From the NCBI GenBank assembly GCA_008690995.1, contig VRMN01000001.1, positions 2,728,001-2,792,000 of the forward strand: a DNA stretch of 64,000 nt, given 5' to 3'. A program made the translations under genes and the position numbers. Numbering within the stretch: position 1 is the stretch's first letter; the number at the start of each line of letters is the position of its first letter. This DNA is from Porphyridium purpureum (lineage: Eukaryota). Positions 1 to 64,000 of this stretch are shown here, one piece after another. The notes under the pieces were generated by a model. The model worked only from the letters and a program-made list of their open reading frames with translations. It had not been told where the DNA came from and made no database searches.

Positions 1-882
1 GAACGCCAGCTTTTCCAGAAGGCGGTGGATGAAGCATACGCAAGCGGGCTCATCGGGAAGAATGCATGCGGCTCCGATTTTGATTTTGAAATTGTGGTGC
101 ACCATGGCGCAGGAGCGTATGTCTGTGGTGAAGAGACTGCGCTGATTGAAAGCCTCGAGGGTAAAATGGGAAAACCGCGCCTGAAGCCGCCATTCCCGGC
201 AAAGCATGGTCTGTATGGCTGCCCGACAATGGTCAGCAACGTCGAGACCATCAGTAATTTGCCCACCATTCTGCGCCGCGGCGGCGAGTGGTACGGTGGA
301 CTGGGACGGCCCGGAAATTCAGGCACAAAGCTGTTCAGCATCAGCGGCCATGTCAATAACCCCACAACAGTTGAAGAGGAGATGAGCATTCCGCTACGGG
401 AGCTGATCGAGAGACACGCCGGTGGAGTGCGTGGCGGCTGGGACAATGCTCTGGCCATTATCCCTGGTGGGGTGTCGTGTCCGATGCTGCCAAAGGACAT
501 CTGCAATGAAGTGCTCATGGACTACGATGCGCTGTGGAGTGCCGGCTCCTCCTTTGGCACCGGCGCTGTGGTGGTCATGGACCGGTCGACGGATTTGGTC
601 GACGCCGTCCGCAGGCTCGAGTTCTTCTACATGCACGAGTCGTGCGGCCAGTGTACGCCGTGCCGCGAGGGAACGGGCATTCTGTACGAAGGGCTGGACC
701 GCATCATGAACAAGAAGGCGACCGCCGACGAATTGGACGACCTGCTGGACGTGTGCAAGAGCATACAGGGCCACACTGTGTGCGCGCTCGGCGATGCTGC
801 GGCATTGCCAGTGCATGGCCTCATCCGCTTCTTCCGCGACGACATCGAAAAACGGATTGCCGCGCAGCACCTATCCACGTGA
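1..882 (+). CDS. NDUFV1: NADH:ubiquinone oxidoreductase 51-kDa flavoprotein subunit (5' end outside window)
   Basis: [27 protein letters not shown] motif and [12 protein letters not shown]...C 4Fe-4S motif; frame is open from base 1. Confidence 0.97.
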
Positions 883-1140
883 GCCGCTGCTGCACGCGCG
901 TCACGCTGTAAGTAAACACAACGAAGTCCTCTGCGCACTGTACCTGATCCTTTCCCCCCCAACTGTACCGCTTCACCTGGAATCTCCGCCATACGAATTC
1001 CAGCGGGCATTAGTACGGAGAGGGAAACAGACGGACAGCCGTCAGCGCTCGCAGCCAGGGACGCGAGGGCGTGTGGAGACACGTGCTGGTCAGCCAGGTG
1101 GGCGCCGACCACTTCATCGTATAAGGTGCGTACAGGCAAC

Positions 1141-1941
1141 ATGCGAGCGCTCGGGCTTTGGCGACAAGCTGCCCGTTTTCCCCGAGCGGGGTGGAGCCAG
1201 TCGGCTCGTGGGTCAAGCAGTACGCGCGGCTGCGATAGGAAAGGCGCGATGGGTTACAGCTGCGCCGGTGGTGACATGAATGGCGGGTGGCATCCGCGGG
1301 GGTTGTACACGCTCGCGCGCGTGCCGCCTCGAAACGGTATCCTCGGTGCGAGCCGCGACACATTGCAGCACGGGTTCAAGCGCGGCCTGTTCTTCGACTC
1401 GCTCAACCCATTCGCTGTGGCTCCGAAAACTGATATGCCCTCGGCCTCAACGCATGCGGCGCGAAAGCACCACGAGCGGAGACTCGTGCCCTTCTCGCCC
1501 GATGAATTATACAGGGTTGTGCTCGATGTGGGGCAGTACAAGAATTTTGTGCCTTGGTGCGTCGAGTCCCACGTGATTCGCGCAGACGAGACTACACACG
1601 AGATGGAGGCGAAGCTCAAAGTTGGCTTCCGCGTGTTTAGTGAGGAGTACACGAGCGTGATTAATTATGTGCCGCGAAGCTCAGTCAGGGTGCGCGCTGT
1701 CAACAGCTCCCTCTTCAAGCACCTTGTGAACGAGTGGCGCTTTAAGCCGGGCCCGGATAAGCACAGCGCATGGCTCGACTTCATGGTCGACTTCCAGTTC
1801 AAGAATACGCTGTATCAAGGTGCGTCCAACCTTTTCTTCGACGAGGTCTGCAAGAAGATGGTGGAGTCGTTTGAAAACCGGTGTATGGACCTGTACAATC
1901 GGTCTACGCGCTACACGCGTGGTCCGTCGCGTAGATTCTAG
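1141..1941 (+). CDS. COQ10: Coenzyme Q-binding protein COQ10 (START/polyketide cyclase fold)
   Basis: LYRVVLDVGQYKNFVPWC...LKVGF...EEYTS...LFKHLVNEWRF...FENRC pattern; Arg-rich N-terminus from ATG 1141. Confidence 0.9.
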   Translation: MRALGLWRQAARFPRAGWSQSARGSSSTRGCDRKGAMGYSCAGGDMNGGWHPRGLYTLARVPPRNGILGASRDTLQHGFKRGLFFDSLNPFAVAPKTDMPSASTHAARKHHERRLVPFSPDELYRVVLDVGQYKNFVPWCVESHVIRADETTHEMEAKLKVGFRVFSEEYTSVINYVPRSSVRVRAVNSSLFKHLVNEWRFKPGPDKHSAWLDFMVDFQFKNTLYQGASNLFFDEVCKKMVESFENRCMDLYNRSTRYTRGPSRRF

Positions 1942-2170
1942 CCGTCACACAGCGATGGAAAGCATGATCACAATGAGTGCAAGCTCTTTCGGCTGGTGTA
2001 GTCGCATCGTACACCAGCTCCGTATCAATTTCCAGCGAAATCGAACACAAATTTTTGACTCGAATACAATGTCAAGGGCTCTGGCTCTTTCTTTTGCTTT
2101 CCTTTTCTGGGGCACGGCGCCATGACTTGTTTTCCTTTTCGTATGCGCATCTTCCGCGCGTTTGGTTCCA

Positions 2171-5065
2171 CTAGGAATTTGTAGATGAAGGGGTCTTGTC
2201 GCCTTTGAGTCTGGCGTCATGTGATTTTTCACGTAAGAACGTTCGATCGTGGTTTTGTAAGTTCGCCGCCTTGGACACCATGTTTTTGAATGGCCGCTTC
2301 CCCGTTGTTTCTCGCATCGACGACGACAAGAAGCTGACGGTGTCTGTACCCGTGTTGGATATTTTGTCAAACGGCGAGGTGGGAGGCGTGTCAAGCTCCT
2401 TGGTGGTGTCCATGTCTAGCCGCTCAAGGGCATAGCTGCCGTCTAGCACGCCGCATGGAAGGCCGTTGCGAAGCAGCGTTTCGTGAAATTCTGCACTACG
2501 CTTCCCCGGAGCCCACGTGGTCGCCTTGCGCTTCGTCGCGTCCTGTGCTGGTGCAGCTGAAGTGGCGGGGTTCGTTCCTTCCTCTTTAAACCACGAGCCC
2601 AAGCTATCACTCTCAGCAACTAGAAGGTCAACGCTGGCGTTCAATCCAAGCACGCACGACACAAAAAACTCAGAGACTTTTCCTGTGAACTTGAACGTGA
2701 GAGTCACATATTTGCGAGCCAATAGTTCCAGCTTGTTCTCCATCAAACGGACAGCCTCCGAGTCATGCAAAGTCCAATGCGGCTCAGCGCCCTCCTTCTT
2801 GGCTCGCATCTTGTGCGGGGAACGATGTAGAACTGACGAAGTCAATGAGCAGGTCCATCCACCATTACTTGCACCCGCTTGCTCCAGCAATGATGAAGCA
2901 AGCCCGCTGATTCTCAAATTCTCGAAACGAAGAAATAAAACTTCCGTGTCACGAGATAGACGCAGTAAGGTGTCGCGTCCCTTCAGACCGGTGGTATGAA
3001 TTAGATCTACCTGGACGCGTGCAAACACAGGCGAATGGTCGCTGGTGACAATCTGCTTGTGCGAAATATCCGAGTACTGCAGAATGGTGGAAGAGGAGCC
3101 ACGAAGACTGCGCACCAGCACGCGATCGCACCATGCCGGGGCACGGCCCTTTTCTGAACTGTACACTCTGCGCTGTGTTTCGGCGTCCCACACGCCCGGC
3201 GCATACTTGTACGTCGGCGGAAAGCACAGCTTGCCCTCTTTAAAGCCATAGAATGCTCGATTGAGAGCCCTTTGCTCAAAAAGCTGGTCACGCTTTCCAA
3301 GCACCGTCCACTGCTCGCTCGCAACGCACTCGAGTACCGTCTCTCGTGCTAAATCAATTCGGTAGTTCAGGTCGCCCATCCAAAACAGATGATGGCAGTG
3401 GCTAGTCATAATGTCTGGGCCACCGGGGTCTGCAATTTTCTTCAATCCGCGCACGATTTCCTCGTAGTCTTGGTTTCGCCGGAGTGTTTCGTTCTGATGC
3501 GCGGCCAAATGACTATTGATAAAGCAGAAAACTGTGTCAAACAAGGTGAAGCGCAACCCAATGGCGCCCTTGTTCCCGCCCACACCCGCCACTCCAACAT
3601 TCGTCGTATCACTCTTCACATTTCCGATGCGAGAAATGAGGCTCTCGCGCACATATACAGACAAGACGCGGTTCCAGTGATCCACGTGCGCCAGGCAGAC
3701 ATACTTTGTTTTCCGCATTGCCATCGCAGACGCGAGCATGGACTGCCAGTACTGAACCAGATACTTTCGTGATGACGGATCGAACGTGCACTCTTGCACG
3801 GCAACGACCACAATATCATCATCTCCGTTCATGTTTCCCTCTGCTCGATCTCTAGCCGCAGGAGCTTGGATCCAAGCACTTGGCTGCTCTGGTTTGGCAC
3901 CGCCCATGTTCCATGTATATAGCGCAACATTCACATCAACAGGCCGATGTGAATGTGGAATGGGAATAGCACGATGGTGTTGGTGAGGAAGATGCACATT
4001 AGAATGCAGGTGCGACAAACCTCTTGGGCCTAGTCCTGCCCCTGGCGAAATGCTAGGACCGGTAACACTGGAGCTTTCTCTTCCTTTCGACATCTTTCCC
4101 GGAAAGTCGCGGCGGGCTTCGCCCGAGAACTTGCGCGGTGAGGCAGGCAGCGAATGCGTGCCTCCGTCTTCATGAAAAGGGTCCGGACTCCGCAAGGGCA
4201 CAAAATTTAGCTTTCGCATTCGCGGACTTGCCGCAAATATCTGAGCGTCATTGTTCATACTTGCCACTCTGAGCTCGCGTTCTATGTCATCCAACTCGCC
4301 GTCCTCAGCCGGAATCTCCACCACAACTGTGCAGTCACCGATGCCAAAGTCTTCTATTTCTAAATCCGACTCATCCTCGTCGTTCAATGCGAGCGGTGAT
4401 GGCAAGAAGACCGCAGCAGACTGACCCGGCAAACCATTCTGTGATTCATGCTGCATGGGGCCCTCCTTGATGGACAGCACAAGCTCCATGAACATCTCAG
4501 CCTGTGCGCGGCTCTCAAATTTGAACAGTTTGCTTGGCGCTTCTTCTGTCATCAAATGCATGCTCACAGACGATGAGCCGACGCGCTCCAGGCCGCGCAC
4601 GGTTTGTATTCGATACGCGCGCTTGTGCTCATCACCCGCGGGCGTCATTTCATGAATGACACCTGCCACAAAATCAACGACCAGTTGCCGCCGTCTTCTC
4701 TGGTACAACGTGCGCCCTCGTTTCTCAATGCCAAACACATACGTCTGTGTGTCCGAAAAGTCAGCGTTTCGCGTCTTGTCAGCACCGCCGGGCGATGCAG
4801 CCGGCGCTTCTGCAGACGCAGGCGCAACCATTCCTTGCGCCGTGGTTGTGCCCACAGGCGAGTCCCCCATTCTGCTGAAGTTTGGCAGCACTGTCTTCAA
4901 ATCCAACGCCGGCCTTGCCCTATGCTTAACGCTATCCTTTCTTGGGCTGGCCGCGGCTGGAATGGCCGCAGACACCGACGCCGCTGGCGCGTCCGCAGCC
5001 TCCACCACCAATGCCTCGGCGTCCGCCGGATCCTGATGTTGTTGCTGCTCGCTCATCTGATCCAC
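2171..5065 (-). CDS. Inositol polyphosphate 5-phosphatase
   Basis: TWNMGG, GNKGAIG, NSHLAAH, FWMGDLNYRI, PAWCDRVL and SDHSPV motifs of the IPPc domain. Confidence 0.93.
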   Translation of the reverse strand: MDQMSEQQQHQDPADAEALVVEAADAPAASVSAAIPAAASPRKDSVKHRARPALDLKTVLPNFSRMGDSPVGTTTAQGMVAPASAEAPAASPGGADKTRNADFSDTQTYVFGIEKRGRTLYQRRRRQLVVDFVAGVIHEMTPAGDEHKRAYRIQTVRGLERVGSSSVSMHLMTEEAPSKLFKFESRAQAEMFMELVLSIKEGPMQHESQNGLPGQSAAVFLPSPLALNDEDESDLEIEDFGIGDCTVVVEIPAEDGELDDIERELRVASMNNDAQIFAASPRMRKLNFVPLRSPDPFHEDGGTHSLPASPRKFSGEARRDFPGKMSKGRESSSVTGPSISPGAGLGPRGLSHLHSNVHLPHQHHRAIPIPHSHRPVDVNVALYTWNMGGAKPEQPSAWIQAPAARDRAEGNMNGDDDIVVVAVQECTFDPSSRKYLVQYWQSMLASAMAMRKTKYVCLAHVDHWNRVLSVYVRESLISRIGNVKSDTTNVGVAGVGGNKGAIGLRFTLFDTVFCFINSHLAAHQNETLRRNQDYEEIVRGLKKIADPGGPDIMTSHCHHLFWMGDLNYRIDLARETVLECVASEQWTVLGKRDQLFEQRALNRAFYGFKEGKLCFPPTYKYAPGVWDAETQRRVYSSEKGRAPAWCDRVLVRSLRGSSSTILQYSDISHKQIVTSDHSPVFARVQVDLIHTTGLKGRDTLLRLSRDTEVLFLRFENLRISGLASSLLEQAGASNGGWTCSLTSSVLHRSPHKMRAKKEGAEPHWTLHDSEAVRLMENKLELLARKYVTLTFKFTGKVSEFFVSCVLGLNASVDLLVAESDSLGSWFKEEGTNPATSAAPAQDATKRKATTWAPGKRSAEFHETLLRNGLPCGVLDGSYALERLDMDTTKELDTPPTSPFDKISNTGTDTVSFLSSSMRETTGKRPFKNMVSKAANLQNHDRTFLREKSHDARLKGDKTPSSTNS

Positions 5066-5232
5066 TCATCCAAGTTCATCAACTCGCTGCGTCGTGTTGT
5101 CCCCGGCACACACGGCTTGTCCCTCGCACCATCTGCACTCCGGCTCAGAATCCCCCCATCCAACATGAGCTGAGTGGAAAAAAGCGGGACAGTCCACTGT
5201 ACACCACTCGCCCCAAGAAACCGAAACTTCTT

Positions 5233-5320
5233 CGGCTATTCGGCTATTCGGCTATTCGGCTATTCGGCTATTCGGCTATTCGGCTATTCGGCTATTCGGC
5301 TATTCGGCTATTCGGCTATT
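5233..5320. repeat. Perfect tandem repeat (CGGCTATT)x11
   Basis: Read directly; lies between two divergently transcribed genes. Confidence 0.97.
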
Positions 5321-5426
5321 CCAAGTGGGACATGTCTGGGGAAACGGGACGGCGAGAAGTAGCGGGTTCGAGGGTCAGTGATGCAGGAGCAAGACCTTGA
5401 CGCACGCATGTGCGTGGTGCGTAGCG

Positions 5427-8400
5427 ATGCGGCCGTCGAGTCGCTGCAGCCGCAGTATCCTGATGCTGTGTGGCGCCGTGGTGTTCATGGGGATGGCCTT
5501 CGGTGTTTACTGGCAAAGCGTGCGCGTGCACGAAGCCCTCAAACAGACACCGCCCAGCTCTCATGATACCGAAAGATCGCTCAAATTCGCACATGGTCTC
5601 AGTGCAGATGGAGAGGCGCTCGCGCATGTGAACGTGCGTGAAAGGGTTGCACGGAACGAAACAGACATCGTACACCGAATCGAACGGAAAGATCGCGGTG
5701 GCACTGCTCAGCGTCGCGAGTTCGAAAACCTCCCTGATCCGCGATCAGAAAGCCAGGCGATGAATGATGGAAAACCAGGGCAGCACGAGAGCGAAAGAAG
5801 GAGCGGATTTCACCCGACTCAGACACCGTCTGCCTTGGCTGAGAATGCAGCGCCGTTTCCGAGCACGTCTTTCAACTCGGGGCCTGGCAAAGAACCGAAG
5901 CCGGTAGAGCTTGACATACGATTGCTTCAGCATTCGAGCGTGATTTTGTCTCAGTGGAATGCACCTAGAGCGAAAATACGCATGTCCGAGGAGGGTCTTC
6001 TGCTTGCGAGGCATTTACGTTCAGATCGCGAAGATGTGCAATGCACCGGCGGGGCAAAGTTGGCACGGTTGCCAAGTTTGGCTGAATGGGGGAATTCTTC
6101 CAATGGCAGGAAAAAGCTTTATGTCTCAGATGCTTATCTGGTGAGAACAGCAGACGACGGAGGGCATGATGGTGATGGAAAGGCAGCGAATGCGACCTTT
6201 TCCGCACACTTTTTGCTGAGTCTCCACGGTCCGCATTCGTCCAGCAAATTCTCGCTGCTCAATGTTGGCTTTGCAGTTGAGCTTGAGCTTTACTCGGATA
6301 TTCCTCGCGTGGCAAAAGCTTTGACTCCGACTGCTACGGTGCGCTGTTATCTCGAACCTCCCGTGCGACCACTGCCACAAGAGCAAGGCGACAACGAAGA
6401 GACCGGGGAAGCACCGTGGGTTCAAACGATGTATGCTTACTTCTGCGATGAAGTTCGGGTGTCTTTTGAAAATGGTCCGAGTGCGTTTACAAGCTTTGGT
6501 GCCCGTCTCCTTTTTCGGGCTCTAGACGAGCTCCGTAGTATGGAGCCGACATTTGATGCTCAGTCGCACATTAATCTAGTTTTGTGTGAATGGGACATCA
6601 AAAGCGGTATACTTCCCCCTCCGCAGAAGGTCGACTTTTCTATCGTGACCATGTTGCGCTCGAGTGAACCAGATGAAGCAAATGGACATGGCAGAAAGTC
6701 CATCACACAGAGAGCGGATTTCTTGCAGGAGTGGCTCTCGTACCATTTCTTTTTGGGCGTACGGTCCTTTGTTATATACGTGGATGGCACGTGCGACAAG
6801 ACTCTGAGAGAGCTTTTGGCTCCATTTTTGCAGGCGGGCCTTGCCATGTGTATTCCTACGACGAGAGTACATGTGATGAATGATCATGACACAAACACTT
6901 CAACAAGAGCACAGAATCGCGACCCTGAACTGGTTCACCGCGGCATGGTTTTCGCCGTGCATGTAGACCGTTTTCGGCAATTTTCGCGCTACATCGTCTT
7001 TTTGAGCATCGACGAATTCCTCATTCTCGACGATCGTTTCACAACACCCAATTCAACAAACTCAACATTTCCATCAAGTATGGGGCCGCCGAGTCAGAAC
7101 CCGTTGGCGAGATTTCTACAAAGCATAGATGTCGTTTCGGGTCGCCTTCCGTGCGGCGTGAGAACAGGTGAATTTATCAGCTTTCGGCATGATAGTCAAT
7201 CAGCACACTCTTTGTTGACCGAGATGTGTACAACAGAAGGTTTGGTCATTCAGTCTGATCGGTTGCAAACCATTTTTGATGCAAAGGAAGTGAGTGTGTA
7301 TACAAACGCTCACGGACCATCTGGATATATCTCGAGTACCTGTACAGAGCTGGTTGCGCCTCGACAGGACTTCTTTGTCGCCAGCGTTTGCGGGGATAGT
7401 CAGGTTTCACCCACGAGCATGACCCAAGCGCGTCAAAGACTTGAGCTCAAGAATCTCGCCAACGTTACTCGCGGCATACTGAAGCAGCTAGGTATGCTCA
7501 GTGATGTAGAATTCGATCTTCGCACGGCAAGAATTCTGAATGTGTCGGTGCCGGTGCGGTCATCCGATCCCTTTGGACCTCGTTCAATGTATTACAAGGA
7601 CTCGACGAAGCAGAGCAAGCACAACGGGGAAGCGATACCTGAAGAAGTGGGCGCGAGTTCTGTTCGAGAGGCGGAAACCCGAGGAACAATTGACAGCAAA
7701 ATAGCACCTGCTTGCACAAATGCCGGTCATATCGCCAGCATGGGATCTCTTGTCCAATGGTCAGGGTTGCGTGAAAGCGGCGACAGAGATGCCAATTTAA
7801 CCGAAGGCATAGACCTGAGTCTGCGCCACTTGTTTCTCTTGGACGCATACGTGGTTCGATTGCCGGCATCATTATTAACCGCACCCAGTCGACCTCGTTT
7901 CTCAGTCCACTTTCTGGTGAAGTATCGTGGCCCGTTTATGTCCACTCCTTTCTCGCTGCTCAACCACGGCTTGCCATTTAAAGTGGCTTTGCGAGGCGGC
8001 CGCACGAGTAGCCAGCAAATGATCACCGTGTCTTGCACTGTGGATCCACCCCCTGGCGAATACAAGGAAGTCGAGACCATGCGCGAAACTTGGTACGGGT
8101 ACCATTGTGAGTCGTTCACCATCGAAGATACAGACGACGTTTCCTCTCCAGCCGTGGTCAACAGCGTACGCATATATATAGATATCGAAGATCAGGAGTG
8201 GCTCGGCCGATTAGCCCACAACTTTCAGGCCACGTCGACGGTCCCGATGACTCTTTGCGAGTGGGACGCTGGAGCCGGCATCACGCGTCCGAGGACTTCT
8301 GGAGAACCGTCAGCCGTCGCTTTGGTAACTATGGTCGATCCCGATTACTTTCTGTTCGACTTGTTTGGAAACCGACAACCGTCGGCTCTCGAACGCCTTC

Positions 8401-9245
8401 CCGAGTGGCTGGCGTATCACTTGCATCTAGGCTTCCGTGACATTACTGTGTACGTCGATGGTGATCTTGCGCTCGTCGCGAAGGCGTTGGAGCCTTTTGT
8501 GCTCACTGGAGCCGTTCGCATTATTCAGTCCTTCAAGAATCGAATTCTTTCCGAGCCGGCACCTAAGTGGCAAGCGCTCATGGGCAAAAATGCGAAAGGG
8601 ATGCTACTGCGAAAGCGCGACCATCAGCGAGCTGTTTTTTCGGCGCATGCGGATCGATTTGGCGCCCATTTTCAAGGCATCATGTTCCTTGATGTCGACG
8701 AGTTTCTTTTGATCGCACCTAGGCTGAGTATGAGCCCCGCAAACACTGAGCGAAAGGGCGAGCCCGTCACGCCATTGCGAGGGCTTTTAATTCATTTGAC
8801 GTCGGTATCAATGAGCTGGAATGAAGCGCCAGGAGAAAAGCGGAAATTTTGCCAGTTCAGGTTCCGCTGGTGGTACCACGAGTATCGTCAACGAGAAGCT
8901 GCTGGGTCGCCAGTCGCACGCTCTCCTGACTCAGAGCTCGTGTTGCAAAAATTTCAGTTCCGGCGTACGACGCCGGCACAGAAAAGCGATCGTGGCGCAA
9001 GCAAAGCACTGTTTCTTGGTGAGTTCGCGACGTTTTACTGTAACCAGCACGGTCTCTTCAAGTTTTCGAACGGTGCATGCAAAGAGCTTGCGGTGGAGGC
9101 GGAAGTGGCGTACATAGGACACTTTCGCTACGCTAAGAATCCCCTAATCACTAATACTTTAACAGAATATGCCATCGACAAGTCTCTGGTTGCCAACGTG
9201 CAGAAAACGCTAGACAACATTGCGGCCGGGACCTGGTCGCCGTAA
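5427..9245 (+). CDS. Type II membrane glycosyltransferase-like protein with two tandem GT92/GT-A-like domains
   Basis: N-terminal TM helix; duplicated blocks EWLSYHFFLGVRSFVIYVDG / EWLAYHLHLGFRDITVYVDG and FLSIDEFL / FLDVDEFL. Confidence 0.72.
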   Translation: MRPSSRCSRSILMLCGAVVFMGMAFGVYWQSVRVHEALKQTPPSSHDTERSLKFAHGLSADGEALAHVNVRERVARNETDIVHRIERKDRGGTAQRREFENLPDPRSESQAMNDGKPGQHESERRSGFHPTQTPSALAENAAPFPSTSFNSGPGKEPKPVELDIRLLQHSSVILSQWNAPRAKIRMSEEGLLLARHLRSDREDVQCTGGAKLARLPSLAEWGNSSNGRKKLYVSDAYLVRTADDGGHDGDGKAANATFSAHFLLSLHGPHSSSKFSLLNVGFAVELELYSDIPRVAKALTPTATVRCYLEPPVRPLPQEQGDNEETGEAPWVQTMYAYFCDEVRVSFENGPSAFTSFGARLLFRALDELRSMEPTFDAQSHINLVLCEWDIKSGILPPPQKVDFSIVTMLRSSEPDEANGHGRKSITQRADFLQEWLSYHFFLGVRSFVIYVDGTCDKTLRELLAPFLQAGLAMCIPTTRVHVMNDHDTNTSTRAQNRDPELVHRGMVFAVHVDRFRQFSRYIVFLSIDEFLILDDRFTTPNSTNSTFPSSMGPPSQNPLARFLQSIDVVSGRLPCGVRTGEFISFRHDSQSAHSLLTEMCTTEGLVIQSDRLQTIFDAKEVSVYTNAHGPSGYISSTCTELVAPRQDFFVASVCGDSQVSPTSMTQARQRLELKNLANVTRGILKQLGMLSDVEFDLRTARILNVSVPVRSSDPFGPRSMYYKDSTKQSKHNGEAIPEEVGASSVREAETRGTIDSKIAPACTNAGHIASMGSLVQWSGLRESGDRDANLTEGIDLSLRHLFLLDAYVVRLPASLLTAPSRPRFSVHFLVKYRGPFMSTPFSLLNHGLPFKVALRGGRTSSQQMITVSCTVDPPPGEYKEVETMRETWYGYHCESFTIEDTDDVSSPAVVNSVRIYIDIEDQEWLGRLAHNFQATSTVPMTLCEWDAGAGITRPRTSGEPSAVALVTMVDPDYFLFDLFGNRQPSALERLPEWLAYHLHLGFRDITVYVDGDLALVAKALEPFVLTGAVRIIQSFKNRILSEPAPKWQALMGKNAKGMLLRKRDHQRAVFSAHADRFGAHFQGIMFLDVDEFLLIAPRLSMSPANTERKGEPVTPLRGLLIHLTSVSMSWNEAPGEKRKFCQFRFRWWYHEYRQREAAGSPVARSPDSELVLQKFQFRRTTPAQKSDRGASKALFLGEFATFYCNQHGLFKFSNGACKELAVEAEVAYIGHFRYAKNPLITNTLTEYAIDKSLVANVQKTLDNIAAGTWSP

Positions 9246-9297
9246 TCAACGTGAAAGGCGTCCTGCCGTAGCAGTAGTACCCGGAAAAAAGTGGTTT

Positions 9298-9843
9298 TTA
9301 CCTCAAGCCAAAAGTGTCAACACTGCCACACTTCTTGCAAGTGCGCTTGGCTTCATCCGCACGATATCCGGCAATGATTGGTGGCAGGTCCTTTACCAGG
9401 TCGTGGCAGACAAATGCTTCTTCATAGAGCATTGCTTTACACTGCGGCTGATCACAATACCAGCGCATCAGATCGACTTCACCTGCACGTCTGTCACGTT
9501 CGACGACCAAGCCGAGAGAGTCCGGCAAGCGTTGCGGGCTGTGCGGCACTCCCGCGGGCAGACAAAACGTACTCCCTTCTCTGATATGGATATCTCGAAA
9601 TACGACGTCCGCTGAGCCCTCACCAGAAGCAGCGCCCTCAACGACTTTTAGCACCATGTCCCCTTTGAGCTGGTAGAAGAGCTCTTCACCTGCCTCCACA
9701 TGGTAGTCGTTCCGAACATTCGGTCCGGCCACCAACATCACTTTGAACTCATTGCCATACAATAGCATATTTCCCACCGGCGGCTTGAGAGCAGCTAGAT
9801 TCGAGCTGTTGCTCATCCAGCCGGCAAGGTCAAATGCTTCCAT
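9298..9843 (-). CDS. HAAO: 3-hydroxyanthranilate 3,4-dioxygenase
   Basis: LKPPVGN, VAGPNVRNDYH...EELFYQLKG, PHSPQR and two C-terminal Cys pairs; ATG at 9843. Confidence 0.95.
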   Translation of the reverse strand: MEAFDLAGWMSNSSNLAALKPPVGNMLLYGNEFKVMLVAGPNVRNDYHVEAGEELFYQLKGDMVLKVVEGAASGEGSADVVFRDIHIREGSTFCLPAGVPHSPQRLPDSLGLVVERDRRAGEVDLMRWYCDQPQCKAMLYEEAFVCHDLVKDLPPIIAGYRADEAKRTCKKCGSVDTFGLR

Positions 9844-9863
9844 TTTGTCGGCCACGCTTGCTA

Positions 9864-9910
9864 TCTTGCTTGCTTTCTTGCTTGCTTTCTTGCTTGCTTT
9901 CTGGCTGGCT
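9864..9910. repeat. Short 12-bp tandem repeat (TCTTGCTTGCTT-like), ~4 copies
   Basis: Read directly just upstream of the HAAO ATG. Confidence 0.8.
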
Positions 9911-10017
9911 TCTCTCCACGAGACAACTGCGACTCTCACATTTCATCAGCGAAAAGTTCGGTTCAAACGGTTCAGGCGGCTAACGACAGAGAAACTGCTT
10001 CTGAAGCTACCGTCACC

Positions 10018-11643
10018 ATGCGACGCTGCCGTCTCGACGTGACCTTGGAGGAACCTGAGCGTGCGACGATGTTCATCATTGGATTGGATGCCGGTCCAGA
10101 TGCCCAAACAAGTCGCAGGTATCAGCTTGATTTGCACAGATCGCGCTGCGATGTTTTTGCATTGACGAAAGCTGTCGCATGCCGGCGCACGCTTGTGGCC
10201 ACTGTGGCACTTTCGAAACGCAGGGCGAGCGATCACGATCAGGTAAAGTCCAAAGACGCAGACGCATTGGAGGCATTCTGCGCAGAGCTGCATGGTGCAT
10301 TGAAGCGGGGGACATTCGCGCGCTTGATCATGTCAGATCCGAGCCCGCAGGCAAATTCTGAAGAGCGTTGCGACGCCGCCTCTACGTACTCTGATCCGCT
10401 CGTCTCTGTGCGCGGGAAACTGGTCGAGCTGAAATCTGGTGTGCATTTGCAATTAGTGATGCGCTACATGACGCGCGAGGAGGCAGAAAACGTGCCAGTG
10501 GATGACGACGTCCTCTTTGCGTCGGTGCATAGAGTGAAAGAGCTCGTCGTGGCCTTCGGATTTCGGCAGGTGAATGTAATGACGCAAGATGCTGATTGGC
10601 AGCTGCGATTCAAGAAGAAAAAAACCAAATCACCTGTTCTTATCAAGAGCAAACCTTCAATGTCAGCGTCCGACATCGGTGCGCAAAGTCACAACCGGAC
10701 GAAAATCAGAATTCTGGATCAAAACGAGTCATTTCTTCATGAGTTGGGCGTAACAAACCAGCTCGGGAAGCCCCGACCAGGGATGAACGATAAGCTAGTA
10801 CAGATCCAGAGATTCGTTGAGATTATTTCTCACCTTGTGAGAGACTCGCCCTTTTTCGCTTCGAACGATGACCAAAGTCAAAAGCGAGGGCAAGAGCCTG
10901 GTGAGAAAGCCACCAACATACGGGTCACAGACTTTGGCTGTGGAAAGGGTCATTTGACATTTGCGGTGCATGTGTTTCTCAGCTCCCTAAATCAGACGAC
11001 CATTAGAAACGTGACAACGTATGGCGTCGAGCTCCGACCTCATCTTGTCGAGCGCGCGAACGACATTGCGCGAATTACGGGACTAGCTCCTGCGCTTCAA
11101 TTTGTGTCGCAATCTATTTCCGATTTCCAAAAGAGACAGAGAGAAGAAAAAGCGGCGGCATCGTATGAGACGGACGAAGTCAGGGTGATGATTGCGCTTC
11201 ATGCGTGCGACACTGCAAGCGACGAAGCTATTCACTCGGGCATTGTCGAATCTGCGGCTTTAATCGTTGCGGCTCCTTGCTGCCACAAAGAATGTCGGAA
11301 GCAAATGGATGAGACCCTTGCGACTTCGGTCCCGGGAAGCTTGTCTGAAATCCTTCCCATAGCCCACCATGGCATTATGCTTGATCGCCAAGCAACACTC
11401 GTCACAGACGCAATTCGTGCAAGGCTTTTGGAAATGTATGGCTACAAAGCCAATGTCTTTGAGTTTGTCTCAAACGAGCATACTGGGAAAAACATCATGA
11501 TCACCGCAGTCAAACGAGATAGGCATGGACCAGAACGCAGTCCCAGCTCCGTTCAAATCGACGAGCTGCGTCGCTTTTGCGCCTTTTACGGTGTGCGGGA
11601 GCAACGCTTGGCCCATTTACTTGGAATTTCCTTGGTCCCATAA
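10018..11643 (+). CDS. SAM-dependent methyltransferase (Methyltransf_32-like)
   Basis: DFGCGKGHLTF, IALHACDTASD, APCCHKE and FEFVSNEHTGKNIMI motifs. Confidence 0.85.
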   Translation: MRRCRLDVTLEEPERATMFIIGLDAGPDAQTSRRYQLDLHRSRCDVFALTKAVACRRTLVATVALSKRRASDHDQVKSKDADALEAFCAELHGALKRGTFARLIMSDPSPQANSEERCDAASTYSDPLVSVRGKLVELKSGVHLQLVMRYMTREEAENVPVDDDVLFASVHRVKELVVAFGFRQVNVMTQDADWQLRFKKKKTKSPVLIKSKPSMSASDIGAQSHNRTKIRILDQNESFLHELGVTNQLGKPRPGMNDKLVQIQRFVEIISHLVRDSPFFASNDDQSQKRGQEPGEKATNIRVTDFGCGKGHLTFAVHVFLSSLNQTTIRNVTTYGVELRPHLVERANDIARITGLAPALQFVSQSISDFQKRQREEKAAASYETDEVRVMIALHACDTASDEAIHSGIVESAALIVAAPCCHKECRKQMDETLATSVPGSLSEILPIAHHGIMLDRQATLVTDAIRARLLEMYGYKANVFEFVSNEHTGKNIMITAVKRDRHGPERSPSSVQIDELRRFCAFYGVREQRLAHLLGISLVP

Positions 11644-11724
11644 TAAATAAGACAGTAATATCGCAGTCTAGCGGCCGGCAGCAGCGGATGTGTTCCCGTG
11701 TCAGTGCGAAGAATTCAGCACGGC

Positions 11725-14001
11725 CTAATGCGCTGGTGCCTGAGCCTGCATTTTCTGCCGCTGCGCCCTCACCTGTTGGTTGTGTTTCTCAAGCATTTTG
11801 GCGAGGTCATCTTCCTTGGCTTCGGCATGACGTTGCTGCTCTTGCTTCTGCACCAGGAATTGAGCTTTGGGCCCGTTTGCAACTTCTTGCATTCCTGCAA
11901 CAGGATTCACATGCTTTTGCGGGTGCTGAGCGCTTCGCTCAATCCTACCAGAGCGGTCTGTAACATGCACAGTCGAAACGAATCGCTTGACGATTACTGG
12001 GGCAGGCAAAACGATAGGCTGATGAGAATGTTGCTGCTGCTGTTGTTGTTGTTGCGACTGTTGTTGCTGCTGCTGCTGCTGATGGTGATTCATTTGTCCA
12101 CCAGATGCTTGTACTGAACGAGCAGGCAACCCCACAACACTTTTGCGGATCCTTCTGTCTGTGTTTTTGGTCGACCCGTGTTCATTCCACTGTGATATCT
12201 CCTGCTCATTGACTTGGTCCGTTGAAATAGCCGCCACGTCCTCTTTTTTGCGAGCTGTTGTCACAGCTCGCACTGTGTCAGGCTTCGGCTTGTTAAGCGC
12301 TTCAAAAGAGGTACTCGGGCGCTCGTCATCCGCCATATTTCCTGCCTCACAATAGGAATATGCCCCTTTCACAAGCTCGCCAGCATCAACTTCTTGGTTC
12401 TCTTGAGACGAGCTTCGCCAAACATGCCGCGGCGGCGCCGTGACATTTTCCTTGCCCGGCGCATTTCTTTTCGGTGCCACCGATGCAGCAACACGCGCTG
12501 CACGCGCCGGCTTCAAAATGAGCTGCCCGTTTAAATCCAGTTCGAGAAGTTTTCGCGATGGAACCTCAGGATTCTCTGAGCTTCTGATTTGTAGAGGCAT
12601 TCCGCTGGGCTTCCTACGTGCATACTCTACGGCACTTTGGTAGGCAGGCGCACTCGGCAACATGGTGCCATCTTCCAAGTGAGTATCATGTGTCATCCTT
12701 TGCGGCCCCGGCTCAACGAGTTGCGTAGCCGTGCGCATTTTGCTTGCTGCTCTTCCTCTTGACCGCGATGCCCAGAGCTCAGTGCGCCCTGCGTCATCAT
12801 CGACGACCTCGGGCGCATCAGGGCGCGTTTGCGCACCGCCTGCTCGATCATTTAGCCTGCTGAGGTGCGTCGCCACTAAACTCCGCTCGGCTTTTGCACT
12901 ACGCACTTTCGAATTGTGCTGTTCTAGAAGCTCCATCAGCGGCGGAGGCCGCCTTTGTTCCGCGGCTTCAGACACAGCGGCTTCGTGCGCGCGTGTCTGT
13001 CTAGGTTCGTCTTCTGCCATGACAGATGCGCACGGGAGCACACGTCCGGGCCGCAGCTCTGCCAATCGTAGTCCGGGGCCAAGCGCCTTGAATCCCTGAC
13101 CAGGTTGGGACTTTCCTTGGATCTCTTCGTCTTGCTTTTCCAGCGCCTCAAATTGCAGGACTCGCTTGAACTCGTCTGGTCCAAGAGAAGGAATCGCCAC
13201 ACGCGCCGCGCGGCCGCGTCGAACGGACACACCGGATGATGCAGGTACACAAGGAGTCAGACACTCAGCGGACTTCTTAAGGCTCTGAGAGTATGGCGAC
13301 GCGTTCAGGACGAAATCTAACGCGTCATCGTCCACATGAAACACTGTCACTGCGTGTGTGTCTGTCGCTATGCCGACGTCTGCGCCGTCCTCGGCTCGAG
13401 CACTGTGGCTCGGTGCGTGTGTGCTGCTTCTGGAAACGTGTGCGCTCGCTGTGCATACCGCAGTTTCCTCATTCTCCGTATGCTCGTTGAGAAGAGTTTT
13501 CCAATTTGTAGCCAATAATTCGTTCGAGCACTTTTCCAAGAAAGCAACTCGTCCTGGCGTCGGCATCGAATTGGGAGACAACAGTGGTTCGAGCTTGGGC
13601 TGAACATTGCCCTGTCTCTCATGACGCGGATGCGCAACTGCAAACCAACTCCTTTGTTTCTGTGTGCTGAGCCAGTACGATGAGTTGGGGTTTGTCTGAG
13701 CCTCTTGAAACGCTTCGAGCTCATCATAGTCCAGATTTGTTGGCGCATCAAAGTCCCACCGAGGATCCACGGGTGAAGTGCACGCTCGTTCGCTGTCGCA
13801 GTCATCCGCACCGCCTTGGTATCGCTCAGACCTAGAACTTTTTCTCGCACGCGCGCGGCTCGCCGGTGGTGTACGCATGACTTTTTCATCCTGCGCTCCG
13901 AATCTCTCCGTCTGTTGCTCTTGGCTCGCAGAGCCTGCCGCACTCTGTCCATTGCGTGCCGCGCGTGTGACCATTCCGACATGCGTCTGAGTCTGCCACA
14001 T
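11725..14001 (-). CDS. Low-complexity protein with TPX2-like Aurora-binding motif and poly-Q tract
   Basis: 758-aa ORF from ATG; WDFDAP...DY...WF near the N-terminus; KEN motif. Confidence 0.6.
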   Translation of the reverse strand: MWQTQTHVGMVTRAARNGQSAAGSASQEQQTERFGAQDEKVMRTPPASRARARKSSRSERYQGGADDCDSERACTSPVDPRWDFDAPTNLDYDELEAFQEAQTNPNSSYWLSTQKQRSWFAVAHPRHERQGNVQPKLEPLLSPNSMPTPGRVAFLEKCSNELLATNWKTLLNEHTENEETAVCTASAHVSRSSTHAPSHSARAEDGADVGIATDTHAVTVFHVDDDALDFVLNASPYSQSLKKSAECLTPCVPASSGVSVRRGRAARVAIPSLGPDEFKRVLQFEALEKQDEEIQGKSQPGQGFKALGPGLRLAELRPGRVLPCASVMAEDEPRQTRAHEAAVSEAAEQRRPPPLMELLEQHNSKVRSAKAERSLVATHLSRLNDRAGGAQTRPDAPEVVDDDAGRTELWASRSRGRAASKMRTATQLVEPGPQRMTHDTHLEDGTMLPSAPAYQSAVEYARRKPSGMPLQIRSSENPEVPSRKLLELDLNGQLILKPARAARVAASVAPKRNAPGKENVTAPPRHVWRSSSQENQEVDAGELVKGAYSYCEAGNMADDERPSTSFEALNKPKPDTVRAVTTARKKEDVAAISTDQVNEQEISQWNEHGSTKNTDRRIRKSVVGLPARSVQASGGQMNHHQQQQQQQQSQQQQQQQQHSHQPIVLPAPVIVKRFVSTVHVTDRSGRIERSAQHPQKHVNPVAGMQEVANGPKAQFLVQKQEQQRHAEAKEDDLAKMLEKHNQQVRAQRQKMQAQAPAH

Positions 14002-14914
14002 AGCCTTCAGAGTTCTTCAGACCGAGGCTGCTGTCTATGCTACTGAATGAGTCGATACCTTGAGTCCCGCCACCTCTGCAGCGAGTCCGCACAACACAAC
14101 ACCTGTCGTCCTTGAAGAACCACACTCGCACTCCAATCGGTGCTTCCCCTTCACAGACTAGGGTTCTGCGCAGTTCTGACCGTTACGCTGCAAACAAACT
14201 CGGATTTTCAAAATCCGGCAGAAATTTAAGGTTAGTGGTGCGTGCGGGAGCCGGGTAGCGAGCAATCGCACGAAACATCCGCACTTCGGTGTTCGGCGCA
14301 AGATGTTTTGTTGGGGGCCGTGGGGTGCTTCGACAGAAGCGATCCCGCAAGGATGCAGTAGCAGTCGTGAAGAATCCTCATAATAGTTTTTCCATTCATC
14401 TTCACAATTCGTGGGTCAAGTTACGCATACTCAGGTATCGGGGAACGCAGAGCCATCGTGGCGGTGTTTTCTTTTCCTTCGGCGCCATGAGAAGCATAGG
14501 GTACCTGGGTACGCTCTAGTCCAAGATCCGGGACATCTTGTAGGCGCAATCCAGATGGCAGAGGAACATCACAACTCGTATGACTTGGTCCGTGCCGTGC
14601 CAAGCGCAGCGCTTCGCATCGCGCTTGAGAATACTTGTCTTCCGATCGAGCCCCTCACGCCATGAATGAAGGCCTTTCCGCGGCTTTGAAAGTACTTTGA
14701 CGCGCTCAAGCAACATGCGCAAGCTGGCACATTCCGAAGGCGCACTGCCATCCGCGCCGGGCTCGGAACGGCACCGCCCGCTGTCGGAGAACTGGACTTT
14801 GGCGAACGCTCGAAATGGCCTTCACCGCAAAGGCTGGTCGCGCTAGCAAGCACTGGACATGATTTCCTGGGAGAAATTTTGTCAAGGGGTTTGTACAGCG
14901 GGAGGACGTAATCA

Positions 14915-15409
14915 TCAACCCGGCTTCGGACGAAGCATGACGCGCGCCCTCTCTGGTGATTCATCAGCTTCGCTTGGAATGAAACGAGAATTGGAGCCTG
15001 CGCGCAGCACACCAGCTTCGTCCTCCTTAACTCCAATGTACATGCCCCACGCGACCATGGCCCCGACGAACACAAACGGGGGGAACATGATTTCGAACAG
15101 TTCGATGCGAGTGATCGCTCGCTGAGCGTATTGATGACCCTGTTCTTGCCACTGCCCGCTGTATTCATACGCCCCATTAAATCTTTGCCCGCGCTGCACG
15201 CCGCGCTGTATATCATCGCAAACCCTTTCGTACGACTCGTTGATGCCCTTAAACACCCGCTCGGCGTGCGCCTTGGAGTGTGCGCTGCCATGGCGGTCCG
15301 GGTGCCACCGCTTCGCGAGCTCTCTGAACGCGGCTTGCGCCTCTTGCTGCGTGGCATGCAGCGAGAGACCGAGCCGAGCGTAGTGCGTTGCCGACCCAAC
15401 CGAAGGCAT
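14915..15409 (-). CDS. DnaJ-domain protein with C-terminal TM segment
   Basis: HYARLGL...AFRELAKRWHPDRH...FKGINESYE J-domain with HPD; ATG at 15409. Confidence 0.85.
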   Translation of the reverse strand: MPSVGSATHYARLGLSLHATQQEAQAAFRELAKRWHPDRHGSAHSKAHAERVFKGINESYERVCDDIQRGVQRGQRFNGAYEYSGQWQEQGHQYAQRAITRIELFEIMFPPFVFVGAMVAWGMYIGVKEDEAGVLRAGSNSRFIPSEADESPERARVMLRPKPG

Positions 15410-16046
15410 CTTTGCCGTTCCCGCTCCCTCACAACTTTCCACGCTCCGCGCAACCACCCTGCTCTGCCTCGCGCCGCCAAGTCTCCACAAACGCCCGTCT
15501 TCAGACCCACACTGAACACCCAGGTACAGTTCCCATGGGTACAGTGAACGCCTCTTAAATTTGCTTACACTGGGACACGACATACTGTACTTTGGTGTAC
15601 AGTATATCGCGCGTCCCTCGCCATGGTCGAGTTGCCCGAAGCAATCTCGAGCATGCACGAAAGTCTGCACATCCAGCGTCATACCGCGATGGCCTGCGGC
15701 TCGACATGGGTCAGAGGCAGTCCGTCAAATCGACAACTCGACGGCTGAGCGCACTCGCCTTTTCTGGTTCGAACTCGGAATAGGCGATTCCGCATTTTGC
15801 GTGGATTCTGCAACGGCGACGTGCGGGCTCGCACTGCCCGTGGGGGAAACCATGAGTTTGCGAAAGCTATGGATGCTGCTTCTGGAGCATCTCATCCTTG
15901 TCTACAAGGTGATGTACGAGTTAGCTCGTGAGCTCCTTTCTCCCACACAGAACATTGGTAGAAACCGTGAGTCAAACATGCTCGTCCTCAAGATGTACAA
16001 ATTTGCGTGCAATTAAGAGGTCCATGGGTGTAACAAAATTGTGCTT

Positions 16047-17555
16047 TCATTCATCATCTTCGCTGCTTTGCTCTCGCTCACGCTTTTGACGCACATTATT
16101 GTCGCTCCATACTCCTTTCGCATGCGTGGCGTTGTCTTCGTTGTCTGCCTCCGCCCCTTGGCTACTGTCATCCACAAAGTCGTCCTCAGCTTCGCTCTGC
16201 AAGTCGAGGACGAGCTGGACGTACAGCTCATTGGCCTCCTCCAACAATTGACTCGGCGTCCCGGCTGTCAATTTCAACGTGCGTTCCTCTGAAGCTTCCT
16301 CATCGCTACCGAAAATGGCCCGAAGCGCCGCAGTTGTTTCAACCATGACACTTCTGCAGTAGGAGTCGGAGAAAACCCCACATTCGACACCGACCTGGAA
16401 CACCTTGAAAAAGAGCAAAATGTCCAGAACGCGAAGCTGGAAGCGATCCTGGTAGATCAGGCATTGTGCACACAACAGGGCGATCCGCGAGAACGACGTT
16501 TCTTTTCTTGCGCTAGTGCTGTGCACCTGGTCTGGGCAATACGTCGCCTCAAAAGACGGGTGTGAAAAAGTGAACGAAATGGCCACTCGCTGTTCGCTCC
16601 AACTCGGCAGCCGGGAGGGTCGTGCGGCCCAGTGCATGGTGCGGCACCCGAACAATACTGCGTCCCCTGCCTCCAACGGAATCGCACGGAGCATTTGATA
16701 GTCAGCCTTTTCCTTAAAGACGCGCCGCAATGGATCCACTGCATCCGTGTCGCCGAGGTAGTAGCCCGGGTCTGCATGCGCGGGGAGCATGTACAAGCAG
16801 CTGTTAGTCGGGGTCGCTCGAGTCAGAGCAATCCAGATGGTTTGAAAGCGCGAAATCATGGGCCTGCGCTCAAAAAAGCAACTTGATGTGTCATCCGGCT
16901 GCCTGTCCCGATGCGGTGAAAAGCCACACGCGCTGACAAAGTAATTTTTGCTCAGCGCTTTTTCAGCGTCTGATGCAGCTCCAGATGCTTTCGAGCTGCC
17001 GTCAAAAGGATGAAAACCTTCAGCGTCGTACCGATAGTGCGGATCAATAAACCACGACAAAACGTCGTGCGTGCATTCAAAGCCCATACCAAGCAAGTCA
17101 GAATCAGATTCCTGGGCGACAGCGTCACTTTTTGCGAAAAGGGTGCGATGCAAGTCAGCATACAGACTCCACACGTCGTCAAACGCATACACGAAGCACG
17201 GTGGAAACCCTGCATGCACAACTACTTCCATGGCTGAACGCAGCGATTCACACGTGCTTGCGTCCAACACACCGCGTAATGGCACATAGCCATCGAGTTC
17301 CAGCATGTCCAAATCCGCGCTATTCGTTCGAAGTCCTTGAAATTGAGCGTTCAGACGGCTCGTGCCGTCAGGTCTACCGCTCGATCTGCGCGCCGCGTCG
17401 AGCCATTCTTTCAGGTTGCCTGTTTCCGGGCATGCGGCCGAGCCCTCACCGCTTGCGAACCACTGCACCAGCGTGCTTTCATCTGGCGTACCAAGTCGCG
17501 CGAGCGCCGCATCGTACGCGCACATCGACCCACGCTCGTCCAAGAACTTTTTCAT
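16047..17555 (-). CDS. Phytanoyl-CoA dioxygenase (PhyH)-like Fe(II)/2OG oxygenase
   Basis: PHRD...IWIALTRATPTNSCLYMLP...GDAVLF...MHW (HxD...H); acidic tail. Confidence 0.8.
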   Translation of the reverse strand: MKKFLDERGSMCAYDAALARLGTPDESTLVQWFASGEGSAACPETGNLKEWLDAARRSSGRPDGTSRLNAQFQGLRTNSADLDMLELDGYVPLRGVLDASTCESLRSAMEVVVHAGFPPCFVYAFDDVWSLYADLHRTLFAKSDAVAQESDSDLLGMGFECTHDVLSWFIDPHYRYDAEGFHPFDGSSKASGAASDAEKALSKNYFVSACGFSPHRDRQPDDTSSCFFERRPMISRFQTIWIALTRATPTNSCLYMLPAHADPGYYLGDTDAVDPLRRVFKEKADYQMLRAIPLEAGDAVLFGCRTMHWAARPSRLPSWSEQRVAISFTFSHPSFEATYCPDQVHSTSARKETSFSRIALLCAQCLIYQDRFQLRVLDILLFFKVFQVGVECGVFSDSYCRSVMVETTAALRAIFGSDEEASEERTLKLTAGTPSQLLEEANELYVQLVLDLQSEAEDDFVDDSSQGAEADNEDNATHAKGVWSDNNVRQKREREQSSEDDE

Positions 17556-18064
17556 GACGAATGATGAAAGCGATGATCAGTATCACGCACGCATCCGCCG
17601 CGACTGTTCTCGCAAGAGGACCAGCGGTGACCGAAACGTACCTGATGTGACCAGAACTCTTCCGGCATCAACGATGTGGACTTGCGAAACGGGAAAGCCG
17701 CCTCATCAGGAAGACGAAATTTAGGACGCTTTGCGAGGAAAGTCCAGGCTGAGCGAAATCTGTTAACTTTTCGATAATCCGCTGCAAGCCACCAACTGAA
17801 ATGAATTGTGCACGCGCGGACGCAGACTGCATTTTTGAAAGCATCCGCTGGGACTTCACCATCCGTTGACCGTGGCAGCTCATCTCGCGCTGCAAAACTC
17901 AGTGGACATTGTACTGCGAGCAGACTGGATGGAGGAACCTGGAGCGACTCTGGGCGCGGAGCTTAGTCAACCGTTGTCACGCGCGTACTAGTGCGAGCAT
18001 TTTTTTATTTTTTACTTGAAATACGGGGCTGCGGTGGTGTGGTGTCGGTGCGTACGACTCATCC

Positions 18065-21000
18065 TCAGACGTAGAAGCTAAGATTAATGCCTTCGCGTCG
18101 GCCTTCGGCGCAACCGCTACCAGCTGGGCGCTCGGGTTTGAGGAGGCGCCGGAGCAGGCGCAACAGATCCGCGAGCTTGAATTGGCCCTTCTTGGTCGTG
18201 TTCGTGTAAGCATTTTGATATCGCTGCGTCCGCGCACCCGGCACAGCGTCCATGCTCTGGTGTCGGCTCCGCAGCAGCTGTTCGTACACATGCACGTCCT
18301 CTTCGTCATCCGAATCGAAAGGTACCAGTAGCGCGCCAACAGCCTGGGTCTGGTCTTGCTTTACGTCGCTCTCCGCACGGAATTCGCGACTCGTGTTCTT
18401 CTGCAGATCAAACACGACGCGATTGTCGCTCGCGCGACGGTTTGAGCTCCACGTGCTAGACCGAAGCACCGATGACGGGTGCTCTTCGAGCGAAGCAGGG
18501 CCAGTCTCGTGCACGCGGTCTGACAGCCGTTGCAGATCGCGCAGGCTTTCGTTCAGGCGCAGCGCAAGTTGCTCGTCCACATACCCGACACTTGGATTCA
18601 TCACCGCAGCAGTGCTGTTTTCTGTCTGTCCTTCCTGAATCTGCAATTTGCACTCCAGATTTCTGTTTTCCTGTTCCAAGCTCCTGAGCTGTGCAAACAA
18701 ATCGTCACAGCGAAGCTGTGAAGCCTTGAGCTGCCGTTCCTGCACCTGAATTTGGGCTTCAAGCTCCAGTCGACCAGTCTCTAGCTCAGTTTGGCGCTCG
18801 TCCGCTTCACACAGGCGTTGCAAGAGCTCGACTCGCTGCCTCTGCACATTCACGTGCGAATGTTCCAGCTGCAAGTGCACGCTGCCGATCCCAGCTCGCA
18901 TGCACTGCATCGACTGTCGCATTTGCGTCGCGAGTCTTTTGCTACTCTGGCGATCCGATAAATCACGTTCGCCGTTCGCATACTCCCCGTGCTCCATCTC
19001 TCGTAGCACGTGACTGAAGGCACCTGCTGTTGCGCGCTTCGCCGGTGACGCAGCTTTCACCCCACGGCTCATAGCTATGAGCTCGGAAAGACGCTTTGCC
19101 GACTCTCTCGCCTCCACAAGATACCCCGCGCTGGTTGCACATTCCTGCACGAGCTTATCCGCGTGCTCGCTGATTTGTGCAGTATACGCTACCCAGAATG
19201 TGGCCAGCTGCTGTTTCAGATGCGCCTCTTTCTGATCCAGTGCACGTAGTACCACATTGCACTTCTTCACTTGCGCGTCTTCCGCATCACTACCGCGCGA
19301 GAGATGCGCTTGTAGCAATTGCTGCGCTCGCCCATGTTGCTCTTGTACCTTACACAGATCCGCCTTTAGCCGGTCGTGCTCAAGAGTAAGCGATCGTCCA
19401 AATGTGGCCAGCTCGGTGGGAATTCGGTTCATTTGCTGAAGCATGGCAAGCACCATGCGACGCGTGGCAGAATCCTCGACAATTGAAGAACCATATGCGG
19501 TAGCATGGTCTGAAGCTGGCTGCATTTTATGCAACGGAGCGGACGAACCATCCAGCGCACTCTGGCTACGAAGCTCATTTTCAAGCCGTTCAATCGTGCA
19601 CCGCAAGTCCTCTTCCAGCTCGGTGCGTTTTCGCTCCGCACTCACCATACCCTCTGCGTGCTCCTTTTGCAGCTCCGCTTTCATGCGCTCAGAGCGCATA
19701 ATCTGTCTCATAAACGCTTTCTGCTGTAGACCATAGGAGTGCTCCTCGCCTTCCAGGTTCGTCTGCAGCGAGGTGCACTGGGCGTCCAGTTCTTCAGTTT
19801 TCAGCCTCCATTTCTTCGACTCTTCGTCCAGTGCAACCTGTACTTTCTCCACGCGCGCGTTTTCTTCATGCGCGCTATTCAGGTCGGCCTTCAGTGTCAC
19901 GATTTCGTGCGATTGCGCAGCTTGCTCAGCAATGCACTGGTGAAGCTCGCCTTTGTGCACACGTAGCTCGCGCTCAAACCACATGCATTGTGCATTTAAA
20001 TTGCTCACTTCCTGGCGCGCCAGCTGCGCATCCTCTTCTGCACGAATGCGATGAGCTCGTTCTGCCTGGCCTAGCTCGTACATCATTCGTAACAGCTGCT
20101 GCGCCTTGGTTTTATAGTGCACGTGATCCGCCTGCATTTGCTTCTTGAGTTGCAAAACAGTCTTTGCGTCTTGCTCGGCACTGCGCAGCTTTTCAATCAG
20201 GCCCCGGTTGCAGTGCACTAGCGCCGCAATTTGACCGCTCTGCTTTTGCGATGTCTCGGCAAATGATATTTTTTGTGCTTCCCTCTCCTCGTGCAAGCTC
20301 TCAATGCTCTGCTCGAGCTGCTCGCGCTGCCGAGCCCACAAGACGGCCTGCTTCGCACCGGAAGCTACCTCCTCCTCGAGTCGCCTAATCATCGCCTGAA
20401 ATAGTTCCAGACGCTGCTTGAGGTCGGCCGATTCGACTTCAAGCTGCTTTCGTGAAAGTCGCTCAGCATCCCTCTCAGATGCCAGGTGCGAGACTGTCTG
20501 CTCAAAAGCTGAGCGCGTGCGAGACAGTTCTGCGCGCACACTGTCTAACATCGCATCTTTGTTCTGCATCTCAGCTTCCAGCAGCACTATGCTCTCCTCC
20601 ATCTCTTTCTGCAGCATTGCCATACGGCTCATAAGCGAGTCATTGAGGCCTCGCAATGCGCCCACTTTGTGGGAGGGTGGGTCTGCATGGAGCTGAAGAT
20701 GCGCGTGGCCATAGGGAAACTTGATGCCTTCGCCACGCTCGGACTGGTCGCGTCCCACGAGGACACCGCACGAGGGGCGATTCTCATCGCCCGTTGGCGA
20801 CGGCAGATGGTCCGTGGAACGGCGAGTGCGTAGCACCTTTGGACGCGCCCCAACGCTATCGCGCGGTGTGACTGGTGCGTCCTTCCTGCCACGACTCGCG
20901 GCGGTGCTCATCCGCGGCGACGCCGGCACGCTGCGTCGGAGCGTCGGGGCTCCACCTGCCGCGGCTTGGGATCCGCCGACGGCTGACGCCAAAGCATCCT

Positions 21001-21211
21001 GTCGCAGCTCAAGCCCGCCCTCCTTTTTCACCAAAGCAATTGACTGCAAGCCTGAGAAGGACCGATGCTTCGGCGAGGCATAGGCGCTGCTGCGCCGCCA
21101 GGGCGGGGAGCCGCGGTCCTCGCTGGTGCGCAATGGCAAGTTCTGGTTCTGCGCAGTCCAGCCCGCGCGCCTGTTGTGCAGGTCCGCCACCTCCACGTCC
21201 TCCAGCACCAT
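18065..21211 (-). CDS. Long coiled-coil protein of unknown function
   Basis: Long ORF rich in E/Q/L/R heptads with SP/TP-rich N-terminus; first ATG at 21211. Confidence 0.75.
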   Translation of the reverse strand: MVLEDVEVADLHNRRAGWTAQNQNLPLRTSEDRGSPPWRRSSAYASPKHRSFSGLQSIALVKKEGGLELRQDALASAVGGSQAAAGGAPTLRRSVPASPRMSTAASRGRKDAPVTPRDSVGARPKVLRTRRSTDHLPSPTGDENRPSCGVLVGRDQSERGEGIKFPYGHAHLQLHADPPSHKVGALRGLNDSLMSRMAMLQKEMEESIVLLEAEMQNKDAMLDSVRAELSRTRSAFEQTVSHLASERDAERLSRKQLEVESADLKQRLELFQAMIRRLEEEVASGAKQAVLWARQREQLEQSIESLHEEREAQKISFAETSQKQSGQIAALVHCNRGLIEKLRSAEQDAKTVLQLKKQMQADHVHYKTKAQQLLRMMYELGQAERAHRIRAEEDAQLARQEVSNLNAQCMWFERELRVHKGELHQCIAEQAAQSHEIVTLKADLNSAHEENARVEKVQVALDEESKKWRLKTEELDAQCTSLQTNLEGEEHSYGLQQKAFMRQIMRSERMKAELQKEHAEGMVSAERKRTELEEDLRCTIERLENELRSQSALDGSSAPLHKMQPASDHATAYGSSIVEDSATRRMVLAMLQQMNRIPTELATFGRSLTLEHDRLKADLCKVQEQHGRAQQLLQAHLSRGSDAEDAQVKKCNVVLRALDQKEAHLKQQLATFWVAYTAQISEHADKLVQECATSAGYLVEARESAKRLSELIAMSRGVKAASPAKRATAGAFSHVLREMEHGEYANGERDLSDRQSSKRLATQMRQSMQCMRAGIGSVHLQLEHSHVNVQRQRVELLQRLCEADERQTELETGRLELEAQIQVQERQLKASQLRCDDLFAQLRSLEQENRNLECKLQIQEGQTENSTAAVMNPSVGYVDEQLALRLNESLRDLQRLSDRVHETGPASLEEHPSSVLRSSTWSSNRRASDNRVVFDLQKNTSREFRAESDVKQDQTQAVGALLVPFDSDDEEDVHVYEQLLRSRHQSMDAVPGARTQRYQNAYTNTTKKGQFKLADLLRLLRRLLKPERPAGSGCAEGRREGINLSFYV

Positions 21212-21598
21212 TGCGAAGCGCGTCTGCTCTGTCCACAGCACCACGCCCGCCTTCCCTCTCTCTCTCTCTCTCTCCACCAGCGCAGGCGCGCGTTGTCGCG
21301 CGCTCTTTTCAAGTCTCGCAGCCGCCAGGTGTGTGTGTGTCCCACACATGTGTCTGTCCCGCCATGCGTCACATGCGACGCGACCGTTACGCTTCTGCAC
21401 GAGCTGCGGGACAACGGTCAAGTGTCGGTACAGCAATACTGTACACTATACCAACTGTACATCTCTCTCACTCTCATCCAAAAAGCCAAACTGTACTCAA
21501 CCGCGCTCGATCGTTCTTTACTGTACACAGCTGTACTCCATCCTGTATTCTTTTTGCTTTGATGATAGCGTCTTCGTGAAGCACGCGTATACCAAACG

Positions 21599-21856
21599 TG
21601 TACCAATAGTAACCTACTGGTGGCTAGCTGAAGCAAGAGGTCCACAACAAGACGACTTTACTCCTTAACACAACCTAGCTCTTACCTCAAAAGAAGACAG
21701 AGCGCCGACTCGTCGGCCGTCTCTCACACTCTAATGATATACTACTGTGGTTAACCATTACGGTCACCAACCAACGGAGAGTTGTCATCATTAAGCATTT
21801 GATGACTCCTCATCACGTCATCAGGCAGGCAGAGAGGGATGACAATATTCCACGCA
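21599..21856 (-). repeat. Probable 3' LTR of element A (ends uncertain)
   Basis: Follows the PPT and starts with TG; TATA-like and AGTAAA motifs on minus strand; no second copy available to confirm the ends. Confidence 0.5.
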
Positions 21857-21894
21857 CCCCCTCATCACTTCTGCGCTGGCTGCAAAGGAACGAA

Positions 21895-24800
21895 TCACAC
21901 TCGCTCGACAAGGTGCCAGCGGGTGTACGGATCATTGTCACACGACATTTTCTCATCATCATGGCTGTACGCATAGCCACGCATGCCAGCACCATCGTCG
22001 CAGTCGTCGGGCTGCATGAGCATCGCGAAGGCGTTGCCACGGTTTGCGGCGGAGCGAGCATGCGTCAGACGCTGGGCGATGCCAAGGGATAAGCTTGCAC
22101 CGTACAGGCCCCACGCGGCTGCATGGCCGCGAAACACGTCGGTGGCAATCGGCTTCGTCAAGCCGTCAGCGATGTTGTCGCGCGTAGCGACATAGACGAA
22201 CCTGACGAGTCCGTCCGCTGCTATCTCGTGCAACCATCTCAGAGAGATGCGCTGCATCTTTGGCGCATGCAGTAGCCGGTCACTGTGGCCGCGCTCCACC
22301 GCGCGCAAAGTCGACTCGTTGTCGCACCGCACAACGATCGGAGGCCAGCGCCTCAAAAGTTCTTCCGCCAGTGTCGCCACTGGGAACACGCTGCCTTGCG
22401 CTGCGTCGTGCAGCGCTACCAACTCAGCCTCGGTCGTCGAGGTGCTGACGCGCCGCTGGCGCCGACTGGTCCAATCTACAAGGTGTTGGCATCTGCCATT
22501 CGATATGAAGAGCACGGCGCCGCTCGTGGATGACGGTGCCGAAAAGTCGGCATCAGCCCACGCGTGCAACCGAACGTCGCGACTGCCTGTCGCGGGTATG
22601 TCGTATTGCAGACAGACGTCCGCATGCTTCTTCAGATACCCGACGATCTCGTCGAGCGCGCGATCCGCGCTTGGCCCCCACCGGTCGACATAACGCGCCA
22701 CATGCGCCGTGGCATAAGCGATGTCTGCTCGCGTGGTTCGGCTGAGCCACAGCAGTTGGCCAATGACTGTTCGCTTGTTCGTCGGGCACGCGCGCCCGCC
22801 GGGTCCATTGTCGTCGACCCGCTCGCTGAGTGGCGTGCTGCGCACGCGCAAGTTGTCCGCGGTGTGGCCGTTCGCCACATGGGTGGCGTACACCCCCGAA
22901 TCCAATATCCATCGGCCGCCGTCGCGATAGATATGCATGCCGAGATACTTGATAGGGCGCGTACGCGCCGAGTCTGCAATGTATTCGACCTTCTGGTCGA
23001 TTCTGAAAACGGTCTTCAGTTGTTTGACCGCCACTCGTACCGCATCCGCATTGCCGAAGAGTGCGCCATCGTCGACGTACATGCTCAGCGTGAGCATGCT
23101 GCCGTTCGCGTCGCGGCGCCAGTACTGGTTCTTGTCCGCGTTGGATTCTTGCCATCCAAGCCGCCGGACACGCTCGCGAGCGTCGTGGCTGAAGTCGCTG
23201 CCGCTCCTTTTCATTCCGTACAGAGCCTGCGGTAGCTCGACGACAGGCTCGCTACACGCGGCCATCTTCCTGTAGTCAGCTTCGCTGACTAGACCCTTCA
23301 CGACCGGGACCAGGTCGCGCAGATATCCGAATGTCGGACGGCCGCCCAATGGTGCACTGGGGTAGGCACACGTTACGTCGAAGAAGGCGCCGTCGGCGGA
23401 TGGTCCATGGAGCATGAGCACCATGCTCATCGAGGCGCGGATCGCCAGCAAACCTGGTGGGCGATCAAAAGGGTACGGTTCTTCGCGCGCGCGACGCCCA
23501 TCGGCGTCCAGCACGACGCATCCTTGCGCGACGATGCGGCACTTCGTCTTGTGGAAAGACGGAGGCATTTCTGAATTCTTCTTGTTGAAGAGGAGCTTCA
23601 ACTTAACAAATTGCGCGTTCGGAACGCGCGCCGCCACTGCCTTGTCCATCGTGCGGCGGAAAGGCAGAGCGCCAGTGCTGGTGAGCGCACGAAGCTCGGA
23701 TGCTAATGCATGGCGGCCGGCGGGCGTGGCCATCGCCACCGCTGTGGCCACAACTTCTGCCACCCCCAGACCTGCCGCTTCGTCCTCTGGTCCTCCTGTC
23801 GCCGCGCTTGTGTACGTTGCGTTGCTGCTACTCTCTGCTCGCGTCGCGTCGTTCCGCGTCGCGTCACTCGCTGCTGCTGCGTGCACTGGAAGCACACCCA
23901 GTTCCGCTGCGCGCGCGCGCAAGCCGGCTGGTTTGCGGCCGCGCATGAAGAATGCTGGCCTACCCGCGATGGCAAGCCAGTCCTCACCAAAACGGGCAAT
24001 GCCTTCGGATATGGCAATGTCCTCGGCCGGACTCCACGGCAGCTCAATGCGCCGATACTGTGCACGCGACGCGAGCTTTCCGTGCTCGTCTCGGTTGCAC
24101 TGGCAGTGCATTTGCCTGCATGCGCCGTCACCAGTGTGACGTCGGTTGGGCGCCGGACCCAAAATGCATTTCTCGCATTCGGTGCTCCCACCGACTATTT
24201 TCTTGCACTGTGTGCAGAATGCACGGTCCGGTGCATTGTCGCGTGCTCGCGACCATTGATCACCCGTCGCAATGGCCTCATCCGGAGGCCGCAGTGCCAA
24301 ACGTCGCAATGGCCACCTGTCGGGAAGTGGCTTCCATTCGCCGACCTTCCTGATCGCAGATGGCCGCAAGTCGGCAATGGGCAGGGCGAGCAGGTTTATC
24401 GGCTGCCGCCGGTCATTTGGCCTCGGTGCCGTGAACCCAACGACGATTGCAGGCAAGCCTTTCGGCTCAAATTTGCCGCGGCTCTCATCGTATATGAGAA
24501 TGCCGCTCCCGAATCCAGGGATGGGCTTGTGCCATGTCAGACCGAGCCGTTGCTCGAAGCTGGTCTGCTCCTGCTTTGCGCCGCGCCAGGCGAGGTTTCT
24601 GGCCAGGCAAAAGTAGGCGGCGGCGAACGGATACCACGCGGTCGGCAAACCAGACTGCATCAGCAGTGCTCGCACTGCTCCGTTCAAGTCTGCGTGCTTG
24701 CGTTCATGCGTCACGTGCGTGTTCGCCCGGTACGGTACACCAGTGACTTTCTTCACGCCCTTTTCCGCGATGAATCCGTCGAATTCGCCCATGAACTCGC

Positions 24801-26718
24801 GGCCCTCGTCACACCGCAACACTCGTGGCCAATCACCACGTCCGCGCTGCAGCTCCGTCAACCCGCGAATGCACTCAGCGGCGGACTTGTCCGCCAGCCC
24901 AATTGCTGAGAACCACCCAGTTGCTTCGTCGAGGTGAGTGAGCAGCCACCTGCTGCCCTCCACGGCTGCCAGTCCGGGATCCACAATGTCAATCGACACC
25001 ACGTCGTTGAACTCGCGCGCTCGTCCGCGCTCTTTGCCAACCGAGTCGTCTCGCCTCACAGCACGCGCGCGCCGCAGCTTTGCCGCGCTGCATATTCCGC
25101 ACGTGTCGCGCGACGGCATGTGCAGAACGCAATGGTCCTGCTCTACATGCTCAGCCTCGGCTGTGCCAAGACTGTGACCGCCGATGGTCATTTCGAAGCG
25201 GTTGGCTCGAAGCCAATCGAGACCGATCACGAGGTCATTGTGGCCATTGTACACGACCACGTCCTGCTGCTTCTCTGCTGAATCCAGCACCGCCAGATTC
25301 ACTGTCGCGCGCCCGCGAGACATGCACTGCGTGCCGTCTGCCAATCGAATGGTCAAGGCATTCGCGGTGCTATTTGTGCGCACTCGCACCATCGCGCATG
25401 CGCTCTCGCTCAGAAAGGTGTGCGTTGCGCCGGTATCGATGACTGCTTTCATCGCCCGGCCGTTCACCCAAGCATTCACCTTGAGCAACCCTTTGCCCGC
25501 ACTGGCGGTCATCAACTCGGCCCCGCCGAGATTGGCATCGCGATCATCGCGCCTATCTGCACAGTTGTGCGTCGCTGGCCCCCACACGGAGCACCGATGG
25601 CAGTAATAGCGCCCACGCTGATTACTCTTCTTGCCATCTTGTTGCGACTTCGGCGTCTGTCGCGGTCGTGGTCTACTGGCACCGCCTCGTTGCGGTGCGC
25701 CACGCTTCTGTCCGCGCCCACGCGCGTCGTTCTGGCCGCCACCACGGTTCCAACCGTGCGTGCTCGGCTCTCGCCAGCCGCCGTCTCGTCCGTCCGCGCG
25801 GCTCTGCGCGTACTGCTCTGCATGATTCGCACGCAGGTTCCGGTGCGGTCCAGCTGGTGACCATTGGTCATGCTGTTGCTGTTGATACTCGTTCGAGCGA
25901 TCCCGCTGGAAGTCGTTGTATCCTCGTTCGTGCACCCGTGCGCGGCTGCCGCTGGCGGTGCCCAAGTCCATTGGCACCGGACCATGCTGGTTATAGTTCA
26001 TCTGGGGGTGGTATGCAGGCTGCATGGCTGACGGGTACGTGCGTGCTGTGATGGGCTGCTGGTCTCGACCACGCTTAAATATGACTTTGTCGGCAACTAG
26101 AGCCAAACGCAAAGCGTCGTCATAGGTGGGAGGGAAGTGAAGCGCTACGTGAGTGGCAATAGAAGTGTCAAGAGATTCTGTAAAATAGTGAAGTTTATCT
26201 TTGTCTACCAAATTTGGTATACGCAGACAAACTTCACTAAATGCAGCTTCAAAATCTTGGACACTCATTGCACCCTGCTTCATCTTTTGCAGTTCATCCC
26301 GCACGTCATTTTCTGTTTCTTTTGGCTCGAAGCGCCGCTGAAGCGCGAGCAGAAACTCTTCTACCGAGGTGGGTCTCTGATCAGGTTGTAATGCCTGGTA
26401 CCAGAGTTGCGCCAATCCGAAGAGGTGAGTCGAAAGCGTCGACACTGCTTCCTCTTCCTCGGTTTCCGTCCAAAGACGGCCCTGCGACCGCCAATCCGAG
26501 CGCGCCGGGTTGTACACCCGCGAACGCGCTGCTGCCGTCCAGGTCATAATGGCCGCAGTGGATCGCTCGCCGCCATAGTACAGCATGGCCGCAGGGCGCA
26601 TGCAGCTCGGCAAAGCGCCACTTCCACCGGATCCATCGCGAAGCGCCCTCAGACGAACGTTCTCGCTCCGCAGCTCGGCGAGCTCACTCTGAACAATCGC
26701 CGTCCGGGTATTCAGTTC
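21895..26718 (-). CDS. Element A Gag-PR-INT-(Cys-rich/Myb)-RT-RNase H polyprotein, N-terminus removed
   Basis: PVPMDLG, VIDTGATHTF, HxxxHxPxxxxCxxC, D..D..E integrase, ALYGMK, MYVDD, WADADF, NIADGLTKP. Confidence 0.92.
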   Translation of the reverse strand, partial: ELNTRTAIVQSELAELRSENVRLRALRDGSGGSGALPSCMRPAAMLYYGGERSTAAIMTWTAAARSRVYNPARSDWRSQGRLWTETEEEEAVSTLSTHLFGLAQLWYQALQPDQRPTSVEEFLLALQRRFEPKETENDVRDELQKMKQGAMSVQDFEAAFSEVCLRIPNLVDKDKLHYFTESLDTSIATHVALHFPPTYDDALRLALVADKVIFKRGRDQQPITARTYPSAMQPAYHPQMNYNQHGPVPMDLGTASGSRARVHERGYNDFQRDRSNEYQQQQHDQWSPAGPHRNLRANHAEQYAQSRADGRDGGWREPSTHGWNRGGGQNDARGRGQKRGAPQRGGASRPRPRQTPKSQQDGKKSNQRGRYYCHRCSVWGPATHNCADRRDDRDANLGGAELMTASAGKGLLKVNAWVNGRAMKAVIDTGATHTFLSESACAMVRVRTNSTANALTIRLADGTQCMSRGRATVNLAVLDSAEKQQDVVVYNGHNDLVIGLDWLRANRFEMTIGGHSLGTAEAEHVEQDHCVLHMPSRDTCGICSAAKLRRARAVRRDDSVGKERGRAREFNDVVSIDIVDPGLAAVEGSRWLLTHLDEATGWFSAIGLADKSAAECIRGLTELQRGRGDWPRVLRCDEGREFMGEFDGFIAEKGVKKVTGVPYRANTHVTHERKHADLNGAVRALLMQSGLPTAWYPFAAAYFCLARNLAWRGAKQEQTSFEQRLGLTWHKPIPGFGSGILIYDESRGKFEPKGLPAIVVGFTAPRPNDRRQPINLLALPIADLRPSAIRKVGEWKPLPDRWPLRRLALRPPDEAIATGDQWSRARDNAPDRAFCTQCKKIVGGSTECEKCILGPAPNRRHTGDGACRQMHCQCNRDEHGKLASRAQYRRIELPWSPAEDIAISEGIARFGEDWLAIAGRPAFFMRGRKPAGLRARAAELGVLPVHAAAASDATRNDATRAESSSNATYTSAATGGPEDEAAGLGVAEVVATAVAMATPAGRHALASELRALTSTGALPFRRTMDKAVAARVPNAQFVKLKLLFNKKNSEMPPSFHKTKCRIVAQGCVVLDADGRRAREEPYPFDRPPGLLAIRASMSMVLMLHGPSADGAFFDVTCAYPSAPLGGRPTFGYLRDLVPVVKGLVSEADYRKMAACSEPVVELPQALYGMKRSGSDFSHDARERVRRLGWQESNADKNQYWRRDANGSMLTLSMYVDDGALFGNADAVRVAVKQLKTVFRIDQKVEYIADSARTRPIKYLGMHIYRDGGRWILDSGVYATHVANGHTADNLRVRSTPLSERVDDNGPGGRACPTNKRTVIGQLLWLSRTTRADIAYATAHVARYVDRWGPSADRALDEIVGYLKKHADVCLQYDIPATGSRDVRLHAWADADFSAPSSTSGAVLFISNGRCQHLVDWTSRRQRRVSTSTTEAELVALHDAAQGSVFPVATLAEELLRRWPPIVVRCDNESTLRAVERGHSDRLLHAPKMQRISLRWLHEIAADGLVRFVYVATRDNIADGLTKPIATDVFRGHAAAWGLYGASLSLGIAQRLTHARSAANRGNAFAMLMQPDDCDDGAGMRGYAYSHDDEKMSCDNDPYTRWHLVERV

Positions 26719-27017
26719 TGTTATCCGTTCGACCCCAGTCACCTAGAACGGTTCGGTTAATCCGAAACCGGTAAGCCGTTAAACCGGTAGACCGTTTAAC
26801 CGTTTCTAGAAGCTTCTAGAGGTTCCAGAACCTTCTAGACGCGCGCAGAAATGCCAATGATTTGCATTGTCATTTCTCTTGGCGCCTTGCTGTCCCTGGC
26901 GGAAGTAAGGGTATAAAAAGGCGACGCGCCTGCCCGGACTAGCCGGTCAGGTCTTGCTCGGAGACAGAAGAGGTAAGAAGAAGACGCAGAGAGTAAAAAG
27001 GCACAGCATTGGTAACA
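26719..27017 (+). repeat. 5' LTR of element B (299 bp)
   Basis: TGTTA...TAACA termini; direct repeat of 31888-32185; TATAAAA at 26912. Confidence 0.96.
26804..26840. promoter_or_regulatory. Tandem heat-shock-element-like arrays in the LTR
   Basis: TTCtaGAAgcTTCtaGAg and TTCcaGAAccTTCtaGAc, ~70 bp upstream of the TATA box. Confidence 0.7.
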
Positions 27018-27019
27018 TT

Positions 27020-27027
27020 TGGTATCA
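27020..27027 (+). other. Primer-binding site (tRNA-iMet-like)
   Basis: TGGTATCA 2 bp after the 5' LTR. Confidence 0.85.
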
Positions 27028-27584
27028 TCGCTGGTTACCTGGGGTTGCTCTAAGGTTCTCTTTGAGTTTCTCTGGGGTTGCCTGGGTGGGAGAGTCTGCG
27101 GGTAAGGGGGTTCGAGTAAGTCGATCCGGAGGGTGCGACGGGTGGAAGCGGGTCTCAGTCTTGGCTGTACGATAGGCCTAGGCCTTGACGGCGGACTCGC
27201 TCTCTGCCTTAGCACGTATTAGTAGGCAAGAGCCGTAACGGTCAGCCTTCACTAGGATTCATCCTAGTGTCGCACGACCACCTTTGCGAAGGTAGGCGCC
27301 GAACACCTCCATACAAGATCGCATCTATAATCCCCGCCCCAGTGCAAAGGCCCGGGCCGCTCCCCATCCAGCGCAACAGAGGAGGATTGCTGTGTGCTTT
27401 GTTGTGTGTGCGTGAGAGGGTTGCTGTGCGTGTGTGTGAGTGAGAGGACCGCTTCGTGTGTCGATTTGTGTTCGTGAGGGCGACCGAGCCCGTTCGTGGT
27501 GCGCGCAGCCGTTCGAGAGTGTGAGCAGCGGAGACTCGCTGTTTGTGTCGTTGTCGTCGTTTAGTGTGCTTGTTTCCAGAAAGC

Positions 27585-28391
27585 ATGGAGATTGATTCGG
27601 AGACGCTGGGACCACGTGGCCCGAAGGAGGCCCGTCTGATGAGGTTCGACGGGAAGCGTGACCTTCTCGTTGTGAAGACGTGGTTGTTCCAGGCGAGAAA
27701 GAAGATCTTGGGCCGGCTGTTGGAGAGCATCCACCCGGACGATTTGGAGAAACGTCTGCTTGCGGAGAGGCGTGCTGTGGACCTGGCATCAGACTACTTC
27801 GAGGGAGAGGCGCTTCATTGGTGGGTTCTAAACTGCGAACGCTACCCGCATGAGATCCCCACGACGTGGAATGATTTTGCTGCCCTCGTGAGTGCTCGGT
27901 TCACGCCGCAGGATTCGATCAGGCGTGCAAGGGACAAGTTGACGCGTCTTTCGCAGAAAGGCCCGGCCCATGCGTATGTGGCGGCTTTTCAGGACGCGGC
28001 ACTTGTGATTCCGGACTTGTCGGACGCAGAAATGATGGACCGCTTTGTGAGGGGTCTGAAGCCCGAGGTCCGCTTGGAAGTGTACAAGCGAGGAGTGAGT
28101 ACGTTCGCGGAGGCTGCGCAGGTGGCGGTGGTCGTGGACGACGCCATTCATGCGACCCGCGGCGTGCGTGATTCAAGTGTGAGGGCGCCATTTTTCGGTC
28201 GTGCAGCGCAGGAAGGACCTGTCCCGATGGAGCTGGGACATGTGCAGGGTCAGAGGCGTGTTCGTACCGAGCTCAAGTGCTGGAATTGTGGAAGGCCGGG
28301 ACACATCGCCAGGACGTGTCCCGAGGCAAGGAAGACTATCCAGCAGCTGGAGGGAGACTCGCTGGAGTCAAAAAACGAGGAGCTCGAGTAG
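27585..28391 (+). CDS. gag: Element B Gag
   Basis: Retrotransposon capsid-like region, PVPMELG and CWNCGRPGHIARTC zinc knuckle. Confidence 0.93.
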   Translation: MEIDSETLGPRGPKEARLMRFDGKRDLLVVKTWLFQARKKILGRLLESIHPDDLEKRLLAERRAVDLASDYFEGEALHWWVLNCERYPHEIPTTWNDFAALVSARFTPQDSIRRARDKLTRLSQKGPAHAYVAAFQDAALVIPDLSDAEMMDRFVRGLKPEVRLEVYKRGVSTFAEAAQVAVVVDDAIHATRGVRDSSVRAPFFGRAAQEGPVPMELGHVQGQRRVRTELKCWNCGRPGHIARTCPEARKTIQQLEGDSLESKNEELE

Positions 28392-31300
28392 AAAGGTTCC
28401 TCGGACAGTCAGAGGGAAAGGAGGCTCGCAGGCGTTACGAGACCTCTAGGGGCGGCAATGAAGACCGCTGTGGTGGCCTTGGTAAGCCAAGGTCTGGCTG
28501 TCCGACACCTTGTGGGCGAAACTCGAGCGCAAATCAGCCCGTGATCAAGGAACTTGGAGGGATGGGAGCTGCCATGCTTCTTCGAGTTCGAGGAAAAGTG
28601 CACAAGTCCGACGGAGAGGCCACGTTTTTGATTGACAGTGGCGCGACGGACAACTTCATGAGCGTGGACTTTGTGCTGAAATCCGACGGCCTGAAGCAGA
28701 AGGCGTCGTGGAAGAGAGATCATGTGACCCTAGCGGATGGGTCTGTATTGGAAACAGCCGGAGAAGTTTCCAATGTCAAGTTTGAACTGAGCGATGGGTA
28801 CTCAGGGGCCGCTAACTTTGCCATTTGCCGGATTGCGGGACAAGACGCAATCTTGGGCATGGAGTGGCTGAAGCGGGAGAACCCAGTGATTGATTGGCAG
28901 TCTGGCATGTTGGCCTACGGAGAGAAGAAGGCCTGGAGCATGACGCAGATGCTGGTGCCGCGGAAAGAGCTCCGTCGGCTGTTGAAGAGTCAGGAGGTAG
29001 AAGAGTGCTACCTCGGCGTGCTGAAAGGAAGGGAGGAGCCCTGTTCAGTGGAGCGCAAAGGAGATGACTCTGTGAAGAAGATGCTCAAAGATTTCGAAAG
29101 TCTGTTCGAGGAGCCGCGAGGGCTGCCTGAGAGCCGAACAGTGGAGCATGTGATTAGGCTGAAAGATGAGAAGCCTGTGAGAGTGGGCAGGGTCTACCGA
29201 CTGAGCCCTGCGGAGTTGAAAGTCCTCCGAGAGACTTTGGATGACTTGCTGGATAAGGGATTCGTCCAGCCGAGTCAGAGCCCGTTTGGAGCACCCGTGC
29301 TGTTCGTGAAGAAGAAAGACGGCAGCATGAGGATGTGCGTTGATTATCGGGCGTTGAACGACGCAACTGTGAAGGACCGGTATCCGTTGCCGAACATGGA
29401 TGAGTTGCTGGATCGACTGGGCGCAGCTCACTGTTTCTCAAAGTTGGATTTGGCATCGGGATACCACCAGTTGCGTGTTCGGAGAGAGGACGTGCCGAAG
29501 ACCGCGTTCCAGACCAGGTACGGACAGTTCGAGTTCCGTGTGATGCCGTTTGGTCTTTGCAACGCGCCGGCAACTTTTCAGAGGGCCATGAACGAGCTGT
29601 TTGCAGATCTGCTGGACAAGACCGTCATTGTCTACTTGGACGATATTTTGGTCTTTACCAAGGATAGGCAGTCGCACGGCGAGGTCCTGAAGGAAGTGTT
29701 GTCGCGCTTGCAAAAGGCAGGGTATCGTTTGAAGCGCAAGAAGTGCAGCTTTTTCGTTTCTGAAGTCGAATACCTGGGGAACATTGTCGGCAACGGTTGC
29801 GTGAAGATGGATCCACGGAAGGTGGAAGCTTTGAGAGATTGGCCAGTGCCAAAGACGGTGACGGAGTTGAGATCCTTTTTGGGAATGACAAACTGGTTTC
29901 GCAGGTTTGTCAAAGGATACTCTACCGTCGTGGCGCCGCTGACTTCGCTGTTGCAGAACGCAAAGTCGAAGAAGCAGCTGATCGAACTGGGAGATGAAGG
30001 CAAATCGGCCTTCAAGAAGATTGTCGGGATGTTGACGGAAGCGCCGGTGTTGGCCTTGCCAGACCCTGAAAAGCCATTTGAGGTGTACACGGACCGCTCC
30101 GAAGTCGCGGTGGGGGGATGGCTGGCACAGGAAGGCAGACCGGTCGCGTTTACGTCGAGGAAGCTGCTGGACCGAGAGACCAGGTACAGCAGCTATGAAG
30201 GTGAGCTCATGGCCGTCATTCACTGTCTGCGAGAGTTTCGACCTTATCTGTACGGGGCAAAGTTTGTGCTTCACACAGATCATGAGGCGTTGAAACATCT
30301 GATGACGCAGAAGGAGCTGAATGGCCGGCAAGCACGGTGGTTGGACTTTTTGGCCGAGTTTGATATCACAATCGACTATGTGAAGGGAAAGTCGAACGTG
30401 GTGGCCGATGCTTTGTCGAGAAAGCCAGAGTTGCATGCGCTAGAGTACCAAGTTCGGTGTGATGAATTTGGTGCGGGGTTCCAGGCATTCGTGGGTTCGT
30501 ACTCGAGTGACCCAGACTTTGGTGCTTTGATGGGGGATTTACCGACCCACCAAGGCTTTCGAACCGAAGCTGGGCTCTTGTACTTGAGGAATCGCGTTTG
30601 CGTGCCGAGGAAGTTCAGAGAGCGTGTCATGCAGCTCCACCACGATATCCCGACAGCAGGACACCGTGGAGCCGACACGACGTATGCATCTTTGATCACT
30701 CGCTTCTACTGGCCAAAGATGAAGCGAGACGTGAGCCGTTTTGTGAAGACTTGTCACGCGTGCCAAGTGACAAAGTCTGAGAATCGGTCGTTTGGAAAGC
30801 TGAAGCCCTTGTCGATCCCAGAAGGACCTTGGGTCGACATTTCGATGGACTTTGTGACGGAGCTGCCTCGGAGCGAAGGCAGCTGTGATGCAATCATGAC
30901 TGTGGTGGATCGCTATTCGAAGATGGCGCTGTTTATCCCGACGCGCAAGGACTTGACAGCAAAACGTTGTGCTGACTTGTTCGTGAAGCACGTCGTGAGC
31001 CGTTTCGGATACCCCAAGTCAATTGTATCGGACCGAGATCCGCTGTTTACGTCCACGTTTTGGCAGCAGTTGAGCAAGCGGGTGGGCATGAAGTTGGCTA
31101 TGTCTGCCGCCAACCACCCGCAGACTGATGGCCAAACTGAGCGAGTGAACCGGGTGATTCGGGAAATGCTCAAGTTAATGGCGACGAATAGTGGCTGGGT
31201 GCGAGACTTGCCGTTGTACGAGTTTGCGTACAACTCTGCACCAAGCAGTGCCACTGGATTCGCGCCGTTCAAAGTGGTATATGGAAGGGATCCTTGGTTT

Positions 31301-31768
31301 CCACCGAGCGAAGGGTGGAGGCCTGCGCGCGACGGACAGACAAAGGACATGGCGGAGCACTGGTTTCGCCTGTGCAAAGTCCATGAAGAAGTCCGCGACA
31401 ATTTGATCGAAGCCCAGGGGAGAATGCAGAAGTTCTTCGATCGACGCAAGGATGCCCGGGAGTTTCAAGTTGGTGATCAAGTGTTGATCACGGCGCCGCA
31501 ATTGCGGCCGAACAAGAGTGATTTGGCGGCACCAAAGTTTCTTGGTCCGGTGCCTGTCATTGAGAAGGTAAGCTCGCATGCTTACCGAGTGATTTTGCCC
31601 GAGGGTGTGGCTTGTCATGATGTTTTTCCGATCCAACATCTGAAGCCATACTATGGACGCGAAGACTACATGGCAGGGGAAAATGATGAAGAAGTACCCG
31701 ACGACCTGCCAGCGTCCGATTCTGAGCCAGACTTGTTGAAAATTATCGAAGAGTCTGACTCTGAATGA
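28370..31768 (+). CDS. pol: Element B Pol (PR-RT-RNase H-INT) in the -1 frame relative to gag
   Basis: LIDSGAT, YLDD, RNase H DALSR, HHCC and DDE integrase, GPY/F-like motif; no chromodomain seen. Confidence 0.95.
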   Translation, partial: KKRGARVERFLGQSEGKEARRRYETSRGGNEDRCGGLGKPRSGCPTPCGRNSSANQPVIKELGGMGAAMLLRVRGKVHKSDGEATFLIDSGATDNFMSVDFVLKSDGLKQKASWKRDHVTLADGSVLETAGEVSNVKFELSDGYSGAANFAICRIAGQDAILGMEWLKRENPVIDWQSGMLAYGEKKAWSMTQMLVPRKELRRLLKSQEVEECYLGVLKGREEPCSVERKGDDSVKKMLKDFESLFEEPRGLPESRTVEHVIRLKDEKPVRVGRVYRLSPAELKVLRETLDDLLDKGFVQPSQSPFGAPVLFVKKKDGSMRMCVDYRALNDATVKDRYPLPNMDELLDRLGAAHCFSKLDLASGYHQLRVRREDVPKTAFQTRYGQFEFRVMPFGLCNAPATFQRAMNELFADLLDKTVIVYLDDILVFTKDRQSHGEVLKEVLSRLQKAGYRLKRKKCSFFVSEVEYLGNIVGNGCVKMDPRKVEALRDWPVPKTVTELRSFLGMTNWFRRFVKGYSTVVAPLTSLLQNAKSKKQLIELGDEGKSAFKKIVGMLTEAPVLALPDPEKPFEVYTDRSEVAVGGWLAQEGRPVAFTSRKLLDRETRYSSYEGELMAVIHCLREFRPYLYGAKFVLHTDHEALKHLMTQKELNGRQARWLDFLAEFDITIDYVKGKSNVVADALSRKPELHALEYQVRCDEFGAGFQAFVGSYSSDPDFGALMGDLPTHQGFRTEAGLLYLRNRVCVPRKFRERVMQLHHDIPTAGHRGADTTYASLITRFYWPKMKRDVSRFVKTCHACQVTKSENRSFGKLKPLSIPEGPWVDISMDFVTELPRSEGSCDAIMTVVDRYSKMALFIPTRKDLTAKRCADLFVKHVVSRFGYPKSIVSDRDPLFTSTFWQQLSKRVGMKLAMSAANHPQTDGQTERVNRVIREMLKLMATNSGWVRDLPLYEFAYNSAPSSATGFAPFKVVYGRDPWFPPSEGWRPARDGQTKDMAEHWFRLCKVHEEVRDNLIEAQGRMQKFFDRRKDAREFQVGDQVLITAPQLRPNKSDLAAPKFLGPVPVIEKVSSHAYRVILPEGVACHDVFPIQHLKPYYGREDYMAGENDEEVPDDLPASDSEPDLLKIIEESDSE

Positions 31769-31873
31769 CTTGGGAATTGTGAGAAGTTTGCTAGGCAGAG
31801 GTTTTCTCCCGGAGCGCGGGTTCCTCGAGCCAAGAATGCAACTTAGTTTGAAGTCTCGCCGAGACGTCGAGCC

Positions 31874-31887
31874 AAGAGGGGGGGAGA
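31874..31887 (+). other. Polypurine tract of element B
   Basis: AAGAGGGGGGGAGA immediately before the 3' LTR. Confidence 0.92.
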
Positions 31888-32185
31888 TGTTATCCGTTCG
31901 ACCCCAGTCACCTAGAACGGTTCGGTTAATCCGAAACCGGTAAGCCGTTAAACCGGTAGACCGTTTAACCGTTTCTAGAAGCTTCTAGAGGTTCCAGAAC
32001 CTTCTAGACGCGCGCAGAAATGCCAATGATTTGCATTGTCATTTCTCTTGGCGCCTTGCTGTCCCTGGCGGAAGTAAGGGTATAAAAAGGCGACGCGCCT
32101 GCCCGGACTAGCCGGTCAGGTCTTGCTCGGAGACAGAAGAGGTAAGAAAGAAGACGCAGAGAATAAAGGCACAGCATTGGTAACA
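31888..32185 (+). repeat. 3' LTR of element B (298 bp)
   Basis: Direct repeat of 26719-27017, with differences seen only near the poly(A)-signal region. Confidence 0.96.
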
Positions 32186-35100
32186 TTGGAACTCGTGCGG
32201 AAACTAGGATATCCTTCTATTCGCGCGGTGAGGCAAGGAATGATTAGCGGTGCGATCAAGAACTGCGATGTGACAGTACGCGACATCGATAGAAGCATCG
32301 CGCTCTGGGGACCTGCACTTCCTGCCTTGAAAGGACGTACGACGGGTCACAAAACACCTGCCGTGCCCGAAGCTCCTCTGACGATGCCGTTCAGGGACGC
32401 ACAAATGTGTTGCGATATTATGGCCGTGGACCGAAACCTGTTCTTGATTTCAGTAGTCAAACCATTTCAGTTTTTCATGGCCACGCCAATTAGGAACAAA
32501 TCAGCGGAGGACATTCACGCAGCCCTGACGAAGCAGCTGAAGACGTTGCGTGGGCACCAAGTGATCGTGAGAATGATACACTCGGATCGAGAGAGTGGCG
32601 TAAAGGCCGTGGTTGACTGGATGCATGAGAACGGGATATTGCCAGAGTTGACCGGGGCAGGGGAAGCGGTTCAAGCAGCCGAGCGCGGCATTCGACTGGT
32701 GAAAGAACGTGCGCGCGCGGTGATTAGCGGGTTGCCGTTTGTGTTGCCTCGCCTGCTCGTGCCTGCCCTTGTCGAATATTGCGTTCAGCGCATAAATGGC
32801 CTGCAGAGTAGTGTGTCCAGTGGGGCTCTTTCGGGTAGGTCCCCGAAAGAGGAGATGACGGGTCGTGTATTGGACGCGAAAAGGGACCTTGCCCTCGGGT
32901 TCGGGGACTACGTGCAAGTGCACGCCGCGCATGTGGACAATAGCATGGCAGAGCGCACAGTGGGGTGCATCGCACTACATCCCACTGAAAACTTGTCCGG
33001 GGCGTGGAACTTCTTGAATCTGAATACAGTAGCAATGACTGTGCGGCAAAGCTGGACTAGTTTGCCGACGCCTGATTTTGTACTTGATAGGCTCAACGAG
33101 CTCGCGGCGACAAGAGGGCAAGTGGAAGTCGGCATCGAGGGAAATGCGAGCGTCAGCCTGGACGAGCAACAGCAAGGGCTCCCCGCGGAGGGCGCAGGCG
33201 AAGAGGGAGAGTTGGAAGAACAGTCGGAAAACGAACTCCCAGACATGCTGGAGGGCGATTGGGAAGAGTCAATGGAAGATGGTGGGATACGGGATCCAGA
33301 GCATGCGATGAAGTCGAGCAAAGCATCTGTGACACCGGATGGTGAGGTGGCAGTTGGAGTGGCTGAGCAGAGGGACGTTCCGAGCGTCACGGACCTTCCA
33401 GCCGTGATGGAGCGGCCTGATGCAGAACACGAGACGCGAGAAGGTGGAACTCTAGAACCTAAGAATGCTTTGCAACAGAGTCCGTCCATGGATACGTTCG
33501 TGAGTGCGGACCGTCGCGAACAAAGAAATATGACGGTAGTCTCAAATGCTCAGAATGCTTTGGAGGATCAAATTGGCTGCACGCGTGAGCTCAATGAGCC
33601 TCGAGGCGAACGACCGGGGGAATTGCGCAGTGTTGCGGGTCGGACGTCCGATAAGGAAGGCATCGATGAGCCGAGAGCGCAGATAGCTGGGAAACGAACA
33701 CAAGATAACACAGGTGACGATTGGGAGCGCAACCTGCGCGCGCGCATTATGCCAGCCCCTATGCTGCACGAAACGGTTGGTGCTGGGCACGCAGAACAGC
33801 GGAGCGCGCAGGCCCCAAAAGCAAGTTTAAGCGCTCCGCAAGGCGCGGCGTTGTTTAAGTCTGAGGGGCCAACGAGCGCAGCGAGTCGGAAAGCGTCGCG
33901 CCACGGCCCCAGGCGGAGCCTGCGGCCGGGGGTACAGTTGGAGGTACAGTGCCCTACTACTGATCCCGGGACTGCCGACGCTGTGCTAAGGGGCGCTGTA
34001 ATCGATGCTCGGCTTGCTGAACTCGAGACTCGAGAGCGTCAGCTGCTGAGGGCCATAAGACTGGCCTCTATTGAGAAGCGATTGAAGGAAATCGATGCCA
34101 GGGAAGAAGAGCTGAGGCTGGAGAAACGGCTGAAGCGAAAATCTCGGGAGGCGGGGAACGATGAACACGCCGAGGACGATGCAGAAGCGACGTCGACAAA
34201 ACGCGCCAGGGCATTCGTGGTGAAGGCGGTCCGCGCGGGCATGGCGCTGAACTTATCTGTGAAGAAGGCGATCAAGAAATTCGGGTCCAAAGCAATGGAA
34301 GCAATAGTGCGCGAGGTGGCCCAGTTGGATCAGCGCTACGGGTACGGCGTTGTGGAGCCTGTCGATACCAAGACCATGACGCCACAAGAGAGAAAGTCCA
34401 TTATACCGTCACATATGTTTGTGAAGGAGAAACTGGACTCGACTGGGGCTGTGGAAAAGGTGAAGGCGCGTATTGTGGCAGGTGGCAACAAACAGGACGC
34501 CGTCCTGTACCCCGACAGATCGGCGCCCACCGCGGCCACAGATAGCGTTCTGATCTTGGCTGCCATTGCGGCGAGAGAAGGCAGATCCGTTGGGAAAATG
34601 GATTTCCCCGGCGCGTTCCTTCACGCGCCGATGCCCGCCGACGTGCCGGACACTCATATGAGAATTGATAGCTTCCTGGCTGACGTGCTAGTCCGACTGG
34701 ATCAAAAGTACGAACAGTACTTGCGAAAGGATGGGTCACTCGTTGTCAAGCTGACGAAAGCGTTGTATGGCACTTTGATCGCGGCACGACAATGGTACAT
34801 GAAAGTTGCGGGGCTGTTCGAGGATCTGGGATTCGTGGTAAATCCTTATGATGCATGTGTGTTTAATCGAGAGTCCGTGTCGATGATTCTCCACGTGGAC
34901 GATGTCATGCTATTCGGCAAGTCGGAGGCTGCGGTGAAAGGTGTCATGAAAGAAGTTAGAGACAAGTACCCCGGACTGACGTGCGAAACCGGAGTCAAGA
35001 TCGATTATCTCGGAATGCTGTTTGACTTTCGAAAAAAGGGATTCGTGACCATCAGTATGCAGGGGTATGTTGATGCGCTCATTGAGGAGAGCGGCACGAG

Positions 35101-35845
35101 AGGCACCGCCAAAACGCCAGCAGGCGCTTCTCTGTACGAAGTGCGCAGCGATGCAGTTGGTCTCGGTGCAGAGCGAGCCAGAAGGTACCACACCCTAGTC
35201 TGCAAACTTCTGTATTTGGCCAAGCGCATACGACCAGACTTGCTCACAACGGTGGCAATGTTGGTGACGAGGACGGATAAGCCGAGCGTAGATGATGAAA
35301 TGAAGCTGAGCCGCGCTCTCAAGTACCTCAACGGTACCCGCGGCCTGCATCTGACTTTGGGCGCGAGTGATGAGCTTGCAGTAATAGGAGCGGTGGACGC
35401 TTCATTCGCGGTGCATGCTGACTGCAAAAGTGTCAGCGGCACAGCAGTGACACTCGGGCGCGGGACCATATTTGCGAAAAGCGCAAAGCAGCGGCTGGTG
35501 ACCAGAAGTTCGACAGAAGCGGAACTAGTCGGAGCCAGCGAAGCGCTCGGACAAGTGTTGTGGACAGCAAACTTTCTCAAGTCGCAGGGGTACAAGGTCA
35601 AGGAAAGCGTGATTTTACAAGACAATCTGTCCACGATTGCCATGTTGCAGCGCGGAAGGTCGAATTCTGCGAGGACCAGACACGTGAATATCCGTTATTA
35701 TTTCGTGCACGACTACCTGAGGCGCGGCGAACTGAGAATAGAGCACTGTCCGTCCCAGGACCTTGTGGCAGATATACTCACGAAGCCGATCCAGGGTGAT
35801 CGTTTTGTGAGGTTAAGAGACAAGTTGTTGGGTGTCACGGAGTGA
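32186..35845 (+). CDS. Element C INT-RT-RNase H polyprotein (gag and protease absent)
   Basis: HSDRESG...AERGIR integrase, KARIVAGG, KALYG, HVDD, VDASF, HVNIRYYFV, ADILTKP; frame uninterrupted. Confidence 0.93.
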   Translation: MELVRKLGYPSIRAVRQGMISGAIKNCDVTVRDIDRSIALWGPALPALKGRTTGHKTPAVPEAPLTMPFRDAQMCCDIMAVDRNLFLISVVKPFQFFMATPIRNKSAEDIHAALTKQLKTLRGHQVIVRMIHSDRESGVKAVVDWMHENGILPELTGAGEAVQAAERGIRLVKERARAVISGLPFVLPRLLVPALVEYCVQRINGLQSSVSSGALSGRSPKEEMTGRVLDAKRDLALGFGDYVQVHAAHVDNSMAERTVGCIALHPTENLSGAWNFLNLNTVAMTVRQSWTSLPTPDFVLDRLNELAATRGQVEVGIEGNASVSLDEQQQGLPAEGAGEEGELEEQSENELPDMLEGDWEESMEDGGIRDPEHAMKSSKASVTPDGEVAVGVAEQRDVPSVTDLPAVMERPDAEHETREGGTLEPKNALQQSPSMDTFVSADRREQRNMTVVSNAQNALEDQIGCTRELNEPRGERPGELRSVAGRTSDKEGIDEPRAQIAGKRTQDNTGDDWERNLRARIMPAPMLHETVGAGHAEQRSAQAPKASLSAPQGAALFKSEGPTSAASRKASRHGPRRSLRPGVQLEVQCPTTDPGTADAVLRGAVIDARLAELETRERQLLRAIRLASIEKRLKEIDAREEELRLEKRLKRKSREAGNDEHAEDDAEATSTKRARAFVVKAVRAGMALNLSVKKAIKKFGSKAMEAIVREVAQLDQRYGYGVVEPVDTKTMTPQERKSIIPSHMFVKEKLDSTGAVEKVKARIVAGGNKQDAVLYPDRSAPTAATDSVLILAAIAAREGRSVGKMDFPGAFLHAPMPADVPDTHMRIDSFLADVLVRLDQKYEQYLRKDGSLVVKLTKALYGTLIAARQWYMKVAGLFEDLGFVVNPYDACVFNRESVSMILHVDDVMLFGKSEAAVKGVMKEVRDKYPGLTCETGVKIDYLGMLFDFRKKGFVTISMQGYVDALIEESGTRGTAKTPAGASLYEVRSDAVGLGAERARRYHTLVCKLLYLAKRIRPDLLTTVAMLVTRTDKPSVDDEMKLSRALKYLNGTRGLHLTLGASDELAVIGAVDASFAVHADCKSVSGTAVTLGRGTIFAKSAKQRLVTRSSTEAELVGASEALGQVLWTANFLKSQGYKVKESVILQDNLSTIAMLQRGRSNSARTRHVNIRYYFVHDYLRRGELRIEHCPSQDLVADILTKPIQGDRFVRLRDKLLGVTE

Positions 35846-35906
35846 CGGAAGGATCGAATGGCGTGTCGCTGCGCACAGCCATGCTCGTGCAATGAGCGAG
35901 GGAGTG

Positions 35907-36203
35907 TGTTGTGGGTTTTAGGGTTTGCCGACATGTTGTAGCACCGCAGAACATTCTAGATGCTGGTGCTGATGCACGCGTCCTGCGGCGGTAGGCGCTC
36001 CTGTGCCCGAGCAGGGAATTTGGTAGTGACGAGATTGCGGCTTTGCGGGTATAAAAGCGTGCTCTGGCGAGCGACCCGGCGGCGGCGTAATGGAGAAGAA
36101 GGGCTACGGATTTAGGGAGTGAAAAGCGTAACTTTGCACTGACGAGTATAAATTGTTTGTTTTTTCTTAGACGAACATCTCAGTAGTGACAGAAACCATA
36201 ACA
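35907..36203 (+). repeat. 3' LTR of element C (~297 bp)
   Basis: Inverted termini TGTTGTGG...CCATAACA; TATAAAA near 36050; follows the PPT. Confidence 0.8.
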
Positions 36204-36620
36204 GGGTGACCGCGATATGTTCTACGACGAAGTGGTTCCTCTGGTACAGAATGCATGGCGCTCAGCGCGGTTAACTGTACTTGAGCGTTTTCGGGCCAAC
36301 AACCACTGTACTTTGGCGCTCGCCAGGTTCCATCGTTTGCGCTTCATCTCAAAGTTGAGCTGAACGGCACATGTCGACCCGGCTCAACGCGTCGTGGGCT
36401 GTCGTGGTGGCTGGCTGGCTGGCACGTCGGTTGGCTGGCTGGCGTGCGAGAACGCAGACACGCAGAAAGGCAGCAACAAGCGCGATACTGAGGTCGCTTC
36501 GTGTGCGATTGAGACGCTGTGTCAAGAAGAGGCGACGGCGTAGCTGCTGGTTGGTGGCCGCGTACACACACACAAAGCCGGACGGCGCGCGCACCTACGG
36601 GCGGCGCTCCCAGCGCGAGC

Positions 36621-39194
36621 ATGGCATTTGTGCCGGGTTCTGGACTCACCGCGTGCGCGGCTTGCGGTTGCGGCGGGACTGCGTGGTTTCAGATTCGCGT
36701 GTCAGACTATGTGGGCTCGTGCCAGCGGTTGAACAGTAGGGGCCGGCGGCAAGGACGTCGGAGAGGAACACAATGTGCTGTGAAAATGGCCGAGGAGCCT
36801 CGTTACTCTGCAAAAGGGCTTGTCGTGAAACGAGCCAAGGAGACTGCACCATCGAAATTGAAAAAATCAGATGCGGGAACTTCGGCACAGGCAGGAGCTT
36901 CCGACAGTCGAATCTCCAAAACAGGTACCGAAGATTCATCTGGGTTGGCTGAGCAGCGCCAACAGCAAGGACGAGCGGTGCAGACTTTAACATCCTCATC
37001 GCCGGAACGAGGAACGCAGGTGCCCGCGTTTGAATTGCCACGAAACGAAAGCATTTCGCTTTTCGTGCTTGCTGCGATGGTAGGTTCAGGAACGGGCTTG
37101 ATGATAACTCTTTTCAAAAATGGCATTCACTCGGTCATGCATGTCGCGTATGGTGACTTGGTAGCCGGTGCACTGCTCCCGTACTTGCACGAGTACAATG
37201 TCATTATGATCCCGTTCCTTGGTGGTCTAGCAGTTGCCGGGATCCGCTCGCTTGTGGGATCATTCGGTGGCGGGCTCGCTGAGACTATCAAGGATAATGA
37301 ACAGGGGGTGCCAGTAAATATGAAGCGCACCGCCGCCAAGGCGTCTGCGGCTATCGTTACGCTGGGCTCCGGCTGCTCGCTCGGTCCGGAAGGGCCGGCG
37401 GTCGAGATTGGAGCATCCGTGTCGCGAATTATTAGTCAGTACTTTGAGCTTTCTCCCGAGCGCCGTCGCATCATTCTTGCATCTGGAGCCGCGGCCGGAG
37501 TTGCCGCCGGCTTCAACGCACCGATTGCAGGCGTCTTTTTTGCTCAAGAACTCGTTCTGGGTAAGCTTCAAAATGTGCTCTCTCAGCCGGGGACGGTGCC
37601 GCCTACACAGATTATCACCGTGCTTCTCCTGTCCTCGTCCATATCTGCACTGATTGCGCAGGTTGGATTGGGCTCAAACCCGGCGTTTGTGTTGCCGCAG
37701 TACGAACTGCGGAACCCCGTACTCGAACTTCCATTATACATTGGCTTGGGTCTGGTCGTGGGGATGGCAAGCTTTCTGTTCAAACAGGTCATGAAACAGG
37801 GCGTGTCCCTGTTTGACGCGGGACCTTTGGCTGCGTTCCCGAGAAGTCTCAAACCAGCACTGGGTGGGCTGGCGTGCGGTGTAGTGGCTGTGTTCTATCC
37901 TCAAATTCTATTCTTTGGGTACGACACGCTCGATGCTCTGCTTGCAGACACGGAGTTTCCGCTTGCGCTGCTTGTGGCGCTTATCTTTCTGAAGCCGGCC
38001 ATGACATCGATTTCACTTGGCTCTGGACTCGTGGGCGGCATCTTCGCACCTTCCATGTTTCTTGGTGCAACGATAGGCGCGTCCTATAATAAGATTCTGA
38101 CCGATGGGTACGATTTCGTCACACTCACTCTGTTCAAGACATTTGGTGCACAATCCGCATCTGCACTGATTGGAAGCTTTAGTATCGCCGGCCCGCCGGC
38201 ATACAGCGTGGTTGGAATGGCTGCAGCTCTTGCGGGCGTGTTTGGGGCTCCCCTGACGGGGTTCCTTCTCCTTTTCGAGCTAACCCGTGATTATCGTATT
38301 GTATTGCCTCTCATGGCAAGTGTCGGATTCTCTACGTGGGCCGTGGACCAATTTGAGCGCGGACAGGAGGAGAAGAAGAAGCGGCAGTTGCAAGAATCCA
38401 GCAGTGATGCCGTTCCTGCTTCAAAGACCAGTGTTTCTTGTGAGGATGCAGCGGGGGGCGAAGGACGCAGAACCAAAATGCCGAATGCGCAGCTCTCTTC
38501 TTCGTCTTCAGTTTCTACCTCCGGTGAAGGAAACGAACTGGAGCTCGTGGCTCAGGACCAACTGAATATCCTAGACTCTTTGCTGGTTCAGGATCATTGC
38601 AGAGTAGACATCGTTGTTCTCGATGAGATGGAAAATTTGCAAGGCGCGTTTCGCCGATTATACGAGGCGAAGCAGAGTGTGGCATTAGTCGCGCGGCGCA
38701 GTGCCGGCACGAGTATGAAAAACGCCGACGAGTCTAATCGTACTTTTGTCGAGGAATTGGAGGCCCTCGTGTGCTACGGCATTGTGACTCTGGACGACAT
38801 TTCAACTGCCTTTGCGCGCTTCCGTGCATCTACATCTGCAACTGATCGCGTTGCTGCATCTCGCACGCCGGCAAGAGACAACGGACGCGCAGGCGGCAAA
38901 GTGGATGAGAAAGTAGTCTGCGGAGAAGGGCCTGAGCTCGAATATTGCCTTGTCGTGTCTCAAAATTTCACAGATGTGCTTGTTCGAGACGTATGTACAG
39001 AGGACGTACTCTTTGTTTACAAGGATATGTCGCTCGCAAAAGCATACCAAATCATGACGTCACGCGGGATTCGGCAACTGCCAGTCGTCTCTGACGAGAG
39101 CGGGGAGGAGCTGGTGGGTCTGATTGGGTTGGATCAAATCCGAACGGCTTACCTCTTGGAGAACGCAAGGAGAAATTTTTCCGGTGATATTTGA
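36621..39194 (+). CDS. CLC chloride channel/antiporter with CBS domains, probably plastid-targeted (CLC-e/f-like)
   Basis: GPEGP, AAGFNAPIAG and GGIFAP motifs; C-terminal CBS; MAFV transit-peptide start. Confidence 0.93.
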   Translation: MAFVPGSGLTACAACGCGGTAWFQIRVSDYVGSCQRLNSRGRRQGRRRGTQCAVKMAEEPRYSAKGLVVKRAKETAPSKLKKSDAGTSAQAGASDSRISKTGTEDSSGLAEQRQQQGRAVQTLTSSSPERGTQVPAFELPRNESISLFVLAAMVGSGTGLMITLFKNGIHSVMHVAYGDLVAGALLPYLHEYNVIMIPFLGGLAVAGIRSLVGSFGGGLAETIKDNEQGVPVNMKRTAAKASAAIVTLGSGCSLGPEGPAVEIGASVSRIISQYFELSPERRRIILASGAAAGVAAGFNAPIAGVFFAQELVLGKLQNVLSQPGTVPPTQIITVLLLSSSISALIAQVGLGSNPAFVLPQYELRNPVLELPLYIGLGLVVGMASFLFKQVMKQGVSLFDAGPLAAFPRSLKPALGGLACGVVAVFYPQILFFGYDTLDALLADTEFPLALLVALIFLKPAMTSISLGSGLVGGIFAPSMFLGATIGASYNKILTDGYDFVTLTLFKTFGAQSASALIGSFSIAGPPAYSVVGMAAALAGVFGAPLTGFLLLFELTRDYRIVLPLMASVGFSTWAVDQFERGQEEKKKRQLQESSSDAVPASKTSVSCEDAAGGEGRRTKMPNAQLSSSSSVSTSGEGNELELVAQDQLNILDSLLVQDHCRVDIVVLDEMENLQGAFRRLYEAKQSVALVARRSAGTSMKNADESNRTFVEELEALVCYGIVTLDDISTAFARFRASTSATDRVAASRTPARDNGRAGGKVDEKVVCGEGPELEYCLVVSQNFTDVLVRDVCTEDVLFVYKDMSLAKAYQIMTSRGIRQLPVVSDESGEELVGLIGLDQIRTAYLLENARRNFSGDI

Positions 39195-39370
39195 TTAGAC
39201 AAGCTCCGCCGGGACACAACATTTGTGCGTGCAAGAATGAATAACGGTCGCGAAGCAAGAAGGTCGCAACAGCTGGGTTGTATCATAATCAAAAAACAGC
39301 GGCGGGTCCCATTCAAAGATCAAGGGTCAAAGCGGTTTCAAGGACGAGACGCAAACGAAAGATCATGAAC

Positions 39371-40735
39371 TTATATGCATGCAAAGAGATCACGAGGATC
39401 CAACTCAACAAGCCGAGGGTCCGACAAAGAAACGCCAGGATGACTGTCCTGGCCGAACGCACTTTCTTGAATAAACCAATGGCTCGGATCCACCAGGCTC
39501 TTGTCCACAACCACACCATATACGTGCTCGCGAAACCATGCCTCGGACATTGTAACATATCCACTGTCACCACAATCTGGACCCCAGCTGTTTTCCACAC
39601 GAAAGAAGCCATCTCCGTATCCAGAAAATACCATGTTGTGGCTTGACACAGCAAGACCAAGCTCGATCCGTTCCTTCCGACTGAGACGTTTTGAAAGGCC
39701 CACGCAAGAGAGAATGTCCAAATCCTGCAGACCGGTGGAACGATCAAAGTCTCCTGCTGAGTCCACATCACAACCGAACCACACGGGCTCACGGAGTTCT
39801 TGAATAGACCTCTTCACCGCTGTTTGCATCGTGTCCATATCGACATTAATCCAAGCGAGCATCGTCCGTGGAGAACAAGAATCGAACTTCTTCAGACATG
39901 CAGAGTTTTTGCCGTGCTTGACGGTCATGACGCTACCTTTCGGCAAGGCCGGATTACATGCCAGTCCAACTTTTTGTTCTAGATTGTAGAAGGGTTCCAC
40001 ATGCGTGCGAAAATACTCGAGCGGCGTCATGTCAATATCCCCAATTCTGACTGTACGCAGCGGCATGCCCAGAAAAGACGCGAGCAAGGCTCTAATCTGC
40101 TCCAATTTCTCGTCCAAGGCGTCATGTACAGCGCGCGAATCCCTGCCATTCTCATTCACGATGCGCTGCAGCTCGACACCCATTTCTACAGTCACACGAT
40201 TGAGCACAGCACACAACTGCCTTGAGTTTGAATGATGGTACGTGTCTGGCGCCACTCTCTTTGGTACCACACCGTACTTAAGCACAAGCGCGCGGAAGAC
40301 ATGCCAGTCGCTTCCATCTCTTGCTGGTCCAACGCGGAACAGATATTTCATCAAGTCATCGTTTTCGGCCTGCCCGGCTAGTTCGATTACATCCATCAAG
40401 AACGCTTGCATCTTCTCGAACTTTTCGTAAAACACCAAAAAGCTTTGGCTGAGCTCAAAGCCACTTTCTTGGTCACTATCTGTGTCCCACTTCATCTGAC
40501 GACGCAACACAGTCAGGCCTGCAAACATCCAACAGCGGCCAGATTGGAGCTGTGCGCCGACCGGAATCTCCTCGAGCATGGTTGCACTGGGAGCAGGGCA
40601 AGCCGCCGCGGCATCCCGCAGGGGTTGTGCTTTGCTTGCATCCAGAGGGACAGCTCCGTCTATCCATGCTGAAGCCGCCATTGGAAGTGCAACTCGTTCA
40701 GGAACCTTCGAAAGCCTGTCGGCTAACTTGGGCAT
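39371..40735 (-). CDS. Bleomycin hydrolase / aminopeptidase C (peptidase C1B)
   Basis: QLQSGRCWMFA, PVWFGCDV, SHNM and VENSWG catalytic motifs. Confidence 0.92.
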   Translation of the reverse strand: MPKLADRLSKVPERVALPMAASAWIDGAVPLDASKAQPLRDAAAACPAPSATMLEEIPVGAQLQSGRCWMFAGLTVLRRQMKWDTDSDQESGFELSQSFLVFYEKFEKMQAFLMDVIELAGQAENDDLMKYLFRVGPARDGSDWHVFRALVLKYGVVPKRVAPDTYHHSNSRQLCAVLNRVTVEMGVELQRIVNENGRDSRAVHDALDEKLEQIRALLASFLGMPLRTVRIGDIDMTPLEYFRTHVEPFYNLEQKVGLACNPALPKGSVMTVKHGKNSACLKKFDSCSPRTMLAWINVDMDTMQTAVKRSIQELREPVWFGCDVDSAGDFDRSTGLQDLDILSCVGLSKRLSRKERIELGLAVSSHNMVFSGYGDGFFRVENSWGPDCGDSGYVTMSEAWFREHVYGVVVDKSLVDPSHWFIQESAFGQDSHPGVSLSDPRLVELDPRDLFACI

Positions 40736-40883
40736 TTGATTCGAGCTGGCCCATGCGTCGCGAGGATCGTCTCGTACAGGTTTCTTTTTTCTTTTTTATT
40801 TGGGCTTATCCAACGGGAGTGCTTAGAAGCACAGCCTTCAAAATGAGAAGGTTTCGAGTCCCACATGGACACGTGCGGCGCGG

Positions 40884-41228
40884 CTAGCTGCGCCACTTCA
40901 GAACGCCGGCCTTTGGGTACTTGTCCTGGAATTTCTTGTACCAACCCATGAGTTGTTGAATCTCCTGGGGACTGAGATCATCTGTATTCTTCTCGAGGTC
41001 GACAATGGCCGGATCCAAGCACCCTGTCGCGAGCGCAAATGAGGCATCCCTACCGGCAAACAAGTTGTACGGCCCGCCCGGCCCGTAAAACGACGACGCG
41101 CCAGACATGTCGAAGACGGTGATTTCCAGCGACTCGACGTCCCTCACCGCCACGTAAATAGGCGTGTTGTCTGCGCCCGTGTTTGGACGCAGCTCTTCTC
41201 TCGAGAACTCGCGCACTGCCTCCGCCAT
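40884..41228 (-). CDS. Cytochrome b5-like heme/steroid-binding (MAPR family) protein
   Basis: IYVAV...VFDMS...FYGPGGPYNLFAGRDASFALA...W...F..KYP..G.L. Confidence 0.9.
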   Translation of the reverse strand: MAEAVREFSREELRPNTGADNTPIYVAVRDVESLEITVFDMSGASSFYGPGGPYNLFAGRDASFALATGCLDPAIVDLEKNTDDLSPQEIQQLMGWYKKFQDKYPKAGVLKWRS

Positions 41229-41419
41229 GGCGCACAACTGCTTCGTCTTCGTCTTCGTGCCTACCACCGCAGTTTGTGAATCCGACACCAGCAGAAAGAA
41301 ACCAGAGAAACCGGCAAGTTCGTATTTAAAGGGCCCGTTCTGATGAGAAGCGAAACGAGGCTTGTGCGCTGTCAGTGCATGTGCAAGTTGAGGATCCGGT
41401 CGCCCGCGCGGTGAATGGA

Positions 41420-42121
41420 ATGGGCGCGGCGCAAACTTGCGAGAATGAGGCGTTTCGGGCGCTGCGTGAGTGTGCGGTATGTGCGCTGAACGAGCACCAA
41501 GTTTGCGACTCCTGCTGCGCAGTGCTGAAGCGCTTTGACGCTCTTGTCTTTGATTGTGATGGCACGCTCGTCGATTCGATGCCGATGCATTTCGAGTCCT
41601 TTCAGGAGGTTTGCAGAGAGTTCGGACTAGACTTTAGCGAACAGCGCTTCTACGAGCTGGGCGGTGTGCCAGTAGATACGATTTTTGAACGACTCGGTCG
41701 CGAGCAGGGCGTGAACATTGATGTGCAGCGCTGTGTGGCCATGAAGAATGAGGTGTTTCACCGGACTTTCATTCACAACGTCACTGAGATCGCGTGTGTG
41801 ACTCGATATGCACGTGCTGCGCTGCAGATGGGCATTCCGTGCGGCGTGTGCAGTGGTTCGGAGCGGCGAGACGTGCTGACCGAACTGCGCGACACCGGGC
41901 TGCTCGAGCTGTTCGCTGACGACGCCATCGTCACGCGTGAAGACGTCAAGCACGGCAAACCGGCGCCAGACCCGTACCTGCTCGCGGCCGACCGACTCGG
42001 CGTGAGCGGCAAACAGTGCATCGCATTCGAAGACAGCCACGGCGGCGTTTCGTCGATCATGGCAGCTCACATGTGCCCTGTGTATGTGCCTGACTTGCAT
42101 CTGTATCCGCGCAGGTACTGA
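41420..42121 (+). CDS. HAD-superfamily hydrolase (beta-PGM/YqaB-like)
   Basis: FDCDGTLVDS, GKPAPDPY and FEDS motifs. Confidence 0.9.
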   Translation: MGAAQTCENEAFRALRECAVCALNEHQVCDSCCAVLKRFDALVFDCDGTLVDSMPMHFESFQEVCREFGLDFSEQRFYELGGVPVDTIFERLGREQGVNIDVQRCVAMKNEVFHRTFIHNVTEIACVTRYARAALQMGIPCGVCSGSERRDVLTELRDTGLLELFADDAIVTREDVKHGKPAPDPYLLAADRLGVSGKQCIAFEDSHGGVSSIMAAHMCPVYVPDLHLYPRRY

Positions 42122-42288
42122 CCGAGCTTTCCGGCCCGCGCGAGAACGAGCAGCATCTATGCGTAGAAGCCACGTCATTCTAAACCTCCAGACTGCGACT
42201 CGAGCTGACGTCGACGAACGTCCTTCCAGTGACTACGAAGCCATGACCCCCGAAAACCTGAGCGCTTCTCACAGCGCGCTGGGCAGCC

Positions 42289-42350
42289 GGACGAGCAATC
42301 CGGACGAGCAATCCGGACGAGCAAGCGGGACGAGCAATATGGATGAGCAG
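42289..42350. repeat. Degenerate 13-bp tandem repeat (GGACGAGCAATCC), ~5 copies
   Basis: Read directly in intergenic DNA. Confidence 0.85.
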
Positions 42351-42690
42351 ACCGGCCGGCAATGCAGGCTCCTATCTGATGCCACGCATCAGCTCGAGGC
42401 TCTCCGGCTTCCCTGCTCCCTCGCTGCTCATCCACACCCGGCACGACTGTACATTTTGTACAGTGCAAGCCGGTGTCTTTGGGGTAGAGGTACAGTTGGC
42501 GCAGGTTCAGCGCGTCGCAGCGTACGTGCGCGGCTCATTTGGACCGACCTTGCGACAGAAGAGACGAGCCGATCGGTATGGGGATGGTCAAGTCGGCGCG
42601 AGGAAGGAGAAGGGAGAGAGGGAAGAGAACGGAGGCGGCAGTGGTGGAGTGATCAGGGGGCTTGAAGCAGAAGAAGAGATAAGATTCGCG

Positions 42691-42966
42691 ATGGGATTGG
42701 AGGACGTGTTCAAGGAGGCCGCGGACAAGATCAAGGAGGTCAGCGGCGTGTCGAACGATGACATGCTGTTCTTGTACGGACACTTCAAGCAGGCCACCGT
42801 GGGTGACTGCACCACAGAGCGCCCGGGCGGCCTGTTCAACCAGAAGGAGAAGATGAAGTGGGACGCGTGGAACGAGCGCAAGGGCATGGCCAAGGATGAC
42901 GCCATGAAGGCGTACATCGCAAAGGTCGACGCGCTTGCCGGCACCGAATTTGCGTCCAAAATTTAG
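42691..42966 (+). CDS. ACBP: Acyl-CoA-binding protein
   Basis: LYGHFKQATVGDC...RPG...KWDAW...KGM...AMKAYI. Confidence 0.96.
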   Translation: MGLEDVFKEAADKIKEVSGVSNDDMLFLYGHFKQATVGDCTTERPGGLFNQKEKMKWDAWNERKGMAKDDAMKAYIAKVDALAGTEFASKI

Positions 42967-43570
42967 TCGGGCGCCGTCGGCGAGTCGTAAGCCAGATCGC
43001 GCTTTTTTCTCTAGAAGTAGCTTGAGTCCATCCTTTTGTCCGATGTGGAAATTTTCCGGCAAACTTTAAAGCAAAAGGCATCGAAACGAATTCTGACTAC
43101 GGCGCGCAGACTCTGTACGCGGGGCTGGCTCACGTCGCGGCACACAACCCACGCAAACTGCTAACCCATGTGATGCTTCTCCAGTGGGACTCTACACACC
43201 TTCGCAACCGACCTCTGGACTCGTGCACGACTTTCTCTCCACCCACGCACACACACGCCTCCGTATTGACCCACTCCAGACCCCACGCAAGTGTTCCTCG
43301 AGAAACCGGTTGCCAGCACCAGCAGAAATGCAAACGCGCAACGGTATAAAAAGAAGAGAGCGGGTGTGGTGCAGAAGAGTAGCGGTTCGGGAAGGAAGAG
43401 CGACAGAGATAAGGTATCGTGGGGTGTGTGTGTGTGTCGGTGCGTCGTTATTTGCTGTGCCCACACTCCCGGCACTGAAGGAGAGCTGGGCGGTTTCGGG
43501 ACTCGGAAGACTCGCTGAGCTTTGTGAGGGGAAAGAGGCAGTGGCAGTTGTGGGGCGCAGCGTTTGAGAG

Positions 43571-43954
43571 ATGGGGTTGTCGGGAAGCAAGGAGGAAGTG
43601 TGGTTCTACTTGGCGTCGGAAGGGAAAAAGAAGCCGTGGAAGAAGGTCGGGCCGTTCCGGCTGTACGCGCTGGCACAGATGTACAAGGAGGAGCAGATTA
43701 CCGATGAGACCATGGTGTGGAGCAACATCAAGTTCCGCATGGACCCAAATGAATCTCGTAAAAAAGATTACATGGATGGCTGGGTCAAGATACGCGACAT
43801 GCCGATGGAATTCCACACGCGGTTCCAACCCATGGTCGCGTCGGCGCAGGACCGCCGCCAGGCTGGTCAGCCACTCGCGCCCCTTGCACCGCACACGCCG
43901 GTCCAGGGATACGAAAACATGCAGAGTCCGGCAATGCCGGCAGGATATGCTTAG
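43571..43954 (+). CDS. Small GYF_2 (DUF4339)-like domain protein with possible N-myristoylation site
   Basis: WFY...GPF...L...I..ETMVW...W pattern; MGLSGS start. Confidence 0.7.
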   Translation: MGLSGSKEEVWFYLASEGKKKPWKKVGPFRLYALAQMYKEEQITDETMVWSNIKFRMDPNESRKKDYMDGWVKIRDMPMEFHTRFQPMVASAQDRRQAGQPLAPLAPHTPVQGYENMQSPAMPAGYA

Positions 43955-44122
43955 GAAGGACGTAAAAGCCTCACGGTCTAGTTTACTTTCTACTATACAT
44001 GTTGTTGAAGTACTTGCTTTCGGCGTCTAACGCTTCAACTTGCACCATTTCTTTTTTTCCGGCGGAATCCGCACTTCCACAGGCCACATGAAGATCAGCA
44101 GCCGGACCACTGCCAATCGCTT

Positions 44123-46069
44123 TTATAGCAACTCGAAATCTACCGCGAGAGCGCAGTGATCTGAGCTCCATACCGTATTGGGAATGGCGAGATGGGCCGG
44201 GTTTGACGAAACCACGCTTCCCGGTGGCTCACCGACCAACTCCGCCTCGTCGGGCAAACGAAGCACCGCGCGCACACGGATACCCGCCTGCAGAAACCAA
44301 ATATAATCGAGCGTACCGCGGTATTCTGCCGTGTAATTGGTAAACATCGGCTCCTCGCCCAATGTCTGCGCATAAGCAGATTGGAACGGAAGACCGGTGT
44401 ACAAGTTGAGTCGCGGGAGCACGTTGTACGGATCTTTGGCTTGCGAGGCCGGTCCGCGCACCATGCCGGTGTTGATCAGCTCGTACACATCACTGTCTGG
44501 CTCGCTGTTGAAATCACCAGCGAGTATAATGGGACACTGCGTATTGAGTTCGGACAACATGTGTAAGAATGCCTGCACTTGGAAAATTTTCACGTCCTGC
44601 TTCTCCGGGTCCCAGTAAATGTGCGTGTTAGCCACGCATACCGTTTCGCATGCACCATCGCGCTTCCGAAGCATTGTGGCCATCCCCACGTTTCCGCGAA
44701 TGAATCGATTCACCAGACGCGCCTGCGAAACTGGGTCACCCAGTTGTCGAGCCACGTTGTCGTACTCAATCGTGTGATTTTCAAGTAGCTCCAGCCGAGA
44801 AGTACGGTAAAAGGTGGCACACCCATCTACCTTGCCTTTCCTGCCCATGGGCTCGCGCGTCTTGGCCTTGAATAAGCCCGCGTACCCAAGTCGCTCGAAG
44901 GCCGGCTTAATATCTGACTCGTACTGGTCCTCCTGGATTTCCTGCAGGCAATAAACGTCACTGTCATACTGGCTGAGCTCGCGGAGTAGATTCACACAAC
45001 GGTACGACCACGCCAACGCCCAGCTAGGGCAGTGATCATACCGTTCACCTTGCGTGTATATCTCCGCGAGGCAGTTGTACGACACGAGGCGCAGCGCCGC
45101 AGAACCATATCGATTGGTCGCGCTGTCCATGTCGATCGAATGCAGCTGCAGGCCTCCCGGCAGCGAGTCGTCGTGCACGAGCACCAGCATATCGCGGCGC
45201 GGTGGACCTGCTGGTATCCCGAGCACGCGCTCGCTATCAACAGACATCCAGGCTCCCGCACCGGTCTGCTTACTGTGGCAGCGCACAGCGAGCTGGAGCG
45301 TGCAACCAATGTCCTCTGCCACAGGTACGTACACGCGCTGCTTACCCACCACCACGTTCCGGCGCCGATTTTCCTGAAATGTTTGCAAGATGAGCTCCTG
45401 AGGATCGTTCGACGCATGATTCTGCTTGCTGGCGTGCCCAGGGTTCCCAGTCGATGAGCTTGGCGGCGGGTTGAATGCCATCCGGATGATTTCGACGCGC
45501 GAGTCAATGTCGAGTTGCCTTATAGCTTCTCGTGCTTTTGTCTGCGCAAACTGCAGAGCACGCAGCGTTTGCCACGTGCTGTGCATGTGCGCCTCAGAGC
45601 AAAACCGGCTACTGTTTAAGGCTTCACAGAGCGCAGCGCGGTCCTCGCTCTGCATCTGCTCAGAGACCTGTATCTGAGCGAATTTGAGCAGCGGAGCAAA
45701 CTGAATGACGGCCGGGCGGCCGCAGTCGCGTTGCGCGCATGACAACGCCCAAGTGCACTTTTGCCACTGATACTCGAGCGTGTAACGGTCAGAGTCGGAG
45801 CTGCGCGATGGACTGGTACTATATCCATTCACAGTCGTCGAAGAAGTTATTCCGACAGATCCTGCGCTTTGCGAATCTTGCGCCTCATGCGACAGGGCGT
45901 AATCTTCGAGCCACTCGTTCGACTTGATGGAACCATCCGGCAACCGAATCACAACGAACGGCACGAGCGCGCACTGCTCGACGGGTACCGTCGTGCACAG
46001 AAACTCGCACCGCAAGATCTCACACGTGGTTCCACGTGCGGACACCGCGGCGCCCGCGTGCCCGCTCAT
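44123..46069 (-). CDS. CCR4: CCR4-type deadenylase (EEP family)
   Basis: SYNCLAE, CLQE, NTHIYWDP, AGDFNS, TLDYI and SDH motifs; plant CCR4-like N-terminus. Confidence 0.9.
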   Translation of the reverse strand: MSGHAGAAVSARGTTCEILRCEFLCTTVPVEQCALVPFVVIRLPDGSIKSNEWLEDYALSHEAQDSQSAGSVGITSSTTVNGYSTSPSRSSDSDRYTLEYQWQKCTWALSCAQRDCGRPAVIQFAPLLKFAQIQVSEQMQSEDRAALCEALNSSRFCSEAHMHSTWQTLRALQFAQTKAREAIRQLDIDSRVEIIRMAFNPPPSSSTGNPGHASKQNHASNDPQELILQTFQENRRRNVVVGKQRVYVPVAEDIGCTLQLAVRCHSKQTGAGAWMSVDSERVLGIPAGPPRRDMLVLVHDDSLPGGLQLHSIDMDSATNRYGSAALRLVSYNCLAEIYTQGERYDHCPSWALAWSYRCVNLLRELSQYDSDVYCLQEIQEDQYESDIKPAFERLGYAGLFKAKTREPMGRKGKVDGCATFYRTSRLELLENHTIEYDNVARQLGDPVSQARLVNRFIRGNVGMATMLRKRDGACETVCVANTHIYWDPEKQDVKIFQVQAFLHMLSELNTQCPIILAGDFNSEPDSDVYELINTGMVRGPASQAKDPYNVLPRLNLYTGLPFQSAYAQTLGEEPMFTNYTAEYRGTLDYIWFLQAGIRVRAVLRLPDEAELVGEPPGSVVSSNPAHLAIPNTVWSSDHCALAVDFELL

Positions 46070-46402
46070 CGCCGCGCGCACATCCACTCCCCCGCCCCAC
46101 TCCCTCCACCGACCAATCCGCACGCCGGAAACGCCTCGGGCATCTTCGCCTTACCATCCCACACAAGCCGCGCCATCTTCGTATTATTTAAGGTTTGTTA
46201 ATTAATTAAATCCAACCTTCAAAAAGTGAAAGTATCGGCCAACTGTACCACGAGCTTGGCGGTGTACTTTTCGGAGTGTACCGCGTGGAATGGAAGAACC
46301 GAGCTGCTGCGTTTTGTGTCCTGGTGCGTGAACCGGCGAAAGTCTACTTCCGGCTGGAGGTGAAGGACGCTTCTTGTGGGGCAAAGCAAAGGTGACGACA
46401 CA

Positions 46403-46642
46403 ATGAAGTATGGAGGGTTCTGGTCCACCGTCGTGCGGCGTCCGCTGTATTTCGGCATTCTCCAATGGGGCTTGGTGTTCACGAGCGGACTGTCCATGTA
46501 CTACATTGGCACGGCGCTCGCCGCGCAGCTTAACCTGGGGGACAAGTTCAAAAAGTATAACAGGGTGACGTCCCGCGCAGATGTCTATGATGCGATTGCT
46601 GTTCGTAACACAAGGGAGGTGAGCGATAAATCTTCGAAATAG
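46403..46642 (+). CDS. Small single-TM protein, possibly cytochrome bc1 subunit 9-like
   Basis: 79 aa; RRxxYF then a hydrophobic helix then NLGDKF, resembling the QCR9 layout. Confidence 0.45.
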   Translation: MKYGGFWSTVVRRPLYFGILQWGLVFTSGLSMYYIGTALAAQLNLGDKFKKYNRVTSRADVYDAIAVRNTREVSDKSSK

Positions 46643-46670
46643 ATGCACAACGTGTGCGTTGTTTTTTTCC

Positions 46671-49535
46671 CTAGGACTCGAGCTGGCGTGCCGCGCGGTC
46701 CACGACCTTGAGAAATTCAGTGTACGGTACCCGAAGAAGAGGTCGCCCGACTTCTCCAGGGCGAGATGACATACCGCCAGCTGATGCGGAAGAGACTGAA
46801 GAGAACGAGGCCAGCGTCGACGTATGAACTCCGTCTTCAATGAGCAGCGATGAAAAGAGACGGCTTTGTGGCGTGCTCGACCCTTCTCGACACAGCTCGA
46901 TCCTGGCACCAAAGGGACGATCCTTACTCACATGGACAACGGTCTGCATGAGCTTCGAATCGATAGGTGGCGGGTATGTGCACTTCGCGCGTTGCGTGTA
47001 GAAAATCACAACGGTATCGTACGCATCCAATAGAAAAACCGTGTACTTGCCGTCATGCAGCAGCAGGCTCTTTGACGACAAGACCAACTCGCGAGATGCT
47101 GAACTCTCGATCGTCTCAAAACCAACTAAACGAGGATATACACACTGTACGAGAGACTCGGGTGGCAGCGATGTCCACAGCAATCGGAGCGCGACCTGTT
47201 CATCATCCGCTAGGCATGGTACATTTTCACCATTCCCAGCGTCCTTTGCGCGCGCAGTAAGCCGACTGCGCATGAGCCCAAAGACGATTCGTGGGATTCC
47301 TGCAAGCGCAGGGATGCTTGCAAGTGCTTCGACGCGCGATGCGGTGGTTCCCGTGGATGAAGCCATGAATCCGCCGGCCCCCGAAAAGGACCCCTTTGTC
47401 TCAGACGATGATGACTCGGTTTGACTTGCGGCTTGCGGGCCGCAACACACCAAATTTGCGAGCCAATCCCGAAGCATCAGCGACGCTTCTTCCTCGCCCT
47501 GATCCTGAGCGGCCAGCAGAAACTTGTGCAGTAGAACTTTTAGCACGACGGGCATGTCGCACTCCTTCTGTATCAGCGTCTTGGATTGCGCAGTTCCAAA
47601 TGACCGCGTGCACACACGTAATAGGCGTGCTAGGCGCATATTGCCCTGCTTGTCCTGGTACACTCGAGTATACCTGTACGCGACCTGCATGCAGGGCGCC
47701 AGTACGCTTCCCATAAATCCTTCTATATTGCAGAACGCAAGATCTGCAGCAACACAAGAGCGTTCGCCACGCATGGCGAATGAGTAGACCGTGTATCCTG
47801 CGTCCAGGAAGCTCGCCATGGACTGGAAGCTACTTGCATAGAGCCTTGCCACCTGGAATTCGGGTGTCGTGCGTATCCGCAGGACGCCCTGAAAGGCAGT
47901 TGCTTCGGTCAAACTTCTGACAAGGTCGTCGTGAAGCCTGTCAGAATCGAGCCAGTCCATGCAAAGTACGACACGCCCTCCAGTAATGTGCACGAGCCTT
48001 TGGATACTCGCGAGTCCCAATACATAGTGCCGACTCGCGACGACGTCAATCATTATACCTAGCTGCGCAGCGAGGCGCGCTTCGATATCGAGCACATTAT
48101 GGGAAGCCAAACGGAGCCATGCAAAGCTACGCGACGCGAGACGAGATGACTTTTGCGCTAGCGAAGACGAGCGTGACTTTGCGAACGATGATGATGCGTG
48201 CTCGAGTTCGAAGGCGTCCACGGTGCCGCTCTCTTCATCCTTGATGAGCGAGTCCTTCACGCTAGACTCACTTTGCAAAGAAGAGGAACGACGTTGCTCT
48301 TGGGTGAGCTCAAGCGGCGGGCCGCCGAGGAAAAGAGTCACGCGGCAACAGTTGATTCGAGCCGCGGGGCCATGCCGCCGCAAAAAGAAGTCAATGACTA
48401 GCCGTATGACCCCCGAGACTTGTCGCCCAGGCTCAGCGCTAGACTGCTGCTTGCGCTTCGCACTGGCATCCTTCAAGTCTTGCAAGGCGTCCATGGCGCG
48501 TGCAAATCGTTGCTGTGCTTCTTTTGAATCGCATGGCTGCCAGAATCGCTCCGGCTGCACGACACGCGCAAGAAGTGAGTCACGCGTCACATCCTCGTCT
48601 TCTTGCAGCAGCAAATGTCCTCCCGCAGTGCGCAATAGGGTGGAGAGAATGTCCTTGGAAGCGACTGTTGCGGCAACTGCCTGCGTCCCGGCAGCTGGAG
48701 GTGGAGATACACTCCTGAGCACCGGGACGCGGCCCGAAAAATCAAGCACTCCCACTCGATCGTCACCCTCGTGACCGATGACCAACACCCCGACGACCAC
48801 TTGTTTTGAGCCGCCAAAGCACGCTTGCACGGAGGATGTGACGGCAAGCAGCACACTTTCTAAGTCGCGCATCGGAATTGAAAAGTCAATCACAAACAGG
48901 TAGGAAATGAAATCCGGTGCGGCAGCTCTCTTTTCTGCAGCAGGAAGCAAGGTCGATGGCAGCTGCGGTGCGGCAACGGCCGCGGGCTGGAACACATCCG
49001 CATAGTTTTGCCCCAGATCAACCTCAAAGTCTGAGTACTGGAATTCCGGAAAAATCGCGTTGCCCCCAAGAATGCCTCCTGTGGCGCGACCCCGATCGCT
49101 TCGATCGCTTTTCACTGAACTGGTCCGCGAAAGCTGCTGCCTGCCAACAGTGTAATGAACGTCTTGCGAGGAGCGCGTCGTCTCGTGCTGATGCTCCCTC
49201 CAATCTTCCGCAGCATTGACGTACGAGCTCGGAAGCGTATTCTTACGCCCGCATAGCACGCACCTCCACCTATAATCCTGAGCCACACGTGCCAAGTTGC
49301 ATACGTACGCGCCACAGGCCGCGCATCTTCCTATGGTTTCCTCCGAGTCGAGATTCTCAGGATCGCTCGCATCACTAGGCCCGTTCGCGCCTGGTCGCTT
49401 CTTGCCGCGGCTAGGCGCAATTGCTTGCTCCAGAGGCAACGGCAGCAGCGGCGAGAACGCAATCGCCCACGGCAACGCGGCGCCATTTTTGGTGACAGCG
49501 TCGGCCGGGAAACGCTCGGAGCATGACCGTAACAT
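46671..49535 (-). CDS. Sec23/Sec24-family protein
   Basis: RFP...LPW...SPL start, RCxxCxAY...WRCxxC zinc finger, trunk, LRIRTTPEF beta-sandwich, FLLDAY gelsolin-like region. Confidence 0.85.
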   Translation of the reverse strand: MLRSCSERFPADAVTKNGAALPWAIAFSPLLPLPLEQAIAPSRGKKRPGANGPSDASDPENLDSEETIGRCAACGAYVCNLARVAQDYRWRCVLCGRKNTLPSSYVNAAEDWREHQHETTRSSQDVHYTVGRQQLSRTSSVKSDRSDRGRATGGILGGNAIFPEFQYSDFEVDLGQNYADVFQPAAVAAPQLPSTLLPAAEKRAAAPDFISYLFVIDFSIPMRDLESVLLAVTSSVQACFGGSKQVVVGVLVIGHEGDDRVGVLDFSGRVPVLRSVSPPPAAGTQAVAATVASKDILSTLLRTAGGHLLLQEDEDVTRDSLLARVVQPERFWQPCDSKEAQQRFARAMDALQDLKDASAKRKQQSSAEPGRQVSGVIRLVIDFFLRRHGPAARINCCRVTLFLGGPPLELTQEQRRSSSLQSESSVKDSLIKDEESGTVDAFELEHASSSFAKSRSSSLAQKSSRLASRSFAWLRLASHNVLDIEARLAAQLGIMIDVVASRHYVLGLASIQRLVHITGGRVVLCMDWLDSDRLHDDLVRSLTEATAFQGVLRIRTTPEFQVARLYASSFQSMASFLDAGYTVYSFAMRGERSCVAADLAFCNIEGFMGSVLAPCMQVAYRYTRVYQDKQGNMRLARLLRVCTRSFGTAQSKTLIQKECDMPVVLKVLLHKFLLAAQDQGEEEASLMLRDWLANLVCCGPQAASQTESSSSETKGSFSGAGGFMASSTGTTASRVEALASIPALAGIPRIVFGLMRSRLTARAKDAGNGENVPCLADDEQVALRLLWTSLPPESLVQCVYPRLVGFETIESSASRELVLSSKSLLLHDGKYTVFLLDAYDTVVIFYTQRAKCTYPPPIDSKLMQTVVHVSKDRPFGARIELCREGSSTPQSRLFSSLLIEDGVHTSTLASFSSVSSASAGGMSSRPGEVGRPLLRVPYTEFLKVVDRAARQLES

Positions 49536-50479
49536 TGCAATCTCGCTCGCTTCTCCGTCAGCCGACTCATCCAGTGGCGTGGGTGACGCCCGTGCTGCGC
49601 TTGTACGCGACCAAAGTGCGGAGAGCTGTGTCAAATGGACATCAGTTCGCGAGACATCTGCAGAGCGCGCCACCGGTGGTTGCGCCGACGGTGCAGGACA
49701 GGCGGCGCGCGGCGCGTTTGAGTTCAACCGCCGTGGAGCTCTACGACTTGGTGAGCGGCCGTGATGAAGAAACACGACTCGTGCAATACGAGGAAGCGTG
49801 GGATCTGCAGAGAAGGCTCCGGCAGCGTGTAATGAATCAGATTCCACCGCCGTTACCAGGTGGACAAGAGAATGCGGTCTCACTGGATGGACGTGCGTTC
49901 CTGCACGCGGTGGTAGTCGTCGAGCACGCGCCGGTCTACACTCTGGGCACGGGTTCGACTTCTGACAACGTGCTGTTCGATCCGGACTGCCCACCGTACG
50001 GAGCGTCGCTGGTGCGGACAGAGCGAGGCGGTGAGGTAACGTACCATGGACCAGGACAGCTCGTGTTGTACCCAATCTTGCATCTGGGTGAGCACAACAG
50101 TTCGTTCAAAAAGGATCTGCATTGGTACGTGAGCAAGTTGGAGGAGAGCGTGATCCTCACGCTGGCGGAGTACGGACTGTCTGCCGGGCGCAAGAAGGGC
50201 CTTATCGGGGTATGGGTGGGCGATGCAAAGTACTGTGCCATCGGCGTCAAGGTCAGCAAGTGGGTGACGATGCACGGGCTTGCGTTGAATGTAAGCACCG
50301 ACATGGAACCTTTTAGTTACATTGTGCCATGTGGTATCCACGAGTATGCGGTGGGCTCGTTGAACAGCTCCAGGCATGTAAAATGCAATGTGCCGCTCCA
50401 CGAGGTTAAGCAACGCCTGTTGCATAATTTTGCAAACGTGTTCGATGTCACTTTTGCACCGCCTTCGATGATTTGGTGA
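49523..50479 (+). CDS. LIP2: Octanoyltransferase (lipoyl synthesis), organelle-targeted
   Basis: EHAPVYTLG, RGGEVTYHGPGQLVLYP, HGLALNV and IVPCGI motifs. Confidence 0.95.
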   Translation: MTVTLQSRSLLRQPTHPVAWVTPVLRLYATKVRRAVSNGHQFARHLQSAPPVVAPTVQDRRRAARLSSTAVELYDLVSGRDEETRLVQYEEAWDLQRRLRQRVMNQIPPPLPGGQENAVSLDGRAFLHAVVVVEHAPVYTLGTGSTSDNVLFDPDCPPYGASLVRTERGGEVTYHGPGQLVLYPILHLGEHNSSFKKDLHWYVSKLEESVILTLAEYGLSAGRKKGLIGVWVGDAKYCAIGVKVSKWVTMHGLALNVSTDMEPFSYIVPCGIHEYAVGSLNSSRHVKCNVPLHEVKQRLLHNFANVFDVTFAPPSMIW

Positions 50480-50565
50480 ATTAGAAATGCCCTCACGCGC
50501 GAGCACGCGCGTGCACGCGTGCTTCCACGACTGTTCAAGGTATTCCTAATTTTTTAGAAGTTCCC

Positions 50566-51285
50566 TTACGGCAGGCAGTCTGGGTTGAGTACCTTCGTGT
50601 CGCTCAAGTAGGACCTTGGTGTGATGACATTGAGTCGCGTGCGCAGCTCAACGATGTCTACCTCAAAACATTTTTCGTACTCGACACTGAGCAGGTCCTC
50701 GCACGTCGACCCACACCGAACTGCCCATGGAACGAGTTCCGACAGGAGAACTTTTCTGTTCCTGCTGGAGACCATTGCGGGGCTTGCCAACGCACTTAGA
50801 GTTGCCACTGGTAAACGCGTGTGCACAGCTTCCATCCACTTCTGACCCAACTCCCCAAGAACGGTAGGCCGCAGAGCGGTGAGCGTGTGCCAGAAGTCGT
50901 GGCATTCTCTGTACCGCAGCATAATGTACGCAAGCTCCGGATCGTCAACGAAGCGCACGTCCGGGCGCTCGTCCGCGCGGAAACCGTACGCGCGCATCCA
51001 CTTTGCGTAGCAATGACCAAACGTGCTGGATGGAAGTTCCAAGAGCTGGGGCAACCTTTTTTGGACATCATCCTTAAACATGTACCGCTCCTGCAGGACG
51101 CGCCGGCCCGCCGGCGAGCGGCTCATGCGTTCCCTCAATGCGCGCAGCGCAGGCGCGCCGGTGGTTTCCCCCAGCGCAGCCACGAGATCTGCTCGGCGTG
51201 GGTCCGCAAATGAAACCACGGCAGATCCCACGGCAAGCGACATGCGCCCCAGCACCGACAGGCGCGGCAGCGGTGGCGGCGGCAT
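50566..51285 (-). CDS. COQ4: Ubiquinone biosynthesis protein COQ4
   Basis: DPRRADLVAALGETTG and RYRECHDFWH...GE motif. Confidence 0.95.
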   Translation of the reverse strand: MPPPPLPRLSVLGRMSLAVGSAVVSFADPRRADLVAALGETTGAPALRALRERMSRSPAGRRVLQERYMFKDDVQKRLPQLLELPSSTFGHCYAKWMRAYGFRADERPDVRFVDDPELAYIMLRYRECHDFWHTLTALRPTVLGELGQKWMEAVHTRLPVATLSALASPAMVSSRNRKVLLSELVPWAVRCGSTCEDLLSVEYEKCFEVDIVELRTRLNVITPRSYLSDTKVLNPDCLP

Positions 51286-51413
51286 GGCTGAAAAACATGA
51301 CGCCTGTTGCGCACCACCGCGCCTTCCATCACGCGTTCTCAACGCGCAGCCGTGCAGTTCCGTGTACCCCGCGGTACAGTCACGTCGTGCGCCAAACCCT
51401 AGAAGGAGAAACC

Positions 51414-52490
51414 CTAGACCCGAGTGGTGCCTGGCGGAGCGACGTCGTACAGAATGATGGCTTGGTTGTCTCCCACGGAGATGAGCTTGGAGAAATGGTT
51501 GACGAATGCGACGCCCCACGCGGGCTGGGAGTGAGAGTTGAGCGAGGTGGCACAGGCATACATTCCGTCTGCACCGGACGCGCGCGCATCCCACAGCTTG
51601 ACGCTGCCGTCCTCGCTGCAGGAGGCAAGCAGCGCGCCGTCGTGCGCGCTGCTCACGCCCATCACAAACCCGTCGTGCGCCTTCCATCGCGCGCCCTCCG
51701 TCGGCGTCCGCGCGTCAAACACACTCACCAGATTGTCGTCGCCGCCAGTCACGATTTGTTCCGCGTTGCACCATGCCAGGCTGCGCGCTGACAGTCCGTG
51801 GACGCGCCCAGAGGTCTGAGTCTTACCGGTCTCAACATCCAGCACGCGCACCATTCCGTCACTCGACGCGGCCGCCAGACGCCTGCCGTCCTCCGAGTAC
51901 TGCAACGCCATCACCATTCTGAGATCAACTCTGGACGCCGCATCTTTCTCAGCGCCGTCCCGTTCGCCGCCGACGCCGAACGTTCTTTTATGTAAACCGC
52001 CCGCGGACTCCCAGATCGAAATCTTGCCCGTGCTGCCGCCACCTGCCACCAACTGACCGTCCGGTGACAGGCTCACTCGGTACGCATTGCACAGCGTGGT
52101 AGTCACGAAGGCGGATTTAAAGTCGCGCTCATTGCCGTCTTGGACTTCGTCAGAATGAAGCGCGTGACGAATACACAAACTACCGTCAATCGACGACGAC
52201 ACGAGCTTTTGTCCGTCTGCGCTCACGTCCACGGATGTCACTCCCAGCGTATGATCCGTCTGCCACTCGGTTTCGAGAACAAGCGTGCCCTTGCTGTTAT
52301 CCTTGCTCACCGTGCCGTTCGCCTCTCCATCCTGATTCTCATCGAGCGAAGTCGCGTCGTTCTTGGAAATTCTCCATAACTGCACCACTCCATCTGCCCG
52401 GCCCGTTAGAACAGTGTCGTCGCTCGCGCATGCCACGCACCAAACCGCGGACGCGCCGTCCACGCGCCCGATCGGCTGCAAGGCCAGCAT
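51414..52490 (-). CDS. WD40-repeat protein, WDR61/Ski8-like
   Basis: Multiple WD repeats; HTLGVTSV, SSSIDG, W.VAF...L.SVGD. Confidence 0.75.
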   Translation of the reverse strand: MLALQPIGRVDGASAVWCVACASDDTVLTGRADGVVQLWRISKNDATSLDENQDGEANGTVSKDNSKGTLVLETEWQTDHTLGVTSVDVSADGQKLVSSSIDGSLCIRHALHSDEVQDGNERDFKSAFVTTTLCNAYRVSLSPDGQLVAGGGSTGKISIWESAGGLHKRTFGVGGERDGAEKDAASRVDLRMVMALQYSEDGRRLAAASSDGMVRVLDVETGKTQTSGRVHGLSARSLAWCNAEQIVTGGDDNLVSVFDARTPTEGARWKAHDGFVMGVSSAHDGALLASCSEDGSVKLWDARASGADGMYACATSLNSHSQPAWGVAFVNHFSKLISVGDNQAIILYDVAPPGTTRV

Positions 52491-52886
52491 ATTCTCGCGC
52501 TTATTCGGCTTTCTCTTCGAATCCTTCGTATTCCAATGCCGCGCGAACGACTGGCGTTTCGATGTCTTTCAACGATGTCGCCCCGTGGTTATGTCCGCAC
52601 AACAGCTGTACTACAGCGACGCACTCTGACCTCTGGAATAAACAACCGACTGGCTACGCGCGGGTCCCACACACGAGAGATCGCGACTCGGTAGGGAATC
52701 TATGTTACAGTTTATTTGGCATCAGAGAAAGTTCATCTCATCCGTCGCACGGCCGCCAACGTACAAAAGGGCTACAGCCGCCCAAAGTCCGAGCGAAACT
52801 CTTATTCTCTCATAAGGTACTACCGCTGCTAGCGACAGACGAGGACACAGGAACCTTCTTCGCAGGCTGTTTGACGGGACGCAGGC

Positions 52887-53858
52887 ATGACAAGCAACGA
52901 TGCCTTGTTGGTGTGCGGAAGCGGGGTCAGCACAGGCATACCCAGGCTGTCTTGTGTTCTCACCAACGCTAGTGGCTACGCCGGACATTATGGCATGTAT
53001 CAGTTCTGCAAAGTGTGTGACCACGCCTTGAATGTACCGGGCTCGCGCAACAAGCGCGGAAATGTGCAGATTGCGGTGCGACATGATGGAAGAATTGTGC
53101 TCGTGGATGCCGGCAAAACGATGAGGGAGTCGTTGCTTGCACATTTCCCGGCCGCCAAATTCACGCACATTGATGCCGTGCTTCTCACGCACGGCCACGC
53201 AGATGCCTTCATGGGCATGGATGATCTGCGCGATTTGCAGATGCCTTACAAAACTGGTCCGGGAGATGCTGCGGTCAAGCAGCAAAGCGTACTGCCTGTG
53301 TACTGCAACAAGCCCACGTATGAAACGGTACGAGAAGCCTTTCCGTACCTAACAGAAACTCCGTCACCAGAAGAGGCTTCCGTGCGGCGAGTGGCAATGC
53401 TTGACTTCCGAATAATTCAGGACAAACAGAGCTTCGAGCCGGTTGAGCGTTTCCGCATTCAAAGCATACCGCTTTGGCACGGCAACCAATACGTGTCTTT
53501 GGGATACATTTTCTACGCACTTGGTCGCTTGAAGAACGCGAAAATCTGCCACCTGTCGGATGTCTCAGAAGTATCGCCCGACACACTCGACTTTCTGCTG
53601 GAAGAGTCAGCCGCGGCGCCATTTGACGTTCTGCTTGTGGATTGCTTGTTGAAAAAGGATTGGTACTCGACTCATTTCGGGCTGCCAGATGCACTTGAAC
53701 TTGTGCGTCGGCTCCGTCCAAAACGCACCCTATTGATCGGGATGACATGTCGTGGGTTCGGACTGCACGATAAAATGAACAAGGAGCTGCATCAACTGCA
53801 AGAAACAGAGGGGCTGCGAGTGGAACTCGCATACGATGGGCTGCTCTGTGAGTTTTGA
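52887..53858 (+). CDS. Metallo-beta-lactamase-fold hydrolase (PhnP-like)
   Basis: GSGVSTGIP, THGHADAFMGMDDLR, THF and LAYDGL motifs. Confidence 0.9.
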   Translation: MTSNDALLVCGSGVSTGIPRLSCVLTNASGYAGHYGMYQFCKVCDHALNVPGSRNKRGNVQIAVRHDGRIVLVDAGKTMRESLLAHFPAAKFTHIDAVLLTHGHADAFMGMDDLRDLQMPYKTGPGDAAVKQQSVLPVYCNKPTYETVREAFPYLTETPSPEEASVRRVAMLDFRIIQDKQSFEPVERFRIQSIPLWHGNQYVSLGYIFYALGRLKNAKICHLSDVSEVSPDTLDFLLEESAAAPFDVLLVDCLLKKDWYSTHFGLPDALELVRRLRPKRTLLIGMTCRGFGLHDKMNKELHQLQETEGLRVELAYDGLLCEF

Positions 53859-54087
53859 GCGGGTGCCTGAAATAAATCCTTTCTCGGTCCTAACTGTGCA
53901 TATCGTTTGGAAAGCGTCTCGTTTCGTGCTCGCTTGGAAGCACAAGGTTACTTGTATACTTTGCAAGATTAGATCTGGCACCAAAAGGGGATGAAAAGAA
54001 ATGAGAATCAATAGAGAGAGCAACTGGGACAAGGAAAGAGAAGGAGGGAGACACCGCGAGAGAGTGGAGCTGCTTGTCGTGCCGTTG

Positions 54088-55128
54088 TCATTCCTGCACT
54101 TCCATTTCGTCGACGTCATCCTCTTCGTCCGCGTCATGAGATACCTGGGGTTTCGCGGCAACAAGCGGAGACATGTTTCGTGTCGCGCGTGGGACAACCT
54201 GTTCTCGATTCAGATCGTAAGCTTTGGGCATGGTATTCATGTTTTGCATCCGAGCTCCCAAATTCACAGATCGAATACCAGACGTCTGTCCAATTTTTCG
54301 AACGGGAAATCCCGAGCCTCCCTGTGCTACGCCAGTAGTAGACGAGGTTCCGTTCCCATCCGCAGAAACCGGCTCGCCCCTTGCTCCGATCCCACCTGCA
54401 CCAGCTGAAAGTCTGGTCACGGGTACGTCTTGCGAAGATACGCCGAGTGACCTCGGCTTGACCACGCCATCTGGATTCGCCTTGATACGAATGCCTGTCG
54501 AACGCAACCCTGAACTCGCGCTAGGAGCAGAACTTGTGCCACTAGTCGAGGTCGCTTGAGGCTGACCTGGTGCATTAGGCGCCGAAACACCCTGACCTAT
54601 TCTTGACGCGATCTGCGAAGGCTCCGGTGACGCGGGCGCAGATACGGGGGAGCCAATTGCGTCTGGACGCGACGGAGCCGCCGACACCGCTCCAGAACCA
54701 GGCGCTGCAGAGCTGCCAGATGATGTGGGCCCCTTCTCCGCCGACATTTTACGCGCACCAAGCGTGCCAGACTCAGACGCAAACTTGTTGAGTTTCTCTT
54801 GCGACGCCTTTTTCACAACTGACGCGACACCCGTCCCTGGCCCAGCGTCGGGCGCAGCTACATTGCCGGTTGGCCCATGTGCCGCCCCGAGGGCACCGGC
54901 CACTGGGTTGCCCGTGGCCGGAGGTCCACCTGTCGCACCAGGTGGATGGGGTCCTCCGCCCTGCTGCTTCTTCTGCTGCGCCATCGAATGATCTGCAGAA
55001 TCATAATACGCCCGTCCTTTCAAACCACGCGCCTGTAATCGCGCGGCGACCATGGCCTGCCGCTTCCCCACATAGTTTTCTCCCTGCGCTTTCTTTACCA
55101 GTTCTTCCTGCTTTGCGAGCGGATCCAT
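54088..55128 (-). CDS. Endosulfine-motif protein with long low-complexity tail
   Basis: KGRAYYDSADHSM resembles the ENSA/ARPP19/Igo FDS(G/A)D motif. Confidence 0.6.
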   Translation of the reverse strand: MDPLAKQEELVKKAQGENYVGKRQAMVAARLQARGLKGRAYYDSADHSMAQQKKQQGGGPHPPGATGGPPATGNPVAGALGAAHGPTGNVAAPDAGPGTGVASVVKKASQEKLNKFASESGTLGARKMSAEKGPTSSGSSAAPGSGAVSAAPSRPDAIGSPVSAPASPEPSQIASRIGQGVSAPNAPGQPQATSTSGTSSAPSASSGLRSTGIRIKANPDGVVKPRSLGVSSQDVPVTRLSAGAGGIGARGEPVSADGNGTSSTTGVAQGGSGFPVRKIGQTSGIRSVNLGARMQNMNTMPKAYDLNREQVVPRATRNMSPLVAAKPQVSHDADEEDDVDEMEVQE

Positions 55129-55606
55129 GGTTGCTCCGCGCCTTGTGGCTCCCGCGCGCCCCTTGACCAATCAAATGAGCACGACGTGAACACTCCTTTC
55201 TTCCTGCGGGCGACGGCGGAAACCCCCTTCCGTCCACTCCAAGAGCTCGGACCCACTTGGACCAACTCACCCTCGCGCGCAGGGCCCCGCTCGCACAAAC
55301 AAACACACGCGAGAGCACACCACGCGTCCCTCCCGCTTTGTCCCCACGCCACACCCTCCCCCGCACCTTTCCACGCGCACGCCCGTGCCGCCCTCAAACC
55401 GCCACTCGCGACGTCCTCTTGCTCACGCGCAGCGTGCTCCCTCGCGCGGCCGTGTTATGCGTCGTCCTCCAATCTCTCGCGACAACCCACCCGGAGCGCG
55501 GCACCTCACGCACCACTCCCACTGCTTCGGCGGTACGCGCGGCTCCCATTCACACACGATCGCCTCCGCTCTGCTTGCCTCTTCAACAAATCTCCAACCT
55601 CACGTA

Positions 55607-55627
55607 CACACACACACACACACACAC
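55607..55627. repeat. (AC)n microsatellite
   Basis: Read directly. Confidence 0.85.
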
Positions 55628-56220
55628 TCACCTTCTCTCCCTCTCTCCCCAACCTCCCCCACTTTCACCACGCGCATTCTTCTTGACTATCCAGCGCGCT
55701 ACGTAACACACACAACACCCACCTCCAGCCCTACTTGATCGATGTATCTCTCTCTGTGTCCCTCCTTTTTTGTTGCTTTGTGTCGGCCTCGGTTGGTGCG
55801 GTGCCTCTTGCGAAATTCGCGTGCTTTCAGTTTCACAACAAAGCCGCCCCACTCGGGCACAACAACAAATGCGGCGCTCTTTACTACGAAGCGCTCGACT
55901 CGGAATCAGCCGCGCACAGCACCGCGCTCTCACGCGCACGGTGTAAGTACAGGGAAACAGTGTACACTACTAATTTGAGGTACGCTGCGCCGCACTGAAC
56001 ACGCAAAGTGCGCTGTACTTACTGCGCAGAGGTACAGCTCGGGTCTGCGGATGTGGGCGTGGCGCCTGTACGCGATCGCGGCGGCTCGGGAAGTGGCGTG
56101 GGAACTGGCAGACACGTCTCGCACAAGATATTCATTCACAATTCCTGACACACGGCTACCAATGCGCACAGAACCAGAGAGCGTCTGAACGCATAGCTAA
56201 AGGGGGGGAAGAAAACACAA

Positions 56221-56871
56221 CTAATCCTTCTGCGCGCCGTTTCCGTTCGCGTGCGATACCGCCTTGGGCTTCGACGAGCCCTGCACTTGTGAAATCAGAT
56301 ACGCAGTCCAGAAAATAGAGATGATGTTCCCGTACAGCACGCGCAGGTTGAGCGGAATCACGGCATACGCAATCGCGTTGGCCGGAATCCACACGCCCCA
56401 GTTCTTCTTCATGACATTCAGCAGGTTCGCCTTTAGACTTTGGCGCACCGCACCCAGCGACTGGTCTTGCATGAGGCCGTTGATCAAGAAGTACAGCGCC
56501 ACAAACAGCGGACTAAACAAGAATTGGTCGATAAATGTCTTTGCAACGACAATGACAGGCGTCGACTGGTTCGCCACCTTTCGAAACACAACGCGGTCGA
56601 GAAACATGTGGAAAAAGTGCAGCACGGGGCCGCGAATGACGAGCCCCATCGTGAGCTCGTTGAAGAGCGACGACGTTCGTACCGGATCCTTCGAAAGCTG
56701 CTTGGCCGCGAGGTCGCTCACCACAGAAAGCACGCCCGCGGACACGGACTTGGTGAGCACTGGGTCGGTCTCCAGCGCACGCAGATACCGGCTCCACGCC
56801 ACGCGCAGCACCATTCCCGCGGCGGACGACGGCCGTCCGTTGGAGCTCACAAGCACTGTTCCCGCCGACAT
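56221..56871 (-). CDS. Mpv17/PMP22 family membrane protein
   Basis: YLRALE..PVLTKS, DQFLFSP and W.VWIPAN.I.Y..IP..LRVL motifs. Confidence 0.92.
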   Translation of the reverse strand: MSAGTVLVSSNGRPSSAAGMVLRVAWSRYLRALETDPVLTKSVSAGVLSVVSDLAAKQLSKDPVRTSSLFNELTMGLVIRGPVLHFFHMFLDRVVFRKVANQSTPVIVVAKTFIDQFLFSPLFVALYFLINGLMQDQSLGAVRQSLKANLLNVMKKNWGVWIPANAIAYAVIPLNLRVLYGNIISIFWTAYLISQVQGSSKPKAVSHANGNGAQKD

Positions 56872-57165
56872 GGCTGCGTTCTTCGCCTTCTCTCGCGCTC
56901 TTCCCCCACTCCTCCCTGCCGCCCCGATATCTGTCTCTTCGCTCTTACATGTGTCACGTCACCGTATGGCAGCCGTTCCAGTTCATATGCCACCCATTAT
57001 TAATTTTTTTTCCCCTTTATCATCTCCCACCCGTTCTGCAACAATCTCCGCATCGTATCAGAACCCTCCGCTTTGTTAGGAACTTTCCATCAACTGTACT
57101 AAATGCTCCGAGGATTAAATTATTTTACAAGGTGACAAGCGGCCACTAACCTACAAGTTTGGCAT

Positions 57166-58581
57166 TCACGAACTGGTGTCGTGCGTGCGCCGCGCGCGGC
57201 TTCTGGAGCGGAACCGGGCCTCGCTCTCCATTTCGGTGTCCTTCTCCTCCCTGACAGTCCCTGACACCGGATGCCTCGACCGCGACCTCGACAGGGCGCG
57301 CAGAAGCAAGGGTGTGTGATCATTTTCCTCTGACTCGTGGTCCTTGTGGCGGTCCTTGCGGGACAGAGTGCGTCGCAGATCAGATACTCCACCTCCAAGG
57401 CTGCCCTTTGTAGAGATGGAACGCGAAAACGACGGCCCAGCCGTATCCTCGGCCATGGAAGCCGGCGTCATCGGGCTCGTCCATTCGGGCGCAAAGCTCA
57501 CGTCGTGATGACCCACGCTGCGAGCCGAATGTGGACGTTGCGCGGCTTCTCTGCGAAGCACCGACTGGTATGCATTGATTGCATCGCCTTCCCGAGCCGA
57601 CACGGGACCGGGTGAGCGCATGACCGTGGCCGCCATCGACGGAATGGTCACTGAGGGCGAGTGGCGCGTTTCGCTGCTCATGGAACGTTTTGGCCGAAGG
57701 TTGATGGTCTGTAGCGTCAGGTGGGCCTTCCTTCCGTCCGATTTGCTGCGCTCGTTCATCCCACGCTTGGAATGCGATGAATACAAAGAGTGCCGCCGCG
57801 TACTGCGCTTGTCTGGGCCTCGATTGCTCTCAGTGCCCAACCGCCTGGGACTGCTGTTCGCGTGGGGCAGCATATCTGTGTCTGTGGGACTAGGCTCGTG
57901 CTCCTGTCCAAGCTCTGGTTCTGGATTCAAAGGCAGGATGCCGTGCACGCGGTCGCAATTGATCGAGAGTTCTTGAAAGTCATCACCAAACACTTCCATC
58001 AGCTGCTCCATGTGCAGCGTGCTACCGTTGAACGAGGCGGTTGCTTCAGAGAAGGCAAGCGAGCCCGAGTTCTCCAGCCTTCTATGATTGCATATCCTCG
58101 GAATCTCGCGAGCGCTTGTATGGCTCGGGCTCCTTGAGCTCTGCAGCGCACGTTGCGCGCTAGACGAAGGGAAGCGCTCTTCCGAGCGGAACGACGCGAG
58201 CTCGAACGCAGACATGTTTGAAGAACGCAACGGGTGGGAACTTCGGTCCGTTCGTACGGAGTTGGCACCAACCATAGCCGCGAACGCGTCCTTTGTTCCC
58301 GGCTCGGCAGCTGTGACCGCCGAGATCGACGTTGCCGTCGGCTGGTACAAAGCTGCGTCGTCGGACTTTGTGGGCCCAAAGTTTGAGGACGATGAGCACA
58401 TGCTCTCACCGCGGTTGTGCGCCTCCCCGCCTTTGAGCTCGGCCCCCAGTAACAACGTAAGCGGACGATACGCCGACGCGGACGACCCCCCATACTCAGC
58501 GTTGACATCTTCGCTGCCAACCCGATGCACATGCCCGTCTACGGCGGGCAAGCGCATGACCGTGGCGTGTATCCTGTCCAT
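57166..58581 (-). CDS. Ser/Arg-rich hypothetical protein
   Basis: Long ORF from ATG 58581; no domain recognised. Confidence 0.55.
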   Translation of the reverse strand: MDRIHATVMRLPAVDGHVHRVGSEDVNAEYGGSSASAYRPLTLLLGAELKGGEAHNRGESMCSSSSNFGPTKSDDAALYQPTATSISAVTAAEPGTKDAFAAMVGANSVRTDRSSHPLRSSNMSAFELASFRSEERFPSSSAQRALQSSRSPSHTSAREIPRICNHRRLENSGSLAFSEATASFNGSTLHMEQLMEVFGDDFQELSINCDRVHGILPLNPEPELGQEHEPSPTDTDMLPHANSSPRRLGTESNRGPDKRSTRRHSLYSSHSKRGMNERSKSDGRKAHLTLQTINLRPKRSMSSETRHSPSVTIPSMAATVMRSPGPVSAREGDAINAYQSVLRREAAQRPHSARSVGHHDVSFAPEWTSPMTPASMAEDTAGPSFSRSISTKGSLGGGVSDLRRTLSRKDRHKDHESEENDHTPLLLRALSRSRSRHPVSGTVREEKDTEMESEARFRSRSRARRTHDTSS

Positions 58582-59453
58582 ATTCTCTGCGAGCGATGCG
58601 CAACAGCTCCGCGCAACACACGCGCGCGTTTGCCAACACTGTTCTCTACGCTTCACTGCGAAACGTGACGGCAGTCGTTAAAAACCATTCAGAGCGAGTC
58701 GTCCAACCTATACGGGGGAATGCAGCCGCTGCTCTTCCTTTTTTTCATGTGTAACCCAGTCGCTGGGGACGCCCATGCTCCGGTGGCTCTGTGCCAAACC
58801 GATTCTAACCGCCACGCGCCGCTCCCTTTGGTTTATCGGCAGCGAATTCGAATCTGGCTTTCCACATACGCGTGTACGTGCTGGACATATTCCTTCCCTT
58901 GTAGTTTGCCGACTTGCGCTGTATGTCACACTGCTGGGCGTGCACGCAAAACAACGACACCACCAGCGTGCGATTTCAAATCATGCCAAGCCCGCGTCAT
59001 GCGACGTCGCGTATCAAGCGGCTCCGGGTGAACTGGGCGATCACGTGGATGCCGCCGCGTCTTGCGTGGCTTTTTCCTCTTTGTGCTCACGCGAAATCAC
59101 AACCCTTCTGGAATGCGCCATTGCTTTGAAATGCGCGGCGTTTTCTGCGAATTTACAGCGATTCTCGAATCCGTGCGCCATTACACACGCGTGTGTCACA
59201 TCCCAAATTCAGTCCGCGGTCTCTTTATTTTCGTGTGAAGGTGGGAAGGATCGAGGAGCGCGCCGCTTTGAACCGAGCGGGACAGCGCTCGATCGCGACG
59301 GGTTGGTCTTGTTGGCGTCCGCAGAATCGAGTTATTGTTGGCGTCGAACGACATAAGGAGGGTTGGGCGTCGTCGAGCAGGCACCTTGCTCGTCAGGTGC
59401 GAGCGTGTTCTGGGCTCTTTGCCGGAGACATCGACCAATCAACACAAGCAGTG

Positions 59454-60442
59454 TCAAGCTTTGTACGCCAGCTTTTTCGCCAACTCACGACAGTTGATGG
59501 CGCCGTCCGGCGCCGTTTTGGAGTTGGCAAAGAACGCGGCGACTTCTTCCTCGTTCAGCGCTTCTTGTGTGGTGGTGAGGGCATGGCGTAGTTCGTCCGC
59601 CGCAATGTATCCCGTTCCGCTCTGTCGGCACCCGCACGTATCCGCAACGCGAGAAAGACATGAGTGAACGTTCAAAAAAAGCATGTTACCCGCATGAAAA
59701 CATCATAGTTAGAGATCCCATTCCATTCAATGCGCAAGAATGCTTGCTAATGTTGCAGTCAACATGAAATGTGAAAAAGTAGTGCCCCAGACAACACGAA
59801 GGCTCACGCGCTGTTCGAAACTAATCGTACCTTGTCAAAAACCTTCAGGGCCTGGAAAATGTCTTCCTCGGTCAATGGTGATTCGTAGTGCTTCTCCAAG
59901 CATTGCAAGAACGCTGCAGGCATCCAGTCAACATCACCAACATCAAACACCGAACACATTCCCAAGATACACACCATGTCGAGACAAAGGGCACCGAGAT
60001 CGTGAACGAAGTACAAGCACACACGAGGACGTGATTCAGGTCAGCGACTTATCCTTCAAATTTTCCGCGCAATGCTCAGCAAGACGCCTTTCGACAAGGG
60101 TGCAGCAGACGGACCTTCATAAAGGCTCTGTCCACCGCCGCAACCGCCACGCATGCATACACACCTGCAAAAAAAAAGAGAACACGAATAAAAAAGGATC
60201 AACGTACGCTGAAATTGGAACTCGCCGGTGTCCATGGCATCGACCTCCTTCTTCATCTGCGCGACTGTCGACTCGGTGGGGTTTTGCCCGAGCGCCCGCA
60301 CCAGCGTGCCCAGCTCCGACGTGGCGACCGCGCCTTTCCCTTCAAGATCAAACAGCCCAAACACCTCGAGAAACTCGGCCTCCTTCTCCTTCGACACCTT
60401 CTTCTCCGAGATATTTGTCGGCGCGGGTGGCGACGGCTCCAT
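59454..60442 (-). CDS. Calmodulin/myosin-light-chain-like EF-hand protein; three exons: 60442-60208, 59913-59831, 59621-59454
   Basis: GTACG donors and CAG acceptors join in phase to give 161 aa: F.EVFGLFD...ELGTLVRALGQNPT...VFDKSGTGYIAADELRHALTT. Confidence 0.88.
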
Positions 60443-60724
60443 GTTTCCCTCCGTGCGGCTCTCTCTCTCTCTCTTCCTCTTGCTGGCTCGCACCCACCGC
60501 AACCGCTGTCCTCTGTCTCTCCGTCTTCGCTTCTCTTCGTCTTCGCATGACCAGCCGCAGCGATGCAGCGATGCAGCTTGGTAGTGTACCTTTGGGAATG
60601 GGAGTACAGTTGGACTGTTTCATTTCTCGACAAAAAGCTGGGTGGCGGGCGCCGCGAGTGACGAAGAGGATTGGCGTGGCTTGGGACGTGATTTGGGTTG
60701 CGGTGCGCTCTGGAGCATTGAGCA

Positions 60725-61357
60725 ATGTCAGATCTCTCGGATATTGAAAGCCTCGACGGCGGGAGCGCGGCGCACAGCGATGTCGAGGAGCAAGGTGCCG
60801 TGGATGATGGGACTGCCGCCGTCTCGTATCCGCTGCACGTCGTCTACTGCGGGAACTGCGGCCTGCCGCCAGAGTACTGCGAGTTTGATGCTAAAGAGTT
60901 TGAAGCGCGATGCAAGCCATGGATTGCGAGCAACTGCCCGTGGGTTTATCCTGATCTGTTCCCGAAAGGGTCTGGCGGTGCGGTGGAGGAGAACATGAAG
61001 CAGTTGGACATTCAGGACGCAGACGGTGAGGAACCGAAGGAAAAACCAGGCAAGAAGAAGAAAGGTGATCCCGAAGTGCTGCTGGCCCTATCCACAAAGA
61101 AGGGGCGCAAGTCTGCAACGGTGATTACTGGCGCAGATTTGTTTGGTATCAAACTAGATGAAGCCGCAAAGATGTTCAAGAAGCGCTTTGCTTGCGGATG
61201 CGCCGTGACGAAGAACGCGCAACAACAAGATACAATCGAGGTGCAGGGCGACCAACGGCGCGAGGCGGCCGAGCTCTTACGCGATCAGTACAATGTACCT
61301 GAGTATGTCATTTTCATCATGGAAGACAAGAAGAGCAAGGTGCGAGCCTTTCCTTGA
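60725..61357 (+). CDS. DENR: Density-regulated protein / TMA22 (SUI1 domain)
   Basis: VVYCGNCGLPPEYCEF zinc site; KRFACGCAV...IEVQGD. Confidence 0.94.
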   Translation: MSDLSDIESLDGGSAAHSDVEEQGAVDDGTAAVSYPLHVVYCGNCGLPPEYCEFDAKEFEARCKPWIASNCPWVYPDLFPKGSGGAVEENMKQLDIQDADGEEPKEKPGKKKKGDPEVLLALSTKKGRKSATVITGADLFGIKLDEAAKMFKKRFACGCAVTKNAQQQDTIEVQGDQRREAAELLRDQYNVPEYVIFIMEDKKSKVRAFP

Positions 61358-61387
61358 GATTAATATGAACTGAAAATCCGTTTACTT

Positions 61388-62191
61388 TCAGTCGCATGTC
61401 TCACATGGGACTTCGTACTTACTCCCTTTTACGAGCGCAAAATTCATTGCGCGTTCATCCAGGTCGGGAAGTCGGCCACTTGGAGTTCCGCGATTGAGCA
61501 AATTACCTTCGTCATCCACTAGCACGAAACTACGAAACTGTTGATCGGGTCCCGGGCACCAAACGAGCTTGAAGGCGATACGGGACTTGAACTGAATATG
61601 TGCGACATCACGTGGAGGCTCGCTGTTACATCCCATCATGCACGTGCTCCAACTTCCCCCAGAACCGAGCTCGGGGAGGCTCGCGATACGGATTCCTTCG
61701 CCCAACGGATTCCGCGCGTGGATTCCCGCCACTCTGCCTCCATTCTCGCTATCTGCTTCGCCATCCACCATTGCCGTGAGGTCGCAGTGATTGAAGTCAT
61801 TGAAAGAGTGACCCGTGTAGCCCAATCCTGGCCGGGCCGAAACAAGGTCCCGTAGTCCGCCAGCCCAAAGAATCCGACGTCGAACATCTTCCCAGTCAAC
61901 GCTCAGGTCCAGCTCAGAATCTAGTGACAGTACCCGAGCGCGAATGTTCCTCATGCGCTCGACGGCCGTGCCAGGATAGTCTGGGTCCACAAGGTCGACA
62001 CCCATCCTGTGAGCCGCACACGCCGTGCTTCTGCTGAGCAGAGGCAGGCCGCACGCCAACACGCACAGCGACCACGCCACGCCCAGCCGCGTGCGATGCA
62101 GGTTCTGCGGAACAAGGCAGCACGACGAACGAACAGCTTTCCTGCGCACCCGCCCGACTCCTACGTCAGCACAGGTGAATCCCAACTCCAT
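61388..62191 (-). CDS. Uncharacterised protein with possible bipartite targeting peptide
   Basis: Basic then hydrophobic N-terminus, followed by a globular-looking His/Cys/Trp-containing domain; start uncertain. Confidence 0.6.
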   Translation of the reverse strand: MELGFTCADVGVGRVRRKAVRSSCCLVPQNLHRTRLGVAWSLCVLACGLPLLSRSTACAAHRMGVDLVDPDYPGTAVERMRNIRARVLSLDSELDLSVDWEDVRRRILWAGGLRDLVSARPGLGYTGHSFNDFNHCDLTAMVDGEADSENGGRVAGIHARNPLGEGIRIASLPELGSGGSWSTCMMGCNSEPPRDVAHIQFKSRIAFKLVWCPGPDQQFRSFVLVDDEGNLLNRGTPSGRLPDLDERAMNFALVKGSKYEVPCETCD

Positions 62192-63536
62192 CTCCTTTTC
62201 ACCTGCCCTTCGTCTCCTTGTGTTTCGCTGGAATCTAATCCTCAAGGTCGTGGTTGGCACGAGTGCCGTTTTATTCAGAATTCCTTCGAATGTTTGTGTA
62301 CTAGCAAAGACTGACATCATGAAGCTTCAGCAGTTCAATGCGTCAAGCACGCCGCTCTGGACTGCGATGTTTGAAGCGACGCACACGTGCACGCGTCTCG
62401 ACTTGACCAGACCAAATGTCATCTGCGCTTTCTTGTCCTAGTTTCCGGGTCGCAAACACAATGTCCCAGAAAGACGAAAATAGCAGGGGAAAAAAATAAA
62501 AATGATAGGTTGGCGATCACATTAAGAGACTCGTGTTCCGGCAAAAGGAGGCACAAGTCAAAACATGAATTCTCGCACTTGAGCAGCTTGGGAGCCGTTT
62601 TCCAAGCGCACTTTGGTTTGCAAGCGAAAAAACCTGCCCTTACAATAGTATGGTCATTTTTGTCGCCAGGGTCTGATGCAAGTCAGTAGGTTCGCCATGC
62701 TCCATAAGACCAGTTGCGCAATAATACTGACAAAATCGTCGGCACTTTCCCGTTCTCCTTATCTGCCAGCACATACAATGCGTCCTCGAAGCAAGCCCTT
62801 GCACGGGCCTGTATGCTGCAGACACTCGAGCTGAGAGCTGCGAAACGAGAGCCTCTGCACGCAGTTCAACTTAGTTTTCGCGTTTCTGCGGCTCACGGAG
62901 GCCAGCAGGGCCTCCGAAAACGAATCGTACGCCCGTCTTCAAGACAACCGCGTGTAGGTAATAAGGAGCCACACAGGCTCTTGCGTATGCTCGCGGGAAC
63001 GACGCGCGTTGCGTTCTGAGCATATGTGAACAGAATCCATTGGCACATATGTCATAACTGCACCCGCCGCATCCGACAACCTGCCGGTGCGCCACTTGTG
63101 CGTCCAACTGCGCGCCATGGAGCCGAGACGTCTCCGCACCAGTTCAAACGCCGACAAGACCTATTTTCACCGAACACTTTCCATGCCACATCGCTCAGCA
63201 CATTGCTTCCCAGTACGATTCACGCTGGTTGCATGCTATTTCTTCAGAGTCTGCAAACAGCTCAACGCGGCAGAGCACCGCCGTTCATTCATCGACACAT
63301 GCTACAAAAAACGGTAGCTCTGTTTTCGCCCGTGCTTCTTCTCGCGTGTTTGTATGAGTTTCGATGGTGTGCCAGCAAGAGAATGCCCATATGAAAGAAA
63401 GGATACACACGGTGAATCGAATCCGAATTATACATGACGACGTGCTGTCCGGACAATGCTTGCATTCACTCCAAAAAGTGATTGACGAAGAGTTCAGCGG
63501 CAGAGCGACCAGTGCCGCTCCCACGGCCCAAGCGTT

Positions 63537-64000
63537 TTAAGATTTAAAGTCTCGCACCATGAGGTACCAGGTGAGCGGCTCGGCGTCATGGTCCGACGGA
63601 TCGTGCACAGTCAGAGTCTGGACGACCTGGAAGCCAAACTTCTGGTAAAAGTCACGATTTTTGACCGAGCTGCACTCGAGGTAGCTGACCATCTTGTGCG
63701 CATCTGCGAGCTCGGCGAGTTTGCGCATTAACTCCGAGCCATATCCGAGACCTTGTGCTTCCGGGGATGTTCCAATCAAGAAGAAGTACCAGTGCTTTTC
63801 CTTTGGTCCGTACTGCGCATGCATATCCGGCATGCGGTCAAACACAGCGGTTGCTTTCCGCTGCACCTCGCGCGCCCGGTTCCTGTGTTCCTTGTCGCCA
63901 GATTTCATCGCGGACGGCAGACCGTCTGACTTTGCAATGACAAAAAAATCGACAGTCTCTCTCGACTTGCGCATAAATCTGCTGAACACAGTTGGCCGCA
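63537..64000 (-). CDS. GNAT-family N-acetyltransferase (5' end outside window)
   Basis: HWY...IGTSPEAQGLGYGSELM...YLE...N..FYQKFGF. Confidence 0.9.
   Translation of the reverse strand, partial: RPTVFSRFMRKSRETVDFFVIAKSDGLPSAMKSGDKEHRNRAREVQRKATAVFDRMPDMHAQYGPKEKHWYFFLIGTSPEAQGLGYGSELMRKLAELADAHKMVSYLECSSVKNRDFYQKFGFQVVQTLTVHDPSDHDAEPLTWYLMVRDFKS

What the first reader, a model, noticed from the sequence alone, without database searches (positions are those of the whole stretch)
21895..26718. Chimeric-looking LTR retrotransposon: gypsy-type Gag and protease fused in frame to copia-type INT-RT-RNase H
Seen: one uninterrupted frame of ~1600 codons. The Gag (WY...FL.AL..RF...L..MKQG..SV.DF...F; PVPMDLG) and protease (A.IDTGATHTF.S...IRLADG...D.VIGLDWL) resemble those of the neighbouring gypsy element (PVPMELG; LIDSGAT.NF.S...VTLADG...DAILGMEWL). 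The rest has copia order and signatures (INT before RT; ALYG, YVDD, ADAD, ADGLTKP). Known: the two superfamilies normally differ in both domain order and protease signature. Inference: an inter-superfamily recombinant or an undescribed lineage. The intact frame suggests recent activity.
Basis: partly seen in the sequence, partly recalled or inferred. Interest (0 to 1): 0.85.

Follow-up and report, generated by a model that had tools for sequence, protein, structure and literature searches.

The report
Gypsy-capsid, copia-enzyme hybrid retrotransposon lineage
This is a front-truncated copy of a multi-copy jumping gene of the red alga Porphyridium whose shell protein and protease group with the gypsy superfamily while its inserting and copying enzymes group with copia; several divergent families share the build, so it likely comes from an old module swap between two superfamilies usually treated as separate.

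Summary
Confirmed. One 1607-codon frame (26718→21895, minus strand) encodes Gag–protease–integrase–RT–RNase H. It is 100% identical to a named Porphyridium purpureum protein. The protease–integrase junction is no misassembly: 13 of 15 listed family members on 12 scaffolds carry it, and single contigs from two further studies span it. The protease groups with gypsy (99/99; grouping with sister copia proteases rejected, p=0.006), and the Gag profile matches gypsy (99%), not copia (≤9%). Integrase and RT–RNase H are copia (integrase with gypsy rejected, p=8e-6). At least four divergent Porphyridium families (30–47% identical) and two unnamed metagenome clusters share the build, while the nearest pol relatives keep copia-type proteases, so the swap is old. 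The neighbouring gypsy has the closest Gag of those tested, but at 25% identity it is not the direct parent. One capture or two is unresolved. This copy is dead: the gypsy cuts off 75 codons and the 5′ LTR. The family looks recently active and under purifying selection. Ten paper searches found no description. This scan noted the same hybrid type in three other windows on other DNA (unchecked notes).

The parts
21555..21856 (-). 3' LTR of the hybrid element, 302 bp, TG...CA
   Evidence: ends from loose ends at 21555 (X8) and 21855 (X2), and the joint 26718->21557 with 474 letters between in X1 and X8
21857..21872 (-). polypurine-tract-like stretch directly before the 3' LTR
   Evidence: sequence; function inferred
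21895..26718 (-). single Gag-PR-INT-RT-RH frame, 1607 codons plus stop; first 75 codons of the family protein missing
22084..22566 (-). RNase H, copia type (ADAD, TEAEL, CDN, ADGLTKP)
22729..23721 (-). reverse transcriptase, copia type (ALYG, YVDD at 23079)
   Evidence: Pfam RVT_2; trees
23930..24230 (-). Cys-rich and weakly Myb-like stretch in the INT-RT linker (approximate ends)
   Evidence: Pfam Myb E 0.017, E 0.036 in P0023; alignment; function unknown
24349..25134 (-). integrase, copia type: compact zinc finger, D577-D637-E672, SH3-like tail
   Evidence: Pfam rve; tree and AU test
25135..25205 (-). gypsy/copia seam between the protease's ILG-type motif and the integrase zinc finger (26 residues here, 16-59 in relatives)
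25174..25506 (-). aspartic protease, gypsy/retroviral ILG type (DTG at 25437)
25561..25602 (-). degenerate zinc knuckle C-x2-C-x7-H-x-C (canonical CCHC in sister families P0023, P0041, P0058)
26074..26631 (-). two-lobed capsid domain, gypsy-type by sequence
26186..26239 (-). 54-nt A/T-rich hairpin inside the capsid coding sequence, z -6.9
   Evidence: function untested
26719..32185 (+). neighbouring gypsy element (LTRs 26719-27017 and 31888-32185; gag and pol in different frames) that truncates the hybrid; no target-site duplication
32186..35845 (+). second, unrelated copia element (copia B), starting mid-pol right after the gypsy; 25% identical to the hybrid in RT-RH

Best explanation
It is a 5'-truncated copy of a multi-copy LTR retrotransposon family whose Gag and protease group with Ty3/gypsy and whose integrase, RT and RNase H group with Ty1/copia, likely because an ancestral copia element long ago had its gag-protease block replaced by that of a gypsy related to one still living in Porphyridium. 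Shown: domain order, split ancestry, many copies, and an LTR-leader-gag-pol-LTR layout of about 5.9 kb. Inferred working cycle: one transcript gives one polyprotein; the gypsy-type capsid packages the RNA; the gypsy-type protease cuts out the copia enzymes; copia RT/RNase H copy the RNA; the copia integrase inserts it. Inferred reason the swap survived: capsid and protease are co-adapted, and so are INT-RT-RH with the LTR ends, so the protease/integrase boundary is the seam where both modules stay whole. The likeliest route (inferred, untested) is a gypsy inserted inside a copia, followed by deletion or template switching; such nesting is seen in this window.
For: Protease: tree puts 8 of 8 hybrid proteases with 24 gypsy ones (99/99) apart from 35 copia ones; AU rejects hybrids plus sister copia, p=0.0059. 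Profile-profile: hybrid-gypsy 97.5%, hybrid-sister copia 30-47%, sister-canonical copia 97.9%. A profile of gypsy proteases only scores the window protein 51.8 bits; the copia profiles give under 5 and 5.8. Gag: hybrid-gypsy 99.3%, hybrid-copia at most 8.9%. For 5 of 5 hybrid Gags the neighbouring gypsy Gag is the best of 16 gypsy Gags; they group 93/94, unstarred. Integrase: inside copia, gypsy apart 100/99, AU p=7.8e-6. RT-RH: inside a divergent copia clade. Among the 150 nearest pol relatives, 6 have a gypsy-type protease, 78 a copia-type one (some were in the training sets) and 66 none detectable. Reality: 13 of 15 listed cluster members, on 12 scaffolds, carry the junction; single contigs in runs X2 (23103-26718) and X8 (23987-26718), from different studies, span it. 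Other families: P0003/P0019, P0023, P0041, P0058, P0184 (Porphyridium); P0056/P0177 (ENA) and P0178 (JGI), unnamed. Selection: 23 of 35 listed differences in the frame are synonymous, pN/pS 0.17.
Against: Direction and number of events are not settled. The 61-row tree nests all hybrids in one clade (98/97) with copia-protease sisters outside. The 32-row mixture-model tree puts hybrids in a basal grade needing 2 changes; one clade is neither rejected nor shown (p=0.50). 13 of the 17 rows in that clade have no protease in their record. The predicted capsid fold does not tell the superfamilies apart (PEG10 Z 13.7, dArc1 12.3, Drosophila Copia 12.2). The link to the neighbouring gypsy's Gag is unstarred and rests on 14 gypsy Gags, and the protease tree does not single out that gypsy. 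No GyDB/REXdb/Repbase references were available. Paired LTRs, PBS and target-site duplications of full copies were not seen directly. The pN/pS count uses 35 sites from a list cut to 40 of 104 rows. RNA coverage of the frame is low (0-5x in a 20% sample of X22).
Confidence: 0.86

Rival explanations
1. Retained ancestral state: these elements branch near the base of copia and keep a gypsy-like Gag-protease from the common ancestor of the superfamilies; no swap took place.
For: In the mixture-model tree the hybrids form a basal grade of the divergent copia clade (86/90, 91/93). The capsid fold is shared by both superfamilies.
Against: Canonical copia and the hybrids' nearest sisters share one protease type (97.9%), so it would have had to arise twice. 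Hybrid proteases fall among gypsy ones rather than beside them. Hybrid Gags are closest to a gypsy of the same genome (36% for P0183).
Confidence: 0.07
2. A one-off local recombinant with the neighbouring gypsy, or a misassembly at about 25150.
For: The copy abuts a gypsy, and that gypsy has no target-site duplication, so the cluster is rearranged or mis-joined somewhere. Most copies come from one assembly.
Against: The junction is in 13 listed copies on 12 scaffolds, in contigs of two other studies and in families only 30-47% identical. Gag is 25% identical to the neighbour's, with no DNA match better than E 0.08.
Confidence: 0.01
3. Convergence or a host source: a copia protease drifted to an ILG motif, or was replaced by a host Ddi1-like protease, and the Gag likeness is only Pfam cross-reactivity.
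For: Among solved structures the best protease-family match is DDI1 (E 0.002). PF03732 can weakly hit a copia Gag (P0087, E 5e-4).
Against: Gag and protease both point to gypsy over their whole length, are adjacent as in gypsy with the P-x-P-M-(D/E)-L-G motif and a zinc knuckle between them, and no gypsy protease stood out in that PDB search to compete with DDI1. Ddi1 was not included in the tree.
Confidence: 0.04

Closest known systems
Ty1/copia (Pseudoviridae); nearest relatives are unnamed metagenome and MMETSP proteins P0028, P0030, P0031, P0045, P0057
   Same: INT-RT-RH order, RVT_2-type RT, copia RNase H, compact integrase zinc finger, TG...CA LTR, single frame
   Different: Those relatives have LLS-type proteases and an unrelated Gag; this element has an ILG-type protease and a Ty3-type Gag
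Ty3/gypsy (Metaviridae); nearest tested Gag is the neighbouring Porphyridium gypsy
   Same: Capsid sequence type, P-x-P-M-(D/E)-L-G motif, zinc knuckle, ILG-type protease
   Different: RT, RNase H, integrase and their order are copia; no H2C2 or Tf2-type SH3 integrase hits
Gmr1 clade (PMC2774666, section 12 and supplement 3)
   Same: ILG protease followed directly by integrase: the only such case among 76 marker combinations in that table
   Different: Gmr1 is listed as Ty3/gypsy with a GPY/F module, i.e. a gypsy with a moved integrase; here integrase, RT and RNase H are copia by descent
PyRE10G of Porphyra yezoensis (Peddigari et al. 2008, J Mol Evol; title seen in the reference list of PMC5445492, paper not read) and red-algal GalEa copia (PMC3587641, passages)
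   Same: A reported cross-superfamily mix in a red-algal copia element
   Different: By its title the gypsy-like part there is the integrase; here it is Gag and protease. GalEa proteases are scored LLS in PMC2774666 supplement 3; GalEa sequences were not in my trees

Membership tests
Ty1/copia (Pseudoviridae) | Integrase between protease and RT | tested here: met
   Pfam order
Ty1/copia (Pseudoviridae) | RT-RNase H of copia descent | tested here: met
   RVT_2 hit and no RVT_1; the 150 best relatives are copia-type pols (on subsets); trees (no gypsy RT in them)
Ty1/copia (Pseudoviridae) | Integrase of copia descent | tested here: met
   inside copia, gypsy apart 100/99; AU p=7.8e-6
Ty1/copia (Pseudoviridae) | LLS-type protease (Pfam Pol_BBD) | tested here: not met
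   ILG motif, no Pol_BBD at E up to 1 against 20 of 20 hand-picked canonical copia
Ty1/copia (Pseudoviridae) | Copia-type Gag (Retrotran_gag_2/3) | tested here: not met
   no such hit; profile match to copia Gags at most 8.9%
Ty3/gypsy (Metaviridae) | Gypsy-type Gag and ILG protease | tested here: met
Ty3/gypsy (Metaviridae) | Gypsy RT-RH followed by integrase | tested here: not met
Ty3/gypsy (Metaviridae) | Capsid fold closer to Ty3/Arc than to Copia | tested here: inconclusive
   Foldseek ranks dArc1 first (E 9e-5), Ty3 and Copia tied near 1e-2; VIA Z 13.7/12.3/12.2
Gmr1 clade | Gypsy RT and integrase with integrase moved upstream | tested here: not met
   RT and integrase are copia; no Gmr1 sequence was in the trees
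GalEa clade of copia | RT-RH inside GalEa; LLS protease | tested here: inconclusive
   protease is ILG, unlike GalEa's LLS score; no GalEa reference sequence available for the tree
Autonomous LTR retrotransposon | Paired LTRs, PBS, PPT and target-site duplication | tested here: inconclusive
   3' LTR and PPT-like tract seen; LTR-to-gag link seen in contigs X1 and X8; PBS, 5' LTR and TSD not seen because this copy is truncated and no genome was held

The most novel reading that the evidence does not exclude
Capsid-protease blocks are exchangeable between Metaviridae and Pseudoviridae and have been swapped more than once: this copia lineage took gypsy Gag-protease from host-resident gypsies at least twice (the P0184 family keeps a Gag 36% identical to the neighbouring gypsy and, it seems, a separate gag frame), and such hybrids form an overlooked third build of LTR retrotransposon spread over red algae and other microbial eukaryotes.
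Probability: 0.4. Interest if true: 0.82.

Novelty: new variant of a known kind. Interest (0 to 1): 0.7.

Why it matters
LTR retrotransposons are classified by RT and domain order, on the assumption that Gag and protease follow. A published marker table finds the LLS/ILG protease split to separate copia from all others (PMC2774666). Here a successful, recently multiplying lineage breaks that rule: a gypsy-type shell and protease serve copia enzymes. It shows where the polyprotein can be cut and re-joined across the deepest split of the group, it means RT-only annotation mislabels such elements (the public records are named plain 'Copia protein' or 'TNT 1-94 polyprotein'), and it offers a natural, near-intact test case, in a culturable microalga, of what a capsid and protease need to recognise in their cargo.

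Tried and rejected
No whole genome was held, so full copies with paired LTRs and TSDs could not be extracted. A profile search with alignment A1 returned only 4 proteins and missed known relatives; a Gag-protease search with P0184 returned 1; neither says anything about absence. The metagenome-contig scan gave 3 loci, none a close relative (24-27% identity). Viral-contig scans gave 0 and 2 gypsy loci. The ESM Atlas gave Retrotrans_gag clusters for Gag (0.93) and unnamed or copia-integrase clusters for PR-INT: leads only. PDB sequence searches were weak: dArc1 E 0.93 for Gag; DDI1 E 0.002 for the protease, with a spurious fimbrial-subunit top hit. Structure searches confirmed a capsid but did not separate the superfamilies. 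The bacterial promoter scan of the LTR is not meaningful for a eukaryote. A fold of the gypsy's gag/pol overlap was unremarkable (z -1.3). Amino-acid composition of P0021 and P0177 (GARP/FYMINK about 1.1 against 1.4-2.2 in Porphyridium hybrids) hints at other hosts, but the window's own gypsy pol gives 1.27, so it is weak. The two ends of the neighbouring gypsy were not checked in reads, so rearrangement versus assembly join there stays open. Ten paper searches found no description of a gypsy Gag-protease on a copia pol; the library lacks most subscription journals and Repbase Reports, where such elements could be listed. PMC8321522 and PMC2836005 (passages) held nothing relevant.

Full report
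What is there. The minus-strand frame 26718-21895 is open for 1607 codons. Pfam gives, in order, Retrotrans_gag/Ty3_capsid, gag-asp_proteas, rve and RVT_2, and all catalytic residues are in place, including integrase D577-D637-E672. Downstream lie a purine tract and a 302-bp TG...CA LTR, 21856-21555. The frame is 100% identical over 1607 residues to P0007, a named Porphyridium purpureum protein. Upstream it is cut at 26718 by a plus-strand gypsy (LTRs 26719-27017 and 31888-32185), whose other flank is an unrelated copia starting mid-pol. There is no target-site duplication around the gypsy, so the cluster is a recombinant between two gypsy copies or an assembly join; I could not tell which.

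Is the junction real? Yes. The protein's 90% cluster has 16 members; of the 15 listed, 13 carry the protease-integrase junction, on 12 scaffolds, at 96-100% identity; the other 2 are Gag fragments. Whole copies are 1682 aa, so this copy lacks 75 codons. Of 4 runs laid, two from different studies have one contig across the junction (X2 23103-26718; X8 23987-26718); X1 has a break there between variant contigs; X22 (RNA) covers the frame at only 0-5x. X1 and X8 join the LTR through 474 letters to 26718, which gives a full element of about 5.9 kb. The genome paper for the named records (PMC6811547; passages and supplement rows read) reports a Nanopore-Illumina assembly, a recent LTR expansion and 545 LTR/Copia repeats, with no mention of hybrids in the passages I saw.

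How wide is the lineage? A search of 1.84 billion representatives with the INT-RT-RH part alone returned further elements with the same front end. In P. purpureum these are P0003/P0019 (47%), P0023 (40%, 4 members), P0041, P0058 and P0040/P0184 (30%). Unnamed ones are P0056/P0177 (ENA) and P0094/P0178 (JGI), whose records show a gypsy-type protease joined to this integrase; their hosts are unknown. Scoring all 150 hits, 6 have a gypsy-type protease, 78 a copia-type one and 66 none detectable (P0056 fell below that threshold but carries the motif and groups with the hybrids). P0183 is a 272-aa Gag ending after its zinc knuckle, while P0184 continues into pol without the knuckle; this suggests a separate gag frame, as in the neighbouring gypsy, but I had no DNA to check it.

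Domain by domain. Gypsy references were the window's gypsy, a Mucor element, two viral-collection loci and gypsy-bearing contigs among 71 loci from prokaryotic assemblies; copia references were 15 near sisters and 20 canonical elements that I picked from the hits by their LLS motif. Protease: hybrids match gypsy at 97.5% and sisters at 30-47%, while sisters match canonical copia at 97.9%. In a 67-row tree (4 gypsy rows left out as near-duplicates) all 8 hybrids fall with 24 gypsy proteases (99/99), and hybrids plus sisters as one clade is rejected (p=0.0059). Gag: hybrids match gypsy at 99.3% and copia at most 8.9%. For all 5 hybrid Gags the best of 16 gypsy Gags is the neighbour's (25-36%), and they group at 93/94, short of a star, in a 19-row tree (2 weak rows left out). 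Integrase: inside copia, with gypsy apart at 100/99 and hybrids plus gypsy rejected (p=7.8e-6). RT-RH: hybrids lie in a divergent copia clade (100/100) whose other members have copia-type proteases. The AlphaFold model of Gag (pLDDT 87.6, pTM 0.54) is a two-lobed retroelement capsid, best matched by dArc1 and PEG10 but with Drosophila Copia tied, so structure neither adds to nor detracts from the gypsy assignment.

What is unresolved. The 61-row LG+G4 tree holds all hybrids in one 17-row clade (98/97), sister to LLS-protease elements (97/91), which means one gain. A 32-row mixture-model tree roots the clade among the hybrids and needs two changes. One clade is neither rejected nor shown (p=0.50). 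The Gag tree likewise pairs P0183 with the neighbouring gypsy (86/80) without rejecting hybrid monophyly (p=0.14). So there was one old capture, or two.

How it most likely works. It works like any LTR retrotransposon (established knowledge): a polyprotein is cut by its own protease inside a Gag particle, RT and RNase H make DNA, and integrase inserts it. The inferred special point is that a gypsy-type capsid and protease do this for copia enzymes. The seam lies in the 16-59 residues between the protease's ILG-type motif and the integrase zinc finger, which keeps both modules whole. Nesting of a gypsy inside a copia, as seen here, followed by deletion or template switching is a plausible route; this is untested. 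This copy has no start codon, leader or 5' LTR and is dead; the family is probably still mobile or was so recently.

Against what is known. Llorens et al. 2009 (PMC2774666; section 12 parts 1-2 of 3, supplement 3 rows and part 6 of 7 read) state that LLS marks nearly all copia proteases and ILG the rest. In their 76 marker combinations, ILG with integrase after protease occurs only in Gmr1, a gypsy. Red-algal GalEa elements, including two from Porphyridium, are reported (PMC3587641, PMC5445492; passages), and GalEa is scored LLS. A Porphyra copia with a gypsy-like integrase is in print (title only seen). Ten searches found no gypsy Gag-protease on a copia pol; subscription journals, Repbase and bioRxiv supplements were out of reach. 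By RT it would be filed as Pseudoviridae, but it fails the copia Gag and protease features, so I call it a copia-derived hybrid. This scan's notes describe the same build in three windows of other genomes, one of the clubroot parasite; a sequence look-up found no look-alike, and I could not test whether they share an origin with this lineage.

Verdict. Observation confirmed, interpretation supported with corrections. New variant of a known kind; interest 0.70; confidence in the old-swap explanation 0.86.

Noticed in passing
window 26186-26239: A 54-nt A/T-rich hairpin with a palindromic centre inside the capsid coding sequence; z -6.9 on the sense RNA, the only strong short-range inverted repeat in 21400-36400. 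Possible packaging or dimerisation signal.
   Followed up: partly
window 26719-32185: Near-intact gypsy with LTRs identical over the first 261 nt but no target-site duplication; its left flank is the hybrid's Gag and its right flank another copia's pol, so ectopic recombination or an assembly join. Its LTR is heavily covered by RNA reads in X22 (200-500x).
   Followed up: partly
window 32186-36200: Copia B: a divergent copia (long branch, 25% identical to the hybrid in RT-RH) lacking its gag-protease part, with a probable 3' LTR at about 35907-36201.
   Followed up: partly
proteins P0038, P0039: RT-RH falls in the hybrid clade but the integrase groups with canonical copia: possibly a further module swap at the INT/RT boundary.
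   Followed up: partly
window 21484: 30 RNA reads of run X22 leave the window sequence here and continue into sequence not found in the window: another allele or an empty site upstream of the coiled-coil gene at 18065-21230.
   Followed up: partly
window ~23930-24230: The INT-RT linker has a Cys-rich cluster and a weak Myb-like motif, partly shared with other families and with copia-protease sisters; a possible targeting domain.
   Followed up: no
proteins P0025, P0179: Porphyridium records made of 2-4 tandem INT-RT-RH units in one predicted protein: tandem arrays or assembly artefacts.
   Followed up: no
loci L006-L076: 71 loci in prokaryotic assemblies encode gypsy RT relatives, most on short contigs, probably eukaryotic contamination; L045 lies in a 1.44-Mb Wolbachia chromosome record.
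   Followed up: no

What the first reader, a model, noticed from the sequence alone, without database searches (positions are those of the whole stretch)
23895..24040. TRF/telobox-like Myb domain embedded between integrase and RT of element A
Seen: WSPAEDIAISEGIARFGEDWLAIAGRPAFFMRGRKPAGLRARAAEL follows the Myb/SANT pattern W-x3-ED-x2-(I/L)-x2-G-x3-FG-x2-W-x2-I...F...R-x4-L-x2-R, with the third Trp replaced. Known: integrase C-terminal modules direct target choice (chromodomains in chromoviruses, the Ty5 targeting domain). I know of no Myb domain in this role. Inference: a captured DNA- or chromatin-binding domain used to target integration.
Basis: partly seen in the sequence, partly recalled or inferred. 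Interest (0 to 1): 0.85.

Follow-up and report, generated by a model that had tools for sequence, protein, structure and literature searches.

The report
Copia integrase tail carries Myb domain
A jumping gene of a single-celled red alga carries a small Myb-type domain just behind its integrase, kept in eleven distantly related families of such elements in that alga, where it likely helps the integrase grip host DNA when choosing where to insert.

Summary
Window 23887-24054 (-) encodes a Myb-family helix-turn-helix inside an intact polyprotein of a young Porphyridium purpureum LTR retrotransposon. The element has a copia-type pol behind a gypsy-type gag and protease. A profile from eight other families scores the domain at E 9e-9, AlphaFold2 gives three helices (pLDDT 79.5), and the best single-domain sequence matches are telobox proteins (Tbf1, TRF1). 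Eleven diverged families, all named P. purpureum, keep it while the flanking linkers drift, so it is under selection. It follows the integrase core, an SH3-like barrel and an unnamed Cys/His module, and precedes the inferred integrase/RT junction. Several close relatives lack it. The telobox base-reading Asp and Arg are not kept, and the copy here lies among ordinary genes, so telomere targeting is unlikely. A role in target capture is inferred from position and from R2, Ty1 and Tal1 precedents; no insertion-site survey was possible. Myb-guided targeting is known in non-LTR R2 elements. I found no report of a Myb in an LTR integrase tail. New variant of a known kind.

The parts
23887..24054 (-). 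Myb/telobox-like three-helix domain (aa 897-952); predicted helices at 23989-24030, 23965-23982 and 23899-23931
24097..24216 (-). Unnamed Cys/His module (7 Cys + 1 His in a conserved pattern), likely metal-binding; wider in this copia lineage than the Myb
   Evidence: pattern in 38 of 186 stored proteins; alignment; pLDDT about 87-90; only a weak Pfam hit, zf-piccolo E 0.027
24325..24513 (-). SH3-like barrel, the usual integrase C-terminal domain
   Evidence: model; SH3/Tudor-type barrels at Z up to 7.3; relatives hit PF25597 SH3_retrovirus
24673..25008 (-). Integrase catalytic core with D585, D645, E680 (D,D35E spacing)
   Evidence: PF00665 E 3.8e-8
25087..25155 (-). Integrase N-terminal HHCC-like zinc motif
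   Evidence: sequence
25183..25506 (-). Gypsy/retrovirus-type aspartic protease
   Evidence: PF13975 E 1.5e-10, PF08284 E 6.3e-7; aligns with the protease of gypsy element B
26095..26460 (-). Gypsy-type capsid (gag)
   Evidence: PF03732 E 3.9e-12, PF19259 E 1.2e-10
23779..23886 (-). Low-complexity spacer behind the Myb, not conserved between families
   Evidence: z -1.1 to 1.5 against shuffles in 11 of 11 comparisons
23743..23778 (-). Inferred integrase/RT cleavage region: a short hydrophobic motif at the start of the conserved RT block
   Evidence: recurs at the same place in relatives; the cleavage itself is inferred
22753..23742 (-). Copia-type reverse transcriptase, YVDD at 23068-23079
   Evidence: PF07727 E 5.2e-6, below its cut-off; tree
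22108..22575 (-). Copia-type RNase H
21857..21866 (-). Polypurine tract before the 3' LTR
   Evidence: sequence, next to the LTR edge seen
21557..21855 (-). 3' LTR of element A; the TG...CA ends would be 21852 and 21560, so each edge is uncertain by 3 nt
   Evidence: contigs of X1, X2 and X11 branch at 21557 and 21855
21895..26718 (-). Element A gag-pol ORF, open throughout; its first 75 or so codons and the 5' LTR are missing here, replaced by the LTR of gypsy element B from 26719

Best explanation
The segment is a conserved Myb-family domain that follows the integrase core, an SH3-like barrel and a Cys/His module in a copia-type retrotransposon polyprotein; it likely stays on the integrase after cleavage and likely acts as a DNA-gripping tether that biases where the element inserts. 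Shown: sequence family, predicted fold, position, retention in 11 diverged families while the linkers drift, and basic charge in element A. Inferred: capture from a host telobox-type (Tbf1/TRF-like) gene, once, followed by spread among Porphyridium copia families by recombination; cleavage downstream of the domain; binding to host double-stranded DNA with a specificity other than the telomeric one, possibly loose or family-specific; and, through this, a bias of integration towards tolerated sites in a gene-dense genome.
For: Fold and family; the Atlas search gives Myb-clan clusters at 0.85 or less, a lead only. Selection: A's Myb aligns with z 4.8-30.4 in 10 of 10 other Myb families, the two flanking linkers with z -1.2 to 1.5 (one linker is only 13 aa). 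These families are 30-52% identical to A over pol. In P0021 the second half of the Cys module is deleted and the Myb is kept in frame. Position: order core - SH3 - Cys - Myb - RT start. In P0017 the Myb ends 6 residues before the RT block; in P0066 it lies upstream of a basic Arg/Pro motif of the kind that ends copia integrases (motif recalled; sequence). Charge: pI 10.6 in A and 9.4-11.5 in 8 of 11 families. Precedent: the integrase C-terminal region decides target choice in copia Tal1/EVD (PMC11735389, passages); Ty1 integrase binds Pol III (PMC8487063, abstract and opening); R2 ZF1+Myb give target-DNA affinity (PMC11204384, Introduction and Discussion); a TRF1 Myb fused to the TRAS1 nuclease directs cutting to telomeric repeats (PMC2868851, passages).
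Against: No binding data and no set of insertion sites: no genome is held and the metagenome scan found nothing. Close relatives lack the Myb: P0018 (47% identical), P0022/P0173, and the P0030/P0034/P0037/P0179 group, so it is dispensable for the lineage. The recognition helix is the most variable helix, and P0017's copy scores only 6.3 bits with the leave-out profile. Two families have acidic domains (pI 4.5 and 4.7), which does not fit DNA binding. All Myb-bearing families share one RT clade but not one integrase lineage, which would also fit an RT-linked role. Structure scores are modest: Foldseek E 0.3 or more, VIA Z 5.9 tied with a bacterial HTH. Within family A the copies are too young to show selection: 3 of 54 Myb columns vary, against 5.8% in RT and 6.3% in integrase.
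Confidence: 0.5

Rival explanations
1. Cis role: the domain binds the element's own LTR or cDNA ends, helping intasome assembly, cDNA protection or autoregulation of transcription, and does not choose host sites. This would resemble the Myb/SANT proteins of PIF/Harbinger transposons that bind their own ends (recalled, not checked).
For: A recognition helix that differs by family would fit co-evolution with family-specific LTRs.
Against: No repeated motif stands out in A's LTR: only short two-copy repeats. The position matches known targeting modules.
Confidence: 0.2
2. SANT-like protein tether: the domain binds histones or a host chromatin or transcription factor instead of DNA, and targets integration indirectly, as Ty1 does through Pol III.
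For: Acidic domains in P0032 and P0066; P0032 weakly matches the CHD1 HTH family PF23588 (best E 0.0024); third Trp and telobox base-reading residues not kept.
Against: Element A and 7 other families are basic. SANT and Chd1 entries rank below telobox and c-Myb in sequence and fold searches.
Confidence: 0.15
3. RT accessory or slowly decaying passenger: the domain travels with the RT block and either helps reverse transcription or has no current job.
For: All Myb families fall in one 20-row RT clade (SH-aLRT 95) while their integrases come from two lineages; at least 4 state changes on the RT tree; atypical domain in P0017.
Against: The core pattern is kept at 18-72% pairwise identity while the linkers are unalignable, which a neutral passenger would not show. 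In P0066 the domain lies about 96 residues before the RT block, inside a canonical integrase tail.
Confidence: 0.1
4. Telomere-repeat targeting: the domain works as a true telobox and sends the element to telomeric or interstitial telomeric repeats.
For: Best single-domain matches are S. pombe Tbf1 (31.0 bits against 21.2 for the best other Myb repeat shown) and, for P0183, human TRF1 (E 4.4e-4). The telomeres of the rhodophytes tested resisted standard analysis (PMC3622300, passages), so the repeat is unknown.
Against: The Asp and second Arg of the telobox recognition helix are replaced in every family with a full helix (alignments; their role as base readers is recalled). The window copy lies among ordinary genes, the vertebrate-type hexamer is not enriched in the window (4 found, 9.6 expected), and the 15 listed family-A proteins carry 12 different scaffold labels.
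Confidence: 0.05

Closest known systems
Telobox Myb domains: S. pombe Tbf1/Trf1 (PDB 8ynu, 6k5u), S. cerevisiae Tbf1 (8x6d), human TRF1 (1w0t, 1ity)
   Same: Single repeat, first two Trp, Gly before the second Trp, long loop before helix 3; Ala in place of the third Trp as in S. pombe Tbf1.
   Different: The recognition-helix Asp and second Arg are not kept; the domain is embedded in a retrotransposon polyprotein; its DNA specificity is unknown.
R2 non-LTR retrotransposons (ZF1 + Myb)
   Same: A cysteine-rich module followed by a Myb in a retroelement protein; in R2 the pair recognises target DNA (PMC11204384).
   Different: R2 is a non-LTR element with an N-terminal Myb, one fixed rDNA target and target-primed reverse transcription. 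Its Myb scores Z 4.2 (8ibw, rank 47) against A's model, so the likeness is analogy, with no sign of descent.
Ty1/copia elements with integrase C-terminal target determinants (Tal1/EVD, Ty1; Ty5 recalled) and chromoviruses
   Same: Pol order PR-IN-RT-RH; an accessory segment at the integrase C-terminal end, the place where target choice is encoded.
   Different: Those use short motifs, single residues or a chromodomain that read proteins or histone marks. A folded Myb there was not found in my searches.
Ty5 / Drosophila copia 'hemivirus'-type elements
   Same: The sequence next to the LTR on the leader side (loose end of one X11 contig) shares a 12-nt string with an oligo in a yeast initiator-tRNA paper, consistent with half-tRNA priming (assignment recalled).
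   Different: Gag and protease are of the gypsy type, unlike the canonical copia gag and protease of P0176.

Membership tests
Myb/SANT superfamily (PF00249 clan) | Three-helix HTH fold | tested here: met
   AF2 helices 11-24, 27-32, 44-54, pLDDT 79.5; top Foldseek rows c-Myb and TRF, prob 0.94-0.98, TM 0.60-0.64, but E 0.3 or more
Myb/SANT superfamily (PF00249 clan) | Regularly spaced aromatic core (three Trp or substitutes) | tested here: met
   First two Trp present in A; second Trp in 10 of 11 rows; third is Ala, as in Tbf1
Myb/SANT superfamily (PF00249 clan) | Pfam gathering score of 24.4 bits | tested here: inconclusive
   A reaches 22.1 bits; 8 of 11 members match at E up to 1, best E 4.6e-7; P0019 whole protein 24.3 bits
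Telobox (TRF/Tbf1) subfamily | Single repeat closest in sequence to TRF/Tbf1 | tested here: met
   Best per-domain score 31.0 bits over profile positions 6-54 for Tbf1; TRF1 best for P0183; the fold searches tie with c-Myb
Telobox (TRF/Tbf1) subfamily | Conserved recognition-helix Lys-Asp...Arg that read the telomeric repeat (role recalled) | tested here: not met
   In A the three positions are Arg, Ala, Ala against the Tbf1/TRF1 rows; Asp is absent in all 11 families
Telobox (TRF/Tbf1) subfamily | Binds telomeric repeat DNA | not testable with these tools
   needs EMSA or SELEX
SANT (histone-binding) type | Acidic surface in place of a basic DNA face (criterion recalled) | tested here: not met
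   A: pI 10.6, net +3; met only by P0032 and P0066. Whole-segment charge, not a surface map.
Ty1/copia (Pseudoviridae) | Integrase before RT; RVT_2-type RT and copia RNase H | tested here: met
Ty1/copia (Pseudoviridae) | Copia-type gag and protease (PF14223, PF22936) | tested here: not met
   A hits PF03732, PF19259, PF13975 and PF08284 instead; P0176 hits the copia models
Ty3/gypsy (Metaviridae) | RVT_1-type RT with integrase after RNase H | tested here: not met
   element B in the same window shows the true gypsy pattern
Integrase C-terminal targeting domain | Lies within the mature integrase | tested here: inconclusive
   upstream of the conserved RT start motif in 11 of 11 families; cleavage sites not mapped
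Integrase C-terminal targeting domain | Changes the insertion spectrum when deleted or swapped; biased natural insertion sites | not testable with these tools
   no genome held; flanks of other copies not obtained

The most novel reading that the evidence does not exclude
Porphyridium copia elements carry a captured telobox-derived Myb as a swappable, sequence-reading targeting cassette on the integrase tail. Families have re-tuned its recognition helix to different host DNA motifs (basic versions) or turned it into a SANT-like chromatin reader (acidic versions), and the cassette moves between integrase lineages in a pool that also swaps gypsy gag-protease onto copia pol. This would be an LTR retroelement that picks sites with its own transcription-factor-like DNA-binding domain.
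Probability: 0.25. Interest if true: 0.85.

Novelty: new variant of a known kind. Interest (0 to 1): 0.62.

Why it matters
The LTR-element targeting modules in the papers I read work through host proteins or chromatin (Pol III, CENH3 chromatin, chromodomain marks), whereas direct DNA reading by a Myb was described there for non-LTR R2 elements. A Myb on an integrase tail would join these two solutions and offer a natural, small, variable module for testing how integrase specificity is reprogrammed. Myb-bearing and Myb-free sister families live in one small genome, so the test can start from existing assemblies. The same families also show exchange of gag-protease between the gypsy and copia superfamilies, which bears on how LTR elements are classified.

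Tried and rejected
Chance match or wrong frame: rejected. One-off insertion or assembly chimera in this copy: rejected, since 12 of the 13 listed family-A proteins that reach the region have the whole domain (one of the 12, P0006, is this copy itself; P0010 skips it; 15 of 16 members were listed) and contigs of three other runs cover the stretch. Origin from an R2-type Myb: no support (Z 4.2). Origin from the CHD1 SLIDE-type HTH: weaker than telobox (E 0.26 against 4.4e-4 for P0183), not excluded. Host donor gene: two searches for longer proteins returned only Porphyridium elements (11 of 7997 candidates scored; 2 of 9); the word filter makes this weak evidence. A region search with aa 760-1010 found only family A (1 of 7993). 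Metagenome contig scan: 441 pattern matches, none confirmed. dN/dS: not possible, no DNA of other copies held; protein variation within the family is uninformative. Fold of the Cys module: barely tested, because the SH3 barrel filled both searches. The Myb-only tree is unresolved (1 of 8 inner branches supported). The careful RT tree did not finish, so the quick tree is quoted; no AU test and no shuffled-label control were run. RNA depth over the element in X22 is low, mostly 0-6 per direction inside the ORF, and says little about expression. Four papers on telobox or TRAS1 details were not held, so the base-contact residues and a Myb-like region in TRAS1 are recalled only. No complex prediction was run. 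Earlier-notes look-ups by place, by sequence and by a longer word list returned nothing.

Full report
1. The observation. The peptide lies in frame in one open reading frame, 21895-26742 on the minus strand, from nt 24036 to 23899. On its own it scores 22.1 bits against Pfam PF00249 (E 1.6e-4), just under the curated cut-off of 24.4. Three independent checks make it real. A profile from eight other element families, leaving out A, P0017 and P0045, scores it at 28.7 bits (E 9e-9) and hits nothing else in the six frames of the window. A profile of 11 element domains retrieves 51 PDB sequences at E up to 1, of which the best 12 are all Myb, SANT or telobox proteins. AlphaFold2 on that alignment gives three helices with mean pLDDT 79.5 for the best model (others 77.7, 60.3, 59.9, 59.1). 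Foldseek ranks c-Myb R1, TRF1 and NgTRF first but with E 0.3 or more. VIA-align gives Z 5.9 (rmsd 3.2, 52 aligned) for human TRF1, tied with GcrA, Tbf1 and c-Myb, in a range the tool calls common. The fold searches alone therefore show a helix-turn-helix; the family assignment rests on sequence.

2. The element. The ORF is identical over all aligned residues to P0006 and 98% identical over the searched region to P0002; both are named as Porphyridium purpureum polyproteins in a cluster of 16, of which 15 were listed. Its order is capsid, protease, integrase, RT, RNase H. Pol is copia-type (integrase first, PF07727), but capsid and protease hit gypsy/retroviral models (PF03732, PF19259, PF13975, PF08284) and align with those of the true gypsy element B next door. 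The same hybrid layout occurs in the families of P0017, P0020, P0179 and P0183; P0038 has the same 5' half but its record ends before RT. Catalytic residues are intact. In the window the 5' end is cut off by the LTR of B at 26719. A contig of run X1 runs from A's LTR through 474 further letters into gag, which restores the normal layout, and places the LTR at about 21557-21855. The leader-side sequence beside the LTR shares a 12-nt string with an oligo listed in a yeast initiator-tRNA paper (I saw only the table row). This fits half-tRNA priming as in Ty5 and copia (recalled).

3. Conservation. Of the 13 listed family-A proteins that reach the region, 12 have the whole domain; one of these is this copy. 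The copies are too alike to test selection. A search of 1.84 billion representatives with integrase-to-RNase H returned 150 best hits. Ten of the 150 carry the domain by profile, three of them not used as seeds, and all ten are named P. purpureum. With A, and counting P0031 with P0183, this makes 11 families at 30-52% identity to A over pol. I looked up the origin of only 21 of the 150. Against each of the ten other families A's Myb aligns with z 4.8-30.4, while the linkers on either side give z -1.2 to 1.5. This is the main evidence for selection. The domain is absent from P0018 (unnamed, 47% identical), from P0022/P0173 (sister of P0183) and from the P0030/P0034/P0037/P0179 group, so elements of this lineage can do without it.

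4. Position. A model of aa 715-956 (pLDDT 82.6, pTM 0.47, which suggests separate domains) shows an SH3-like barrel, then a compact Cys/His module, then the Myb. The Cys pattern occurs in 38 of 186 stored proteins, 15 of them copies of families A and P0017, and in records from other sources, so it is older and wider than the Myb. P0019, P0020 and P0183 have the Myb without it, and P0021 has half of it. In all 11 families the Myb ends 6-96 residues before the conserved start of the RT block. In P0066 it precedes a basic Arg/Pro motif that I recall as the end of copia integrases, and a similar motif sits just before RT in Myb-free relatives. I therefore read it as the last domain of integrase; cleavage was not mapped.

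5. History. On the RT-RNase H tree (52 rows, quick search, SH-aLRT only) Myb-bearing rows fall in three subclades of a 20-row clade (support 95), needing at least 4 changes of state (on a faster tree of the same rows). On the integrase tree (42 rows) P0066 and P0176 group with a different integrase lineage (95), and P0176 has canonical copia gag and protease. So the Myb sits behind two kinds of integrase. A shared C-terminal Ala-x-x-Leu-Gly-Leu pattern suggests one capture and later swaps or losses, but the Myb tree is unresolved, no topology test was run, and no host donor was found.

6. What kind of Myb. The best full-length single-domain match is S. pombe Tbf1 (31.0 bits), which also has Ala for the third Trp; for P0183 it is human TRF1. 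Tbf1, TRF1 and TRF2 form the telobox subfamily (PMC6410037, passage). But where telobox helix 3 has Lys-Asp...Arg, recalled as the base readers, A has Arg-Ala...Ala, and the helix differs among families. The domain is telobox-like in build and probably in origin, but fails the membership test for the telomere-reading motif. It is basic in 8 of 11 families, acidic in the two with the canonical integrase, and truncated in one.

7. Mechanism. I rate a tether for target capture at 0.5. Shown are fold class, position, selection and charge; inferred are retention on integrase, DNA binding and any effect on site choice. Support is by analogy: Tal1/EVD integrase C-termini set target choice (PMC11735389, passages), Ty1 integrase binds Pol III (PMC8487063, abstract and opening), R2 ZF1+Myb bind target DNA (PMC11204384, abstract, Introduction, Discussion), and an engineered TRF1-Myb fusion redirects the TRAS1 nuclease (PMC2868851, passages). 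The one site I could see lies about 350 nt upstream of the likely start of a host ORF, in a gene-rich stretch. RNA reads of X22 leave the window sequence at 21484 (30 reads), so the insertion is probably missing in that strain. One site proves nothing about preference. Rivals are binding of the element's own ends (0.2), a protein or histone tether (0.15), an RT accessory or passenger (0.1) and telomere targeting (0.05).

8. Novelty. Ten full-text searches of the held library, judged from listings and abstract openings, showed no report of a Myb in an LTR-element integrase or of these Porphyridium hybrids. In one search none of the 20 listed papers held 'Myb-like domain', and one search returned no paper with 5 of 6 terms. 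'Myb' was absent from the main texts of PMC5890265, PMC3248453, PMC2774666 and PMC11735389 (passages only), and the first quarter of PMC6338049 lists other accessory domains. Subscription journals, Repbase, GyDB and REXdb were not searchable, and I opened no supplements, where such an annotation could sit. An unchecked note from this scan (e1-7579381) reports a Myb-like ORF ahead of gag in fungal copia elements, a different layout that hints at repeated capture; I did not test it. Verdict: a real, selected and apparently undescribed accessory domain, a new variant of the known theme of integrase-tail modules, with its function untested. Interest 0.62.

Noticed in passing
window 25183-26460 (-), and P0017, P0020, P0038, P0179, P0183: Gypsy-type capsid and protease fused in one ORF to a copia-type integrase-RT-RNase H in several Porphyridium families; P0176 and P0066 show the reverse kind of swap, a canonical copia 5' half on the same RT clade. 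Not found described in my searches; possibly as notable as the Myb.
   Followed up: partly
window 24097-24216 (-): Unnamed Cys/His module (two CxxC, His, three further Cys) behind the integrase SH3 barrel, conserved across a wide atypical copia lineage including records from other sources; no clear Pfam family.
   Followed up: partly
window 26719-32185: Gypsy element B with LTRs identical over 261 nt has A's gag on its left and a different, 5'-truncated copia (ORF 32078-35845, no Myb) on its right, with no 5-bp target duplication: ectopic recombination between two B copies, or a misassembly.
   Followed up: partly
window 21484-21557: RNA reads of X22 diverge at 21484 and a single-copy contig of X2 ends at 21477, about 75 nt short of A's LTR: the insertion, with some adjoining sequence, seems to be strain-specific.
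   Followed up: partly
window 5231-5321: Perfect array of 11.4 copies of an 8-nt unit between two divergent ORFs; the telomere repeat of this alga is unknown, and a relation was not tested.
   Followed up: no
P0022/P0173, between integrase and RT: Sister family of Myb-bearing P0183 has a coiled-coil-like segment at the same position instead of the Myb.
   Followed up: no
window 26546-27400: Element B is far more deeply covered by RNA reads than A in run X22 (hundreds against a few), summed over all copies.
   Followed up: no

Follow-up and report, generated by a model that had tools for sequence, protein, structure and literature searches.

Candidate heat-shock elements in the LTR promoter of a Ty3/gypsy retrotransposon from the red alga Porphyridium purpureum

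Is a retrotransposon of the red alga P. purpureum wired to its host's HSF? The question is raised by an LTR in the window, the stretch of 64,000 nucleotides analysed here (contig VRMN01000001.1, positions 2,728,001–2,792,000, assembly GCA_008690995.1). An earlier note on this DNA described two adjacent arrays of heat-shock elements (HSEs) in the LTR of a gypsy element, about 70 bp upstream of TATAAAA and repeated in the 3′ LTR, and proposed that this algal element had recruited HSF control by convergence. The element and its promoter comprise the following features.

26719–27017 (+): 5′ LTR, 299 nt, TG...CA ends
26725–26804 (no strand): five AACGG/CCGTT cores, directly upstream of the HSEs
26804–26821 (+): HSE 1, TTC-TA-GAA-GC-TTC-TA-GAG; three perfect inverted nGAAn units and an imperfect fourth
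26823–26840 (+): HSE 2, TTC-CA-GAA-CC-TTC-TA-GAC; three perfect units and an imperfect fourth
26850–26874 (no strand): imperfect inverted repeat, 10 bp with a 5-nt spacer, between the HSEs and the TATA box
26912–26918 (+): TATA box TATAAAA, 71 nt after 26840
27020–27027 (+): primer-binding site TGGTATCA, after the 5′ LTR
27585–28391 (+): gag ORF, with Retrotrans_gag, Ty3_capsid and zf-CCHC (Pfam)
28172–31768 (+): uninterrupted pol frame, with protease, RT, RNase H, integrase and SH3 (Pfam)
28370–28376 (+): heptamer A AAA AAC (gag-frame reading), predicted site of a −1 frameshift into the pol frame
31874–31887 (+): polypurine tract (PPT), before the 3′ LTR
31888–32185 (+): 3′ LTR, 298 nt, TG...CA ends; HSEs at 31973–31990 and 31992–32009, TATA at 32081

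Structure of the element, its promoter and its locus

The Ty3/gypsy element spans 26719–32185 and looks intact, with gag and pol frames that run without interruption. Pfam matches fall in the Ty3/gypsy order of gag, protease, RT, RNase H and integrase, which bears out the assignment to gypsy in the earlier note. The algal host had likewise been recognised correctly, as the five best Pol homologues are all from P. purpureum (98% identity for the best, a cluster of 64 sequences, and 94, 93, 90 and 72% for the others). Because the next Pol matches lie near 40% identity, the family is taken to be young, multi-copy and red-algal. The chromodomain PF00385 is present in many of these ~40%-identity relatives, and Pfam gave no match to it in the element's own Pol or in the five P. 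purpureum Pol clusters. The primer-binding site TGGTATCA at 27020 is presumably of the initiator-Met tRNA type. Downstream of the heptamer at 28370–28376, a hairpin region is predicted at −22.2 kcal/mol over 79 nt, a value given without a shuffle control.

The two LTRs are identical over their first 261 nt and match in 296 of 300 alignment columns; their differences, one substitution and three indel bases, lie at the 3′ end. Both arrays are present at the positions described in the earlier note, their copies at 31973–31990 and 31992–32009 in the 3′ LTR are identical, and the spacing of about 70 bp corresponds to the 71 nt from 26840 to the TATA box at 26912. Each LTR contains two sites with at least three contiguous inverted nGAAn units, which defines a canonical HSE, and neither LTR array contains a perfect four-unit match. 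The stretch CTnGAAnnTTCnAG at 26806, within HSE 1, is what we take to be the Pelham consensus. The third perfect units of HSE 1 and HSE 2 end 95 and 76 nt above the TATA box, and the arrays lie 76–108 nt above it; this promoter-proximal placement is measured from the TATA box.

HSE 1 and HSE 2 are offset by 19 nt and are identical at 15 of 19 positions, and are therefore regarded as one tandem duplication rather than as independent sites. Treating them as one continuous eight-unit HSE was also rejected, because they are one base out of the 5-nt register.

No target-site duplication of 4–6 bp brackets 26719–32185, where the flanks read AGTTC (26714–26718) and TTGGA (32186–32190). Each flank is part of a different broken retroelement, and the two elements point in opposite directions. 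On the left is the beginning of the gag frame belonging to a minus-strand element, whose uninterrupted form occurs in runs X7, X8, X10, X2 and X19, and the right flank is the middle of an ORF of a different, plus-strand copia element. Given the missing duplication, the mismatched flanks and LTRs that differ at their 3′ end, this copy is probably a recombinant of two gypsy insertions or the product of an assembly join. A search at the left junction (26718/26719) found no bridging contig in the runs examined, and in X8 the depth is flat up to the junction; the left junction may be a strain polymorphism or a mis-assembly, and its absence from contigs proves nothing. The missing duplication bears on the history of the copy and not on the family, and it leaves the motif unaffected because the contigs of all six runs cover the arrays.

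The minus-strand neighbour (21898–26718, −) is a separate observation. Its one long ORF encodes a Ty3-type gag and protease (Ty3_capsid, Retrotrans_gag, gag-asp_proteas) and continues as a copia-order integrase, RVT_2 RT and RNase H-like tail (Pfam). The gag is 25% identical to that of the adjoining gypsy element over 227 aa (E 7e-16). Three P. purpureum clusters share this gag-protease type (99%, with 16 members, 41% and 39%), and the other three of the six matches are weak RT matches at 22–29% identity. The ORF is a candidate for a chimeric lineage combining gypsy gag with copia pol, which may be a better lead than the HSE finding and possibly a more novel one.

Chance expectation, family variants and distant relatives

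Across the window, TTCnnGAAnnTTC has five matches against a mean of 0.81, and none of 100 shuffles reached five; four of the five are the same two sites duplicated across the two LTRs. The fifth canonical three-unit match (40697–40709) lies inside the host ORF 39371–40795 and is most likely due to chance. When the 299-nt LTR was shuffled 20,000 times with dinucleotides preserved, at least one canonical site arose in 104 shuffles and at least two in 5. As the two arrays derive from one duplication, the fair chance figure is that for at least one site (104/20,000, 0.5%). An HSE in the LTR by chance is unlikely.

The 3′ LTR of the neighbouring copia element (35907–36203, +) contains a near-HSE at 35949, GAA-CA-TTC-TA-GAT, which has 8 of 9 core letters and starts 101 nt above the copia TATA at 36050. 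With 28 sites of this relaxed kind in the window, the match is only suggestive.

Variation within the gypsy family was assessed from contigs of four runs over 26719–26925 of U3, with differences counted from 1%. Among the family variants 27 positions are substituted, and none of the 18 GAA/TTC core positions is among them. Substitutions within the arrays fall on 5 of the 21 non-core positions (3 of 12 in spacers, one in the linker and one in an imperfect fourth unit), and the central TA/CA spacers vary at 26808 and 26827 while GAA/TTC stays constant. The hypergeometric P for core avoidance ranges from 0.007 to 0.07 with the choice of test interval and is 0.035 for the arrays alone; the variants behind these values come from a few related subfamilies. 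In one minor subfamily the third unit of HSE 2 is disrupted by the loss of 3 nt at 26832, and P becomes 0.04–0.27 if this deletion is scored as a core change. When masks of the same shape were slid along the sequence, 24 of 176 avoided all variants, mostly in the less variable 3′ part.

At the threshold applied, contigs covering the arrays show no substituted core position in any of the six runs examined. In run X19, a diverged LTR (record 7) aligns only over 26847–26894, and the 30 letters upstream hold TTC-TA-GAA-AC-TTC, a perfect three-unit HSE with a changed spacer. A second diverged LTR in the same run has only a degenerate array within its 30 visible letters. Purifying selection on the HSE cores is suggested by these patterns, not conclusively. 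Position 26854 also changes among the family variants, and the CCAAT there was therefore rejected as an invariant cofactor site; a common variant at this position makes the arms of the inverted repeat at 26850–26874 perfect.

Beyond Porphyridium, the comparison drew on 94 distant gypsy loci from metagenome and viral contigs, which are only 29–48% identical in their best segment and therefore provide no close outgroup LTR. The exact 33-nt LTR pattern was found in no stretch of the metagenome contigs. The 139.6 kb of non-coding sequence in the 94 loci contains 12 canonical HSE matches against 1.85 expected, matches that are not independent since they fall in 8 loci, most in one clade. The 381.7 kb of coding sequence contains one match against 5.7 expected; the match in locus L003 is coding. 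Among the controls, those with wrong spacing matched 1, 3 and 3 times and those with other inverted triplets 4 and 2 times, but 17 matches in 10 loci came from a direct-repeat GAA control. An HSE is carried by 4 of the 24 loci with a visible LTR pair, many of these LTRs being incomplete.

An RT tree of 28 rows was built from the 24 loci with an LTR pair, three further HSE-positive loci and the window element. The HSE label changes at least five times on this tree, and the window element lies outside the clade (support 100/97) that holds the other seven HSE-positive loci. In a tree without L090, whose RT is short, Porphyridium elements form a supported branch of their own. The convergent recruitment proposed in the earlier note fits the 28-row tree, but is indistinguishable from patchy retention because the LTRs do not align at such depth. 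Repeated gain of HSEs across gypsy elements fits the data, and patchy retention may also account for them.

Several relatives merit mention in their own right. Locus L015 has three canonical HSEs in its non-coding end (4270–4340), 69–126 nt above a TATA-like box. Similarly, L085, L086, L088, L089, L090 and L093, which are distant gypsy elements from metagenome and IMG/VR contigs, have HSEs in their non-coding ends, and in one clade of distant gypsy elements five of the six tree members bear an HSE. The 14 viral-collection records L081–L094 are contigs of gypsy-type retroelements, and in many of them the two ends share a short identical overlap.

Proposed HSF control and competing readings

A three-unit HSE array binds one HSF trimer. 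It is rather likely that, under heat or proteotoxic stress, both arrays are occupied by the host HSF, which increases transcription from the LTR TATA promoter, and the HSE pair is probably functional. Each three-unit array would bind one HSF trimer, the pair would act jointly on the TATA promoter, and full-length element RNA would increase under stress. Reverse transcription copies U3 into both LTRs in each round, so every new copy would inherit the switch. That heat-induced RNA leads on to new insertions is a weaker further step, and a doubtful one.

Passages of PMC8304369 attribute a single HSF to P. purpureum. Eight P. purpureum Hsp20 promoters are presented in PMC8966773, with 17.1a and 17.1b marked as P-type, three marked as S-type and three unmarked. 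The 17.1a and 17.1b promoters are near-identical to each other in supplement 2 of that paper, where inspection by eye locates GAA-TT-TTC-CG-GAA ~60 nt above the GGGTATAAA box and a near-copy of the perfect site ~55 nt further up. The gypsy LTR and the host Hsp20-17.1 promoters thus both have two HSEs above GGGTATAAA. The sHSP promoter of the red alga Cyanidioschyzon is described in PMC4206486 as strongly heat-induced without a typical three-unit HSE, so red-algal heat induction need not use perfect HSEs; putative HSEs are predicted for this promoter in PMC4224343. Within the portions of these papers that were consulted, no experiment was found that tests HSF directly on perfect HSEs in a red alga.

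At least half of the element's words are present in 18 runs, as assembled contigs whose condition is unstated. In each of X10, X7 and X12 one unbranched contig leads out of the internal region, across the PPT and deep into U3, the PPT-joined form in X2 has a depth of 827 against 5.6 and 12 for the two other flanks shown, and X8 has many different flanks. The unbranched PPT-to-U3 form suggests transcripts and the many flanks suggest genomic DNA; the depths are not taken as copy number or expression, and the kinds of run are guessed. Some basal transcription of the gypsy family is possible, if weakly indicated. These contigs, in X10, X7, X2 and X12 under unstated conditions, would suit a basal or general-stress enhancer, at which the single HSF is bound without heat and drives steady transcription with little heat-specific induction. 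Constitutive HSF trimers are mentioned for yeast and Chlamydomonas in part of PMC4224343. However, RNA levels cannot be read from contigs of runs of guessed kind, strong induction could coexist with little basal RNA from dozens of copies, and all three families with at least two HSEs in the flatworm Macrostomum were induced (PMC12801592). Such an enhancer is considered unlikely.

The arrays might instead be a neutral by-product, in which a short palindrome was doubled by 19-nt slippage in a repeat-rich U3 and carried along in a young family. Both arrays being one duplication, the other short repeats of U3 (AACGG/AACCGG runs), the HSE 2 deletion in one subfamily and the degenerate array in another LTR all agree with this origin, which is nevertheless judged quite improbable: array substitutions affect spacers, linker and fourth unit (5/21) and spare the cores (0/18), the diverged X19 LTR retains a perfect site with a different spacer, and wrong-spacing controls yield 1–3 matches in the related loci against 12 for the HSE. 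It is very improbable that another factor, for example of cell-cycle or bZIP type, reads a TCTAGA-centred palindrome, or that control resides in the AACGG cores or the repeat at 26850–26874. The AACGG/CCGTT cores at 26725–26804, which we take to be MSA/MYB-like, number five, a count reached in 23 of 20,000 LTR shuffles for a motif picked post hoc, and the inverted-repeat block is kept in the diverged X19 LTR (record 7). Two of the five cores are broken in one subfamily, however, and spacers that vary at 26808 and 26827 beside constant GAA/TTC fit an nGAAn reading and not a TCTAGA-specific factor.

HSF-driven induction remains the preferred reading, supported by a motif beyond chance expectation, variants that spare the cores, a perfect site in a diverged LTR, a single host HSF, the Hsp20 layout, the Macrostomum precedent and the enrichment in distant loci. 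A bolder and speculative extension would have the most abundant young red-algal gypsy family wired to the sole HSF of its host, with the wiring kept through its subfamilies and the elements mobilised by heat, as the first red-algal HSF-driven retrotransposon. If this is true, bursts of the element would supply repeats for rearrangements, such as the join without target-site duplication at this locus, and the 300-nt LTR would provide a ready-made heat-inducible promoter in P. purpureum. Confirmation would provide a small inducible promoter for a cultured microalga and perhaps a natural mutagen that can be induced. In a host with only one HSF, the link to the LTR is simple to test.

Comparison with known heat-responsive retrotransposons

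The novelty implied by the earlier note was overstated, since HSE-bearing gypsy LTRs have already been published for a flatworm, where they were validated (PMC12801592), and for a fungus (PMC12810828). The host lineage is new and the kind of element is known; no new mechanism is revealed. Titles and abstract openings, in a search for which most subscription journals were outside the scope, included no HSE-bearing or heat-induced retrotransposon from Porphyridium or another red alga.

Algal LTR elements with temperature-responsive expression are cited in PMC5963040 and PMC7017206, namely Surcouf and Blackbeard of Phaeodactylum and a copia element of Symbiodinium; they differ from the present element in being copia-type and in belonging to non-red algae. 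Rice Go-on is likewise an LTR element activated by heat, with LTR motifs predicted to respond to heat, but it is a copia and not a gypsy element, and its motifs come from a database scan (bioRxiv 10.1101/317479, in part). ONSEN (ATCOPIA78) of Arabidopsis and other Brassicaceae also uses LTR HSEs as a route into the host heat-shock response. In contrast to the element described here, it is an unrelated Ty1/copia element for which direct HSF binding was demonstrated, and its land-plant host has many HSFs rather than one (PMC12801592).

Among gypsy elements, Cryptococcus TCN3 similarly has two putative HSEs in its LTR. According to the text drawn on from PMC12810828, TCN3 moved only at 37 °C, and TCN3 and TCN12 both mobilise at higher temperature. 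These are fungal elements, and what was demonstrated for them is transposition at 37 °C, not HSF binding; the P. purpureum element is described here from sequence.

A close likeness is to the Ty3/gypsy families of Macrostomum lignano (Mlig-id115|Mag, id36 and id55|CsRN1, and id38|Gmr1), whose LTR promoters contain canonical three-unit HSEs; the same expression, applied here, finds two matches. As reported in the relevant parts of PMC12801592, four of six HSE-bearing families were strongly heat-induced, including all three with at least two HSEs, and the two non-induced families had one HSE each. Furthermore, mutation of the HSEs abolished the heat response of a Ty3 LTR. Unlike the element in the window, those of Macrostomum belong to other clades in an animal host, and both their induction (>250-fold) and its dependence on the HSEs were measured. 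Together with the 8 of 94 distant loci that carry HSEs, the P. purpureum LTR supports HSE gain as a common, repeated strategy of LTR elements. If the reading is confirmed, red algae would join land plants, flatworms and fungi as hosts in which LTR retrotransposons have captured HSF.
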